Position numbers and translations under genes: made by a program
Notes under the pieces: generated by a model
What the model was told of the DNA's origin: nothing
Seen by the model: the letters and a program-made list of their open reading frames with translations, nothing else
Databases searched by the model: none
In this document: positions 1 to 64,000 of the stretch, in pieces
Layout of the letters: every line of letters starts with the position of its first letter
Numbering within the stretch: the stretch's first letter is position 1
Assembly (NCBI RefSeq): GCF_039654945.1
Contig: NW_027361824.1
Coordinates: 10,974,001 to 11,038,000 of the forward strand
From: Dendrobates tinctorius
Lineage: Eukaryota
Reading direction: 5' to 3'
DNA: 64,000 nucleotides

Positions 1-189
1 AGACCTGTAATATAGTCAAAGGGGAGAAGGTGAATAAACTAAGATGTGTAACCCCTCCCACACTGAAGCCCCGCCCATGAGGAGCTGGTCAGGGGCTGTA
101 AATGTCAAGCATACGCAGGAATATCCAGTACTTTCTAGTTCTGTACTATGGTAAGTACACCGCGATCAGAGCAGGGTGTCAGTACTCAC

Positions 190-259
190 CTGAGCGGCTC
201 TTGGAGGGATCTGGTTCTTCCTTACACCAGTCGGGCAGTGCAATGTCTCCAGCTTCAGC
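190..259 (-). CDS. KRAB zinc-finger gene, internal coding exon (AEAGDIALPDWCKEEPDPSKSRS)
   Basis: 70-nt exon between tacag and GTGAGT, phase 0/1; CKEE spacer motif typical of frog KRAB-ZNFs. The next acceptor is at position 4, so the gene continues off the window and its zinc fingers are not visible. Confidence 0.75.
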
Positions 260-457
260 CTGTAATACGAGATGTGTCACAAAGATCATACATACACATA
301 TATATATATATATGTGTCTACATCGGCTGCAGAGGTCTGATGCTTTAATATGACAGCTGGGGACAAGTGGAAATGTGATAGCGTTGCGGCTTCAAAAAAT
401 AAAACAATTGGTGAGGGTCAAAATGTGCGGAGTTAAAGGTTAGAAGGGTCTCAATAC

Positions 458-546
458 CTGATATTCCTCTAGGATCATCTCGGCATCATCCTCTATACAG
501 ATAGGGCTCCCACTGCTTTCTGGGGAGTTCACCGATCCATGGTCAC
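458..546 (-). CDS. KRAB zinc-finger gene, internal coding exon (GDHGSVNSPESSGSPICIEDDAEMILEEYQ)
   Basis: 89 nt, cctgcag / GTATTG, phase 1/0, keeps frame with its neighbours. Confidence 0.7.
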
Positions 547-1020
547 CTGCAGGAAAGGGACACACACGTTTGAAGCAATTGCATCACCCATGGGGGGGTC
601 CCTTGCTGCAGGTAATCCGTAGGAGCCAGTGAATGACACCTCTTGGCCGTAGCATTATATTCTAAAGTTTACAGGAACGCCTGCAACTAAACATTGGATA
701 ATCCGCCATCGATAGGAAATGACAGGCGATTATAGAATATTATGGTGAATTCGACGTTTGCACCTTTAACCCCTTCCCATCATGAGCAATTTATTTTTTT
801 TTCCTCCATAACTTTTCATTAATTTTAAAATCCCATAACCAAAACAGGTGATGAATTTTTTGATAACTGGTTGGTCATTCCTTTAATCCGGCACGGAATG
901 TTCTGGATGACTTGCGCAGCATTTGGCTCATCTCCAACAGTCCCACAGCAGGATGTTCTGACGATCGGAGGAGATCTCAGGTGTGGGACCGCCACTAATC
1001 TGCAGAGGAGTGCGTCTCAC

Positions 1021-1090
1021 CTGAGCTGATCTGTACCGGGGCGTCTTCCTCTTTGCACCGGGGCGGTGAGATCTCTTTTACCGGATGAGC
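1021..1090 (-). CDS. KRAB zinc-finger gene, internal coding exon (AHPVKEISPPRCKEEDAPVQISS)
   Basis: 70 nt, tgacag / GTGAGA, phase 0/1; paralogous to exon 190-259. Confidence 0.75.
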
Positions 1091-1316
1091 CTGTCACAAA
1101 AAAAACAGGAACAGGTTTATAATATGTCAGCGGGAGAGATTTCTCCATAATGAGAATGGCCAATCGTGGACCCTGACAGGGGTCACATGACAGCATTGCT
1201 CCACCTCCTGGACTCTACTAATTGCTAAGGAGTCAACAGGGCAGGGAAACTTAGTCCCATGAGACCTGTCTGATGGCGCTGGGGGTGATGGTGAGAGGCT
1301 GGACAGGTCCTTGCAC

Positions 1317-1417
1317 CTGATATTCCTGCGTCACCATCCTGATATCTTCCTCCAGGTCTTTCTCGATAATAAGGGGGCTTTTGATGCTTTCGGGGGGCTT
1401 TGTCGGGATGTGTCCAC
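1317..1417 (-). CDS. KRAB zinc-finger gene, internal coding exon (GGHIPTKPPESIKSPLIIEKDLEEDIRMVTQEYQ)
   Basis: 101 nt, ccacag acceptor, weak GTGCAA donor, phase 1/0; ends in EYQ like exon 458-546. Confidence 0.65.
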
Positions 1418-1749
1418 CTGTGGGGAATAGACAGGCATGAGCCTATGTGGTAAAGAATTAGTTTTCACAATGGCGACACAATAGGATGGCGCCTCCCTTG
1501 TTGTACGTCTCGCTTTACAGCAGTGCTGTGCAGTCTGAATGCTAGAGAGAACCCAATGGCAGGTTTGTAATAATTATTGGAAGATCACATGCAGACTCAT
1601 GCGTTTCCATGGTTACGCCATTTTTTGCTGCCCCATAAGAGTAATCCATAATCCGACCACACTGATCTGTGGTCTGTAACCATGGAGACACATGGTTCTG
1701 CGTAGGAGCTGTATACACAAAGCAAATAATAATGGTTCACGTTACTGAC

Positions 1750-1851
1750 CTGTGAGAGGGGCGTCAGCGGAGGCGGCTGCGTCCACCTGGAAGGTATTCA
1801 GCTCCTTGTCTTCATCTGCCGCCGTTTCGGCAGCACTGACCTCGTCACAGC
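1750..1851 (-). CDS. KRAB zinc-finger gene, internal coding exon (GCDEVSAAETAADEDKELNTFQVDAAASADAPLT)
   Basis: 102 nt, cccccag / GTCAGT, phase 1/1, open frame. Confidence 0.65.
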
Positions 1852-1927
1852 CTGGGGGAAAGGAATATAAGTGTGTAAGACGCTATTTAAAGGGGAATAC
1901 GCGCTATAAAAAGTGACGATGAAATAC

Positions 1928-2051
1928 CAGCAGATCCTGGAGGCGGATTATCCCCAGACACCACATCCTTGTAACGGTCCTTATGTCCTTCCAGATATTT
2001 CCACTCCTCCATGGAGAAGAAGACGGCGACGTCCTCGCACCGCACAGGAAT
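1928..2051 (-). CDS. KRAB-A box exon of a frog-type (XlCOF/XlCGF-like) zinc-finger gene
   Basis: 124-nt exon IPVRCEDVAVFFSMEEWKYLEGHKDRYKDVVSGDNPPPGSA with ttctcag / GTATTT; matches the KRAB-A consensus DVAVxFSxEEW. Confidence 0.9.
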
Positions 2052-2139
2052 CTGAGAATCGGAAGAGAAACCCGATGACGTCACCGGAATCATCATTCTC
2101 CAGTCACATTGGTAGCTGCTGAGGAGACAATGTGCCCAC

Positions 2140-2310
2140 CTCCTCGCCTGAACTGTGTGGGGTCTCGCCAGGTTCTGGGGTCTCCTCGTGTGCTGGGGAC
2201 GGACATGGACGTTCCTCGCTTGGAATTCGATCCTTGGTGGATACCTCTGATAAACATAACTGGCAGTCATCTGTGGATTGGTCGTTCTGTCTCTTCCTGA
2301 GGACAAAATC
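2140..2310 (-). CDS. KRAB zinc-finger gene, coding exon (DFVLRKRQ...PHSSGEE)
   Basis: 171 nt, gtacag / GTGGGC, phase 0/0; occupies the position of the DYTVVKK... exon of frog KRAB-ZNFs. Confidence 0.7.
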
Positions 2311-2364
2311 CTGTACGAGAAAGAACTGGTGTCACATGGTGGGGAAGCGTCGGATCCAAAACAC

Positions 2365-5300
2365 ATCCACATCAATATCTACATCCTGCCACCACTGATC
2401 CTCAATATCTACATCTTGCCACCACTGAACCTCAATATCTACATCCTGCCACCACTGATGCTCAATATCTACATCCTGCCGCCACTGATCCTCAATAACT
2501 ACATTAATATCTGCATCCTGCCGCCAGTGATCCCCAATATCTACTGTACATCCTGCCACCACTGATCCTCAATATCTACATCCTGCCACTGATCCTCAAT
2601 ATCTACATCCTGCCACTACTGATCCTCAATATCTACATCCTGCCACCACTGATCTTCAATATCTACATCCTGCCACCACTGATCCTCAATATCTACATCC
2701 TGCCACCACTGATCCGCAATATCTATATCCTGCCACCACTGATCCTCAATATCTACATCCTGCCACTGATCCTCAATATCTACATCCTGCTGCCACTGAT
2801 GCTCAATATCTACATCCTGCCACTACTGATCCTCAATATCTACATTAATATCTGCATCCTGCCGCCAGTGATCCCCAATATCTACATCCTGCTGCCACTG
2901 ATCCTCAATATCTACATCCTGTTGCCACTGATCCTCAACATCCACATCCTGCCATCACTGATCCTCAATATCTACATCCTGCCACCACTGATCCTCAATA
3001 TCTACATCCTGCCACCACTGATCCTCAATATCTAAATCCTGCCACCACCGATCCTCAATATCTAAATCCTGCCATCATTGATCCTCAATATCTACATACT
3101 GACACCACTGATCCTCAATATCTACATCCTGCCGCCACTGATCCTCAATATCTACATCCTGCCACCACTGAACCTCAATATCTACATCCTGCCGCCACTG
3201 ATCCTCAATATCTACATCCTGCCACTGATCCTCAATATCTACATCCTGCCACTGATCCTCAATATCTACATCCTGCCACCACTGATCCTCAATATCTACA
3301 TCCTGCCACCACTGATCCGCAATATCTATATCCTGCCACCATTGATCCTCAATATCTACTGTACATCCTGCCACCACTGATCCTCAATATCTACATCCTG
3401 CCACTGATCCTCAATATCTACATCCTGCCGCCACTGATGCTCAATATCTACATCCTGCCACTACTGATCCTCAATATCAACATCCTGCTGCCACTGGTCT
3501 TCAATATCTACATCCTGCCGCCACTGATGCTCAATATCTACATCCTGCCACCACTGATCCTCAATATCTACATCCTGTTGCCACGGATCCTCAACATCCA
3601 CATCCTGCCATCACTGATCCTCAATATCTACATCCTGCCGCCACTGATCCTCAATATCTACATCCTGCCACCACTGATCCTCAATATCTAAATCCTGCCA
3701 CCACCGATCCTCAATATCTAAATCCTGCCATCATTGATCCTCAATATCTACATCCTGACACCACTGATCCTCAATATCTACATTAATATCTACATCCTGC
3801 CATCACTGATCCTCAATATCTACATCCTGCCGCCACTGATCTTCAACATCTACAGTACAGACCAAAAGTTTGGACACACCTTCTCATTCAAAGAGTTTTC
3901 TTTATTTTCATGACTATGAAAATTGTAGATTCACTCTGAAGGCATCAAAACTATGAATTACCACATGTGGAATTATATAATTAACAAAAAAGTGTGAAAC
4001 AACTGAAAATATGTCTTATATTCTAGGTTCTTCAAAGTAGCCACCTTTTGCTTTGATTTCTGCTTTGCACACTCTTGGCATTCTCTTGATGAGCTTCAAG
4101 AGGTAGTCACCGGAAATGGTTTTCACGTCACAGGTGTGCCCTGTCAGGTTTAATAAGTGGGATTTCTTGCCTTATAAATGAGGTTGGGACCATCAGTTGT
4201 GTTGTGCAGAAGTCTGGTGGATACACAGCTGATAGTCCTACTGAATAGACTGTTAGAATTTGTATTATGGCAAGAAAAAAGCAGCTGAGTAAAGACAAAC
4301 GAATGTCCATCATTACTTTAAGAAATGAAGGTCAGTCAGTCCAAAAAATTGGGAAAACTTTGAAAGTGTCCCGAAGTGCAGTGGCAAAAACCATCAAGCG
4401 CTACAAAGAAACTGGCTCACATGAGGACCGCCCCAGGAAAGGAAGACCAAGAGTCACCTCTACTGCGGAGGATAAGTTCATCCGAGTCACCAGCCTCAGA
4501 AATCGCAGGTTAACAGCAGCTCAGATTAGAGACCAGGTCAATGCCACACAGAGTTCTAGTAGCAGACACATCTCTACAACAACTGTTAAGAGGAGACTTT
4601 GTGCAGCAGGCCTTCATGGTAAAATAGCTGCTAGGAAACCACTGCTAAGGACAGGCAACAAGCAGGAGAGACTTGTTTGGGCTAAAGAACACAAGGAATG
4701 GACATTAGACCAGTGGAAATCTGTGCTTTGGTCTGATGAGTCCAAATTTGAGATCTTTGGTTCCAACCACCGTGTCACCGACGCAGAAAAGGTGAACGGA
4801 TGGACTCTACATGCCTGGTTCCCACAGTGAAGCATGGAGGAGGAGGTGTGGGGGAGCTTTGCTGGTGACACTGTTGGGGATTTATTCAAAATTGAAGGCA
4901 TACTGAACCAGCATGGCTACCACAGCATCTTGCAGCGGCATGCTCTTCCATCCGGTTTGTGTTTAGTTGGACCATCATTTATTTTTCAACAGGACAATGA
5001 CCCCAAACACACCTCCAGGCTGTGTAAGGGCTATCTGACCAAGAAGGAGAGTGATGGGGTGCTACGCCAGATGACCTGGCCTCCACAGTCACCAGACCTG
5101 AACCCAATCGAGATGGTTTGGGGTGAGCTGGACCGCAGAGTGAAGGCAAAAGGGCCAACAAGTGCTAAGCATCTCTGGGAACTCCTTCAACACTGTTGGA
5201 ACACCATTTCCGGTGACTACCTCTTGAAGCTCATCAAGAGAATGCCAAGAGTGTTCAAAGCAGTAATCAAAGCAAAAGGTGGCTACGTTGAAGAACCTAG

Positions 5301-6610
5301 AATATAAGACATATTTTCAGTTGTTTCACACTTTCTTGTTAATTATATAATTCCACATGTGTTAATTCATAGTTTTGATGCCTTCAGAGTGAATCTACAA
5401 TTTTCATATTCATGAAAATAAAGAAAACTCTTTGAATGAGAAGGTGTGTCCAAACTTTTGGTCTGTACTGTACATCCTGCCACCACTGATCCTCAATATC
5501 TACATCCTGCCGCCACTGATCCTCAATATCTACATCCTGTCGCTACTGATCCTCAATATCTACATCCTGTCGCCACTGATCCTCAATATCTACATCCTGC
5601 CGCCACTGATCCTCAATATCTACATTAATATCTGAATCCTGCCACCGTTGATCCTCAATATCTACATCCTGCCACCGCTGATCCACAATATCTACATCCT
5701 GCCGCCACTGATCCTCAATATCAACATCCTGCCACCACTGATCCTCAATATCTACATCCTGCAGCCACTGATCCTCAATATCTACATTAATATCTACATT
5801 CTGCCACCGCTGATCCACAATATCTACATCCTGCCACCACTGATCCTCAATATCTACATTAATATCTGCATCCTGCCGCCACTGATCCTCAATATCTACA
5901 TCCTGCCACCACTGATCCTCAATATCTACATCCTGCCACCGCTGAACCCCAATATCTACATCCTGCCACCACTGATTCCCAATATCTACATCCTGCCACC
6001 ACTGATCCTCAATATCTACATTAATATCTGAATCCTGCCACCGCTGACCTCAATATCTACATCCTGCCACCACTGATCCTCAATATCTACATTAATATCT
6101 ACATTCTGCCACCGCTGATCCACAATATCTACATCCTGCCACCACTGATCCTCAATATCTACATTAATATCTGCATCCTGCCGCCACTGATCCTCAATAT
6201 CTACATCCTGCCACCACTGATCCTCAATATCTACATCCTGCCACCGCTGAACCCCAATATCTACATCCTGCCACCACTGATTCCCAATATCTACATCCTG
6301 CCACCACTGATCCTCAATATCTACATTAATATCTGAATCCTGCCACCGCTGATCCTCAATATCTACATCCTGCCACCACTGATCCTCAATATCTACATTA
6401 ATATCTACATTCTGCCACCGCTGATCCACAATATCTACATCCTGCCACCACTGATCCTCAATATCTACATCCTGCCACCGCTGAACCCCAATATCTACAT
6501 CCTGCCACCGCTGAACCCCAATATCTACATCCTGCCACCACTGATTCCCAATATCTACATCCTGCCGCCGCTGATCCTCAATATCTACATCAATACCTAC
6601 ATCCTGCCAA
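2365..6610. repeat. 30-bp minisatellite (CATCCTGCCACCACTGATCCTCAATATCTA)n, interrupted by a Tc1 element
   Basis: Direct tandem array with variant units; it produces the LNIYILPPLI / DVDIEDQWWQ ORFs. Confidence 0.97.
3853..5470 (+). mobile_element. Tc1/mariner DNA transposon, frameshifted transposase
   Basis: TA on both sides; ~270-bp inverted repeats starting CAGTACAGACCAAAAG; transposase split over 4267-4830 and 4834-5307 ([22 protein letters not shown]). Confidence 0.95.
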
Positions 6611-6889
6611 CAACCGGCTCCCCCCACACACAGACTGCTCCCCTCAACACACAAACTGCTCCCCCACACACAGATTACTCCCCGACACACAGACTGACCC
6701 CTCTATTACACGGACTTCTTACCATCCCCCTCTTACACACACTGATCCCGATCCTTCTCTTACTCAGACTAATTCCCATGAGTAAAGTATGAGACTAAGG
6801 GGCAGCTGAGCTTACAGGAAAGTGTCAGTGGTGCTGGGGAGTCCTGTCTTCCATGACTGGTCCTTCATCTGATCTCGGCCTCCACTTAC

Positions 6890-6970
6890 CTCTCCTGTCA
6901 GCAGGAAAATGATCTCCAGGGTGAGGTTCAGAATCTTCCCGGTCACCTCGATCTTGTCCTTACTCATCAT
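6890..6970 (-). CDS. KRAB zinc-finger gene, first coding exon (MMSKDKIEVTGKILNLTLEIIFLLTGE)
   Basis: ILNLTLEIIFLLTGE N-terminal motif of frog KRAB-ZNFs; donor GTAAGT at 6889; acceptor at 7028. An in-frame upstream ATG at 7024 is an alternative start. Confidence 0.8.
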
Positions 6971-7042
6971 CAGAGAATGGTGTAAGAAGTCTGAGACCCG
7001 TCCGTGCTCCGTACAGACATGCATGATCCTGAGACGAGGGCG

Positions 7043-10000
7043 GATCTGTGGAGGACGCACTGTTATGGGGGATCTGTGGATGACGCACTGTTATGGGGGA
7101 TCTGTGGAGGACGCACTGTTATGGGGGATCTGTGGAGGACGCACTGTTATGGGGGATCTGTGGGTGACGCACTGTTATGGGGGATCTGTGGGTGACGCAC
7201 TGTTATGGGGAATCTGTGGGTGACGCACTGTTATGGGGGATCTGTGGGTGACGCGCTGTTATGGGGATCTGTGGAGGACGCACTGTTATGGGGATTTGTG
7301 GAGGACGCACTGTTATGGGGGATCTGTGGAGGATGCACTGTTATGGGGACCTGTGGGTGACGCACTGTTATGGGGGATCTGTGGATGATGCACTGTTATG
7401 GGAGATCTGTGGAGGACGCACTGTTATGGGGATCTGTGGAGGACGCACTGTTATGGGGATCTGTGGAGGACGCACTGTTATGGGGGATCTGTGGGTGACG
7501 CACTGTTATGGGGGATCTGTGGGTGATGCACTGTTATGGGGGATCTGTGGGTGACGCACTGTTATGGGGGATCTGTGGGTGACGCGCTGTTATGGGGGAT
7601 CTGTGGGTGACGCGCTGTTATGGGGGATCTGTGGAGGACGCGCTGTTATGGGGATTTGTGGAGGATGCACTGTTATGGGGGATCTGTGGAGGATGCACTG
7701 TTATGGGGACCTGTGGGTGACGCACTGTTATGGGGGATCTGTGGATGACGCACTGTTATGGGAGATCTGTGGAGGACGCACTGTTATGGGGATCTGTGGA
7801 GGACGCACTGTTATGGGGGATCTGTGGGTGACGCACTGTTATGGGGGATCTGTGGGTGATGCACTGTTATGGGGGATCTGTGGGTGACGCACTGTTGTGG
7901 GGGATCTGTGGGTGACGCACTGTTATGGGGGCACTGAGGGTGACGCACTTATGGCGGATCTGTGGGTGACGCACTGTTATGGGCGATCTGTGGGTGACGC
8001 ACTGTTATGGGGGATCTGTGGGTGACGCACTGTTATGGGGGATCTGTGGGTGACGCACTGTTATGGGGGATCTGTGGGTGACGCACTGTTATGGGGGATC
8101 TGTGGGTGACGCACTGTTATGGGGGATCTGTGGGTGACGCACTGTTATGGCGGATCTGTGGGTGACACATTGTTATGGGGGATGTGGGTGACGCACTGTT
8201 ATGGGGATCTGTGGGTGATGCACTGTTATGGGGGATCTGTGGAAGACGCACTGTTATAGGGGATCTGTGGGTGACGCACTGTTATGGGGATCTGTGGGTG
8301 ATGCACTGTTATGGGGGATCTGTGGAGGACGCACTGTTATAGGGGATCTGTGGGTGACGCACTGTTGTGGGGGATCTGTGGGTGACGCACTGTTGTGGGG
8401 GCACTGAGGGTGACGCACTTATGGCGGATCTGTGGGTGACGCACTGTTATGGGGGATCTGTGGGTGACGCACTGTTATGGGGGATCTGTGGGTGACGCGC
8501 TGTTATGGGGGATCTGTGGGTGACGCGCTGTTATGGGGGATCTGTGGGTGACGCGCTGTTATGGGGGATCTGTGGGTGACGCGCTGTTATGGGGGATCTG
8601 TGGGTGACGCGCTGTTATGGGGGATCTGTGGGTGACGCGCTGTTATGGGGGATCTGTGGGTGACGCGCTGTTATGGGGGATCTGTGGGTGACGCGCTGTT
8701 ATGGGGGATCTGTGGGTGACGCGCTGTTATGGGGGATCTGTGGGTGACGCGCTGTTATGGGGGATCTGTGGGTGACGCGCTGTTATGGGGGATCTGTGGG
8801 TGACGCGCTGTTATGGGGGATCTGTGGGTGACGCGCTGTTATGGGGGATCTGTGGGTGACGCGCTGTTATGGGGGATCTGTGGGTGACGCGCTGTTATGG
8901 GGGATCTGTGGGTGACGCGCTGTTATGGGGGATCTGTGGGTGACGGGCTGTTATGGGGGATCTGTGGGTGACGGGCTGTTATGGGGGATCTGTGGGTGAC
9001 GCGCTGTTATGGGGGATCTGTGGGTGACGCGCTGTTATGGGGGATCTGTGGGTGACGCGCTGTTATGGGGGATCTGTGGGTGACGCGCTGTTATGGGGGA
9101 TCTGTGGGTGACGCGCTGTTATGGGGGATCTGTGGGTGACGCGCTGTTATGGGGGATCTGTGGGTGACGCGCTGTTATGGGGGATCTGTGGGTGACGCGC
9201 TGTTATGGGGGATCTGTGGGTGACGCGCTGTTATGGGGGATCTGTGGGTGACGCGCTGTTATGGGGGATCTGTGGGTGACGCGCTGTTATGGGGGATCTG
9301 TGGGTGACGCGCTGTTATGGGGGATCTGTGGGTGACGCGCTGTTATGGGGGATCTGTGGGTGACGCGCTGTTATGGGGGATCTGTGGGTGACGCGCTGTT
9401 ATGGGGGATCTGTGGGTGACGCGCTGTTATGGGGGATCTGTGGGTGACGCGCTGTTATGGGGGATCTGTGGGTGCGCACTGTTATGGGGGATCTGTGGGT
9501 GACGGGCTGTTATGGGGGATCTGTGGGTGCGCACTGTTATGGGGGATCTGTGGGTGACGCGCTGTTATGGGGGATCTGTGGGTGACGAGCTGTTATGGGG
9601 GATCTGTGGGTAACGAGCTGTTATGGGGGATCTGTGGGTGACGCGCTGTTATGGGAGATCTGTGGGTGACGCGCTGTTATGGGGGATCTGTGGGTGACGC
9701 GCTTTTATGGGGGATCTGTGGGTGACGCGCTGTTATGGGGGATCTGTGGGTGACGCGCTGTTATGGGGGATCTGTGGATGACGCGCTGTTATGGGGGATC
9801 TGTGGGTGACGCGCTGTTATGGGGGATCTGTGGGTGACGCGCTGTTATGGGGGATCTGTGGGTGACGCGCTGTTATGGGGGATCTGTGGGTGACGCGCTG
9901 TTATGGGGGATCTGTGGGTGACGCGCTGTTATGGGGGATCTGTGGGTGACGCGCTGTTATGGGGGATCTGTGGGTGACGCGCTGTTATGGGGATCTGTGG

Positions 10001-10930
10001 GTGACGCACTGTTATGGGGGATCTGTGGGTGACGCACTGTTATGGGGGATCTGTGGGTGACGCGCTGTTATGGGGGATCTGTGGGTGACGCACTGTTATG
10101 GGGGATCTGTGGGTGACGCACTGTTATGGGGATCTGTGGGTGACGCACTGTTATGGGGATCTGTGGGTGACGCACAGTTATGGGGGATCTGTGGGTGACG
10201 CACTGTTATGGGGATCTGTGGGTGACGCACTGTTATGGGGGATCTGTGGGTGACGCACTGTTATGGGGATCTGTGGGTGACGCACTGTTATGGGGGATCT
10301 GTGGGTGACGCACTGTTATGGGGATCTGTGGGTGACGCACTGTTATGGGGATCTGTGGGTGACGCACTGTTATGGGGGATCTGTGGGTGACGCACTGTTA
10401 TGGGGGATCTGTGGGTGACGCACTGTTATGGGGATCTGTGGGTGACGCACTGTTATGGGGATCTGTGGGTGACGCACTGTTATGGGGGATCTGTGGGTGA
10501 CGCACTGTTATGGGGATCTGTGGGTGACGCACTGTTATGGGGGATCTGTGGGTGACGCACTGTTATGGGGATCTGTGGGTGACGCACTGTTATGGGGGAT
10601 CTGTGGGTGACGCACTGTTATGGGGATCTGTGGGTGACGCACTGTTATGGGGATCTGTGGGTGACGCACTGTTATGGGGGATCTGTGGGTGACGCACTGT
10701 TATGGGGGATCTGTGGGTGACGCACTGTTATGGGGGATCTGTGGGTGACGCACTGTTATGGGGATCTGTGGGTGACGCGCTGTTATGGGGGATCTGTGGG
10801 TGACGAGCTGTTATGGGGGATCTGTGGGTGACGCACTGTTATGGGGGATCTGTGGGTGCGCACTGTTATGGGGGATCTGTGGGTGACGAGCTGTTATGGG
10901 GGATCTGTGGGTGACGCACTGTTATGGGGG
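7043..10930. repeat. 28-bp G-rich minisatellite (ATGGGGGATCTGTGGGTGACGC[A/G]CTGTT)n
   Basis: About 3.9-kb tandem array filling most of intron 1 of the KRAB gene. Confidence 0.97.
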
Positions 10931-11092
10931 CAGTTATTGATGATATTGTGGGTGTGGCCAGCTGTGAGGGGCGGGGATTCTTAGTCTATACCGGTCACCG
11001 GTATTGACACCGGGGGCCCCACATACACAGGAGTGTAACCCACCAACAAGATGGTGTCGGCCCCGCCTTGCACTCACAGTGGCGACACTTAC

Positions 11093-11230
11093 CCAACGGG
11101 CTCCACAAACACCGGAGAATAAGAGGCGGCGGTGACAGAAGCAGCAGAAGCGGCCGGAGAGCAGCACGGAGCGCACGGGAGGAGGAGCCTGCAGGACGGC
11201 AGCGGCTGTTGTGTCATGTGACCCGTGCGT
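11093..11230 (-). other. Putative non-coding first exon of the KRAB zinc-finger gene
   Basis: CpG-rich; strong donor TGG/GTAAGT at 11092, alternative GTGAGT at 11077; 5' end approximate. Confidence 0.55.
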
Positions 11231-11329
11231 CATCACTCAGCGACACAGCGTCCTACCGTTGCGGTTAGCTGAGGTTTTCCAGAGTTTGACCTCTAGTGTC
11301 GGGAGCGCAGAGCGCTGACGTCATCAGAC

Positions 11330-11396
11330 TGCGCCCGACTCCATGTACCGTGAAAGTGCTGTATGTGTCCCTGTGCTGTGTGCGGCGCTGTGTCTG
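11330..11396 (+). other. COA6: Putative first (5' UTR) exon of COA6
   Basis: Donor CTG/GTAAGG at 11397 in the CpG-rich region upstream of COA6 exon 2; start approximate. Confidence 0.5.
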
Positions 11397-11509
11397 GTAA
11401 GGGGCCGCCCGCTCAGGGCTGGGGGAGGGAGGCCAGAACTTCACTTTCTGCCTTTTCACCTAAAGTTTGATTTTTTTGAGCTTTAAGGCTGCAGACATTA
11501 ATAATGTGC

Positions 11510-12740
11510 TGGAAGCCGGTACCTGCACTAAAAGGGAATGGACCAGAGGAAGCCGGTACCTGTACTTAAAGGGAATGGACCAGAGGAAGCCGGTACCTGC
11601 ACTAAAAGGGAATGGACCAGAGGAAGCCGGTACCTGTACTTAAAGGGAATGGACTAGAGGAAGCCGGTACCTGCACTAAAAGGGAATGGACCAGAGGAAG
11701 CCGAGACCTGCACTATAAGGGAACGGACTACTGGAGGAAGCCGGGACCTATACTTAAAGGGAACGGACCAATAGAGGAAGCTGGGACCTGCACTTAAAGG
11801 GAACGGACCACTGGAGGAAGCCGGGACCTGCACTTAAAGGGAACGGACCGCTAGAGGAAGCCGGGACCTGCACTATAAGGGAATGGACCACTGGAGGAAG
11901 CCGGGACCTGTACTTAAAGGGAACGGACCAATAGAGGAAGCCGGGACCTGCACTAAAAGGGAATGGACCAATAGAGGAAGCCGGTACCTGCACTATAAGG
12001 GAACGGACCAATAGAGGAAGCCGGGACCTGCACTAAAAGGGAATGGATCAATAGAGGAAGCCGGTACCTGCACTATAAGGGAACGGACCAATAGAGGAAG
12101 CCGGGACCTGCACTAAAAGGGAATGGATCAATAGAGGAAGCCAGGACCTGCACTATAAGGGAACGGACCACTGGAGGAAGCCGGGACCTGTACTTAAAGG
12201 GAACGGACCAATAAAGGAAGCCGGTACCTGCACTTAAAGGGAATGGACCGCTAGAAGAAGCCGGTACCTGCACTTAAAGGGAACGGACCGCTAGAAGAAG
12301 CCGGGACCTGCACTTAAAGGGAACGGACCGCTAGAGGAAGCCGGGACCTGCAGTTAAAGGGAACGGACCGCTAGTGGAAGCCGGGACCTGCACTTAAAGG
12401 GAACGGACCGCTAGTGGAAGCCGGGACCTGCACTTAAAGGGAACGGACCGCTAGTGGAAGCCGGTACCTGCACTTAAAGGGAACGGACCGCTAGTGGAAG
12501 CCGGTACCTGCACTTAAAGGGAACGGACCGCTAGAGGAAGCCGGTACCTGCACTTAAAGGGAACGGACCGCTAGAGGAAGCCGGTACCTGCACTTAAAGG
12601 GAACGGACCGCTAGAGGAAGCCGGTACCTGCACTTAAAGGGAACGGACCGCTAGAGGAAGCCGGTACCTGCACTTAAAGGGAACGGACCGCTAGAGGAAG
12701 CTGGTACCTGCACTTAAAGGGAATGGACCAATAGAGGAAG
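11510..12740. repeat. ~40-bp minisatellite (GAGGAAGCCGGTACCTGCACTTAAAGGGAACGGACCGCTA)n
   Basis: Tandem array in COA6 intron 1. Confidence 0.95.
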
Positions 12741-12870
12741 CCGGTACCTGTGCTTAAAGGAAATGTCCATATTGCACCTAAGTCCTCAGATTACAAAGTG
12801 AATCAGCAGAAAAATGAAGCCAACATCACCGCTGATCACTTGGGTCTTAATATTGTCTCCTCACCCTTAA

Positions 12871-13012
12871 AGGGATTTTACAAGATTGGAAAAGCATGGC
12901 GTCTTCCTCCTAGTAACGGCATCACTCCAGCGCTTAAGTTTATTGAGCTGAGCTTCATTACCACACGTAACCATGGATCAAAGGAAAGTTGCTTTTCTGG
13001 AGGACAACCCCT
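12871..13012. mobile_element. Short TTAA-flanked T2/Kolobok-like MITE
   Basis: TTAA|AGGGATTTT...ACAACCCCT|TTAA termini. Confidence 0.55.
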
Positions 13013-13842
13013 TTAAGTCCTTGGCAGCGTGGACTATATATCCATTATACATATAGGTATCTGTGCAGGCTCTGTGGTTGGTGTATATTACAGGATCAGA
13101 GTTCACTGTGATCTCCACGGTTTTACCGTATACCTACTGCATTGAGTAGCAGCCCCGGCATGTAAGCGGGTAATCAGAGGGATCGCAGTCCACACTGCAG
13201 TTGGTGGGTGTCTAGCGGTAATAATGGCCGGCAGCTCTCCTGTGTGTGCAGATATCAGACGCTGCTGAATAATCGATGGATTGCAGTGTTTTATAGAAGC
13301 AATTAAAGGAATTATTCCCTTTCCATATGACAGAAGAAAACTTACTGAAACCTGGGAGTCCAGAACCAGAAGAACCGGGGAGGTTCTGCATTCATTGTCT
13401 ATAGGATGGCAAGAGAAAGCGGAGCGCTGTTCAACCATCTCCAGCAGTCCCATATATAATGAATGGAGCACAGGTCAAACGTGCAAACCAGATCCTTGAT
13501 TTCTGCAGCAGTTGGACCCTCAGATATAAGTAAGTTGTTATGTCTTATCCTACAGAATGCTGAAAACTTGAAATTCCAGAAATAAAATCTAAACTAAAAG
13601 TAATAAAGTTTAAAAATGCGCTCCTGAATAACAGCACTAAGAGGAAATCACAGGATGGAGACGTCATTGACCTGCAAATGATGGAAATCACATTCACAAT
13701 CTCTGAATTTCTTCAGTCTGTAGTCTGAGCCTTACACTGAAATGTACTTTAGTAAATCATCATGATCCGCTGCGGGCATTTCCTGTGTGATCACCAACTA
13801 ATGACATCACCGATGTGCTGGCTAGAGACAAGTCCGGAGACA

Positions 13843-14105
13843 CTGCGGCCGCGGGGCGACGAGTGTGGCGGCGCTGCGGCCGCGGGGCGACGAGTGTGGC
13901 GGCGCTGCGGCCGCGGGGCGACGAGTGTGGCGGCGCTGCGGCCGCGGGGCGACGAGTGTGTCGCGGCGCTGCGGCCGCGGGAGACGAGTGTGGTTGATGC
14001 TGCGGCCACGGGAGACGAGTGTGGTTGATGCTGCGGCCACAGGAGACGAGTGTGGTTGATGCTGCGGCCACGGGAGACGAGTGTGGTTGATGCTGCGGCC
14101 ACGGG
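13843..14105. repeat. 31-bp CpG-rich minisatellite containing NotI sites
   Basis: GCGGGGCGACGAGTGTGGCGGCGCTGCGGCC units grading into less CpG-rich variants. Confidence 0.9.
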
Positions 14106-14905
14106 AGCAGGTTCAGGCCACACAGGCGTTTCATAGTACAACGAATGTGTAGCCTGCTATCATGTGGCAAAACCGACACTTTGGAGAAATGGCCACACCA
14201 AATCAATGCAACAGCAAGCTGTTAGTGCATCGGGAATGGAGACTAGAGGGGTCCGACTTGTAATTATATATAATTTTATAATAAGTATTTTAGACAAAAA
14301 AAGAGAAAACACAAACCTTTTTCCCCATCTTTAAAATGCTACATACATATAATATATATTGTGTGCACACATTGTGTCGCGTATATGTAATGTCTCTACT
14401 GTAAAATGATCACGGTATTTAATCTGCGCAGAGAACGCCATAATAAAATATATATATTGCAGCTGCATAGTTGTAGTTTTATTCATTTTTTTTTTTTTTT
14501 TTTTTAATGGAATAAAGATAATCAAAAGTTACACATACCCCAAATATTACTAATGAAACATCATCTTGTCCCACGCAGTCACGCTGCTATTAAATATATT
14601 TATTACTTCCTACCGGGAGAAAAACAAGTTCTGGAACACTAAATGAATATCATCATCATTCTATATGTCAAAATAGCTCTCCAGCAGCAGCGCCCATTGT
14701 TTTTATGGCCCCTCGTACCGGGATTTGTTGGGGTCCTTATTCACCCCACCAGTGTGTATCTGTCACTTGGCCTCCAGTTTTGGTTGTACGTCTTCTGAAT
14801 AGACTCTTTTCATACAGTGAATGTGATCATTCTTATAGTACTTTATTAGGCCTCCACCTTTGTCCCTATAACATGATTTTTTTTCCCCCCTATTGTAGTG
14901 GTGAG

Positions 14906-15049
14906 ATGACGGCTCCCTCCGCTCAGGAAAGAAAGGCTTGCTGGGATGCGAGGGACAAGTACTGGCAGTGTCTGCAGGACAATAAAGAGGATGCAGAACA
15001 ATGTCAGCAGTTTAGACAAGGCTTTGAAGGCCTCTGTCCCCGACAATGG
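14906..15049 (+). CDS. COA6: Cytochrome c oxidase assembly factor 6, first coding exon
   Basis: MTAPSAQERKACWDARDKYWQCLQDNKEDAEQCQQFRQGFEGLCPRQW: CX9C...CX10C pattern recognisable as COA6; acceptor ttgtag at 14898, donor GTAGGT at 15050. Confidence 0.93.
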
Positions 15050-15623
15050 GTAGGTAATGCTATTACAGGGTTTTGGTGCTAAAATCCATACATGTGTTGT
15101 CTAGTAGTAGTGCAGCCACACTGCTTTGGACCCAAGAGCCCTGGTAGTACCGGTCCAGGTGCCCCAGTTGTGCAGCCCCGCTGCTTTTGCCATGACAGTC
15201 CTGGCATTGCATCTATGATTCAGGAAAGTCTCATGTTAGTATCATTCTTCTTTGCTTCCGGCGAGTAACCCCTTTGCTTTGGTCCCGACAGTCCTTGTAA
15301 TACCGGCTCCGCTGCTCTTGGCCTACAGTCCCAGGACTCAATCCCTGTTGCTTTGTGGCCCTGTCAGTAGTGCAGCCCCACTAATATTCAGTAATTTAGC
15401 AAATCTTTCTATTTATACCGTCTTTATCCTGAGTTATGCTTTTTACTCCAGTCACATCCAGAGCTGCGCCTACAAGTTTACTTGTTTATTTTTAAATCCT
15501 AGACTGCTGCTCTTTGCTGTTTAGTTGAGGTCCTAAGGCCCGGGCTATACCGCTGTGTTAAAATGTGTGATGTCATCAGATCAATATGATGTCACGTGTT
15601 ACCCACATGTGTCATCAAATGTA

Positions 15624-17194
15624 CAACCCCAATTCTAGAAATGTTGGGCTGCTGTATAAAATTATAAAGAAAACAAGAATGTAATGATGTGGAAATCTCT
15701 TATCGCCATATTTTATTCACGGGAGAACAGATCAGAAGTTGAACGTTGGACATTTTTTCACTTCATTTGAAAAAATTAACTAATTTAGAAATTGATGGCA
15801 GCGAAGCATCTAAAAAAAAATTGTTAGGACAGGGTTAACAAAAGTCTGGAAAAGTAAATGACACTAATAAAACAGCCGAGAGTCAGTGACATGACTGTAT
15901 AAAGAGCATGTGAGAGAGGCAGAGTCTCCCAGCAGCAAAGATGGTCAGAGGTCACTGATCTGTGAACAACTGCGTCTAAGAATTGTGGACTACGGCAACT
16001 TCAGAAAAACATTCAATGTAAAACTGCAAAGAATTTGAATATCCACCATCTACAGGACACAACATCAAGAGATTGTGGAGAAATCCACATGCCCAAGAGA
16101 CAAAACCGATTGTCAGTATTGGAGACTGGTGATCTCTGGGCCAACAGGCGGCTGCATTGAAAAGAGGCAGGATTCGGGGAACTGTGGAATACGTCCAGAA
16201 ATCATTGTCACAAAGAAGAAGCCATAAATCGTCACACCCAGAAACGCTGCAGTCTTCTCTGGGCCAGAGCTCCTTTATAATGGACAGAGGCAAAATGTTA
16301 ACTTGTTCTGTGGTCAGTTGAAGTGAAATTCTTTATGGAAATCACCGACGCAAGGCCCTGTGGACTTAGGGGAGGTATCATCCTCTTTATCGAAGAGAGG
16401 GGCCGTCCGGCTCGCTATCGAGGAGAGGGGCCGTCCGGCTCGCTATCGAGGAGAGGGGCCGTCCGGCTCGCTATCGAGGAGAGGGGCCGTCCGGCTCGCT
16501 ATCGAGGAGAGGGGCCGTCCGGCTCGCTATCGAGGAGAGGGGCCGTCCGGCTCGCTATCGAGGAGAGGGGCCGTCCATCTTGTTATCTCTGATGTATGGG
16601 GGGGGGGGCATAAGTGTCGATGGCAGGGGCAGCACACACATGAGAGGCGCCATCAATGCTGAGCGTTATATAGAGGTGATAGAACATCATCTGCTCCATC
16701 CAGGCAAGATCTACTTCAGGGAAGGACAATGGTAAACCCTCTCCTGCCTCCATTTTAGCAGTGCGGCTCCACAGAAGAGGAGTCCGGGGATGAACCGGCC
16801 GCCTCCAGTCTGGACCTTCCACCAATAGGAAACAATTGGTGCATTATGAAATGAAAAATCTGGTAAAGACCTAGAACTGTGGAGCAAAATCCGACATCAG
16901 GCAAGTATGGAACAACATTACTGTCTCCAAACTCCCAATATTGTCTCCTCACATCCCAGACACTTACAGACTGGTGTAAGAAGGAGACGCTGCACAGCGG
17001 TGGACACGGCCCGGGCACAGCTGGTCTGAGATTTGTTGCTGCCATCAATTAAGTGTTACTTTTTTCAGATGAAATGGAAAAATATCCAACCTTCAACTTC
17101 TGATCTGTCCTTTGTTCTGCTGTGAATAAAATCTGGAGCTATTTCCAATCATTTGTTTTCTTTACATTTTAGGCATTTTGGTTGCACAGCGTTG
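15624..17194 (+). mobile_element. Highly degenerate Tc1-like transposon in COA6 intron 2
   Basis: TA|CAACCCCAATTC...GTTG|TA ends; decayed transposase motifs (e.g. SPDLPPIGNNW at about 16806-16840). Confidence 0.65.
16388..16577. repeat. 28-bp minisatellite (GAGGAGAGGGGCCGTCCGGCTCGCTATC)n inside the decayed Tc1
   Basis: About 6.5 near-identical units. Confidence 0.92.
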
Positions 17195-17318
17195 TAGAGT
17201 GCTGTGCATCAATGGATCTCTATTATCAGGATGTGGATGCAGCTTCAGATGTGACTGGAGGACAAGACCTGATTGGTTGTGTGAGGATTGCGCTGATTTT
17301 CTGATTCCTCCCTTGCAG

Positions 17319-17414
17319 ATCAAATACTTTGATAAGAGAAGAGATTTCCTAAAATTCAAAGAACAAATGGAAAGGAAAGGATTCGAGCCTGCAACATCTA
17401 CGGAGAACACGTAG
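17319..17414 (+). CDS. COA6: Cytochrome c oxidase assembly factor 6, last coding exon
   Basis: ccttgcag acceptor; IKYFDKRRDFLKFKEQMERKGFEPATSTENT*; joined protein is 79 aa; AATAAA at 17598-17603. Confidence 0.93.
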   Translation: MKYFDKRRDFLKFKEQMERKGFEPATSTENT

Positions 17415-18508
17415 CGCTGGGGCTACCGTGTGTACGGGGGGGATTTTATTAATCTGCACCTCGCCCCCCCCCCCCCCCCCATCTCTTCGTCCTCCCATTT
17501 TTGTAAAGTACAAGTTGTTATTTAGGAGACATGAGACATAAGTGACTATGGATTGAATGGTGATTTGGGATCCTGCTGCTTTTATGTATACATAGAAAAT
17601 AAATATAAACTGACGATCATGTGTCTCTTTGTGTTATTTACACCAGTCACACGGGGTGGGGGGGGGGACGATCGCCACCGGGTGTCAGCTGATTCTGACA
17701 GCTGACACCCGGCACTAGGTGCCAGGGGCAGTCACACACCGCTCCCGGCACTTTAACCCCCAAACTGCTGCGATCGAATACGATCGCATCATTCCGGAAG
17801 CCTACACAGGGCTGACAGCCCCTCTGCCTTTGCATCGGAGACCCCACGGCGTGCTGCGAGATCCCGATCGTTGCCATAATGACCCGATCTTGTCATGACG
17901 ACATCCGGGTCACCAGGGCGAGGAAACTTGCTGATCATGCAGTGTATGATGAGCATGTTTGTCAGTGCAGCGCTGACAGCTTCTATGGCATACAGATGCT
18001 GCTTCATCTCCATGCTATAGCAGCGATCAGCCTGTACAAAATGAGTGGCCCATAGTGGGACTAAGTAAAACAGTAAAAAAAAAAAAAAAAGTTTTAAGTT
18101 GTAAAAAAAAATTTAAAAATGAAAAATTATAAAAAAACAACAATATTCTAGCTCTAAATATTTGGAAAAAAATCTAATAAGTACACATATTTGGTATTGC
18201 CACAACGACCTGACCTATAAAACTGTCCCAGTAGTTAACCCCTTTAGTGAACACCATAAAAGGCAAAAAATAATGCTTTATCATCATCATCATCTCCGAA
18301 CAAGAAGTGGAATAACACACGGATATAAATAAACGTAGTACCGCTGAAAACGTCATCTTGTCCCGCAAAAATCAAGACCTCACAGGACTGTGGGCCAAAA
18401 TATGGAAAAATTATAGCCCTCAAAATGTGATGCAAATACTATATTTTGCAATAAAAAGCGTCTTATAGCGTATGACAGCTGCCAAACATAAAAACCCGCT
18501 ATACAATA

Positions 18509-20103
18509 CAGTGGGGGGGAAAAAAGTATTTAGTCAGCCCCCAATTGTGCAAGTTCTCCCACTTATAAAGATGAGAGCGGCCTGTAACTGGCATCATAGG
18601 TGACCACAACTATGAGAGTCACAATGAGAAAACAAATCCAGAAAATCACCTTGTCTGATTTGGTAAGATTTATTTTGCCAATTATGGTGGAAAATAAGTA
18701 TTTGGTCATTAACAAAACTTCATCTCAATATTTTGTTATATATCCTTTGTTGGCAATGGCAGAGGTCAAACGTTTTCTGTAAGTCTTCACAAGGTTGGCA
18801 CACACTGTTGTTGGTATGTTGGCCCATTCCTCCATGCAGATCTATAGAGCAGTGATGTTTTGGGTCTGTCGCTGGGCAACACAGAATTTCAACTCCCTCC
18901 AAAGGTTTTCTATGGAGATGAGATCTGGAGACTGGCTAGGCCACACCAGGACGTTCATATGCTTCTTATGAAGCCACTCCTTCGTTGCCCTGGCAGTGTG
19001 CTTGGGATCATGATCATGCTGAAAGACCCATCCACATTTCATCTTCAATGCCCTTGCTGATGGAAGGAGGTTTGCACTCAAAATCTCACAATACATGGCC
19101 CCATTCATTTTCACGTACACAGATCAGTCATCCTGGTCCCTTTGCAGAGAAACAGCCCCAAAGCATGATGCTGCCACCCCCATGCGTCACAGTAGGTATG
19201 GTGTTCTTTGGATGCAACTAAGCATTCTGTCTCTTCCAAACATGAAGAGTTTTGTTTCTACCAAACAGTTCTACTTTGGTTTCATCAGACCATAGGACAT
19301 TCTCCCAATACTCTTATGGATAATCTAAATGCTCTCTAGCAAACTTCAGACGGCCCGGACATGTACTGGCTTAAGCAGGGGGACACGTCTGGCACTGCAG
19401 GATCTGAGTCCCTGGCGGCGTAGTGTGTTACTGATGGTAGCCTTTGTTACATTGGTCCCAGCTCTATGCAGGTCATTCACTAGGTCCCCCCGTGTGGTTC
19501 TTGGATTTTTGCTTACCGTTCTTGTGATCATTTTGACCCCACGAGGTGAGATCTAGCGGGGAACCCCAGATGGAGGGAGATTATCAGTGGTCTTGTATGT
19601 CTTCCATTTTCTTATTATTGCTCCCAAAGTTGATTTCATCACACCAAGCTGCTTGCCTATTGCAGATTCAGTCTTCCCAGCCTGGTGCAGGGCTACAATT
19701 TTGTTTCTGGTGTCCCTCGACAGCTCTTTGGTCTTCACCATAGTGGAGTTTGGAGTGTGACTGTTTGAGGCTGTGGACAGGTGACTTATACTGATAACAA
19801 GGTCAAACAGGAGCCATTACTACAGGTAATGAGTGGAGGAAAGAGGAGCCTCTTAAAGAAGAAGTTACAGGTCTGTGAGAGCCAGAAATCTTGCATGTTT
19901 TAGGTGACCAAACACTTATTTTCCACCATAATTTGCAGAATAAATCTTACCAAATCCGACAAGGTGATTTTCTGGATTTGTTTTCTCATTTTGACTCTCA
20001 TAGTTGCGGTCGACCTATGATGCCAATTACAGGCCGCTCTCATCTTTATAAGTGGGAGAACTTGCACAATTGGGGGCTGACTAAGTACTTTTTTTCCCCA
20101 CTG
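18509..20103 (-). mobile_element. Tc1/mariner transposon, disrupted transposase
   Basis: TA flanks; inverted repeats CAGTGGGG...AAAAAGTA.TTAGTCAGCC; ORF fragments MVKTKELS (19553-19741), 19346-19531, 18842-19120 ([16 protein letters not shown]). Confidence 0.93.
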
Positions 20104-20106
20104 TAA

Positions 20107-21325
20107 GGCCTCTTTCACACGTCCCGATATTTCCAGTACTGAAAGTGTCAGTGTCTATGTGTGTAATACTTGCAGAAAACGTGTGGCATCAGTACCTCAC
20201 GGACAGGCGCCAGGGAAGAAGCGCTACAGTAAGTGCTGTTCCTTAGTGCTGAACACTGCTCTCATCATTCTTCCCTGCTCTGCCGGCGATCAGCGCAAGC
20301 AGGGTAGAATCATAAGAGTTAGTTACATTTAAGAGATAAGAGACAGCAGGCAGCGGCTGATGGGACTATTATTCCCATCAGCCTACCCCTGCTGCTGCTA
20401 ATAACACTGACGACAGGAGCGGCTGAGAGGGGTATCCATCAGCTGCCACCTGCGCTTTGTATTGTCACATGACAATAAAAAGGTGACATCAACCCCACAA
20501 ATATGAAACCCACTTGCCACCGGTACAGAGCAAGTGGGAAGAGCCGGGCAAAGCGCCAGAATTGGCGCATCTAATAGATGTGCATTTTTTGGGCAGCTCC
20601 GGGCTGCTATTTTTAGGCTGAGGGGCCTAATATCCATGACCCCTTACCAGCCTGAGAATAACCAGCCCCCTGCTATGAGCTTTAGCAAGGCTGGTTGTCA
20701 AAAATGGGGGAACCCCATGCCGTTTTTAAAAAAAAATTTGTTTAAATAATTTAGAAATCAGCGTGATAACCCCTCTATTCTTGATAACCAGCCTTGCTGA
20801 AGCTGACAGCTGAGGGCTGCAGCCCCCAGCTGTGAGTTTTGCCTGGCTGGTTGTAGAAAATTCAGGGGAACTTACACCGCTTTTTTCATTTATTTATTGC
20901 ACACGCGGCGGCTGATGAATACTCCCATTATGCACTCCTGCTGTCACCGTTATTAGGTTATTAGTAGCAGCAGGAGTAGGCTGATGGGGGTAATAGTCCC
21001 ATCATCCACTGCCTGCTGTCTCTTCTACCACTTAGATGTAACTCATCATTCTCCGCTGTTCGCGCCGATCGCCGGCAGAGCAGGGGAGAATGATGAGAGC
21101 CATGTTCAGCATCCGGCGCCGGGGAGCAGCGCTTAGTGTAACGCTTCTTCCCCGGGACCGATGCATGTCACACGAATGACATACATGTGTGTTATGCATA
21201 TGCACGTGTGGGACGTTCTGTGGCCCGTGCAACATTAAAAAACGGACATGTCAGTGTGTTTTGCCCACGGACACACAGTCCATGGAAACACATTGACATG
21301 TGCACAGACCCGTTCACTTGAATAG
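20107..21325. mobile_element. Truncated Harbinger-like MITE with internal inverted repeats
   Basis: Starts TAA|GGCCTCTTTCACAC; inverted blocks 20200-20400 vs 20980-21160; right end missing. Confidence 0.5.
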
Positions 21326-23596
21326 GCAAATAGCGCTCCGTTCCTCCTCAGTCTCTCCGTAGTACTGTACAGCCACATAAGGGGTATTGCCACGTTCAGT
21401 AGAAATTGTGGGACAAATTTTGGTGCCATTTTACCCACTTCCTGTGTGAAATCTAAAATATTTGGCTAAAACAAGATTTTGGTGGTAATAATGTAATTAT
21501 TTTTTTCTTCACTTCCCAATGGTATAAAATTCTGTGACTCACCCATGGTGTCAATATGATCACTGCACCCCTAGATGAATTCATTGAGAGGTGTAGTTGG
21601 TAAAATGGGGTCACTTATGGGGGGGTTCTGCTGTTTTGGCACCTCAGGGGCTCTCCCAGTGGGTCATGGCACCTGCAAACCATAGCAGTAAAATCTGGCG
21701 CTCCTTACCTTCTGAGCTTTGCATTGTGCCTGAAAAATATTTCCCGATTACATGTAGGGTATTGGCGCACTCAGGAAAAATGGACCTCAGTTTGTTGTGA
21801 AAAAATTTCCTATTAGCCCTTAGAAAAATTAAAAACTTGGGGCTAAAACATTTTAGTGGTAAAAATGTAATTATTCTTTCTTCATCGCTCAGTGATATAA
21901 CACTGTGAGGCACATGTGGAGTCAATATGATCACTGCACCCCTAGATGAATTTATTGGGCAGTGTAGTTTCTATAATGAGTTCACATATAGGGGGTTTCT
22001 GTTGTTCTGGCACCTCAGGGGTTCTGCCAACGTGACATGGCCCCCTCAAACCATTCCAGCAAAATCTCAACTCCAATATGGTGCCGCTTCCCTTCTGAGC
22101 TTTGCTCTGTGCCTCCTATTCCCCCACATATGAGGTATCAGCGTACTCAAGAGAAATTCCACAACAACACTTGGGGTCCAATTTCTCCTGTTACCCTTGG
22201 TAAAATAAAACATAGGGGGCGAAAAGAATTTTTGTGGAAAAAAATGATTTTTTTTATTTTTACGGGTCTACATTATAAACTTCTGTGAAGCACTTGGGGG
22301 TTCAAAGTTCTCACCACAAATCTAAATAAGTTTCTTAGGGGGGTCTAGTTTCCAAAATGGTGTCACTTGTGGGGAGTTTCCACTTTTTAGGCACATCAGG
22401 GGCTCTGCAAACGCAACATGGCGTCCGATCAATTCCAGCTAATTTTGCATTGAAAAGTCAAACGGCGCTCCTTCCCTTCTGAGCTCTGCCATGCGCCCAA
22501 ACAGTAGTTTACCCCACATATGGGGCATCAGCATACTCAGGACAAAGTGCGCAACAACTTTTGGGGTCCAATTTCTCCTGTTACCCTTGGGAAAATAAAA
22601 AAAAATTGGATATGAAGTAATTTTTTTGTGAAAAAAAGTTAAAGGCTCATTTTTTTTTTTTAAACATTCAAAAAATTCCTGTGAAGCACCTGAAGGGTTA
22701 ATAAATTTCTTTAATGTGGTTTTGAGCACCTCGAGGGGTGCAGTTTTTAGAATGGTGTCACTTTTGGGTATTTTCTATCATATAGACCCCTCAAAGTGGC
22801 TTCAAATGTGAGGTGGTCCCTAAAAAAATGGTTTTGTAAAGTTTGTTATAAAAATGAGAAATTGCTGTTTAATTAACCCTTATAACTTCCTAACAAAAAA
22901 AAATGTGGTTCTAAAATTGTGCTGATGTAAAGTAAACATGTGGGAAATGTTACTTATTAAGTTTTTTGTGTGCCATATCTCTGTGATTTAAGGGCATAAA
23001 AATTCAAATTTGAAAAATTGCGAAATTTTCACCAAATTTCTGTTTTTCTTCACAAATAAACGCAAGTTATATGAATGAAATTTTACCACTAACATGAAGG
23101 ACAATATGTCATGAGAAAACAGTGTCAGAGTCACCGGGATCCATGGAAGCGTTCCAGAGTTATGACCTCATAAAGAGACAGTGGTCAGAATTGTAAAAAT
23201 TGGCCCGGTCATTAACGTGCAAGTTTTTCCATCGATGGAGCGGTGTGAGGGCTTTTTTTTATGGCGATCTGTGTATTTAATTGGTGCCATGTTCTGTTTC
23301 ATGCAACACTGATCACTTTATATTGTATTTTTGGGTTGCAGAGATGAAAAAAATGGCAATTTTGGCTTTTTATTTTTCTTTAACATTTATGGATTAAATA
23401 ATTTAGATATTTTTATACCTTGGACTGTTACAAGCACAATTGTTCCCAATAAGATTTTTTTTTTTTTTAAATAAAAAAAAAAAATGTTATTTCCTAGTTT
23501 CCCTGAGAGATGTTGAACATGAGAGTATTACAATATACAGTAAAATCATTCTCCAAAATTGCGGCAATAAAAGGGGCGTCCCTCTGTATGGCAACG

Positions 23597-24675
23597 GCAC
23601 ACTACAACCTCGACGTGGACGCGCCAAGGGCCACTACAACCTTGACGTGGGCGCACCAAGGGCCACTACAACCTCGAAGTGGGCGCACCAAGGGTCACTA
23701 CAACCTCGACGAGGGCGCATCAAGGGCAACTACAACCTCGACGAGGGCGCACCAAGGGCCACTACAACCACGACGAGGGCGCACCAAGGGTCACTACAAC
23801 CTCGACGAGGGCGCACCAAGGGCCACTACAACGACGTGGGCGCACCAAGGGCCACAAACTCGACATGGGCGCACCAAGGGTCACTACAACCTCGACGTGG
23901 GCGCACCAAGGGTCACTACAACCTCGACGTGGGCGCACCAAGGGCCACTACAACCACAATGTGGGCGCACCAAGGGCCACTACAACCTCGACGAGGGCGC
24001 ACCAAGGGCCACTACAACCACGATGTGGACGCACCAAGGGCCACTACAACCTCGACGTGGGCGCACCAAGGGCCACTACAACCATGACGAGGGCGCACCA
24101 AGGGCCACTACAACCTCGACGTGGGCGCACCAAGGGCCACTACAACCACGACCAGGGCGCACCAAGGGTCACTACAACCTCGACGAGGGCGCACCAAGGG
24201 CCACTACAACGACGTGGGCGCGCCAAGGGCCACAAACTCGACGTGGGCGCGCCAAGGGCCACTACAACCTCGACGTGGGCGCACCAAGGGCCACTACAAC
24301 CTCGACGTGGGCGCACCAAGGGCCACTACAACCTCGACGTGGGCGCACCAAGGGCCACTACAACCTCGACGAGGGCGCACCAAGGGTCACTACAACCTCG
24401 ACGAGGGCGCACCAAGGGTCACTACAACCTCGACGTGGGCGCACCAAGGGCCACTACAACCATGTCGAGGGCGCACCAAGGGCCACTACAACCACGATGT
24501 GGACGCACCAAGGGCCACTACAACCTCGACGTGGGCGCACCAAGGGCCACTGCAACCACGACGTGGGCGCACCAAGGGCCACTACAACCACGATGTGGAC
24601 GCACCAAGGGCCACTACAACCTCGGCGTGGGCGCACCAAGGGCCACTACAACCTCGACGTGGGTGCACCAAGGGG
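23597..24675. repeat. 32-bp minisatellite (CCACTACAACCTCGACGTGGGCGCACCAAGGG)n
   Basis: Tandem array, largely stop-free on the plus strand. Confidence 0.95.
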
Positions 24676-25159
24676 TACCTGAGCTCTATTTTACTCCATC
24701 ACATCCAGAGCCGCATTCAGATATTTGCTGGTTCCGTGTCTGGTCCAAGCATCCTTTAGCGGTCTACTGCTGTGGTTAGCGATTGCCTGCAGCGGTCACG
24801 AGTTCCTGAGTGTAGACATCATCATTTTAGCCAGAAGTGGAGACCCAACCAGCATCTCCACAGTGGGGAGGTATTTTTTATTTATTTTATTTTTATTTTT
24901 TAACCCTTTTGAAATAAACGTACAGGACAAACCCCTTTTTCGACAACATGGTCGAATCTGACAATCGCTGCTGGGAAAAAAAAAATTATTGCTGGGTTCA
25001 AAGGAATAGAAACACTAGAATTGTTGTTTGGTCGCCGCAACGCTATGAAAATAAATCTTATGTACTCAAAACGGTGCCAATAAAACCTACTGCTCAGCGT
25101 GCAAAATACAAGCAGTCCCATCACTCCAAGGATGGAAAAATCAAAAGGTTACGAACAGA

Positions 25160-25680
25160 TGCTCTCTCGGCTCTCCCCGCGCGCTCCCTTCCCTCTCTCG
25201 GCTCCCCCCGCGCGCTCCCTTCCCTCTCTCGGCTCCCCCCGCGCGCTCCCTTCCCTCTCTCGGCTCCCCCCGCGCGCTCCCTTCCCTCTCTCGGCTCTCC
25301 CCGCGCGCTCCCTTCCCTCTCTCGGCTCTCCCCGCGCGCTCCCTTCCCTCTCTCGGCTCTCCCCGCGCGCTCCCTTCCCTCTCTCGGCTCTCCCCGCGCG
25401 CTCCCTTCCCTCTCTCGGCTCTCCCCGCGCGCTCCCTTCCCTCTCTCGGCTCTCCCCGCGCGCTCCCTTCCCTCTCTCGGCTCTCCCCGCGCGCTCCCTT
25501 CCCTCTCTCGGCTCTCCCCGCGCGCTCCCTTCCCTCTCTCGGCTCTCCCCGCGCGCTCCCTTCCCTCTCTCGGCTCTCCCCGCGCGCTCCCTTCCCTCTC
25601 TCGGCTCTCCCCGCGCGCTCCCTTCTCTCTCTCGGCTCTCCCCGCGCGCTCCGTTCTCTCTCGGCTCTCCCCGCGCGCCC
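25160..25680. repeat. 31-bp pyrimidine-rich minisatellite (CTCTCGGCTCTCCCCGCGCGCTCCCTTCCCT)n
   Basis: Near-perfect tandem units. Confidence 0.95.
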
Positions 25681-26711
25681 AGTTCTCTCTCTTCTATCTC
25701 CTCTCTCTTCTTATCCTCTATAGTCTCCGCTCTGATCCTGTCTCGCTCTTTCCACCACATAAGACGCAGTAACACAAGGATGGAAAAATACAGTTTTTAA
25801 TGACATGAATGAAACAGTTAACCCCTTCTTGTTTTTAAACTTAATAAAAATAAAAAATAATAATTCACCGACTTTCTAACTGACCATGATAATTAATCAA
25901 GAATGATATTTTGGGATGTGGACTGATTTCAGAAAAGTTGGATAAAAACACAAAGTTGCTGTTTTTTTTTTTTTTTTGCAATATCAGGCGACTTTTATAC
26001 TGGCGTAAAGCATCCAAATGATGACAGCTGAGGGTTTGTTACAATTGTATCCAGCTTAGACAATCAGCTCTGCAGGACACCTGCGCTGATACACTGTAAC
26101 AAACCATTAGGACAGACAAGATGTCATGCATTTGCGTCATGGGGCAAGTACCAATTTGCATCTCTCCAGCTGTTGTGATAACTACAGCTCCACTCAGGCA
26201 CTGACAGCAGCAGCATGTTGGGAGCCATAACGTGGCCCAGCTGGGGGGCTGCCGACTCCTGGATACATCAGTGACGCACCCTCAGCTTTGGAGACCTTGG
26301 ATGTAAATGGAAAGGTTTTTATTCCCTGACAGCAAGCAGCGGTAGGATAAAAGTTGCAGAACTTTTCGTTACACGAGAATTCAAGGTACGCAGCTCTGCC
26401 GCACGTCTGGCGAGTCTAATGGGACGCTCCATTTTTCCCTTTCCTGCCCATAGGTTTAGATTAAATCGGTGTTAATCGCCCTCTGCCGCAGTCTTTTTAG
26501 ACCGACTGCTTTGGTGACAATATCGCTTATAACCGCTGCAGCCAATCTCTGAGCTCAGCAGTGTAGTGTGGTTTGTAATATCAGCATCACAGCTAAGCCT
26601 AGTGACTGGCCGCAGCGGTCACGTGATCTGTAGTTGTGCCATCAGATGGGAAGAACCCCCCCTTTAGCGATGTCCGTAGCACAGTGCGCCCCCCCCCCCA
26701 GTCCGTGCTCC

Positions 26712-26789
26712 TCACAGATCCGCCAGCTGATATTTCCGGATTATCCCGTCCCGGCAGCATGTGTACGCCGACTTCTCAAAGACTGCGAC
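26712..26789 (-). CDS. PAAF1: Proteasomal ATPase-associated factor 1, exon 12 (last)
   Basis: VAVFEKSAYTCCRDGIIRKYQLADL*; ccgcag acceptor; AATAAA (minus) at 26318-26323. The 12 exons sum to 1179 nt = 392 aa + stop. Confidence 0.92.
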   Translation of the reverse strand, partial: VAVFEKSAYTCCRDGIIRKYQLADL

Positions 26790-26853
26790 CTGCGGAGACA
26801 AACACGACAGATACAGACCCTGGACCGGTTACAGGGAGGGCAATCCCCTACTG

Positions 26854-27275
26854 AAATATTCTGTGCTGCTCCTTGCATTTTACTCAGTGACCCCTGCTCT
26901 TGATTCCTTTCCTTACTCGCTTCACGCAGAGTTCTTATTGCTCAAATCCTCTGTGCTGCTGGGGGACCCTGAGACGTGCACCACCAATCTGTCCTCATGC
27001 AAAATTACCACACTTCTTTCCTAAAATACTCTGTGCTGCTGGTGGACCCGGAACCCCCAATTCTAATGTAATGACCTCTCTAAAGATCAGCTAACTCCAC
27101 TCCTTAAATGCTCTGTGCTGCTGGTGGAACCTGGGTTTTCTATGACTCACAAGATCAACACATTCCTCCTCTAAAATACTCTGTGCTGCTGGAGAACTCC
27201 ACTATAAAAGTAGCTGTCATGCTGCGATCTGTCATATCATCAGCCCACTCCTCTCCTGTAATCCTCTGTGCTGCT
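26854..27275. repeat. Six copies of a 17-bp core AAAT[AGC][CT]TCTGTGCTGCT separated by divergent 51-73-bp spacers
   Basis: Cores at 26854, 26944, 27024, 27106, 27174 and 27259. Confidence 0.8.
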
Positions 27276-27289
27276 GACACAAGGCATCA

Positions 27290-27583
27290 ATATCCAGAAT
27301 TCCTGCAAAACACAAGCCGCGGAGACACCATCACGTGTTTCTCAACGCAAGCAATGACCAGCCAGGTCTTTCCCCGGGAAGGAACGACCACGGGAAGGGC
27401 AGTCTCCAATGAAGGAAACCACCTATGCCAAAACATGGTATCCATCCACATATTTCCCATAAGGGATGGGGGCATTGCTCTAGAATCACTGCGTTGAGAA
27501 ACACGTGATGGTGTCTCCGCAGTGTCGGATGTTGATCTCCATGAGTTCATTTATCCTCATTTTTCACATATCCAGAATTCCTG
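27290..27583. mobile_element. Short retro-insertion with a 16-bp TSD and an internal 31-bp perfect inverted repeat (possibly Penelope-derived)
   Basis: ATATCCAGAATTCCTG at 27290 and 27568; inverted repeat 27319-27349 / 27490-27520. Confidence 0.6.
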
Positions 27584-27758
27584 ACCTGGTGCTGTACTAA
27601 TGGACTTTCTGGATTATTGGAGATAGAAATTACACCATTTCGGAACAATAAGGAGCAATCTCCTTACTGTGAAGACTCCGGACTATAGGGATGTGAACAC
27701 TTCTCTAGCTGTGGGGCAATATATGGGGTCACATAGGTCGCCCCCCCGGTGGTCTTAC

Positions 27759-27841
27759 CTTATACACAGGATCGCAGTCGGGATCTGTGAGCTCTAGGAC
27801 GTGATCCAGATCCTGCTGGAGGATGAAGCATGTCCCGTCCC
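27759..27841 (-). CDS. PAAF1: PAAF1 exon 11
   Basis: 83 nt, GDGTCFILQQDLDHVLELTDPDCDPVYK, AG/GT bounded. Confidence 0.93.
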
Positions 27842-27987
27842 CTGGAAGAATAATACCGCAGCGTTCATAGTGTGGCTCCATGATATCCTAACGTAGCAAC
27901 GTGCACAAAGCCGGAGCCAAAAAAGGAAAAATGTTGCAAAACCGATGCGGCTCCGGGTCTCATTATCCTACTGTGTTCTCACCGTAC

Positions 27988-28070
27988 CTTGGCTGGCGAC
28001 AAAACCCTCCCTGAATGGCGCCAGCGATAAAACCGGAGCTCCGGACCGGAACACGGTCTGTACTGGGACT
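27988..28070 (-). CDS. PAAF1: PAAF1 exon 10
   Basis: 83 nt, VPVQTVFRSGAPVLSLAPFREGFVASQ, AG/GT bounded. Confidence 0.93.
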
Positions 28071-28155
28071 CTGTGAAGAAGCAATAAATGATGAAGGAAA
28101 TCGCTTGCTGTGCTGCGACGGTCCACACAAGGTCTGGAAGGGGGGGTTCACTTAC

Positions 28156-28271
28156 TTTGTGTTTCTAATGTCTAGCTGGTAGATATTACCGTCTTGACCC
28201 CCTCCTAAGACGTTCACGCTGGAGAGGAAAGTGCAACAGTTAAATGCGTCTGCGCCATCAAAGGTGAAGAC
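28156..28271 (-). CDS. PAAF1: PAAF1 exon 9
   Basis: 116 nt, VFTFDGADAFNCCTFLSSVNVLGGGQDGNIYQLDIRNT, AG/GT bounded. Confidence 0.93.
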
Positions 28272-28648
28272 CTGCAACATAAAAGACCCCAACATGGTAA
28301 ATGTGGTTTTCTTTAACAAACTGATCAATTCTTTTTATCACCACCAGAGGGAGCTGACTGCAAAGGAAGAAGCATTAATGTAGGCAATGAGTTCCCTCTG
28401 GTGGTGACTGCAGGCAGTAAAAATCGGTGACCAGAAAAATGCCCACACGGAAATTTGCCAATTGCAGCATCACAAAAGTTTCAGATCTATATTTGAGGTG
28501 CAAGGTGAGGATGTTCACATGATATGTGAAAATTGCCCACAGACATGAATACCCAAAGGAAAACAGTAGCGAGTTATAGGTGAGATGCTTTGCAGGACAG
28601 ACAATAGCATAGATCTATAGATTAAATGCTCTGCAGGACAGGGGGATA

Positions 28649-29533
28649 TGGTATGAATGAGTCACCTAGGAGGAGGAAAAAACAAAAAGCAAGCTAAGCC
28701 CAGAAAACCGGAGAGGTTGGTAACTAGCGGATTGCAGACCCCTGATCCTATCCACAACAACCAGCAGTAGCTGCGGAGCATGCCTACGGTGGTCCTAGAC
28801 GCCTCGTCACGGCCGGAGAACTAAATAAGCCTAAAGAAAGAAAGGGAAAATCTAAACTGCCCCAGAGCAGACCCCAAAGCAATAGACAGCCCCCAACATG
28901 TATTGTCGGTGAAATAAGATGAAAACACAGACACAGGTAGAAAGATAGGCTGAGCAAACGATGGGACCCTCGCTAACTAGAAAGGACAGGAAAGGAAAGC
29001 TGCTGTCTGCAATCACGCAAAAAACCCTGCCAAAAAGAATGTCCAACACGTCTGATAGAAAAAGGCCCTGAAGTCGCTAGACTTCAAATCACTATATCAG
29101 TACTCAGGTATATTCTGAAGACAGAGCAAAAGAGGTCAACTGATCAGAGACAAAATGGGGATTCAGCCCAGTCCCAGCTAGGGCTGGCTGAACACAAAAA
29201 CTAAGTAAACCAGATGAAAACTCATATGAACAATAGCAGAGAAAACTTAGCTTTAAGAAGGCAGGAATCAAACTGGAAACCAGGAGCCACAGTCAGGAAA
29301 AATCACCAGCAAGAAACTAGGGAGTCGGCTGCCCTAAATCCAATCAGAAACTCCTGATGTCCAATCGCAGTCCTCCTTCTCAGGTGGCCGGTCTCCGCCA
29401 TTTAGATCAGCTTCATTACCTCCCTTCATCAACAGAGGGAGTCCAGATAGAGAACTCACTACTCCTCTGTCAACACAGCCAGCTCCATAACCCTCACCAG
29501 AAGCCAGAGGCAAACCTGAAAAAGCTCACAACA
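28649..29533. mobile_element. Probable solo LTR nested in the MULE
   Basis: TGGTATGA...TCACAACA ends flanked by a GGGATA duplication, splitting a local ATAGGTGAGATGCTCTGCAGGACAG repeat. Confidence 0.6.
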
Positions 29534-29652
29534 GGGATAGTATACAGGTATAGGTGAGATGCTCTGCAGGGCAGGAGAATAATATAGAATTCTAGGTGAG
29601 ATGCTCTGCAGGACAGAGAATAGTATACAGGTATAGGTGAGATGCTCTGCAG

Positions 29653-29862
29653 CACATTTGCTTCAGCTTTTTGAGGGCAGGAGTCATGATAATGTTCTGT
29701 TGGTTCTTGAACTACGTTGTCATCTTTTGTTTTGAGAATTGAATGGCACTCTGAAGAGCGATGCAGTCGGCATCTCCAAGTCACCGCTGCGCTGATAGTA
29801 TGAAATGCAAGATATTCAAACCCCAAGTAAATCAGAACTTTGTTGTTCCTCTGTCTAGAATA
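29653..29862 (-). pseudogene. FLYWCH zinc-finger relic of a MULE transposase
   Basis: YSRQRNNKVLIYLGFEYLAFHTISAAVTWRCRLHRSSECHSILKTKDDNVVQEPTEHYHD fits the FLYWCH W-x-C...C...H-x-H pattern. Confidence 0.7.
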
Positions 29863-30483
29863 CTTTAGATGAACTCAAAATACACTTTTATTGAAAATAA
29901 ATTAAAAAATATGGGGATGGATCTATTAAAGTGCATGCTTTACCTAACCAAAACACAATGGGCTGGCACAGCAGGAACGCCATTGTCACTGGGGTTGTAC
30001 CAAAAGGAATGACAGGATTGCCAATTGGAAACAATGGGGGTGGGGGAGCGCTGGAAGGAACATGTGAAATAATGTCAACGAGGAAACCCAGTGACTTCCA
30101 TGGGCTCCACTGAAATACAGCACAACACAGACAGCAAAGAAAATGCAGAATGGATTTCACCCCAGGTCTCTGGGCCCAGCTTACTGCTCTGGGCTCTACA
30201 GGTTTGGTTCACTCATACCTAGTTCCAGAGGACAGATTCTGTTCTTACGAGCTGTCAGTCCACGCTCAGTGTGGTGTGTATGAGCCTAGAGACCCTTAAT
30301 CATATCCATTCTGCATTTTGTTTCATCCTATGCCTGCCTACACCTGCAGTATATGTGTGTGATACATAACTACGTAGGATCTGTTCACTCTTACTGTTGG
30401 TAGTCATAAGTGGACAGGGAAGGAAGTGCAGGCGCCAGATTCATAGAATCAATAGGAGAGCGGCGCTGCTATGGCACTTCCGG

Positions 30484-31933
30484 TGTAACAGGCCAGATTA
30501 ACCCCCAGCCCAGCATATACCTGGGGTTAAAGTGGTCTAGGCCAGATTATACCGCTCCAGTTCAGAATACACCCCAGATGTTGTAGATCAGGCAGCACAC
30601 GGGGCCCCAGGCAGCACACGGGGGGCAGAGACAGTGAACGGGGTCCCAGGCAGCACACAGGAGCAGAGACAGCGAAGGGGTTCCCAGGCAGCACATGGGG
30701 CCCCAGGCAGCGCACAGGAGCCTTAGGCCGGTTTCACATTAGCGTTTACGGCCGCGTCGGGCTGCGCACGGCCGCCGCTAAGCCCCGCCCCTCCGCCGGT
30801 AGCTTCACCTATGGGCGCATGACGCTGCATGCGTCCCCTATCTTTATCACTGAGGACGCAGGCCATGCGCAGTATGCGTTTGGCGGCGCCTGCGTCCTTT
30901 TGACGGTGTGCCGAGCACAACCAAATTGCAACAGGTTGCGTTTGACGCTGGTCGGTGCACCGTCAAAAGGACACAGGCGCCGCCAAAACGCCTACTGCGC
31001 ACGGCCTGCGTCCTCAGTGATAAAGATAGGGGACGCATGATGCATGCAGCGTCATGCGCCCGCGGGGCATAGCGGCGGCCGTGCGCAGCCCGACGCTGCG
31101 GCCGTAAACGCTAATGTGAAACCGGCCTTAGGCAGTGCACAGGGGCCCCAGGCAGAACACGGGGCCCCAGGCAGAGCACAGGGACCACAGGCAGCACACG
31201 GGGGTCCCGAGCAGTGCACAGGGGGTCGTCCCAAACAGCGCACAGGGGGTCCCAGACAGCACATAGGGGGGCAGAGAAAACATACAGGAGCCCTGCGGGC
31301 TGTCTCTTCCCCCCTTGCATGCTGTCTCTTCCCCCCCTTGCGTGCTGTCTCTGCCCCCCGTGCGCTGTCTAGGGTCCGTGTGCTAACTGGGGCCTCCGTG
31401 TGCTGCATGGGGCCCCGTGTGCTCCCTATGGCCCCTGTTCTCTACCTGGGGACCTGTTCTCTGCCTGGGGACCCCTGTGGGATGCCTGGGGACCCCTGTG
31501 GGATGCCTGGGGACCCCTGTGGGATGCCTGGGGACCCCTGTGGGATGCCTGGGGACACCTGTGCGAAGCCTGGGGACACCTGTGCGAAGCCTGGGGACCC
31601 CTGTGCGATGCCTGGGGCCCCGTGTGCTGCCGGGGGCCCCTGTGCTCTTCCTGGGGCCCCATGTGCTGCCTGTGGCCCCTGTGCTGTGTCTGGGCCCAGT
31701 GTTCTGCCTGGGGCCCCTGTGCACTGCCTGGGGCTCCTGTGCGCTGCCTGGGTCCCCCGTGTGCTTCCTAGGACTCTGTTTGCTGTCTCTGCCCCCCGTG
31801 TGCTGCCTGGGGCCCCGTGTACTGCCTGATCTACAGCAGCTGGGGTATATTCTGACCTGGAGGTGTATAATCTGGCCTAGGCCACTTTAACCACAGGTAT
31901 ATTCTGGGCGGGGGGTTAATCTGGCCTGTTACA
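30484..31933. mobile_element. Foldback non-autonomous DNA element with TGT...ACA termini (Ginger-like)
   Basis: TGTAACAGGCCAGATTAACCCCC... mirrored at the right end over more than 200 bp; flanks CCGG / CCAG. Confidence 0.6.
30726..31127. mobile_element. Palindromic PIF/Harbinger-like MITE
   Basis: TTA TSD; GGCCGGTTTCACATTAGCGTTTACGGCCGC TIRs; near-perfect 402-bp hairpin. Confidence 0.85.
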
Positions 31934-32806
31934 CCAGGTCCTCTGTTGGTCAGTGACATCACTATGTGCTCTTGTCTGCTGACCTGCCTGTCTTACGAGA
32001 GCCCGCAAGAACCAGGGCTCATCCCACTGAACGTCCGCACTCGATCCCCATGGGTAGAACATCACTCAGACAACACAGGGTGAGGGGAAACACACATTGG
32101 TAAGACTATTGGTTCACCAACAGGAAAAAACACAGAGGTGCTACACCTGCGGTCGCAGCGATGAAGGCCTCGAGCAGGCACGGGGGGGTACAGATGCCTG
32201 CTTCTGCTGGATCTCCGTCCTCACTGAAGACGCAGTTGCAGATGACATGCAGCGTGTTGCAGAGACCCGTCGGGTCCCTGCACTGCGATACATGCTGCAC
32301 TGCGACACATGCAATGGCTGTGAGCTGACGTCAGAGGTGCAGCCACAGGGAGCGGCGCATGACAATGGCGCACACTCCGATGTCAGCTGCAGGGCTGTGT
32401 GGTGGCTACAAAAGACACTGGGCGACGTGGGAGCAGAGGAAAGGTGAGCAGAATGTTTTTGTTTTTAAATATGCATTAGGGGCAGAACGGGGACATATAC
32501 ACAAGGATTGGGGACCATGTAAACCAGGATGGGGACATATATACCAAGAAGTGGGCATATATACCAGGATGGAGACCATGTGGACCATATATACCAGCAT
32601 TGGGCCATATACTGTTTCCCCGGATGCAGACATATTCACCAGGATGATGGGCATATATACCAGGATGGGGGACATTTTACTACATAATGAAGGGGGCAAT
32701 TCATGTCTGTATAGAATTTAGAACAATACAGGGGCCCATACATCTGATCAACATGTGTGTGTGGGGGGCAGGTCCAAATTTCGCACTGGGGCCCATCGGA
32801 GTCCAG

Positions 32807-35800
32807 TGTGATGGTGTGATATGCTATATGGATATCATTTTGTGTATATTGCTATATCACTGATTTGCATAGTGTTAATCTTGATGCTTTGTATGTCTGC
32901 AGCCTGACTTTTATCTATGACTCTTGATGACCCCCTGTAGTGTCATAATCCCCCAGGCACCTTTTGTCAAGTCTGGGAGGCCTGAAAACCACCAAACCAG
33001 TTTGACTCTCCCTGGACATAATGAAGGGGCTGGGCAAGTCAGTTGCTGTGTGCAGAGCATGGTGTGAAGACAGGACTTCGGAGAGAAAGAAGAATATATG
33101 GAACATGTTATCACTGTCAGCTGGATTTTGGACTCTCATCTCCCTGGACATGTTATACTGTTACTGAACTGCATTCAGATTCTGGACTATCTTATCCTTT
33201 GTGTGGTGGACTGAATATGGACCTTTTCGTATTTTTGCCTGAATAAAGGTCTTGGAATTGTTCACTCTCCTCTTGCTCTGTTGATTGTGTGATACCAGAG
33301 AAGGACCCAGTGACAATTGGTGGCAGCGGTGGGATCAACAGAGCGTAACCCAATGGAGAACCACCCACAGAGTGAGTACAGAAATTGGACTGTATCCAGT
33401 TTACAGGAGAGAGACAGAGACCTGGGCCTGAACTACCAGGGACTGACTAAAGAGGCCTTAATTGACCTACTGGTGGGTGCTAGTCAGACCATCTACTCCC
33501 ATATGTCTCAAGGACGAGCACTGGAGACAGGGATCCCCTTCCAGAAAAGCCAGTGGTTGGTGTGGTATGAAGAAGAGATGGCGGTTCTGGGCCCCGGCGT
33601 CTCTCAGGAGTACAAGGAGGAGGCTGCCCGCCGGGCACAGCGGAGACAGGAAGCAATGGAGCTTGAAAGAGGGAGTAACGCAATGTGGAGTTTAACCCCA
33701 ACAATCCGGGAGCCTGTACGGATCACCCGGACAGAGTTTAAGCCATTTGATGAGGCTTCTGGAGATGTGGAGGGGTTCTTCAAGGACTTTGAGCAGCAGT
33801 GTGCTGTGATGGAGGCGCCCCACTCTAGCTGGATGCGTTTGTTATTGGGGCTCCTGAACGGAAGCTTGGCGGAGGCTTACCGAACCATTGATGCACTGCG
33901 GAATCGGGATTATAACATTGTAAAGCGGACTATCCTGGATTACCATGCTATCACCCCAGACTCATATAGGGCCAAGTTCTGAGACCTCCCATGCACCACG
34001 GGGGGATCGTTTAGGATGTATGCACATAAGATGTCTCAGGCATGTCGGAGATGGCTGGAAGCAGAAAACGCCTTTACTGTGGAAGATGTTATACAGGCGT
34101 TCCTTATAGAACAATTTCTTGCCAAGTGCCCTGCAGAGGTACGGGAATGGGTCCGGGCGCGCACGCCGTGTACCGTGGATAGAGCTGCAGTCCTGACCGA
34201 TGAAGCCCTTACTATCCGACCGCAATGGAGGAGGCTTCTGGACAATGAACCACGGCCTGCTCCCGCGCCCCGTCCCCCTCCAATTATATCTGCCCTTCCA
34301 CCTAGTCGCAAGCCGCTGACTATCATGCCTCCCAATCCTAGGCCCCAACAGTTCCGACCACAACCTGGGGGTATCACAGAGAGGAGTTGTTATGGGTGTG
34401 GGCAACCTGGACATTTGCAGTTTGGATGTCCCTCAAGGATTCGAAGGGAGCCCCACCTCGTCCAGTGCATCTGGTGCACTCCATCCCGCCTGAGGAAGAG
34501 CTACCACCATCCCCACCAGAGTGGACCACCGACCACGGCACCATAGATACCCCTCCTGGAGTGTACGGACTCCGGCCTCTGTCCTTTAGCTACTCAGAGC
34601 AACGGCAACGCCACCTGCAGGATATCTTAATTGATGGATACAAAGTGTCAGGATTTAGAGACACGGGGGCATTTCTGACTATCAATGACCCCCGTGTGGT
34701 TCGACCCAAGGCAATTCACCAGGGTCCGGAAATTCCCATTGTCTTGGCGGGGGGTGCCCGCAAATATATACAGCGAGCTTTGGTGCGTTTGGATTATGGT
34801 TTTGGAGAAAAACTGTGTTGGATTGGAGTTATGGGAGGACTTCCTGCAGATATCCTCCTTGGGAACGACATTGGGGAGTTACAGTGTCATTTTGTGGGAG
34901 CAGTCACCCGACTACAGGCCCTTCAAGCACCACCACATCCGGACCCCACTGAGGAGCAATCTGTTTGGCCAGAAGGTCCGTGGGCCTCTCACTCTTCTGA
35001 AAGAACAATTGGAGGGAGATATCGCAGATATTGGAATGCCGATCATTCTCTACGTTCTAGAGTTTAGAGTTCAGAGATCGTCTCGCCCAGCTAGTGGCTA
35101 ATGATCAACAGCAAATGGCCCAGTCCAGTCAAGAAACCTGGTATGACTGTAACACCAGGACCCGGGAATTTATGGAAGGACATCAAGTGCTTATAATTAT
35201 TGCAACCCCTGCCACTGTACAAGGAACTATAAACGATTGAGCAATGTGGACTATAGTGAGCAGGCCAGAGGTCTGTGTAGACCTCATAGCGTGCTCACTT
35301 ATTATGGGGGGGGGGGGGGGGGGAGAGGTTGTGATGGTGTGATATGTTATATGGATATCATTTTGTGTATATTGCTATTTCAGTGATTTGCATAGTATTA
35401 ATCTTGATGCCTTGTATGTCTGCAGCCTGACTTCTATCTATGACTCTTGATGACCCCCTGTAGTGTCATAATCCCCCAGGCACCTTTTGTCAAGTCTGGG
35501 AGGCCTGAAAACCGCCAAACCGGTTTGACTCTCCCTGGACATAATGAGGGGGCTGGGGAGGATAGGGACTGGGGAGGATAGGGGCTGGGCAAGTCAGTTG
35601 CTGTGTGCAGAGCATGGTGTGAAGACAGGACTTCGGAGAGAAAGAAGAATATATGGAACATGTTATCACTGTCAGCTGGATTTTGGACTCTCATCTCCCT
35701 GGACATGTTATACTGTTACTGAACTGCATTCAGATTCTGGACTATCTTTTCCTTTGTGTGGTGGACTGAATATGGACCTTTCATATTTTTGCCTAAATAA

Positions 35801-35869
35801 ATGTCTTGGAATTGTTCACTCTCCTCTTGCTCTGTTGATTGTGTGATACCAAAGAAGGACCCCGTGACA
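32807..35869 (+). mobile_element. Gypsy (Gmr1-like) LTR retrotransposon, gag-protease only, non-autonomous
   Basis: LTRs 32807-33315 and 35330-35869 (TGT...ACA); CCAG TSD; PBS TGGTGGCAGCGGTGGGAT (tRNA-Leu-like) at 33318; G-run PPT at 35306-35328. Confidence 0.92.
33353..35067 (+). pseudogene. Disrupted gag (SCAN-like domain, CCHC knuckle) and aspartic protease of the LTR element
   Basis: In-frame TGA at 33980; IEQFLAKCPAEVREWV (SCAN-like); CYGCGQPGHLQFGC; frameshift near 34450; protease DTGA ... ILLGND. Confidence 0.85.
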
Positions 35870-36549
35870 CCAGTTACACCACTGCAAAAACATATACATT
35901 CACAGCAAGAACACAAGGTGGTACAAGTTTCGGCTGTGCCTTCTGGGCTTCCAGGAACAACCATCTCTGCCAGCAGCTCCCTGCTTTTGGTGGCCTCCAA
36001 CTGAGACGATAATGTATTAGATGTGCCCTGCAGTCCCATGTAACTCCACAGATAACACAGTGATACTTTTGTGTGTACTGATAGCAGTGATGGCTCCTCT
36101 GGATCAGACTGCTGCTGGTTCTGCTTGTGCTGCTGGTTTGGGCTGGTGGGAGGCGTAAGGCAGAATCAGTGAGAGATGAGAGCAGACTAGATCTATTGCT
36201 GATAATGACAGACTGCTACAGGCACAGATCTTCATTTTTGCAGTTTTGCACTAGATCAACTGTAAATCACAAGTTAATCACATATCATGTGAACATTCTC
36301 ACCTTGTACCTCAAAAATCATAGATCTTAAACTTTGTGATGCTGCATTTGGCAATTTTCCATGTGGGCATTTTTACTGTGGGCAATTTTCCTGTGGGCAT
36401 TTTTCAGGGAACCATAAAAATCGGACCACCAGAAATCTTACACCCTATCGCGGCCATATAAAGTGCTGCGCCATAGTTTGGTGCGATATAAACAAACACG
36501 ATGATATCATATGCAGATGAGGGGTCCAGATCTCCGAGTCATTACTTAC

Positions 36550-36641
36550 AGACTGGCGGCTCTGCAGACTCTTGGCTTCCAGTTTCCCGTCTTCTCTAGC
36601 CAGCAGCAGTAACTTTCCTTCACTCCCGATTTCCCGGTCAC
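36550..36641 (-). CDS. PAAF1: PAAF1 exon 8
   Basis: 92 nt, DREIGSEGKLLLLAREDGKLEAKSLQSRQS. Confidence 0.94.
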
Positions 36642-36804
36642 CTGCAACCAAAAAATAAAAAAAAAAGAAAAGAAAAATTTTCAAGTGATTAAGTATTGAG
36701 CATGCAGCTACAATGCAGGCCTATGTGAGTCCATGATAACAAACCCAGTGTAGCGGGACCCAGCAGTCAGGTGCTACTCTGCCCCCGCTCCCCCTGGTAC
36801 TTAC

Positions 36805-36999
36805 TCGGGGAAGTTTCTGGGGTTCCAAGGTCAATGGCGTTATCAGCGACACCAACGGAGATCCCATTAATGGCGGCTCCGCAGTCCGCCACCACTGCCA
36901 GGCAGGAGGATTTCCCGCAGTCCCATAATCTGGCCGTACCGTCCCTAGAACAGGACACAACGTTCCTTCCCCGATCCACCACGGCCACATCAAGAATAC
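36805..36999 (-). CDS. PAAF1: PAAF1 exon 7 (WD40)
   Basis: 195 nt, ILDVAVVDRGRNVVSCSRDGTARLWDCGKS... Confidence 0.95.
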
Positions 37000-37087
37000 C
37001 TGGGGGGGGGGTGAACGCATCAGATCCCTGAGGGCGACTGTAGAGGTATAGGAGCAGGGGCCTCCAGTAAGCAAAACGGTGACCAAC

Positions 37088-37238
37088 CTCCTTTATGGCC
37101 TCTAAAGGTGACCGGGCAGCTGGCGTCTTCCACAGACCAGATCTTCACTTGGGCATCCATGCCGCCACTTAGGACGACCATCCCGGAGGGGAAGAACCTG
37201 CAGCAATTCACATCATAGACGTGGCCTTCCAGGACTCT
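37088..37238 (-). CDS. PAAF1: PAAF1 exon 6 (WD40)
   Basis: 151 nt, RVLEGHVYDVNCCRFFPSGMVVLSGGMDAQVKIWSVEDASCPVTFRGHKG. Confidence 0.95.
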
Positions 37239-37348
37239 CTAGAGGAGGCAAGAAGCCAAAAATTCACTAAGGCGGCTATAACAGAAAGCTCCCAACCGCA
37301 CAAAACGTGCAAGAAAAGTAGCGTGAATAATATTCAGAAATGGCGCAC

Positions 37349-37447
37349 CCGTGCTTCTCCATTATTGGTCTGCCAAATCTTCATCGATCCATCGGTGCTA
37401 GTGGAGACGCCGAGACCACCGCCACTAGAAACATCAAGACAAGTGAC
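37349..37447 (-). CDS. PAAF1: PAAF1 exon 5
   Basis: 99 nt, VTCLDVSSGGGLGVSTSTDGSMKIWQTNNGEAR. Confidence 0.94.
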
Positions 37448-37460
37448 CTGCAAGATGGTG

Positions 37461-40400
37461 AATTATAGTAGATATATTACTGTATACAGGGGCAGTATTA
37501 TAGTAGTTATATTCTTGTACATAGGAGCAGTATTATAGTAGTTATATTCTTGTATATAGGGGCAGTATTATAGTAGTTACAGAATATTCTTGTACACAGG
37601 GGGCAGTATTATAGTAGTTATATTATTGTACATAGGAGCAGTATTATAGTAGTTATATTCTTGTACATAGGAGCAGTATTATAGTAGTTATATTCTTGTA
37701 CATAGGAGCAGTATTATAGTAGTTATATTCTTGTACATAGGAGCAGTATTATAGTAGTTATATTCTTGTATATAGGGGGCAGTATTATAGTAGTTATATT
37801 ATTGTACATAGGGGGCAGTATTATAGTAGTTATATTCTTGTACATAGGGGGCAGTATTATAGTAGTTATATTCTTGTACATAGGGGGCAGTATTATAGTA
37901 GTTATATTCTTGTACATAGGAGCAGTATTATAGTAGTTACAGAATATTCTTGTACATAGGGGGCAGTATTATAGTAGTTATATTATTGTATATAGGAGCA
38001 GTATTATAGTAGTTATATTCTTGTATATAGGGGCAATATTATAGTAGTTATATTATTGTACATAGGGGGCAGTATTATAGTAGTTATATTCTTGTACATA
38101 GGGGGCAGTATTATAGTAGTTATATTCTTGTACATAGGGGGCAGTATTATAGTAGTTATATTCTTGTACATAGGAGCAGTATTATAGTAGTTATATTATT
38201 GTACATAGGGGCAGTATTATAGTAGTTATATTCTTGTATATAGGGGGCAGTATTATAGTAGTTATATTCTTGTATATAGGGGCAGTATTATAGTAGTTAT
38301 ATTCTTGTACATAGGAGCAGTATTATAGTAGTTATATTATTGTACATAGGGGCAGTATTATAGTAGTTATATTCTTGTATATAGGGGGCAGTATTATAGT
38401 AGTTATATTCTTGTACATAGGGGCAGCATTATAGTAGTTATATTCTTGCACATAGGGGCAGTATTATAGTAGTTATATTCTTGTATATAGGGGGCAGTAT
38501 TATAGTAGTTATATTCTTGTACATAGGGGGCAGTATTATAGTAGTTATATTCTTGTACATAGGAGCAGTATTATAGTAGTTATATTATTGTACATAGGGG
38601 CAGTATTATAGTAGTTATATTATTGTATACAGGGGGCAGTATTATAGTAGTTATATTCTTGTATATAGGGGCAGTATTATAGTAGTTATATTCTTGTACA
38701 TAGGGGGCAGTATTATAGTAGTTATATTCTTGTACATAGGAGCAGTATTATAGTAGTTATATTCTTGTATATAGGGGGCAGTATTATAGTAGTTATATTC
38801 TTGTACATAGGGAGCAGTATTATAGTAGTTATATTCTTGTACATAGGAGCAGTATTATAGTAGTTATATTCTTGTATATAGGAGGCAGTATTATAGTAGT
38901 TATATTCTTGTACATAGGAGGCAGTATTATAGTAGTTATATTCTTGTACATAGGGGCAGCATTATAGTAGTTATATTCTTGCACATAGGGGCAGTATTAT
39001 AGTAGTTATATTATTGTACATAGGGGCAGTATTATAGTAGTTATATTCTTGTATATAGGGGGCAGTATTATAGTAGTTATATTCTTGTACATAGGGGGCA
39101 GTATTATAGTAGTTATATTATTGTACATAGGGGCAGTATTATAGTAGTTATATTCTTGTATATAGGGGGCAGTATTATAGTAGTTATATTCTTGTACATA
39201 GGGGGCAGTATTATAGTAGTTATATTCTTGTACATAGGGGCAGTATTATAGTAGTTATATTCTTGTACATAGGGGGCAGTATTATAGTAGTTATATTCTT
39301 GTATATAGGGGCAGTATTATAGTAGTTATATTCTTGTACATAGGGGGCAGTATTATAGTAGTTATATTATTGTACATAGGGGCAGTATTATAGTAGTTAT
39401 ATTCTTGTATATAGGGGGCAGTATTATAGTAGTTATATTCTTGTACATAGGGGCAGCATTATAGTAGTTATATTCTTGCACATAGGGGCAGTATTATAGT
39501 AGTTATATTCTTGTACATAGGGGGCAGTATTATAGTAGTTATATTCTTGTACATAGGGGGCAGTATTATAGTAGTTATATTCTTGTACATAAAGGCAGTA
39601 TTATAGTAGTTATATTCCTGTACATAGGAGCAGTATTATAATAGCTATATTCTTGTACATAGGGAGCAGTATTATAGTGGTTATATTCTTGTACATAGGG
39701 AACAGTATTATAGTAGTTATATTATTGTACATAGGGAACAGTATTATAGTAGTTATATTATTGTACATAGGAGCAGTATTATAGTAGTTATATTATTGTA
39801 CATAGGGAACAGTATTATTGTAGTTATATTATTGTACATAGGGGCAGTCTTATAGTAGTTATATTCTTGTACATAGGGGGCAGTGTTATAGTAGTTATAT
39901 TCTTGTACATAGGAGGCAGTATTATAGTAGTTATATTCTTGTACATAGGGGCAGTATTATAGTAGTTATATTCTTGTATATAGGGGGCAGTATTATAGTA
40001 GTTATATTCTTGTACATAGGGGCAGTATTATAGTAGTTATATTCTTGTACATAGGAGCAGTATTATAGTAGTTATATTCTTGTATATAGGGGGCAGTATT
40101 ATAGTAGTTATATTCTTGTACATAGGGGCAGTATTATAGTAGTTATATTCTTGTACATAGGAGCAGTATTATAGTAGTTATATTCTTGTACATAAAGGCA
40201 GTATTATAGTAGTTATATTCCTGTACATAGGAGCAGTATTATAATAGCTATATTCTTGCACATAGGGAGCAGTATTATAGTGGTTATATTCTTGTACATA
40301 GGGAACAGTATTATAGTAGTTATACTATTGTACATAGGGAACAGTATCATAGTAGTTATATTATTGTACATAGGAGCAGTATTATAGTAATTATATTATT

Positions 40401-43400
40401 GTACATAGGGGGCAGTATTATAGTAGTCATATTCTTGTACATAGGGGCAGTATTATAGTAGTTATATTCTTGTGCATAGGGGCAGTATTATAGTAGTTAT
40501 ATTCCTGTACATAGGAGCAGTATTATAATAGCTATATTCTTGTACATAGGAGCAGTATTATAATAGCTATATTCTTGTACATAGGGGCAGTATTATAGTA
40601 GTTATATTCTTGTACATAGGGGGCAGTATTATAGTAGTTATATTCTTGCACATAAAGGCAGTATTATAGTAGTTATATTCTTGTACATAGAAGCAGTATT
40701 ATAGTAGTTATATTCTTGTACATAAAGGCAGTATTATAGTAGTTATATTCTTGTACATAGGGGCAGTATTATAGTAGTTATATTCTTGTACATAGGAGCA
40801 GTATTATAGTAGCTATATTCTTGTATATAGGGGCAGTATTATAGTAGTTACAGAATATTCTTGTACATAGGGGGTAGTATTATAGTAGTTATATTCTTGT
40901 ACATAGGAGCAGTATTATAGTAGTTATATTCTTGTACATAGGAGCAGTATTATAGTAGCTATATTCTTGTATATAGGGGGCAGTATTATAGTAGTTATAT
41001 TATTGTATATAGGGGGCAGTATTATAGTAGTTATATTCTTGTACATAGGGGGCAGTATTATAGTAGTTATATTCTAGTACATAGGAGCAGTATTATAGTA
41101 GTTACAGAATATTCTTGTACATAGGGGGCAGTATTATAGTAGTTATATTATTGTATATAGGAGCAGTATTATAGTAGTTATATTCTTGTATATAGGGGCA
41201 GTATTATAGTAGTTATATTCTTGTACATAGGGGGCAGTATTATAGTAGTTATATTCTTGTACATAGGAGCAGTATTATAGTAGTTATATTATTGTACAAA
41301 GGGGCAGTATTATAGTAGTTATATTCTTGTATATAGGGGGCAGTATTATAGTAGTTATATTCTTGTATATAGGGGCAGTATTATAGTAGTTATATTCTTG
41401 TACATAGGGGGCAGTATTATAGTAGTTATATTCTTGTACATAGGAGCAGTATTATAGTAGTTATATTATTGTACATAGGGGCAGTATTATAGTAGTTATA
41501 TTCTTGTATATAGGGGGCAGTATTATAGTAGTTATATTCTTGTACATAGGGGCAGCATTATAGTAGTTATATTCTTGCACATAGGGGCAGTATTATAGTA
41601 GTTATATTCTTGTATATAGGGGGCAGTATTATAGTAGTTATATTCTTGTACATAGGGGGCAGTATTATAGTAGTTATATTCTTGTACATAGGAGCAGTAT
41701 TATAGTAGTTATATTATTGTACATAGGGGCAGTATTATAGTAGTTATATTATTGTATATAGGGGGCAGTATTATAGTAGTTATATTCTTGTATATAGGGG
41801 CAGTATTATAGTAGTTATATTCTTGTACATAGGGGGCAGTATTATAGTAGTTATATTCTTGTACATAGGAGCAGTATTATAGTAGTTATATTATTGTACA
41901 TAGGGGCAGTATTATAGTAGTTATATTCTTGTATATAGGGGGCAGTATTATAGTAGTTATATTCTTGTACATAGGGGCAGCATTATAGTAGTTATATTCT
42001 TGCACATAGGGGCAGTATTATAGTAGTTATATTCTTGTATATAGGGGGCAGTATTATAGTAGTTATATTCTTGTACATAGGGGGCAGTATTATAGTAGTT
42101 ATATTCTTGTACATAGGGGGCAGTATTATAGTAGTTATATTCTTGTACATAAAGGCAGTATTATAGTAGTTATATTCCTGTACATAGGAGCAGTATTATA
42201 ATAGCTATATTCTTGTACATAGGGAGCAGTATTATAGTGGTTATATTCTTGTACATAGGGAACAGTATTATAGTAGTTATATTATTGTACATAGGGAACA
42301 GTATTATAGTAGTTATATTATTGTACATAGGAGCAGTATTATAGTAGTTATATTATTGTACATGGGAGCAGTATTATAGTAGCTATATTATTGTACATAG
42401 GGGCAGTATTATAGTAGTTATATTATTGTACATAGGGAACAGTATTATAGTAGTTATATTATTGTACATAGGGGCAGTCTTATAGTAGTTATATTCTTGT
42501 ACATAGGGGGCAGTGTTATAGTAGTTATATTCTTGTACATAGGAGGCAGTATTATAGTAGTTATATTCTTGTACATAGGGGCAGTATTATAGTAGTTATA
42601 TTCTTGTATATAGGGGGCAGTATTATAGTAGTTATATTCTTGTACATGGGGCAGTATTATAGTAGTTATATTCTTGTACATAGGGGGCAGTATTATAGTA
42701 GTTATATTCTTGTACATAAAGGCAGTATTATAGTAGTTATATTCCTGTACATAGGAGCAGTATTATAATAGCTATATTCTTGCACATAGGGAGCAGTATT
42801 ATAGTGGTTATATTCTTGTACATAGGGAACAGTATTATAGTAGTTATATTATTGTACATAGGGAACAGTATTATAGTAGTTATATTATTGTACATAGGAG
42901 CAGTATTATAGTAGTTATATTATTGTACATAGGGGGCAGTATTATAGTAGTTATATTCTTGTACATACGGGCAGTATTATAGTAGTTATATTCTTGTGCA
43001 TAGGGGCAGTATTATAGTAGTTATATTCCTGTACATAGGAGCAGTATTATAATAGCTATATTCTTGTACATAGGAGCAGTATTATAATAGCTATATTCTT
43101 GTACATAGGGGCAGTATTATAGTAGTTATATTCTTGTACATAGGGGCAGTATTATAGTAGTTATATTCTTGTACATAGGGGCAGTATTATAGTAGTTATA
43201 TTCCTGTACATAGGAGCAGTATTATAATAGCTATATTCTTGTACATAGGGGCAGTATTATAGTAGTTATATTCTTGTACATAGGGGGCAGTATTATAGTA
43301 GTTATATTCTTGTACATAGGGGGCAGTATTATAGTAGTTATATTCTTGTACATAGGAGCAGTATTATAGTAGTTATATTCTTGTTCATAGGGGGCAGTAT

Positions 43401-43975
43401 TATAGTAGTTATATTCTTGTACATAGGGGCTGTATTATAGTAGTTACATTCTTGTACATAGGAGCAGTATTATAGTAGTTATATTCTTGTACATAGGGGC
43501 TGTATTATAGTAGTTACATTCTTGTACATAGGAGCAGTATTATAGTAGTTATATTCTTGTACATAGGGGCTGTATTATAGTAGTTATATTCTTGTACATA
43601 GGAGCAGTATTATAGTAGTTATATTCTTGTACATAGGGGGCAGTATTATAGTAGTTATATTCTTGTACATAGGGGGCAGTATTATAGTAGTTATAGTCTT
43701 GTACATAGGGGCAGTATTATAGTAGTTATATTCTTGTACATAGGGGCTGTATTATAGTAGTTATATTCTTGTACATAGGAGCAGTATTATAGTAGTTATA
43801 TTATTGTACATAGGGGCAGTATTATAATAGTTATATTCTTGTATATAGGAGGCAGTATTATAGTAGTTATATTCTTGTATATAGGAGGCAGTATTATGGT
43901 AGTTATATTCTTGTACATAGGGAGCAGTATTATAGTACTTATATTATTGTACATAGGGGGCAGTATTATAGTATT
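37461..43975. repeat. 33-34-bp AT-rich minisatellite (GGGGCAGTATTATAGTAGTTATATTCTTGTACATA)n
   Basis: 6.5-kb array occupying almost all of PAAF1 intron 4, with higher-order duplicated variant blocks. Confidence 0.98.
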
Positions 43976-44023
43976 GTGTTACATCTTATTGTCAGTGACA
44001 GGTAAGGAATGAGAATACCTTAC

Positions 44024-44113
44024 ACTTTTCTGGTGGACTCTCGGGAAGCTGGTGTAGGGAGCCAGGAATTTGGTGGCAATGTTCTCTGCAGGGCAGGAGA
44101 TGAGGAGAGTTTT
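44024..44113 (-). CDS. PAAF1: PAAF1 exon 4
   Basis: 90 nt, KTLLISCPAENIATKFLAPYTSFPRVHQKS. Confidence 0.93.
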
Positions 44114-44224
44114 CTGTAGGACAGATGAGATGGTTAATGCAGCTTTCCTATGTCTTCACGCTGCCGTCTATGGATGACTGCTTGTTACTGGGGTTTACAG
44201 GTTTATTCTGTGGATATTTTATAC

Positions 44225-44328
44225 CTTAGTGACTTCGAGAACAGAGAAATCCTCGGAGGAGGCGACATTGGGGATCCCGTCAGGACCGATTCCGTCACAC
44301 TTCAGGGTCCCGTAGACTGTCGGCTTCC
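44225..44328 (-). CDS. PAAF1: PAAF1 exon 3
   Basis: 104 nt, GKPTVYGTLKCDGIGPDGIPNVASSEDFSVLEVTK. Confidence 0.93.
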
Positions 44329-44868
44329 CTGTAACACACAGGACTCCTCAATAATTACCAGGTTTCTTATTTACATTCATTGCTGTAAAACCTGCGGGAC
44401 GACCACCATGCCCCCGATAAGACTTTGCCTCAAGCCTGCCAATACGTCTTGATGTCTACCTTTCCAAACTTTAACTTAAAACTAGGCTGCTACTATATCC
44501 CTCCTCCCTCCGTGCTTTACACTGCAGCTCTGCTTGACCAGACTGGCCACTATGCATTCTCTCATTAAAAATTAAGGATTGTATCGACAGCTTCTTAAAA
44601 ATTCACCATTCCCACTTGATAAGCAGATTTCTGCTGTCTTAAAATAATTGGGGACTTCTCTCCCCCAGGGGTCAAGAGTCCCCTATATTACAGTGTCAGT
44701 CATTATGTGACATGTAATACAACATTTCCTCCACAAGGTGTCACTACAGGGTAAACATACAGCAGGGGGTGACGTCCCCGAACAGTCACGAAGCTCGTGG
44801 GGAATGGGGAGGAGCCAATTTGCCCGAACCTTGGCCCCTACCGAGCGCCCTCTCCCAGCCACATTTAC

Positions 44869-44909
44869 CTGGGATCTTGCACGAGACCCACGCCTCGCCT
44901 TCCGCTTTC
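44869..44909 (-). CDS. PAAF1: PAAF1 exon 2
   Basis: 41 nt, KAEGEAWVSCKIP, tttcag / GTAAAT. Confidence 0.9.
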
Positions 44910-45464
44910 CTGAAAGACAAAATGGGAAAATCTGCTATGTGTTTCTGTGTGACTCATAGGGGCGAAAACTACAGAGGTGGTCGAAGAATAGAAAATGAAT
45001 AATTCATCTACCGGACCCCCCGGTTCCTTCACAGTACTGCTTGTGTCCCCCTCCGCTCTCCTCCAGTTTCAGACGGAACTTAACTGCTAATTGGCTTCAG
45101 GGGTCACGTGACATCTGGCGGGGACAAGGGCAGCACCTAGGGGGTCCGGTAGGGAAAGATCTGATTTTTTTTTTTTTAAACCCCTTCCTGCTCCATCGCA
45201 TATATCTAGCCATTGTGGAGTCGGCACAGGAGCCACGTTCACTATTGTTTAACCACGTAAATGCTGCTGACACTCTCTGACTGTCCCCCCAACACTTATT
45301 GAGGCAAGTGGGCCACCATGGCAGCTGAGGGCCTTCCGACAGGGCCGCAGTCACCACCAGTTTGAGTTTTACAAGAGATTATTTCAGTATATGGAAGTGA
45401 AGTATAATGAGATCTAGGAGAACCTATAAGTTCTTTTTTTTATTTTATTTTCTCATTGTCTTAA

Positions 45465-46102
45465 AGGGAACCTGTCACCTATTTTGGCCGCTGTAAGCTG
45501 CAGCCATCGCCTTTCAGGGCTGATACACCGCATTCTATGATACTGTAGAAAAGCCCCCGGTCCGACCAGAAAGATAAGAAAAGTCTTATTATACTCACCC
45601 AGGGGAGCGGTCTAGTGCGGTCCGATGGGTGTCACAGGACCGGGTATGACGCCTCCCATCTTCTTGCAACGCCGCTCTCTTGCTTGCTTCATCGCTCCCC
45701 GGCATCGCGCTCCTGCGCAGGCGCACTTATCTGACCTGTTGAGGGCAGAGTAAAGTCCTGCAGTGCGCAGGCGCCGAACCTCTCTGACCTTTCCCGGCGC
45801 CTGCGCACTGCAGTGCTCTGCTCTGGCCTCAACAGGACAGGTCAGATAAGTGCGCCTGCGCAGGAGCGCGATGAAGCAAGCAAGAGGACGGCATTGCAAG
45901 AAGATGGGAGGCGTCAGACCCGGACCTGCGACACCCATCGGACCACACTAGACCGCTCCCCTGGATGAGTATAATCTAACTTATTTTTCTTATCTTTCTG
46001 GTCAGACCGGGGGCAGATGTACAGCATTATAGAAAGCTGTACATAAGCCCTGAAAGGCGATGGCCGCAGCTTATAGCGGCCAAAACAGGTGACAGGTTTC
46101 CT
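45465..46102. mobile_element. Long palindromic T2/Kolobok-like MITE
   Basis: TTAA|AGGGAACCTGTCACC...GGTGACAGGTTTCCT; whole element folds back; related copy at 55210-55697. Confidence 0.8.
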
Positions 46103-46177
46103 ATAAGAAAATGTATAACATGTATACATAAAAACTATATACAGGTAGATAAAAGTATATAGAAAATATATATATGT

Positions 46178-48248
46178 TGTGAGGTAGTGCTGTTATTCAG
46201 TTAGGGGATTCTCGCTTAGGCGCCACAAAACCAGATCCAGCATGGGTATTCATAAAGCTGTATAGTCCATGAGGTTTATTCATCATCATAAACCAAAGCA
46301 ATAAGCAACAGCAGAGTGTCCATTGTAGCTTCACTCTGGAAACGCTGTGTTCACACAGGTTGTACAATGTCCAATACGCAGGCTTTTCAGCCTCACAGTT
46401 ATATCTCACCCCGTCAGGGTTCTCTCATGGCTGCTTCTCCATAATGCACACATTCATTCCCTCCAGGGAACTCTCAGGCACTTGCTGCCATTAAACACGG
46501 CGTCCACACGTGCGGTCAGGCAGGAAGCCCCATCTCAGCTGGACCTTCCACACTGGACCAACCAGGACCCAGCATTCACCCCACGTGACTTATCCTGGCC
46601 AAATTACAGTTGTGGCCAAAAGTATTGACACCCCTGCAATTCTGTCAGATAATACTCAGTTTCTTCCTGAAAATGATTGCAAACACAAATTCTTTGGTAT
46701 TATTATCTTCATTTAATTTGTCTTAAATGAAAAAACACAAAAAGAATTGTCCTAAAGCCAAATTGGATATAATTCCACACCAAACATAACAAAGAGGGTG
46801 GACAAAAGTATTGGCACTGTGCGAAAAATCATGTGATGCTTCTCTAATTTGTGTAATTAACAGCACCTGTAACTTACCTGTGGCACCGAACAGGTGTTGT
46901 CAATAACTAAATCACACTTGCAGCCAGTTGACATGGATTAAAGTTGACTCAACCTCTGTCCTGTGTCCTTGTGTGTACCACATTGAGCATGGAGAAAAGA
47001 AAGAAGACCAAAGAACTGTCTGAGGGCTTGAGAAACCAAATTGTGAGGAAGCATGAGCAATCTCAAGGCTACAAGTCCATCTCCAAAGACCTGAATGTTC
47101 CTGTGTCTACCGTGCGCAGTGTCATCAAGAAGTGTAAAGCCCATGGCACTGTGGCTAACCTCCCTAGATGTGGACGGAAAAGAAAAATTGACAAGAGATT
47201 TCAACGCAAGATTGTGCGGATGTTGGATAAAGAACCTCGACTAACATCCAAACAAGTTCAAGCTGCCCTGCAGTCCGAGGGTACAACAGTGTGCATGGCA
47301 TTATGAAGTCTGAAGACTACCAACAAATTTTGCAGCATAATGTAGGGCCCAGTGTGAGAAAGCTGGGTCTCCCTCAGAGGTCATGGGTCTTCCAGCAGGA
47401 CAATGACCCAAAACACACTTCAAAAAGCACTAGAAAATGGTTTGAGAGAAAGCACTGGAGACTTCTAAGGTGGCCAGCAATGAGTCCAGACCTGAATCCC
47501 ATAGAACACCTGTGGAGAGATCTAAAAATGGCAGTTTGGAGAAGGCACCCTTCAAATATCAGGGACCGGGAGCAGTTTGCCAAAGAAGAATGGTCTAAAA
47601 TTCCAGCAGAGCATTGTAAGAAACTCATTGATGGTTACCGGAAGCGGTTGGTCGCAGTTATTTTGGCTAAAGGTTGTGCAACCAAGTATTAGGCTGAGGG
47701 TGCCAATACTTTTGTCTGGCCCATTTTTGGAGTTTTGTGTGAAATGATCAAAGTTTTGCTTTTTGCTTCATTCTCTTCTGTGTTTTTTCATTTAAGACAA
47801 ATTAAATGAAGATAATAATACCAAAGAATTTGTGTTTGCAATCATTTTCAGGAAGAAACTGAGTATTATCTGACAGAATTGCAGGGGTGTCAATACTTTT
47901 GGCCACAACTGTATATGGTTCATAGCCACGCCCACGGGTCACATGACTATGACCTCATCACAGGTCCTTCAAGCACTTACACACTCTTTACAACAGTGTT
48001 CTTTAAACACACCCCCTGGATGGGTTTGTAGGTAACTGGCCCGCCCATCTCCCTAGTTACCTGGAGACTTCTCCCTGTCACATTAAAGCAGCACCTCAGC
48101 AGTATCACTGCTGATCAACACATAAGTCTCCATCTCAAAGCCACCCACTTTGAGATACATAATGGCCATTCAGTATTCTGCCATTCATCCTTTCTCTTGG
48201 TACATCCACACAGCGCCCCCTAGCGGACACAGCGGTTACTACACCACA
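46178..48248. mobile_element. Probable solo LTR (~760 bp) interrupted by a Tc1
   Basis: TGTGAGGTAGT...ACTACACCACA ends with ATGT TSD; CTCF-like motif CAGCGCCCCCTAGCGG at 48211. Confidence 0.6.
46607..47911 (+). mobile_element. Internally deleted Tc1/mariner element
   Basis: TA flanks; near-perfect inverted repeats CAGTTGTGGCCAAAAGTATTGACACC; N-terminal part (46989-47290) joined to C-terminal part ([16 protein letters not shown], stop 47692), first catalytic Asp region deleted. Confidence 0.93.
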
Positions 48249-48635
48249 ATGTATATAAACAAAAAAATAAAATTAGAATACAGCATATAATAGAAAAACA
48301 GATATTTGTTTAATGTTAAAACATATAAGGAAAATGTTATATATATACACTTTTTTTTACTTTATATATATATTTACTGAAAATATTTTTATTTACATTA
48401 TTTTCCGGCTTATAAGACAACCCCCAACTTTTCCAGTTAAAATATAAAATCTTTTTAAAAGTCGGGGGTCCTCTTATACTCCAGATGTCGTCTTATAGGG
48501 CGGTGCGGAGGAGTGGTCCCAATGACAAGGTGAGGGGACGCCTCATCGGGAAGTTGTAAATGAAGTACCATATCCCTATTACCTCCTTGTGGTGCTCTGT
48601 GCGGCTCCCTGTGCTGGGGGGGGTGGTGGTTTGTG

Positions 48636-49130
48636 GTGGCCGCTCTTTGCGCAGCGTGGGGGGCTCCGCTGGCCGCTCTTTGCGCAGCGTGGGGGGCTCC
48701 GCTGGCCGCCCTTTGCGCAGCGTGGGGGGCTCCGCTGGCCGCCCTTTGCGCAGCGTGGGGGGCTCCGCTGGCCGCCCTTTGCGCAGCGTGGGGGGCTCCG
48801 CTGGCCGCCCTTTGCGCAGCGTGGGGGGCTCCGCTGGCCGCCCTTTGCGCAGCGTGGGGGGTTCCGCTGGCCGCCCTTTGCGCAGCGTGGGGGGCTCCGC
48901 TGGCCGCCCTTTGCGCAGCGTGGGGGGCTCCGCTGGCCGCCCTTTGCGCAGCGTGGGGGGCTCCGCTGGCCGCCCTTTGCGCAGCGTGGGGGGCTCCGCT
49001 GGCCGCTCTTTGCGCAGCGTGGGGGGCTCCGCTGGCCGCTCTTTGCGCAGCGTGGGGGGCTCCGCTGGCTGCTCTTTGCGCAGCGTGGGGGGCTCCGCTG
49101 GCTGCTCTTTGTGCAGCGTGGGGGGCTCTG
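48636..49130. repeat. 33-bp GC-rich minisatellite (GCGCAGCGTGGGGGGCTCCGCTGGCCGCCCTTT)n
   Basis: About 15 near-identical units. Confidence 0.95.
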
Positions 49131-49243
49131 CCAGCATTTCCTCAAAGTCCAGAGGCCCTCGCAGCTCCATTGCTGCGATGCGGTGGCCTCCGGAAAAATG
49201 GGTGCTGGGAGCGGCGCATGCTACATGATACAGATCGGCAACG

Positions 49244-49660
49244 GCTAAAATCTTGTGGGACTTCAAGATCCAGACGGATAAGCAGGTGTTGGCTAACCAA
49301 CCAGACATTGTGATAGTAGACAAGGACCAGAAGACAGCAATGATCGTAGATGTGGCAGCGCCAAGTGACAGCAACATCAGAAAGAAGGAATATGAGAAGC
49401 AGGAGAGATACCAGGGCCTCACAGGAGAACTGGAGGAGACGTGGACGGTGAAGGCAGCAGTGATTCCAGCGGTGATAGGAGCACTGACCCCTAAGATGGA
49501 AGAACGGCTACAACAGATCCCAGGAGCCACATCTGATCTCCGTCCAGAAAAGCGCAATGCTGGGATCAACTAAGATCCTGCACAGAACCCTCCAACTCCC
49601 AGGAGGACCCGAGAATGAGAGAGGACAACAAAGACCACCCCCAGTGGGGCGAGAAGGAAG
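49244..49660 (+). mobile_element. 3' fragment of an RLE-endonuclease non-LTR retrotransposon (R4/Dong/Rex6-like)
   Basis: ILWDFKIQTDKQVLANQPDIVIVDK...IVDVAAP...EKQERYQGL...VIPAVIGAL, a PD-(D/E)xK restriction-like endonuclease tail. Confidence 0.75.
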
Positions 49661-49693
49661 GTTTTTTGTTTTACAAACTAGTCAAATTATGTA

Positions 49694-51288
<1,595 letters not shown>

Positions 51289-51346
51289 TATATGTTTTTT
51301 TTTGTTTTTTTTTTATAGACCGTGTATATATATTTTTTTAAATTTA

Positions 51347-51378
<32 letters not shown>

Positions 51379-51645
51379 TCATAAGTTAAAAAAACAAAAA
51401 TGTGTTTATTGTATTTGCAAGTACATTTTTTAATATATGTTTTAACATTTTTTCTATTTTGTGGTTATATATATATATATATATATATAATACATACATT
51501 TGCTTAAACATATTTACTATAAAAAAATATATATAGTATGTACGTAAAAGTAAAACTATATGTAACATTTTTGTATATACTTTAATAAACAAATATTTTC
51601 TAATATATATTCACTGTATATATTTATATATTATAGAGAGTTATA

Positions 51646-51680
<35 letters not shown>

Positions 51681-51846
51681 AATTTTATTTCTATAGCGCC
51701 GACATATTCCGCAGCACTTTACACTTCAGATATATATTCTAGAAGAGATACCGTATATAAAAAAAAAATTAACATCACGTGGATCCTAGCGATACAGCAT
51801 CACTATATGATAAATGGTGGCAAATTATTACATGATGGTAATTTAA

Positions 51847-52157
51847 AGGGATTGTTCATCTTTGGGGGGGGGGGGTTTGCATTTTTTTTATTAATTATTA
51901 TATGCATTTATTTGGGGCTAGAAATCATTTTTACGATTGTGTTTTCTCCACTGTTTCGCGCCCCGCGTGACTCTTGCAGGCTCTTTATTTCCGTGTCGCC
52001 TGTGGTCACTAATCAGCGGAGGTCACAATGATACAAGCTCTGATGGATGAGGACAGAGGAGGAAATGGGGCAAAATGGGATGAAATCTAATGGAAAAAAT
52101 GATTTCTGGGCACAAAATAAATGCAAAAAAAAATGTTCTTAAAGGAGGACAGCCCCT
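51847..52157. mobile_element. TTAA-flanked T2/Kolobok-like MITE
   Basis: TTAA|AGGGATTGTTC...GGACAGCCCCT|TTAA. Confidence 0.6.
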
Positions 52158-52189
52158 TTAATAAAACTTACCGGTCCCCTAAGATTATG

Positions 52190-52800
52190 GCACTACAATT
52201 CCCAGCATGCACTAAGAGCTGAACGGTGTCAGGAGGAAACACTGAGAATTATAGTTATACAACAGCCCACAGGCAGAAGAGACTAAAATCAAACAACCAA
52301 CATGCCGGACTAAAAAGCTTTGTCATCCCCATTTTTCCCTTGCAGCCCCCACCTCAGACAGGAGGCCCAGTCACTCTGGATACAAATCCTGGCAGCCATC
52401 TTGGTGCAGGCAAAGCAAATCCATAACCGGAAGCGGGCGCCTTGGCCTGAAGAAGCAGCGTTTACTAAACAGGAAGTAGCTCTCTCCCGCCACTAGAGGC
52501 CGCCGCGCAGGAGAGATGAGTGTCTCTTCCTAAGGTGTTTTCTGCTGCGTTGAAAGCAATGATAAATTGGACTACGAAAAAATGGCGGCGGGCTTTGGTG
52601 GATATAGGGGAAACAAGGACAATAGTTAAATAAATATTTTTGTTAGTTCCAAGAGTAGAGTGGGACAAGATTGAAGAGAGGACACAGTGACACATGTAAA
52701 TGGCGAGTCTGGCCCAGGTGAGCACCTCGGTTTATTATGTCCATTATTCACTGTGTCTTATTGGGCTCTCTGCCTGTAGGGACCACAAGTCCCAGCCTGC
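52190..52800. promoter_or_regulatory. Bidirectional PAAF1/COA4 promoter
   Basis: ZNF143/SBS motif ACTACAATTCCCAGCATGC at 52192-52210 and a variant near 52781; ETS motifs CCGGAAG (~52427) and CAGGAAGT (~52470); YY1-like AAAATGGCGG (~52578); COA4 exon-1 donor CAG/GTGAGC at 52718. Confidence 0.75.
52353..52399 (-). CDS. PAAF1: PAAF1 exon 1 (coding part)
   Basis: CCAAGATGG start; MAARICIQSDWASCL(R), 47 nt, donor GTGGGG. Confidence 0.92.
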
Positions 52801-53043
52801 CTCATAGTGTGTGTGTGTTATAGGTTGTAATAACTGACACTTTTCTGATATATTTTAATTTGTCATCATTTTGAAGATTTTGTCCTTGATGTCAGTGAAT
52901 GGAAACCCCCTGGAGATCTAAGGTTGAGTCCATAGTTGCAGTCACAGCTGCCTCCAGCACAGATCCCATAAAAAATGGCCGAAAGGCTGCAGAATAATGA
53001 TTTATATATATATATATATATAAACTGCAATAAAGAGGAATAA

Positions 53044-53413
53044 GGGTATGTGCACACGGTGCGGATTATCCTGCGGATTTTGCTAAATCCGCAGGTAAAA
53101 TGACCTACGTTTTACCTTAGGATTTAGTGCAGATTTACTGCGGATTTTCTGCAGATTTACTGCGGATTTCCCCTGCGTTTCGACACTTGCGGATTCCTGT
53201 AATGGAGCAGGTGTCAAAACGCTGCGGATCCGCACTAAAGAAATGACATGCTGCGGGTATAAATCTGCGGATAAATCCTCAGCGTGTGCACACAGCCTAA
53301 ATCCTCAGCGTGCGCACAGCGTTTTTCATTTTACATAGACTTTAATGGTACTGTACACCGCAGGAGAATATGCTGCCAATCCGCAGCAGAATCCGCAACG
53401 TGTGCACAGACCC
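53044..53413. mobile_element. PIF/Harbinger-like MITE with GCGGAT subterminal repeats
   Basis: TAA|GGGTATGTGCACACG...CGTGTGCACAGACCC; a second related MITE follows (about 53417-53780). Confidence 0.7.
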
Positions 53414-54149
53414 AAAGGGTTCTTTTACATTTGCCGTGATTTTGCGGCCCCCAATAGATTTCTATGGGGCCTCAAAACTGTCCTGCAAAAATACATCGGA
53501 GTGCCGTTTATACGGCCGCGAGAAAATACAGAGCTTGCTCAATATTTTTCACAGCTTGCGGAGACGGCCGCAGTACATTTCAATGGTACCACAAAAACCA
53601 CAGTAGCTTGTTCTTGCGGTACGCCGTATTTGCAGATCGCCGTATTTTTCCCAACAATTTGTTAAAACAGCGATCCGAGAAGGTTTTTGGCGGCCCGTCT
53701 TTGCGGGAGACTTCAAAAATCACGGCAATACGGCCCGTAAAAAGGGGCCGCAAAAAATCCGGGAAGGGTAAAAGAAGCCTCCAAAAAATAACGTTTTTAA
53801 AGACATTAAACAAATCTCAAAACTTTGTATCGTCGCCTTTTTCACAATCCAAAATTAATTTAAAAAAAATGTACTATGTTCGGCATCGCCGCATCCGATC
53901 TATCAAAATGTGCCATTATTTTACCCATAATGGAAATGACATTAATAAAACCCCCAGAATTCGCATATTTAAAATTTCACAATAAAAAGTGATAAAGTCT
54001 CATGTAATCAAAAATGGTAGAAATAAAATCTACAGCTGTGTGCAAGGAAAACCCCGATACACCACACAGCTCCACTGATGGAAAAGACGAGTAGCCACAC
54101 AAACCAAAGTTTACTTTCCCTATCACGGGTTGTTAGGAGCCATATTTAA

Positions 54150-54555
54150 AGGAGTTGTCCTCTTTTTTAGGACTTTTTTTTTAAATAAAGTGCATGGATT
54201 TGAGGCTAAAAATAGTTTTTACAGTTGGGTTACATTAGAAATTTTGCCCACTTTTGCCCTTACCGGCTGTTTGTTTCCCTGTACATTTAACTTTGATGTG
54301 GTCTGTGTGATCAGAAATCAGCTCCAAAACAGACAGATAAAAGAGTTGCAGACGTTAACATCAGACCGAGCTCACTGAGGGATCCTCAGTAAACTCATTC
54401 TACAGCCAGCAATAGATATTGCTCTTCAGAGGTTATAGAAGGAAAAATGGTGTAAAATGTGTAATAAAACCCTATTGCAAAAAAATATTTTTAGCCCATA
54501 ATACATGCATCTAGTTAATAGAAAAAAAAAAGGTTCCCAAAAGTGGACAACCCCA
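54150..54555. mobile_element. TTAA-flanked T2/Kolobok-like MITE
   Basis: TTAA|AGGAGTTGTCC...GGACAACCCCA|TTAA, ending about 30 nt before the COA4 acceptor. Confidence 0.65.
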
Positions 54556-54591
54556 TTAATGTAGCCATTTTTCTTTTGTTTTGCAGTAAGC

Positions 54592-54855
54592 ATGGCAGTC
54601 CCGACGTCTCAACCTCACGACCGCAGTCGCAAGCAGCAGGACAAGGAGGAGGAGGACCCAGTGGATCAAATGATCGCAAGGACCGGTTGTACGGCGTTTC
54701 ACTACGCGGTACAGGAGTGTATGGCGGAGCACCAGGACTGGAGGCGCTGCCAGGACCAAGTGCAGGACTTCAGGAACTGTATGCAGGACTATCAGACGAG
54801 GAGGATGGAGGAGCTGAGGAAGAAGAGGGCTCACACGCCTGAGGCTGCTTCCTAG
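54592..54855 (+). CDS. COA4: Cytochrome c oxidase assembly factor 4 (CHCHD8), 87 aa
   Basis: EEDPVDQMIARTGCTAFHYAVQECMAEHQDWRRCQDQVQDFRNCM twin CX9C; acceptor ttgcag at 54586; ATTAAA at 54993. Confidence 0.95.
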   Translation: MAVPTSQPHDRSRKQQDKEEEDPVDQMIARTGCTAFHYAVQECMAEHQDWRRCQDQVQDFRNCMQDYQTRRMEELRKKRAHTPEAAS

Positions 54856-55209
54856 GGTCTCTACCCATGCACGCCGCCTCTGACGCCTGCACTGTGTGTG
54901 GCGGTCCATAGTCACATGACCAGGCCCCATATAGAAGACACTTCTCGCCTCTTTTCTTTGTGAAACCTTCTGTTCTTTATCTCTGGGATGTGATTAAAAA
55001 GTAAAAAGAAGTTTATATTAATTATTGATGATCACTGCGACTCCAACCCAATGGAGGAAAAAATGAGTGCAGTCCTCAGGTGCAAATTACCTGCAGACAT
55101 CCAAGATCCGAGCAGCCAGACTGCAGGGAAAGAGACCTCTGCTGCAGACTTCATACATGTGAACGGGGAGAGTCCTAGACAGGCATGGACAAAAGTGTTG
55201 GCACCCAGG

Positions 55210-55697
55210 CATGTGACCTGAAAGAGAAGAAAAACACGTTAAATTATACTCACCGGAGGGGGCGGTCCGGTCCGGCTCCTCCCATCTTCATACGATGCCG
55301 TCCTCTTCTCCCGTCCTGTCGTGGCTTCGGTGCAGGCGCACTGCTCTGCCCTGTTGAGGGCAGAGCAGGGTCCTGCAGTGCGCAGGTGTCGAGAGAGGTC
55401 TGGCGCCTGCGTACTGCAGTATTCAACAGGGCAGTGCGCCTGCGCCGGAGCTACTCCAGGAAGGGAAGAAGAGGACGGCATTGTATGAAGATGGGTGGTG
55501 CCGGACCGGACCATGACACCCACCGCAGCGATCCGCGCCCCCCCGGTGAGTATAATCTAACTCTTTTTTTCTTATCTTTCAGGTTACATCGGGGGATTAT
55601 CTACAGCATTACAGAATGCATTACAGAATGCTGTAGATAAGCCCCTGATGTCGGTGGCCGCAGCTGGTAGGGCAGAAAAAGGGGTGACAGACTCCCT
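55210..55697. mobile_element. Truncated copy of the 45465-46102 MITE family
   Basis: Shared internal palindrome and GTGACAGACTCCCT|TTAA end. Confidence 0.7.
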
Positions 55698-55701
55698 TTA
55701 A

Positions 55702-56250
55702 TGTCAGTGTCTTGCTGGCAGCTTCTTTTCGGCTGGTCATGTGATGTGGGTGGTGACCACTCCCACCTACTTTTAAATAATCACATGACACATCAGCTGA
55801 TCGTCGGTTATCGAGTTCTTCTGTGCCGACCAGCTAGGTGTGTGGCGCTCTCCTGTGCCGGTGGTGTTGTTGCTGTTGGAGTCCTGGTTACCTGGTGCCG
55901 TTTATTCTGCTGCTGTGGAGCTCAGCAGCAGATTCTCGGCTAAGTTTTATCCTTTCTGTCTGTCCCTTGTTTGTCTCTTTCCGTATGTAATATAATCTGC
56001 GGTGGGGAGGCTAACGTCCTTACCGGCCAGGGGACTAGACAGGGTTAGTAGAAGTGACAGCCATGGACTAGGCACGTGACGGCAGCGGAGGGAAGGACCC
56101 GTATAGGGCGTTAAGGAAGCTTAGGGACAGGCACAAATTGGTGTCAGGAGGTGTCCCATTCCCCGCTCCTTACTGTTTGGGTGGCCTTCTCCCGTTATGG
56201 ATGAAATATGTTGTGCTGTCCGTCGGACTTACCCGTGTGCGGACGTGACA
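55702..56250. mobile_element. Possible solo LTR
   Basis: TGTCA...TGACA termini; TSD imperfect (TTAA/TTAC). Confidence 0.4.
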
Positions 56251-56294
56251 TTACTATTTAAATAGACAAGAGAATGTGGGATGTCAGGAACTTA

Positions 56295-56705
56295 CCCATG
56301 GCAAATTATCCACAGAAGGAGAGAATTTGGCCCCCATGCAGACACTATTTTGTTAAAAAAAAATATATATTTTTTTAAGAAAATATGAAATAATTATGTG
56401 TTAACAAAAAGATAAAACCGATTTGATGAAAGATTGCAAGTCCTGGTTGTAGGCGCCGTGTTTGTTCAGATGGTGAGTGATGGCCGAGCTGGCACCACGG
56501 TGCGGTATGCTTGTGTATGACGCGACTACACCACAGGTTACCCAAGACCACGAGTCTGACCGGGCCACAGATTGTAACATGTCCAGAACATCACGTGAAT
56601 CCTGTAGATATCCAAGATGTACAAGGGAGAAGGCCGACCATTGCCCCAGACATCAACGCCCGAGACGATAGGAGGGAGAACAGGTTTGTGGACTTTGGGC
56701 AAAGC
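56295..56705 (-). pseudogene. Degraded Penelope-like reverse-transcriptase fragment
   Basis: Frameshifted motifs LPKVHK..PIVSG, YLQDSRDVL, WVTCGVVASYTSIPH, LTHNYFIF, MGAKFSPS. Confidence 0.7.
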
Positions 56706-57920
56706 AGTGCGATTGATATCCGACTGCAATGCGATTTTAACATGAGCTTTTACATATAGCAATTATCTGTCATTTACACATCGTTTTCATAGGAAATATT
56801 CTTCATAGCACACACACATAGATTAAAACCAGCAAATGATCTTCCGTGTGCAGAATATATACACATAGAATAGATGTATATATAGATGTCAGTGACACAC
56901 ACATATATATGTGTATTTATATTGCATAGAGAAATAGAAGAATAGCCGGTAATTCATCTGCCGTGTTCTGTAAAATCACTGCAGGAGCCGGCAGGATAGA
57001 AGAGATGGATTACATACAGTAAATACACACAGAATAGGTAGATATATAGATGTCAGTGACAAATACAATTAGGACAGCGTGTGCAGCTTACTGAACATGT
57101 ATTTCATTAATAAAAGATTATTTTTCGGGAAAACACGGCGTGGGCTCCCACATAATTTTGGTAACTAGCAGAGGAAGAGCCGACAACGGGGGGCAGATGT
57201 TTATAGCCTGGGGAGGGGGTAATACCCATGGAGCTTCCCAGGCTATTAATAACAGCTCACAACTGTATACTTAGCCTTTACCGGCTATAAACATGGGGGA
57301 CCCCCAAAAAATGACGTGGGGTCCCCCTGTAATTAATAACCAGCAAATGCTATGCAGACAGCTGCGGACTGATATTAATAGCAGGACCTGTCAGACGGCA
57401 CGAGCAGAACTTTCTCACGCTTGCGGTGCCGTCATAGAGGGAATAGCAATTCATAGGCAGACACTGTGCACACAGTTCTGTTTCTCCACTGGATGACAGG
57501 CTATATGGTCGCACCATGCAGCCTGCCTTCTACAGTAGATGTAGCAGAGCTGAACCCATCGTGGGACTAATGGATTAAAAGCATCTCTGCGGAAAGATGA
57601 GGAATTTTGTTTTTTTTTACCTCTTTTGCAGATGACAAGGGCATCGGTGGAATTAGGCAAGGTCGTAAGTATGATTTAATTAAGAATATTAAAGGAGTCT
57701 GTGTCTTTCTTTCAATTTAAGGACTTTTTTTCTGGGTGTCTGTGTTTTCTTACCATGTGACTGGGGTTAGTAATGGGGGTGTCTTATGGATGCCTCACCA
57801 TTCCAAATCTCGAAGCTTGATGTCACCAGAAAATACAAAGGTGACATCAACCCCTCAACTATTACCCCCACTTGCCACCACTTCAGGGCAAGTGGGAAGA
57901 GCAAGGCTAAGTGCCAGAAT

Positions 57921-59004
57921 TCTGTATTGGGCCCTCTACTATTTAATACATTTATTAATGATCTAGTGGATGGCTTACACAGTAAAATATCAGTATTTGC
58001 AGATGATACAAAACTATGTAAGGTAGTTAACACAAAGGAGGACAGTTTGCAACTACAGACAGATTTGAGTAAATTGGAGAATTGGGCTGAAAAATGGCAA
58101 ATGAGGTTTAACACAGATAAGTGTAAGGTTATGCACATGGGAAGGAGAAACAGATGCTACAATTACTTACTAAATGGGAAACTGCTGGGGAAATCAGACA
58201 TGGAAAAAGACTTAGGCATCTTAGTCAATAAGAAGCTAAATTGGAGTGCCCAGTGTCAGGCAGCTGCCACCAAAGCAAATAGGGTCATGGGATACATTAG
58301 AAGAGGTCTGGGGACACGAGATGAAAACATAATTCTCCCTCCGTACGAATCACTCATCAGACCACACTTGGAGGATTGTGTGCAATTTTGGACGCTGGTG
58401 CTCAAGAAAGACATTACTGAACTTGAAAGGGTTCAAAGGCGGGCTACTAAAATGATAAATGGAGTTGGTTCACTACAATACCCAGAAAGGTTATCAAAAT
58501 TAGGTCTATTTACTCTAGACAAGAGAAGACTTAGGGGAGACCTAATATATATGTACAAGTATATCAGAGGGCAACACAGAGATCTCTCCAATGAACTGTT
58601 TGTACCAAGGACTGTGACAAGAACAAGGGGGCATTCTCTTCGTTTGGAGGAAAGACCATTTCTGCACCATCATAGAAGAGGGTTCTTCACGGTAAGAGCA
58701 GTGAGGCTCTGGAATTCTCTTCCTGAGGAAGTGGTGATGGCCAACTCACTGAATGAATGGAAGAAAGGAATGGAGGCTTTTCTTGTGAGTAACAGTATAG
58801 AAGGTTACAAATAACAGAATATTATAGGTAGATGATTGACCCAGCTTAGGGGAAGGAATTTTTTTCCCTATGGAGAAAATTAGCTTCTACTCTGTGGGTT
58901 TTTTACCTTCCCCAGGATCAACAATGCAGAACAGCTGCACTAAAATAGGCTGAACTAGATGGACATAAGGTCTTCCTTCAGCCTTCAAAACTATGTTACT
59001 ATGT
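57921..59004 (+). mobile_element. 5'-truncated CR1 LINE (ORF2 C-terminus open to 58814)
   Basis: SVLGPLLF...FADDTKL...WQMRFNTDKCKVMH...LERVQRRATK; 3' end CTATGTTACTATGT; inserted into an inverted-repeat element (56860-57110 mirrored at 59005-59170). Confidence 0.9.
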
Positions 59005-59193
59005 AAATACATGTCCAGTAATTTGCATACACTGTACTAATTGTAATTGTCGCTGACATCTATATATCTACCTATTCTATATGTATTTATTGTATGTAAT
59101 CCATCTCTTCTATCCTGTCGGCTCCTGCAGTGATTTTACAGAATACTGCAGACGAATTACCGGCTTTTCTTCTATGCATTATAACTACATATA

Positions 59194-59870
59194 CAGTGAG
59201 TACGGAAAGTATTCAGACCCCTTTAAATTTTTCACTGTTTCATTGCAGCCACTTAGTAAATTCAAAAAAGTTCATTTTTTTCTCATTAATGTACACTCTG
59301 CACCCCATCTTGACTGAAAAAAACAGAAATGTAGAAATTTTCGCAAATTTATTAAAAAAGAAAAACTGAAATATCACATGGTCATAAATATTCAGACCCT
59401 TTGCTCAGACACTCATATGTAAGTCACATGCTGTCCATTTCCTTGTGATCCTCCTTGAGACGGTTCTACTCCTTCATTAGAGTCCAGTTGTCTATATAAG
59501 GCCTCACAGCTCCCAGTGCATGTCAGACAAAATGAGAATCATGAGGCCAAAGGAACTGGCCAAGGAGCTCAGAGACAGAATTGTGGCAAGGCACAGATGT
59601 GGCCAAGGTTACAAAAGAATTTCTGCAGTACTCAAGGTTCCTAACAGCAAGGTGGCCCCCATAATCCTTAAACGGAAGAAGTTTGGGAGCACCAGAAGTC
59701 TTTCTAGACCTGGCCGCCCAGCCAAACTGAGCAATCGTGGGAGAAGAGCCTTGGTAGGAGAGGTAAAGAAGAACCCCAAGAACACTGTGGCTGAGCTCCA
59801 CAGATGCAGTAGGGAGAAAGTTCCACAAAGTCAACTATCACTGCAGCCCTCCACCAGTCGGGCCGTTATG
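59194..59870 (+). mobile_element. 5' fragment of a Tc1 element
   Basis: TA|CAGTGAGTACGGAAAGTATTCAGACCC; MRPKELAKELRDRIV... transposase N-terminus, truncated. Confidence 0.85.
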
Positions 59871-59883
59871 GCAGAGTCTTAGG

Positions 59884-60490
59884 TGTCGGGTTCCTGCCTT
59901 CTGCGGTCTCCCATTCCACTCCAGCTGGAAAGGAGGCTGCTCAGCAGAGTCGTTGGTCCCAGCGCCTTGCCCAGGCTAATGCTAGACGTCTGGTTGCTCT
60001 TTCTGGCTCTAATATTGTATAATGCATGAGTCAGCAGCAAGCAGATGCTCCTGGGACTAAGTCCTGCTTTTCCCCTACTGAGCATGCCCGTGGGACGACC
60101 TCTCATTGGAGGTCACGTGCTCAGGTCCTGTGGCTCCGATTGGACCACCAGGAAGGTCCCGGAAGGCTGCAGCTATAAAAGGTTCGCATGGCCGCCCGGC
60201 CATGCGCTAATATAGAAATGTACTCTTTTGCTATAGTGGTGTGCATGATGATGAATGTCTGAATCTGGTGAATGACTCCGTATATACTCCCTCCCTTTGA
60301 TACGCATGCGAGTTAGGGTTCCAGAGTAGAGTCAGCACCGAGTACTGGCTCTGCCTAGCGCCGCAGTGCACTCAGCATTCTCTAGTCTATTAGCGCCTGA
60401 GGGCGTCAGTCACCAAGTGGCTCCAATACCGCTGGTACCGCAGCGTCTATCAGAGCCTACGCTGGTTAGTGGCGTCTGCCAGGGTAGACA
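59884..60490 (+). mobile_element. Possible solo LTR
   Basis: TGTC...GACA ends, TATA-like CTATAAAA near 60172; no TSD found. Confidence 0.4.
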
Positions 60491-62885
60491 AGAATATAAC
60501 TACTATAATACTGCCCCTATGTACAAGAATATAACTACTATAATTACTACTACTATAATACTGCCCCTACGTACAAGAATATGACTACTATAATACTGCC
60601 CCTATGTACAAGAATATAACTACTATAATACTGCCCCTATGTACAAGAATATAATTACTACTACTGTAATACTGCCCCTATGTACAAGAATATAACTACT
60701 ATAATACTGCCCCTATGTACAAGAATATAACTACTATAATACTGCTCCCTATGTACAAAAATATAACTACTATAATACTGCTCCTATGTACAAGAATATA
60801 ACTACTATAATACTGCCCCTACGTACAAGAATATAACTACTATAATACTGTTCCCTATGTACAAGAATATAACTACTATAATACTGCCCCTATGTACAAG
60901 AATATGACTACTATAATACTGCTCCCTATGTACAAGAATATAACTACTATAATACTGCCCATATATACAAGAATATAACTACTATAATACTGCTCCCTAT
61001 GTACAAAAATATAACTACTATAATACTGCCCCTACGTACAAGAATATAACTACTATAATACTGCCCCTACGTACAAGAATATAACTACTATAATACTGCC
61101 CCTACGTACAAGAATATAACTACTATAATACTGCCCCCTATTTGCAAGAATATAACTACTAATATTCTTGTACATAGGGGCAGTATTATAGTAGTTATAT
61201 TCTTGTATATAGGGGCAGTATTATAGTAGTTATATTCTTGTACATAGGGGCAGTATTAAACTACTATAATACTGTCCCCTATGTACAAGACTATAACTAC
61301 TATAATACTGCCCCTATGCACAAGACTATAACTACTATAATACTGCCCCTATGTACAAGAATATAACTACTATAATACTGCTCCTATGTACAATATAACT
61401 ACTATAATACTGCCCCCTATGTACAAGAATATAACTACTATAATTCTGCCCCCTATGTACAAGAATATAATTACTATAATACTGCCCCCTATGTACAAGA
61501 ATATAATTACTATAATACTGCCCCCTATGTACAAGAATATAACTACTATAATACTGCCCCCTATGTACAAGAATATAACTACTATAATACTGCCCCCTAT
61601 GTACAAGAATATAACTACTATAATACTGCCCCCTATGTACAAGAATATAACTACTATAATACTGCTCCTATGTACAAGAATATAACTACTATAATACTGC
61701 CCCTATGTACAAGAATATAACTACTATAATACTGCCCCCTATGTACAAGAATATAACTACTATAATACTGCCCCTATGTACAAGACTATGACTACTATAA
61801 TACTGCCCCCTATGTACAAGAATATAACTACTATAATACTGCCCTTATGTACAAGAATATAACTACTATAATACTGCCCCTATGTACAAGAATATAACTA
61901 CTATAATACTGCCCCCTATGTACAAGAATATAACTACTATAATACTGCCCTTATGTACAAGAATATAACTACTATAATACTGCCCCTATGTACAAGAATA
62001 TAACTACTATAATACTGCCCCCTATGTACAAGAATATAACTACTATAATACTGCCCCCTATGTACAAGAATATAACTACTATAATACTACCCTTATGTAC
62101 AAGAATATAACTACTATAATACTGCCCCTATGTACAAGAATATAACTACCATAATACTGCCCCTATGTACAAGAATATAACTACTATAATACTGCCCCCT
62201 ATGTACAAGAATATAACTACTATAATACTGCCCCCTATGTACAAGAATATAACTACTATAATACTGCCCCTTATGTACAAGAATATAACTACTATAATAC
62301 TGCCTCCTATGTACAAGAATATAACTACTATAATACTGCCCTTATGTACAAGAATATAACTACTATAATACTGCCTCCTATGTACAAGAATATAACTACT
62401 ATAATACTGCCCCCTATGTACAAGAATATATCTACTATAATACTGCCCTTATGTACAAGAATATAACTACTATAATACTGCCCCCTATGTACAAGAATAT
62501 AACTACTATAATACTGCCCTTATGTACAAGAATATAACTACTATAATACTGCCCCTATGTACAAGAATATAACTACCATAATACTGCCCCTATGTACAAG
62601 AATATAACTACTATAATACTGCCCCCTATGTACAAGAATATAACTACTATAATACTGCCCCCTATGTACAAGAATATAACTATAATATCGCCCCTATGTA
62701 CAAGAATATAACTACTATAATACTGCTCCTATGTACAAGACTATAACTACTATAATACTGCCCCCTATGTACAAGAATATAACTACTATAATACTGCCCC
62801 CTATGTACAAGAATATAACTACTATAATACTGCTCCCTATGTACAAGAATATAACTACAATACTGCCCCTATGTACAAGAATATA
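60489..62885. repeat. Second array of the 33-34-bp minisatellite, in opposite orientation to 37461-43975
   Basis: (CCCCTATGTACAAGAATATAACTACTATAATACTG)n with a local inversion at 61161-61258. Confidence 0.97.
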
Positions 62886-63126
62886 ATAATAATAATCTTT
62901 ATTTTTATATAGCGCTAACATATTCCGCAGCGCTTTACAGTTTGCACACATTATCATCACTGTCCCCGATGGGTCTCACAATCTAAATTCCCTGTCAGTA
63001 TATGTCTTTAGAATGTGGGAGGAAACCGGAGTACCCGGAGGAAACCCACGCAAACACGGGGAGAACATATCAACTCCTTACAGATGTTGTCCTTGGTGGG
63101 CTAACCACTGAGCCACCGTGCCGCCC
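62884..63126 (-). mobile_element. tRNA-derived V-SINE-like element, B-box region deleted
   Basis: A-box GGTGGCTCAGTGGTTAGC, V-domain GCGTGGGTTTCCTCCGGGTACTCCGGTTTCC, (ATT)n tail. Confidence 0.8.
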
Positions 63127-63305
63127 TGAACTACTATAATAATGTTATATAGGTCACAAATCGCTCAAAGAATTAAAACAGAAAAGTTTTATTTTGCTTA
63201 TTTTTAATCTTTTTGTTAGCTTCTGATTTCTTCCCCGCTGGTACACGGTGGCGGTTGTACAGTTCCTCCATCTGTGGCTCCGGTATTGGGCAGATGGAGG
63301 GTTTG

Positions 63306-63380
63306 TCAGTTTATTGAAGCTCTCAGGTTGTCCAGATCTGGCCGAGCCTTGAATCTTTCCAGGTAATCCGTGTCTGTGTG
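63306..63380 (-). CDS. MRPL48: Mitochondrial ribosomal protein L48, last exon
   Basis: HTDTDYLERFKARPDLDNLRASIN*; ctgcag acceptor; AATAAA (minus) at 63188-63193; known synteny with COA4 and PAAF1. Confidence 0.88.
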   Translation of the reverse strand, partial: HTDTDYLERFKARPDLDNLRASIN

Positions 63381-63494
63381 CTGCAGAGAAGAGAATTACA
63401 CAGCAAGTGTAAAAATGTGTATATACAGGAAAAAAAGTTTCAGAATATAAAATCAGAGAAATCAATCAACATAGCGACCAATCATATTTCTTAC

Positions 63495-63584
63495 CTCCTT
63501 TACCAATAATTTAACCCCTTCAGGCTGGTTCATGGTGAACACTTCTATGATAATGGGGGCCATGGTGGCGCTTACACCGCTAAC
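63495..63584 (-). CDS. MRPL48: Mitochondrial ribosomal protein L48, penultimate exon
   Basis: 90 nt, VSGVSATMAPIIIEVFTMNQPEGVKLLVKE, ttccag / GTAAGA. Confidence 0.88.
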
Positions 63585-63723
63585 CTGGAAAAGCAGGAGG
63601 TGAGACGTGAGAAAAGCAGCCGCAGTGGTCACCGCCCGCCATCTTGTAACTACGGCAGGATGAGGCTAATGGATTTATTAGAGGCTTATATCCATCTTCC
63701 TTACATTATCCAATATGTATATA

Positions 63724-64000
63724 CAGTGCGGAAAAAAAGTATTTAGTCAGCCGCCAATTGTGCAAATTCTCCCACTTATAAAGATGAGAGCGGCCTGTAA
63801 TGGACATCATAGGTGACCACAACTGTGAGAGTCACAATGAGAAAACAAATCCAGAAAGTCACCTTGTCTGATTTGGGAAGATTTATTTTGCAAATTATGG
63901 TGGAAAATAAGTATTTGGTCACTTAAAAACATGCAAGATTTCTGGCTCTCACAGACCTGTAACTTCTTATTTAAGAGGCTCCTCTGTCCTCCACACATTA
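63724..64000 (+). mobile_element. Left end of a Tc1 element (same family as 18509-20103), running off the window
   Basis: TA|CAGTGCGGAAAAAAAGTATTTAGTCAGCC; matches the reverse complement of about 19830-20103. Confidence 0.88.

What the first reader, a model, noticed from the sequence alone, without database searches (positions are those of the whole stretch)
2542..3363. Tc1 excision footprints in a minisatellite, at the same TA that holds a Tc1 insertion
Seen: normal units read AATATC-TA-CATCC, but units at 2542-2548 and 3357-3363 read AATATC-TACTGTA-CATCC. The Tc1 at 3853-5470 sits in exactly that unit TA and ends ...CTG|TA. Established: TACTGTA/TACAGTA is the canonical Tc1/Sleeping Beauty-type excision footprint. 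Inference: the array is a repeated landing pad that records insertion and excision (local hopping), and footprints can then be copied by array turnover. The two footprints share downstream context and could be one duplicated event.
Basis: partly seen in the sequence, partly recalled or inferred. Interest (0 to 1): 0.7.

Follow-up and report, generated by a model that had tools for sequence, protein, structure and literature searches.

The report
Tc1 excision scar copied in minisatellite
Two units of a frog 30-base tandem repeat carry the exact 5-base scar that a Tc1-type jumping gene leaves when it cuts itself out, and a dead Tc1 copy sits at the same spot of a nearby unit; the scar is real, but it is probably one event copied by repeat turnover, and it is ordinary in a genome full of Tc1 elements.

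Summary
A 30-bp minisatellite (2374-3852 and 5471-6608) is split by a 1618-bp defective Tc1-like element (3853-5470) with a TA duplication and ends CAG...CTG. Two units (2536-2570 and 3351-3385) are 35 bp long because the unit's second TA reads TA-CTG-TA.

This is the canonical 7-bp Sleeping Beauty-type excision footprint (PMC6943129). It is not a local duplication. It occurs nowhere else in the array. In the whole window, the only other complex 5-bp insertions with an exact "empty" paralogue are four footprint-like copies in a different array.

The two scars are probably one event. With the scars removed, the two sites are each other's best exact match among 79 in-register sites (75 bp; only 1.2% of pairs reach this). 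Both are followed by one of only five 27-bp units.

The "landing pad / local hopping" idea is not supported. About 40% of the array's TAs belong to this class. That leaves about two independent events in 2.6 kb, which is near the background Tc1 density. Public contigs showed no empty allele.

The scan already reported a larger case in the same genome (s1-376914). This is a known mechanism and a tidy natural example, of low to moderate interest.

The parts
2374..3852 (.). 30-bp minisatellite, part A (consensus AATATCTACATCCTGCCACCACTGATCCTC), up to the left TA of the Tc1 target duplication
   Evidence: Tandem Repeats Finder, period 30/60/90; unit list
2536..2570 (.). 35-bp scarred unit 1; TACTGTA at 2542-2548 (TA + CTG + TA)
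   Evidence: 5-bp insertion with exact empty paralogues
2571..2597 (.). 27-bp unit directly after scar 1; part of the 75-bp block shared with scar 2
3351..3385 (.). 35-bp scarred unit 2; TACTGTA at 3357-3363; identical to unit 1
3386..3412 (.). 27-bp unit directly after scar 2
3851..3852 (.). left copy of the TA target-site duplication, in unit AACATC-TA
   Evidence: TACAGTA at 3851
3853..5470 (+). 1618-bp Tc1-like DNA transposon, ends CAGTACAGACC...GGTCTGTACTG; defective copy
   Evidence: perfect 25-nt termini in inverted orientation; self-BLAST and translation; Pfam HTH_Tnp_Tc3_2 and DDE_3; family word depth 1e5-1e6 against about 7 for the unique flank
3853..4124 (+). left terminal inverted repeat (272 bp, 97.4% identical to the right one)
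4267..5307 (+). transposase remnant; the frame is broken twice (near 4777 and near 4846-4850), where this copy lacks letters that most family copies have
   Evidence: frames; loose ends and put-in letters at 4776-4779 and 4845-4850
5199..5470 (-). right terminal inverted repeat
5471..5472 (.). right copy of the TA target-site duplication
   Evidence: TACTGTA at 5466
5471..6608 (.). 30-bp minisatellite, part B (the same array continuing after the Tc1); no scarred units
2140..2312 (-). exon of the host gene; its acceptor lies about 62 bp from the array, so the array and Tc1 lie in the upstream intron
   Evidence: a contig of run X15 joins 2312..2140 to 2051..1927; GT-AG read
1927..2051 (-). KRAB-box exon of the host gene
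   Evidence: Pfam KRAB, E=1.1e-6; spliced contig

Best explanation
A Tc1/Sleeping Beauty-type transposon once sat in the second TA (ATC-TA-CAT) of one unit of an intronic 30-bp minisatellite. It was cut out by transposase. The staggered cuts left 3-nt overhangs (CAG) on both flanks, and end-joining sealed them as TA-CTG-TA, which adds 5 bp. Array turnover (unequal exchange or gene conversion) then copied the scarred unit together with about 70 bp downstream, so the scar now appears twice (2542-2548 and 3357-3363).

The defective Tc1 at 3853-5470 is a separate insertion into the same kind of TA in another unit. It shows the 'filled' state, and ordinary units show the 'empty' state.

Shown directly:
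- the sequence states (empty, filled, scarred);
- the match between the scar and the element's ends;
- the close relatedness of the two scarred blocks.

Inferred:
- that a transposase made the scar;
- that the scar is one event;
- the order of events.

Nothing indicates that the array attracts Tc1 more than other DNA does.
For: - The scar sequence and position are exact.
- The canonical SB footprints are TACAGTA and TACTGTA, formed from 3-nt overhangs and end-joining (PMC6943129; bioRxiv 10.1101/659086).
- The resident element has a TA duplication, CAG...CTG ends, 272-bp inverted repeats and Tc1-type HTH and DDE domains.
- The window-wide scan found complex 5-bp insertions with an exact empty paralogue only as TA+C[AT]G-type events: two here and four in another array. 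There is no background of random 5-bp insertions.
- No other non-3n insertion occurs in 81 full units, and CTGTA occurs nowhere else in the array.
- The Tc1 family is hugely abundant in this and related species. Tc1 elements are abundant and expressed in poison-frog germ cells (PMC6278860, PMC11152451).
- For a single event: the two scar sites are reciprocal best exact matches (75 bp against a next best of 53 or 57; 1.2% of 3081 pairs reach 75). Both precede one of only five 27-bp units (P 0.05-0.085), and both carry the same T variant.
Against: - No filled/scarred polymorphism at one and the same locus was seen, so excision is inferred and not observed. Only contigs were available.
- The 3-nt stagger has not been shown for this frog family.
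- The upstream contexts of the two scars differ, and each has its own unscarred higher-order paralogue (2877, and the 2718/2748 junction). A copying event would therefore need a breakpoint right at the scarred unit, which leaves room for two independent events.
- A 2-bp microhomology deletion between the left TA and the TA inside the ...GTA|CTG element end would give the same product without transposase.
Confidence: 0.75

Rival explanations
1. Two independent excisions at the same unit TA. On this reading the array is a repeatedly used landing pad, and the resident Tc1 may be the very element that hopped locally from one of the scar sites.
For: - There are three Tc1-related states within 1.3 kb, all at the ATC-TA-CAT site.
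- The upstream contexts of the two scars differ and map to different higher-order positions.
- Local hopping is established for Sleeping Beauty (general knowledge).
- Earlier scan notes report other scars close to Tc1 copies in this genome (s1-381626, s1-376914; unchecked, and subject to ascertainment bias).
Against: - The two scars are reciprocal nearest neighbours, with 75 bp identical (1.2% of pairs reach this), the same rare 27-bp neighbour and the same T variant.
- The shared TA class is about 40% of all TAs in the array.
- The expected Tc1 load of 2.6 kb at background density is already 0.2-0.4 (PMC11152451).
- Flanks of other family copies look AT-rich, unlike this unit (loose-end consensus at 3851; weak evidence).
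Confidence: 0.15
2. The scar was not made by transposase. It is either a spontaneous 5-bp insertion, or a microhomology-mediated deletion that removed all but the last 3 nt of a resident Tc1 (TA ... GTA|CTG-TA), later duplicated.
For: The right Tc1 junction reads ...GTACTG-TACATCC, so a deletion between the left TA and the internal TA reproduces the scar exactly. Nothing in the sequence distinguishes the two routes.
Against: - A random 5-bp insertion hits a canonical scar with probability of about 5e-4 (my estimate).
- CTGTA is not a local duplication.
- A precise 1613-bp deletion on 2 bp of homology is far rarer than transposase excision, which gives this product as its main outcome (PMC6943129).
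- All complex 5-bp insertions in the window are of the TA+C[AT]G type.
Confidence: 0.06
3. An assembly or sequencing artefact created the 5-bp insertions.
For: Minisatellites are hard to assemble. No contig listed is shown bridging either scar.
Against: A complex 5-bp, non-homopolymer insertion that happens to be a canonical footprint, seen twice, is not a known error mode. Contigs of the same species cover the bins with no 5-bp omission listed, though that run may be the assembly's own source.
Confidence: 0.02

Closest known systems
Canonical Sleeping Beauty / Tc1-like excision footprint (TAC(A/T)GTA)
   Same: It lies at a TA and adds exactly 5 bp: the 3 terminal transposon nucleotides plus a second TA. 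The middle base is T, one of the two canonical outcomes. It matches the CAG/CTG ends of a resident Tc1-like element.
   Different: It is seen as a fixed natural scar in a frog germline genome, not in an excision assay. Excision itself was not observed, and the stagger of this frog family has not been tested.
Earlier scan finding s1-376914 (same genome, another piece): a minisatellite with 29 units carrying the 5-base Tc1 scar and a Tc1 at the same spot of a neighbouring unit
   Same: The phenomenon is the same: empty, filled and scarred states side by side in one array, with the scar amplified by array turnover.
   Different: This case has only two scarred units and a different array (no shared words found). 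I did not check that finding myself.
Paralogous 'empty site' analysis of transposon insertions, and higher-order repeat turnover in minisatellites
   Same: Neighbouring repeat units act as the empty-site reference. Unequal exchange copies a private variant together with its flank.
   Different: The variant that serves as a marker here is a transposon scar, not a point mutation.
Caenorhabditis elegans Tc1/Tc3 footprints (TACATA / TATGTA)
   Same: Same superfamily and the same logic: a staggered cut followed by end-joining at a TA.
   Different: The nematode elements leave 2-nt overhangs and so mostly 4-bp additions (cited within bioRxiv 10.1101/659086). No 4-bp variant occurs in this array.

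Membership tests
SB-type Tc1/mariner excision footprint | Sits at a pre-existing TA, shown by an empty-site reference | tested here: met
   74 in-register units read ATC-TA-CAT, and the scarred units read ATC-TA-CTG-TA-CAT. Exact empty paralogues were found for both scars.
SB-type Tc1/mariner excision footprint | Adds the 3 terminal transposon nucleotides plus a second TA, giving 7-bp TACAGTA or TACTGTA | tested here: met
   TACTGTA at 2542 and 3357; definition from PMC6943129.
SB-type Tc1/mariner excision footprint | A transposon family with matching CAG...CTG ends and TA duplication is present in the genome | tested here: met
   The resident element at 3853-5470. The family is extremely abundant in this and related species.
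SB-type Tc1/mariner excision footprint | Filled and scarred alleles at the same locus (excision demonstrated directly) | tested here: inconclusive
   Only Logan contigs were available. No joint skipping 3853-5470 and no allele lacking CTGTA was listed. Contigs show presence, not absence.
SB-type Tc1/mariner excision footprint | The family's transposase cuts the non-transferred strand 3 nt inside the element | not testable with these tools
   This needs a biochemical or cell-based excision assay.
Tc1/mariner DNA transposon (the resident element) | TA target duplication, terminal inverted repeats, and a transposase with paired-like HTH and DDE domains | tested here: met
   TA on both sides; 272-bp inverted repeats at 97.4% identity; HTH_Tnp_Tc3_2 at 3.3e-12 and DDE_3 at 6.2e-7, both above the curated cut-off; HTH_SB at 38.5 bits, below its cut-off of 43.
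Tc1/mariner DNA transposon (the resident element) | Intact transposase frame (autonomous copy) | tested here: not met
   The frame is broken twice, near 4777 and near 4846-4850. Family copies have extra letters there.
Insertion hot spot / local hopping record | More independent insertion events per TA than background, or non-random use of one TA | tested here: not met
   About two independent events remain. The TA class holds about 40% of 196 TAs. The background expectation is 0.2-0.4 elements per 2.6 kb (PMC11152451). The array is low-copy in the genome, so no genome-wide replicate exists for this unit.

The most novel reading that the evidence does not exclude
Minisatellites in this Tc1-saturated frog genome act as natural recorders, and perhaps preferred or locally re-used targets, of germline Tc1 traffic. 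The resident Tc1 would have hopped about 0.5 kb from the 3357 scar into the same TA of another unit. If so, arrays like this would let excision rates, reinsertion rates and local hopping be measured from genome sequence alone.
Probability: 0.12. Interest if true: 0.5.

Novelty: new member of a known kind. Interest (0 to 1): 0.27.

Why it matters
Cut-and-paste transposons leave scars that are normally invisible in a genome, because the pre-insertion sequence is unknown. In a tandem repeat the neighbouring units supply that reference, so the empty, filled and excised states can be read side by side. This confirms that Tc1-type elements have excised in the germline of this frog lineage, and not merely accumulated. 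It also gives a marker for following repeat turnover. The finding reveals no new mechanism and shows no effect on the host KRAB-box gene, since the array is intronic.

Tried and rejected
1. Global enrichment of TACTGTA/TACAGTA in the window: none (14 seen against about 19 expected). The other occurrences are unique DNA or substitution variants (for example 37478 and 60662 in the 35-bp arrays).

2. Non-canonical scars (additions of 2, 3 or 4 bp) in this array: none. Every unit is 30, 27, 12, 29 or 35 bp.

3. Reads as a test for an empty or scarred allele at the Tc1 site, and for alleles without CTGTA. Only assembled contigs were served. None of the listed joints bridges 3852 to 5471, and no 5-bp omission is listed, so this test gave no answer.

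4. A genome-wide collection of this 30-bp unit. Word depth over the array is close to that of the unique flank, so the array is essentially locus-specific. A search of earlier findings by sequence returned nothing.

5. The offset of 815 bp between the scars read as a higher-order period: rejected. The higher-order period is about 640-656 bp, and the in-register paralogues of both scars are unscarred.

6. The array as coding sequence. Two frames stay open because all other length variants are multiples of 3. However, a spliced contig places an acceptor downstream of the array, and the array frame ends in a stop before that exon.

7. An inner direct repeat of the IR/DR type in the Tc1 inverted repeat: only a weak match of 15 of 18, left open.

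8. Literature on excision footprints in minisatellites: a single review holds both terms. I found no prior description, but the library is incomplete.

Full report
**What is there**

The stretch 2374-6608 is one minisatellite with a 30-bp unit, consensus AATATCTACATCCTGCCACCACTGATCCTC. It is interrupted at 3853-5470 by a 1618-bp Tc1-like element. Splitting the array into units gives:
- 73 units of 30 bp;
- 5 units of 27 bp, which have lost one CCA;
- 12 partial units of 12 bp;
- one unit of 29 bp;
- exactly two units of 35 bp, at 2536-2570 and 3351-3385.

Both 35-bp units read AATATC-TA-CTG-TA-CATCC where the others read AATATC-TA-CATCC. CTGTA occurs nowhere else in the array except at the transposon end.

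**The transposon**

- The termini CAGTACAGACCAAAAGTTTGGACAC are perfect inverted copies.
- The inverted repeats run for 272 bp at 97.4% identity.
- TA flanks both ends (3851-3852 and 5471-5472), at the same unit position as the scars.
- The translated pieces match HTH_Tnp_Tc3_2 (3.3e-12) and DDE_3 (6.2e-7). The Sleeping Beauty HTH model scores just under its cut-off.
- The reading frame is broken twice, near 4777 and near 4846-4850. At both places most family copies carry extra letters. The copy is therefore non-autonomous.
- It differs from the species' majority sequence at 20 or more positions.
- The family is extremely abundant. Word depths are 1e5-1e6 over the element against about 7 over the unique flank, in this species and in two related ones. 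The tool warns that these figures are not copy numbers.
- Published poison-frog genomes report hundreds of thousands of Tc1 pieces, and Tc1 expression in oocytes (PMC6278860, PMC11152451).
- Earlier scan notes say this genome is a poison frog. I did not verify the species.

**Is it more than chance?**

The 7-mers themselves are not enriched in the window: 14 seen against about 19 expected. The argument rests on context.

I scanned the whole window for insertions of 1-12 bp whose removal restores a 26-mer found elsewhere in the window. Setting homopolymers and microsatellites aside, the only 5-bp insertions are:
- the two CTGTA units here;
- four copies of one variant in a 35-bp array (GTTA-CAGAA-TATTC), one letter away from a canonical TA-CAG-TA scar.

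So there is no background of arbitrary 5-bp insertions. A random 5-bp insertion in this unit would give a canonical scar at a TA with probability of about 5e-4 (my estimate). CTGTA is not a duplication of adjacent letters.

**Mechanism**

[quoted passage not shown] The flanks keep 3-nt overhangs, and end-joining yields the 7-bp footprints TACAGTA or TACTGTA (PMC6943129; bioRxiv 10.1101/659086). With ends CAG...CTG and a TA target, the expected product at this site is exactly what is seen.

The transposase origin is an inference. A deletion on 2 bp of microhomology between the left TA and the TA inside the ...GTA|CTG end would give the same letters, but it is a much rarer kind of event.

**One event or two?**

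I removed the scars and the Tc1 and compared all 79 in-register sites.
- The two scar sites are each other's best exact match: 75 bp (5 to the left, 70 to the right), against a next best of 53 and 57.
- Only 1.2% of the 3081 site pairs share that much.
- Both scars are followed by one of only five 27-bp units. The probability for the second scar, given the first, is 0.05-0.085.
- Both have the T variant.

Against this, the upstream contexts differ. Scar 1's upstream side matches the upstream side of the unscarred unit at 2877. Scar 2 is an extra unit relative to the 2718/2748 junction of the neighbouring higher-order copy. The higher-order period is about 640-656 bp, not the 815 bp that separates the scars.

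I read this as one scar later copied with about 70 bp of downstream sequence by unequal exchange or gene conversion. I put this at roughly 80%. Two independent events remain possible.

**Landing pad and local hopping**

With the scars counted as one event, the array records about two insertions: one excised and one resident.
- The array holds 196 TAs, and about 40% of them are of the ATC-TA-CAT class. Using the same class twice is therefore unremarkable.
- The window holds five Tc1/mariner relics in 64 kb.
- A published poison-frog genome has 897,264 Tc1 pieces in about 6.35 Gb (the size follows). Either density predicts 0.2-0.4 elements per 2.6 kb.
- The array is close to single-copy in the genome, so no genome-wide replicate of this unit exists.
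- The consensus flank of other family copies looks AT-rich, unlike this unit. This evidence is weak.

Local hopping from 3357 to 3851 is possible but untestable here. Earlier scan notes of scars near Tc1 copies (s1-381626, s1-376914) are subject to ascertainment bias and were not checked.

**Context**

A contig of run X15 joins 2312..2140 to 2051..1927 on the minus strand across an 88-bp GT-AG intron. The second exon is a KRAB box. The array starts about 62 bp upstream of the first exon's acceptor, so the array, the scars and the Tc1 are intronic. The contig's further 191 letters lie outside the stretch laid. No effect on the gene is indicated.

A related species has the flank up to the first array unit at about 93% identity, and another has similar units. 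The array therefore probably predates these species.

**Verdict**

The turnover-copy idea is supported, and the hot-spot and local-hopping ideas are not shown. The mechanism is textbook and the genome is saturated with Tc1. The scan has already reported a larger example on other DNA of this genome (s1-376914). This is a tidy natural example of low to moderate interest.

Noticed in passing
window 37579, 37939, 40850, 41104 (35-bp array 37462-43973): Four units carry the same 5-bp insertion, GTTA-CAGAA-TATTC against GTTA-TATTC. This is one letter away from a canonical TA-CAG-TA scar at the first TA. It may be a second, mutated or non-canonical Tc1-type scar amplified by array turnover. The flanks are not clearly closer to each other than those of random unit pairs.
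   Followed up: partly
window 1927-2051 and 2140-2312, minus strand: These are two exons of a KRAB-box gene, joined in a public contig across an 88-bp GT-AG intron. The 30-bp array begins about 62 bp upstream of the acceptor, so a minisatellite of more than 4 kb plus a Tc1 sits at the 3' end of the upstream intron.
   Followed up: partly
window 2374-6608: Apart from the two scars and one 29-bp unit, every length variant of the array is a multiple of 3 (27, 30, 30+12). Two frames therefore stay open for long stretches (minus strand EDQWWQDVDI, plus strand NIYILPPLIL). The minus frame ends in a stop before the exon. There is no evidence of coding.
   Followed up: partly
window ~18890-19352 (-), 47380-47674, 50351-51064, 59544-59915: Four older, diverged Tc1/mariner-like transposase relics were detected by translated comparison with the resident element, at 26-60% amino-acid identity.
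   Followed up: no
window 7042-10930, 11511-12760, 23592-24674, 25162-25692, 48637-49128, 60549-62886: The window is unusually rich in minisatellites, with units of 28, 40, 32, 31, 33 and 35 bp. The 35-bp array recurs in inverted orientation at 60549-62886.
   Followed up: no
window 3853-5470: The 272-bp inverted repeats of the Tc1 overlap the 3' end of the transposase coding region. There is a weak inner match to the terminal 18 nt at element position ~135-152, a possible IR/DR-type inner site.
   Followed up: partly

What the first reader, a model, noticed from the sequence alone, without database searches (positions are those of the whole stretch)
28426..36413. 8-kb Mutator-like 'Russian doll' accounts for about 97% of PAAF1 intron 8
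Seen: imperfect long TIRs with GG...CC ends, a 9-bp TSD (GTAAAAATC/ATAAAAATC) and a FLYWCH relic; removing the element leaves a 281-bp intron. Nested inside are a solo LTR, a Ginger-like foldback that itself holds a Harbinger-like MITE, and an LTR retrotransposon inserted near the end of a probable further MITE. Established: 9-bp TSDs, long TIRs and FLYWCH domains characterise animal MULEs. MULEs are, to my knowledge, poorly described in tetrapods, so this may be an uncatalogued family.
Basis: partly seen in the sequence, partly recalled or inferred. Interest (0 to 1): 0.7.

Follow-up and report, generated by a model that had tools for sequence, protein, structure and literature searches.

The report
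Dead Mutator transposon filling frog intron
An 8-kb stretch that makes up nearly all of one intron of a poison-frog WD40 gene is a broken, passenger-only copy of a Mutator-type (Phantom/Muta-like) jumping gene with four later insertions inside it. It matters mildly, because true Mutator elements in vertebrates have been doubted.

Summary
Window 28426-36413 is one insertion. It has about 105-136-bp terminal inverted repeats (90% alike) and GG...CC ends. It is flanked by GTAAAAATC/ATAAAAATC, which reads best as a 9-bp duplication (8 or 10 bp not excluded).

It carries residues 7-75 of a FLYWCH+MULE transposase, 82% identical to an intact 452-aa protein of Ranitomeya variabilis. The DDE domain is deleted.

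The ends have the same build as mosquito Muta1: a roughly 9-bp imperfect palindrome, then 12-bp repeats spaced 15 bp apart.

Contigs from four frog species show three things:
- The family is multi-copy in all four.
- Other copies lack the 885-bp insert, which is a solo LTR with a 6-bp duplication.
- Orthologous flanks in three other species stop matching just before the insertion site.

The foldback, the TTA-flanked MITE and the gag-only LTR element are structurally confirmed. The "further MITE" is not.

Removing the element leaves a 281-bp intron. The PAAF1 name and the intron number were not tool-verified.

This scan already found this transposon kind, with the same 452-aa transposase length, on other DNA of this genome (s1-366829, s1-369604). 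Verdict: a new member of a known kind, ordinary as a copy, moderately interesting as a family.

The parts
28417..28425 (.). Left target-site duplication GTAAAAATC
   Evidence: Matches 36414-36422 at 8 of 9 positions. The shared 10-mer TAAAAATCGG also allows an 8- or 10-bp reading.
28426..36413 (-). Whole non-autonomous Phantom/Muta-type MULE copy (7988 bp); the transposase sense is the minus strand, the same as the host gene
28426..28541 (+). 3' TIR in transposase sense: terminal motif GGTGACCAG, then 12-mers AAAWTGCCCACA at 28436-47 and 28530-41
   Evidence: Summed contig depth jumps from 6 to 1867 at about 28422 in run X1.
28557..28648 (.). 41-bp minisatellite, left part (continues at 29534-29652), lying downstream of the lost transposase gene
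   Evidence: Other copies join 28642 directly to 29534.
28649..29533 (.). Nested solo LTR: TG...CA ends, 6-bp duplication GGGATA (28643-48 / 29534-39), hugely abundant in the source species
   Evidence: a joint skipping 891 bp with 6 shared letters in all 4 runs. Summed depth is 1.2-1.8 million in X1 against 6 in the flank.
29534..29652 (.). 41-bp minisatellite, right part, ending at the internal deletion breakpoint (about 29652/29653)
   Evidence: The X10 loose end at 29654 continues the transposase reading frame (VARSKMREDM), which our copy does not.
29644..29853 (-). Transposase relic, residues about 7-75; the FLYWCH zinc finger lies at 29686-29862 by Pfam
   Evidence: PF04500, E 2.9e-6; 82% identity to P0166 aa 1-76; no other part of the protein anywhere in the window
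29854..29855 (-). Site of a 37-bp deletion that removed the element's splice acceptor, its ATG and its first codons
   Evidence: the X11 joint 29853->29856 carries 39 extra letters that read, on the minus strand, acceptor-TGCTAACA-ATG GAG TTT TCA AAA AGC (MEFSKS). The X10 loose end at 29857 shows the same.
29856..30483 (-). Remains of the element's 5'-UTR intron. It is a mosaic and holds a small 43-bp inverted-repeat unit at 30136-30323.
   Evidence: the X11 contig fits again from 29856 for 67 or more letters, and depths differ along the stretch. One search shows the inverted repeat.
30484..31933 (.). Nested foldback element: TGTAACAGG ends, 180-bp arms 90% alike, about 20-bp tandem repeats, flanked by CCGG/CCAG
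   Evidence: The Ginger1 label was not tested beyond the ends and the 4-bp duplication.
30726..31127 (.). MITE inside the foldback: GGCCGGTTTCACA... inverted repeats, TTA duplication at 30723-25 / 31128-30
   Evidence: (I8, I23, I25)
31934..32806 (-). More of the element's interior (5'-UTR intron region) with about 20-40-bp tandem repeats at 32480-32680
   Evidence: No protein family hit.
32807..35869 (+). Nested gag-only LTR retrotransposon: LTRs at 32807-33315 and 35330-35869 (97.2% alike), primer-binding site from 33318, G-rich tract at 35307-28, CCAG duplication, gag with SCAN-like and CCHC domains, no pol
35922..36152 (-). Homologue of the 5' exons of the autonomous element's gene model (36152-36054 and 35975-35922)
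   Evidence: matches aa 12-61 of P0242 (R. variabilis, 510 aa), which continue directly into MEFSKSQ...
36278..36413 (-). 5' TIR: terminal motif (reverse complement GGTTCCCTG), three exact 12-mers at 36362-73, 36377-88 and 36392-403, plus one degenerate 12-mer
   Evidence: The X11 loose end at 28529 reads the inner sequence of this arm.
36414..36422 (.). Right target-site duplication ATAAAAATC
28272..36549 (-). Host intron (8278 bp) of a WD40-repeat gene, between exons ending at 36550 and starting at 28271
   Evidence: GTAAGT donor and AG acceptor; the reading frame ...SLQSRQS|VFTFDGADAF... is continuous.

Best explanation
This is one old insertion of a non-autonomous deletion derivative of a Phantom/Muta-type Mutator-like element (MULE).

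How it got there. The family's own 452-aa transposase (N-terminal FLYWCH zinc finger plus a MULE DDE core) was supplied in trans. By analogy with Muta1, it is inferred to bind the 12-bp subterminal repeats, cut at the palindromic end motif, and join the ends to a staggered cut in the target. Repair of that cut leaves a 9-bp duplication.

Layout of the element, in transposase sense (minus strand):
1. 5' TIR.
2. Short 5' exons.
3. A 5'-UTR intron.
4. Transposase codons 7-75.
5. A 41-bp minisatellite.
6. 3' TIR.

What this copy has lost. One deletion runs from about codon 75 to the minisatellite and removes the DDE core. A second, 37-bp deletion removes the element's splice acceptor and start codon. 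The copy therefore encodes nothing and is inert unless mobilised in trans.

What came later. A solo LTR landed in the minisatellite. A foldback element and a gag-only LTR retrotransposon landed in the element's own intron. A TTA-flanked MITE landed in the foldback.

Timing. The insertion appears specific to the source species' lineage.

Shown: the structure, the protein kinship, the multi-copy status, and the absence of the nested solo LTR from other copies. Inferred: the transposition chemistry, the 9-bp rule for the family, and the empty site in relatives.
For: Ends and flanks
- The TIR pair has E 2e-30 and is 90% alike.
- A perfect 10-mer flanks both ends, and only the 9-bp reading keeps the arms in register.
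- The 12-mer AAAWTGCCCACA occurs exactly five times in 64 kb. All five are in the two ends, inverted relative to each other. Allowing one mismatch adds a sixth match elsewhere (58377-58388), and none of 100 shuffles reaches 6 matches.
- This is the Muta1 build: 8-9-bp duplication, a 10-bp imperfect palindrome, then 12-bp repeats with 3-4-bp linkers (PMC5499845).

Protein kinship
- The relic hits FLYWCH above Pfam's cut-off.
- It is 82% identical to aa 1-76 of P0166, a 452-aa protein with FLYWCH at 3-62 and MULE at 175-266.
- The DGTF / DFE / CxFHL / TTNCCEG motifs are aligned.
- The right subterminal segment matches the 5' exons of P0242's gene model, which lead straight into the same transposase.

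Other copies
- Family contigs of other species read MEFSKS upstream of our relic and VARSKMREDM downstream of it, exactly as in P0166.
- An X1 contig spans our deletion junction (29620-29798), so this derivative has at least one more copy.
- TIR-bin depth is 70 to about 1000 times the flank depth in the four runs.
- The joint 28642->29534 appears in all four runs.
- Flank contigs of X8, X10 and X11 fit up to 28412-28418. Those of X8 and X10 then run on for 366 and 678 unlike letters at single-copy depth.
Against: - The duplication is imperfect (8/9) and could be read as 8 or 10 bp.
- The outermost 9 bp of the two arms agree at only 6 of 9 positions.
- No second copy with both flanks could be read, so the family's duplication length is untested.
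Shared TIRs between this copy and the transposase gene are therefore inferred only from the 5'-exon homology.
- The relatives' flank contigs stop 8-14 bp short of the junction, and what follows in them was not shown, so an exact empty site is not proven.
Confidence: 0.9

Rival explanations
1. The TIR element belongs to another superfamily with 8-bp duplications (hAT, Merlin or P). On this view the FLYWCH piece is an unrelated MULE fragment that merely sits inside it.
For: TAAAAATC is a perfect 8-bp repeat. The element's interior is a mosaic of several repeat families with different depths.
Against: - With an 8-bp duplication the two ends fall out of register.
- The ends lack hAT-type termini and instead have the Muta1-type build.
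- The segment next to the right TIR matches 5' exons that are spliced onto the same MULE transposase in R. variabilis.
- The TIR and FLYWCH bins have similar depth in X1, about 1900-2500 against 1800-2200.
- The minisatellite-to-FLYWCH junction recurs in another X1 contig.
Confidence: 0.04
2. It is not one insertion. Two separate family members, or solo ends, happen to lie 8 kb apart in inverted orientation, with unrelated intron DNA between them.
For: The arms differ by 10% and by a 30-bp indel. Most of the interior has no recognisable MULE sequence.
Against: - The same 10-mer sits immediately outside both ends.
- Left to right, the order is TIR, minisatellite, transposase N-terminus, 5' exons, TIR. 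That is exactly the order of one element read on the minus strand.
- Relatives' single-copy contigs leave the reference at the left junction.
Confidence: 0.04
3. The FLYWCH open frame is a host exon or a domesticated FLYWCH gene fragment rather than a transposon remnant.
For: It lies in the same sense as the host gene and is open for 118 codons.
Against: - It breaks into minisatellite sequence after codon 75.
- It lacks a start codon and a splice acceptor.
- It is multi-copy in four species.
- Its best matches are transposases with a MULE DDE core.
Confidence: 0.02

Closest known systems
Muta1 of Aedes aegypti (Phantom clade of MULEs; Liu and Wessler 2017, PMC5499845)
   Same: - An 8-9-bp duplication.
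- A TIR over 100 bp built from a roughly 10-bp imperfect palindromic end motif followed by 12-bp subterminal repeats with about 3-bp linkers.
- The family's autonomous member encodes a single DDE MULE transposase.
   Different: - Only 2-4 subterminal repeats per end here, against 9 in Muta1.
- The arms are 90% alike here, against 97%.
- The host is a frog.
- This copy has lost the DDE core.
- The autonomous frog relatives appear to carry a 5'-UTR intron.
Phantom family (Marquez and Pritham 2010, as summarised in Dupeyron et al. 2019, PMC6446971, group 20)
   Same: - An N-terminal FLYWCH finger on a MULE transposase.
- 8-10-bp duplications.
- Long and variable TIRs.
- A minisatellite after the transposase gene, as reported for aphid members.
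   Different: The hosts listed for Phantom are flatworms, arthropods, tunicates and an ichnovirus. No vertebrate member was accepted in that survey. I did not place the frog proteins in a tree together with reference Phantom sequences.
Frog FLYWCH-MULE transposases: XP_077119382.1 (R. variabilis, 452 aa), XP_069618114.1 (R. imitator, 448 aa) and Anomaloglossus baeobatrachus LOC142296608
   Same: - The relic here is 74-82% identical to their first 76 residues (74% to the truncated R. imitator model P0195).
- The 5' subterminal segment matches the upstream exons of XP_077148276.1.
   Different: Those proteins are full-length and open. This copy keeps only codons 7-75. Their flanking DNA (TIRs and duplications) could not be read here.
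Earlier notes of this scan on other DNA of the same genome (s1-366829, s1-369604)
   Same: They describe the same kind of dead Phantom-type MULE copy and the same 452-aa transposase.
   Different: This is a different locus. It adds the Muta1-like end build, presence/absence across species, and a four-fold nest of later insertions.

Membership tests
Mutator-like elements (MULE), Phantom/Muta type | The family's autonomous member encodes a DDE transposase with the MULE domain (PF10551) and the CxxH motif | tested here: met
   P0166, P0247 and P0151 hit MULE above the cut-off. DGTF, DFE, GCxFHL and TTNCCEG are aligned.
Mutator-like elements (MULE), Phantom/Muta type | This copy derives from such an element, that is, it shares coding sequence with it | tested here: met
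   82% identity to P0166 aa 1-76. Family contigs of other species continue the ORF on both sides of the relic.
Mutator-like elements (MULE), Phantom/Muta type | N-terminal FLYWCH zinc finger (the Phantom trait) | tested here: met
   PF04500, E 2.9e-6, full profile
Mutator-like elements (MULE), Phantom/Muta type | 8-10-bp (typically 9-bp) target-site duplication | tested here: met
   This copy has a 9-bp duplication with 8 of 9 identical. The length in other copies could not be tested.
Mutator-like elements (MULE), Phantom/Muta type | Long TIRs (over 100 bp) with subterminal repeats | tested here: met
   Arms of about 105 and 136 bp, 90% alike. Five exact 12-mers, found only in the two ends.
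Mutator-like elements (MULE), Phantom/Muta type | The same TIRs flank the autonomous copy | not testable with these tools
The only indirect support is the 5'-exon homology.
Solo LTR | TG...CA ends, a short duplication, and absence from other copies of the host element | tested here: met
   885 bp with a GGGATA duplication, skipped by contigs in 4 runs. No full-length parent element was examined.
Ginger1 DNA transposon (the foldback) | TGTNR termini and a 4-bp duplication | tested here: met
   TGTAACAGG ends; CCGG/CCAG flanks differing by one CpG-type change
Ginger1 DNA transposon (the foldback) | Integrase-like Ginger transposase in the family's autonomous member | not tested
   No coding sequence in the foldback, and no other copies were read.
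PIF/Harbinger MITE | 3-bp TWA duplication and short TIRs | tested here: met
   TTA on both sides; arms 95-97% complementary (I8, I23, I25). No transposase link was tested.
Gypsy/Gmr1-like LTR retrotransposon | Two LTRs, primer-binding site, polypurine tract, 4-bp duplication, gag with a CCHC knuckle | tested here: met
   The SCAN-like gag domain scores E 2.9e-10.
Gypsy/Gmr1-like LTR retrotransposon | Gmr1 gene order (integrase before reverse transcriptase) | not testable with these tools
   pol is absent from this copy.

The most novel reading that the evidence does not exclude
Dendrobatoid frogs carry a genuine MULE family whose named relatives are all arthropod. It kept transposing after the sampled species split, and it still has open 448-452-aa transposase genes in Ranitomeya. 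That would make it the first vertebrate Mutator element that could still be active. It plausibly arrived by horizontal transfer from arthropods.
Probability: 0.4. Interest if true: 0.7.

Novelty: new member of a known kind. Interest (0 to 1): 0.45.

Why it matters
Dupeyron et al. 2019 found no convincing MULE in vertebrates and listed their absence as an open question. This locus gives a full set of MULE hallmarks in a tetrapod:
- Muta1-type ends.
- A 9-bp duplication.
- A FLYWCH-MULE transposase relic tied to intact frog genes.

It also gives evidence that the family is multi-copy in at least four related frogs, and that this copy inserted after they diverged.

For the host gene, one transposon plus its passengers expanded a 281-bp intron about 30-fold. 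That is a small, clean example of how poison-frog introns and genomes grow.

As a single dead copy it has no expected function.

Tried and rejected
- No other copy of any component exists in the 64-kb window.
- The word search with the 118-aa relic found only one 113-aa fragment, because of the length window. The full-length kin came from the profile-free search and from a second word search with P0151.
- Both metagenome scans were blank: one with protein P0001 and one with a 26-nt TIR pattern.
- The viral-contig scan with alignment A2 was blank. Alignment A1 was too diverse to use.
- Pfam found nothing in nine other open frames of the element's own segments. There is therefore no sign of a captured host gene (Pack-MULE).
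- A search for inverted repeats around the LTR element's insertion site found only a small local palindrome at 32231-32304. The 'further MITE' is dropped.
- I considered placing the element's true end at 28435/36404. The flanks would then match at only 6 of 9 positions and the 10-mer repeat would be unexplained, so this was rejected.
- PAAF1 could not be checked. The exons resemble PAAF1 as I remember it, which is a lead only.
- Marquez and Pritham 2010 is not held in the library.


Full report
OBSERVATION

The two ends of 28426-36413 are inverted repeats. Positions 28435-28529 pair with 36374-36278 at 88.8% over 98 bp (E 2e-30). An end-to-end alignment gives 99 of 110 identical, plus one 30-bp indel. 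The indel is two extra 15-bp units on the right arm.

The ends read GGTGACCAG... and ...CAGGGAACC. Immediately outside lie GTAAAAATC (28417-25) and ATAAAAATC (36414-22). Because the element starts with GG and the right flank also continues with GG, the shared string is a perfect 10-mer. Of the 8-, 9- and 10-bp readings, only 9 bp keeps the two arms in register: GGT, CC and G of the first nine bases then agree, and the following AAAAATGCCCACA aligns without a gap.

The host intron runs on the minus strand from the GTAAGT donor at 36549 to the AG acceptor at 28272. The frame ...SLQSRQS|VFTFDGADAF... stays open across it. The intron is 8278 bp.

The host exons are WD40-like. The name PAAF1 and the intron number rest on memory and were not tested.

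WHAT THE ELEMENT IS

The minus-strand frame 29521-29874 matches Pfam FLYWCH over the whole profile (E 2.9e-6, 27.8 bits against a cut-off of 23.6).

A word search limited by length found one fragment, P0001, at 65% identity. A scan of all representatives with P0001 found many proteins of 444-465 aa with one N-terminal FLYWCH. Pfam shows these carry the MULE transposase domain. They share the DGTF, DFE, GCxFHL and TTNCCEG motifs.

A second word search with the full-length P0151 then found named frog proteins:
- P0166 = XP_077119382.1 of Ranitomeya variabilis, 452 aa, mislabelled 'TIMELESS-interacting protein'.
- Cluster mates in R. imitator and Anomaloglossus baeobatrachus.

P0166 has FLYWCH at 3-62 and MULE at 175-266. 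Our relic is 82% identical to its first 76 residues. tblastn of five frog proteins and thirteen relatives finds no other part of the transposase anywhere in the window. The DDE core is therefore gone from this copy.

END ARCHITECTURE

The 12-mer AAAWTGCCCACA occurs exactly five times in the 64 kb: twice at the left end on the plus strand and three times at the right end on the minus strand, with a 15-bp period. With one mismatch allowed there is a sixth match elsewhere, and none of 100 shuffles reaches six.

Together with the 9-bp near-palindromic end motif, this is the build described for Muta1. [quoted passage not shown] Its transposase binds those repeats (PMC5499845).

A 41-bp minisatellite (28557-28648 plus 29534-29652) lies where Phantom elements of aphids carry a minisatellite after the transposase gene (PMC6446971).

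EVIDENCE FROM OTHER COPIES AND OTHER SPECIES

I laid Logan contigs of four runs on 27900-30480. Run X1 is the probable source species. Runs X8, X10 and X11 are three other organisms whose flanks are 88-92% alike to the window.

1. An X1 contig crosses the left junction with no difference from the window.

2. Summed contig depth rises from 6 to about 1900-2500 at the TIR in X1. It rises 70- to about 1000-fold in the others. The FLYWCH bins are also multi-copy. The tool warns that summed depth is not a copy number, so I claim only 'multi-copy'.

3. Contigs in all four runs join 28642 to 29534 with six letters shared. The 885 bp in between (TG...CA ends, GGGATA duplicated) is therefore a later insertion in our copy, with the marks of a solo LTR. 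Its family is enormously abundant in X1.

4. An X11 contig carries 39 letters where ours has 2 (at 29854-55). On the minus strand these letters read a pyrimidine tract, AG, TGCTAACA, then ATG GAG TTT TCA AAA AGC. That gives MEFSKS followed by our QRNNKVLIYLG, which is the N-terminus of P0166. An X10 loose end shows the same. Our copy has thus lost the acceptor, the start codon and six codons.

5. An X10 loose end at 29654 continues the frame as VARSKMREDM, exactly as P0166 does. Ours instead runs into the minisatellite. That fixes the large deletion at about 29652/29653.

6. An X1 contig spans that junction (29620-29798), so the deletion derivative itself exists in more than one copy.

7. An X11 loose end at 28529 reads the inner sequence of our right arm, so that arm's interior belongs to the family.

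8. Single-copy flank contigs of X8, X10 and X11 fit up to 28412-28418. Those of X8 and X10 then run on for 366 and 678 letters unlike anything in the laid stretch. If those species had the element, the contigs should have entered the multi-copy TIR and stopped there, as the X1 contig does. I read this as absence of the element at this site in the relatives. The right flank was not in the laid stretch and the run-on letters were not shown, so an exact empty site is inferred, not seen.

LINK BETWEEN THE RIGHT END AND THE TRANSPOSASE

P0242 (R. variabilis, 510 aa) has 62 extra N-terminal residues ahead of MEFSKSQ. Residues 12-43 and 44-61 match our minus strand at 36152-36054 and 35975-35922: 39 of 50 identical, with a 27-residue gap in ours.

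The segment next to our right TIR is therefore the homologue of the 5' exons of the frog transposase gene model. Those exons are spliced to the acceptor just upstream of the ATG. This explains why about 2 kb of the element's own sequence separates the right TIR from the FLYWCH relic. That sequence is the element's 5'-UTR intron, and it is where the foldback and the LTR element landed.

THE OTHER NESTED ELEMENTS

- Foldback, 30484-31933. It has TGTAACAGG ends, 180-bp arms 90% alike, and internal tandem repeats of about 20 bp. It is flanked by CCGG/CCAG, which differ by one CpG-type change. This fits Ginger1's end and duplication rule, but no transposase link was tested.
- MITE inside the foldback, 30726-31127. 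Its arms are 95-97% complementary and it has a TTA duplication. Removing it restores the foldback's repeat unit.
- LTR element, 32807-35869. It has LTRs of 509 and 540 bp with 14 mismatches in 508 aligned positions (97.2%) and one 31-bp indel. It has a primer-binding site from 33318, a G-rich tract before the 3' LTR, and a CCAG duplication. Its gag carries a SCAN-like domain (E 2.9e-10) and a weak CCHC knuckle (17.8 bits, below Pfam's 20.8 cut-off), and there is no pol.
- The 'further MITE'. No inverted repeat supports it.

MECHANISM

Shown: the copy has the cis features of a Muta-type MULE and lacks any transposase.

Inferred from Muta1 biochemistry: the FLYWCH-MULE transposase supplied by an autonomous relative bound the subterminal 12-mers. 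It cut via a hairpin on the flanking DNA and joined the 3'-OH ends to a 9-bp staggered target.

The two internal deletions are of the kind left by interrupted gap repair, which is established knowledge for cut-and-paste elements. The insertion post-dates the split from the three other sampled species, whose flanks diverge by 7.5-11%. It pre-dates the LTR element, whose LTRs have diverged by 2.8%.

RELATIVES AND NOVELTY

In a quick maximum-likelihood tree of 64 proteins, the five frog sequences form one clade with 100% SH-aLRT support. That clade sits inside a 36-row clade, also 100% supported, whose named members are all arthropods: a spider, two beetles, a mosquito and a caddisfly. P0166 is 72.6% identical to the spider protein over 420 residues.

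This pattern is what horizontal transfer would give. However, the root is a midpoint only, most rows are unnamed, and no donor test was run.

The library holds no paper describing MULEs in poison frogs. Anuran repeat tables list only a RepeatMasker 'MULE-MuDR' class. Dupeyron et al. doubt all vertebrate MULEs.

Two earlier notes of this scan, on other DNA of this genome, describe this transposon kind and a 452-aa transposase of the same length. I reached the same protein independently. This locus is therefore a further member, not a first sighting.

VERDICT

As a copy it is dead and ordinary. As a family it is a well-documented vertebrate MULE. Interest 0.45.

Noticed in passing
window 37462-43973: A 6.5-kb minisatellite of a 35-bp unit, about 183 copies at 92% match. 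It is AT-rich with strong G-over-C skew. It lies in the next intron of the same gene.
   Followed up: partly
window 28340-28408: A small palindromic, MITE-like unit (CACCACCAGAGGGA... and its reverse complement) lies 9 bp from the MULE insertion site. It is multi-copy in all four runs, with summed depth of 117-422 against 6-19 in the flank.
   Followed up: partly
window 30127-30330: A 43-bp inverted repeat (30136-78 / 30281-323) sits inside the MULE's interior. Its depth in runs X8 and X11 is far above that of the neighbouring FLYWCH part, so it is probably one more small nested repeat.
   Followed up: partly
window 29854-29855: The 37-bp deletion removed exactly the element's own splice acceptor and ATG. 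The element lies in the same sense as the host gene, so loss of an acceptor inside the host intron may have been favoured. This is speculation only.
   Followed up: no
proteins P0166 and P0246 (not in the window): NCBI gene models in Ranitomeya variabilis mislabel or fuse this transposase. XP_077119382.1 is named 'TIMELESS-interacting protein isoform X1'. XP_077111481.1 (859 aa) joins about 410 unrelated N-terminal residues to the full transposase.
   Followed up: partly
proteins and the tree: The frog FLYWCH-MULE transposases nest among arthropod ones and reach 72.6% identity to a spider protein. This pattern suggests horizontal transfer. Direction and donor were not tested.
   Followed up: partly
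window 28683-29030: The solo LTR's family reaches summed contig depths of 1.2-1.8 million in the source species. Only its 28683-28860 part is abundant in run X10, and it is nearly absent in X8 and X11. This points to a very large, lineage-specific burst.
   Followed up: no
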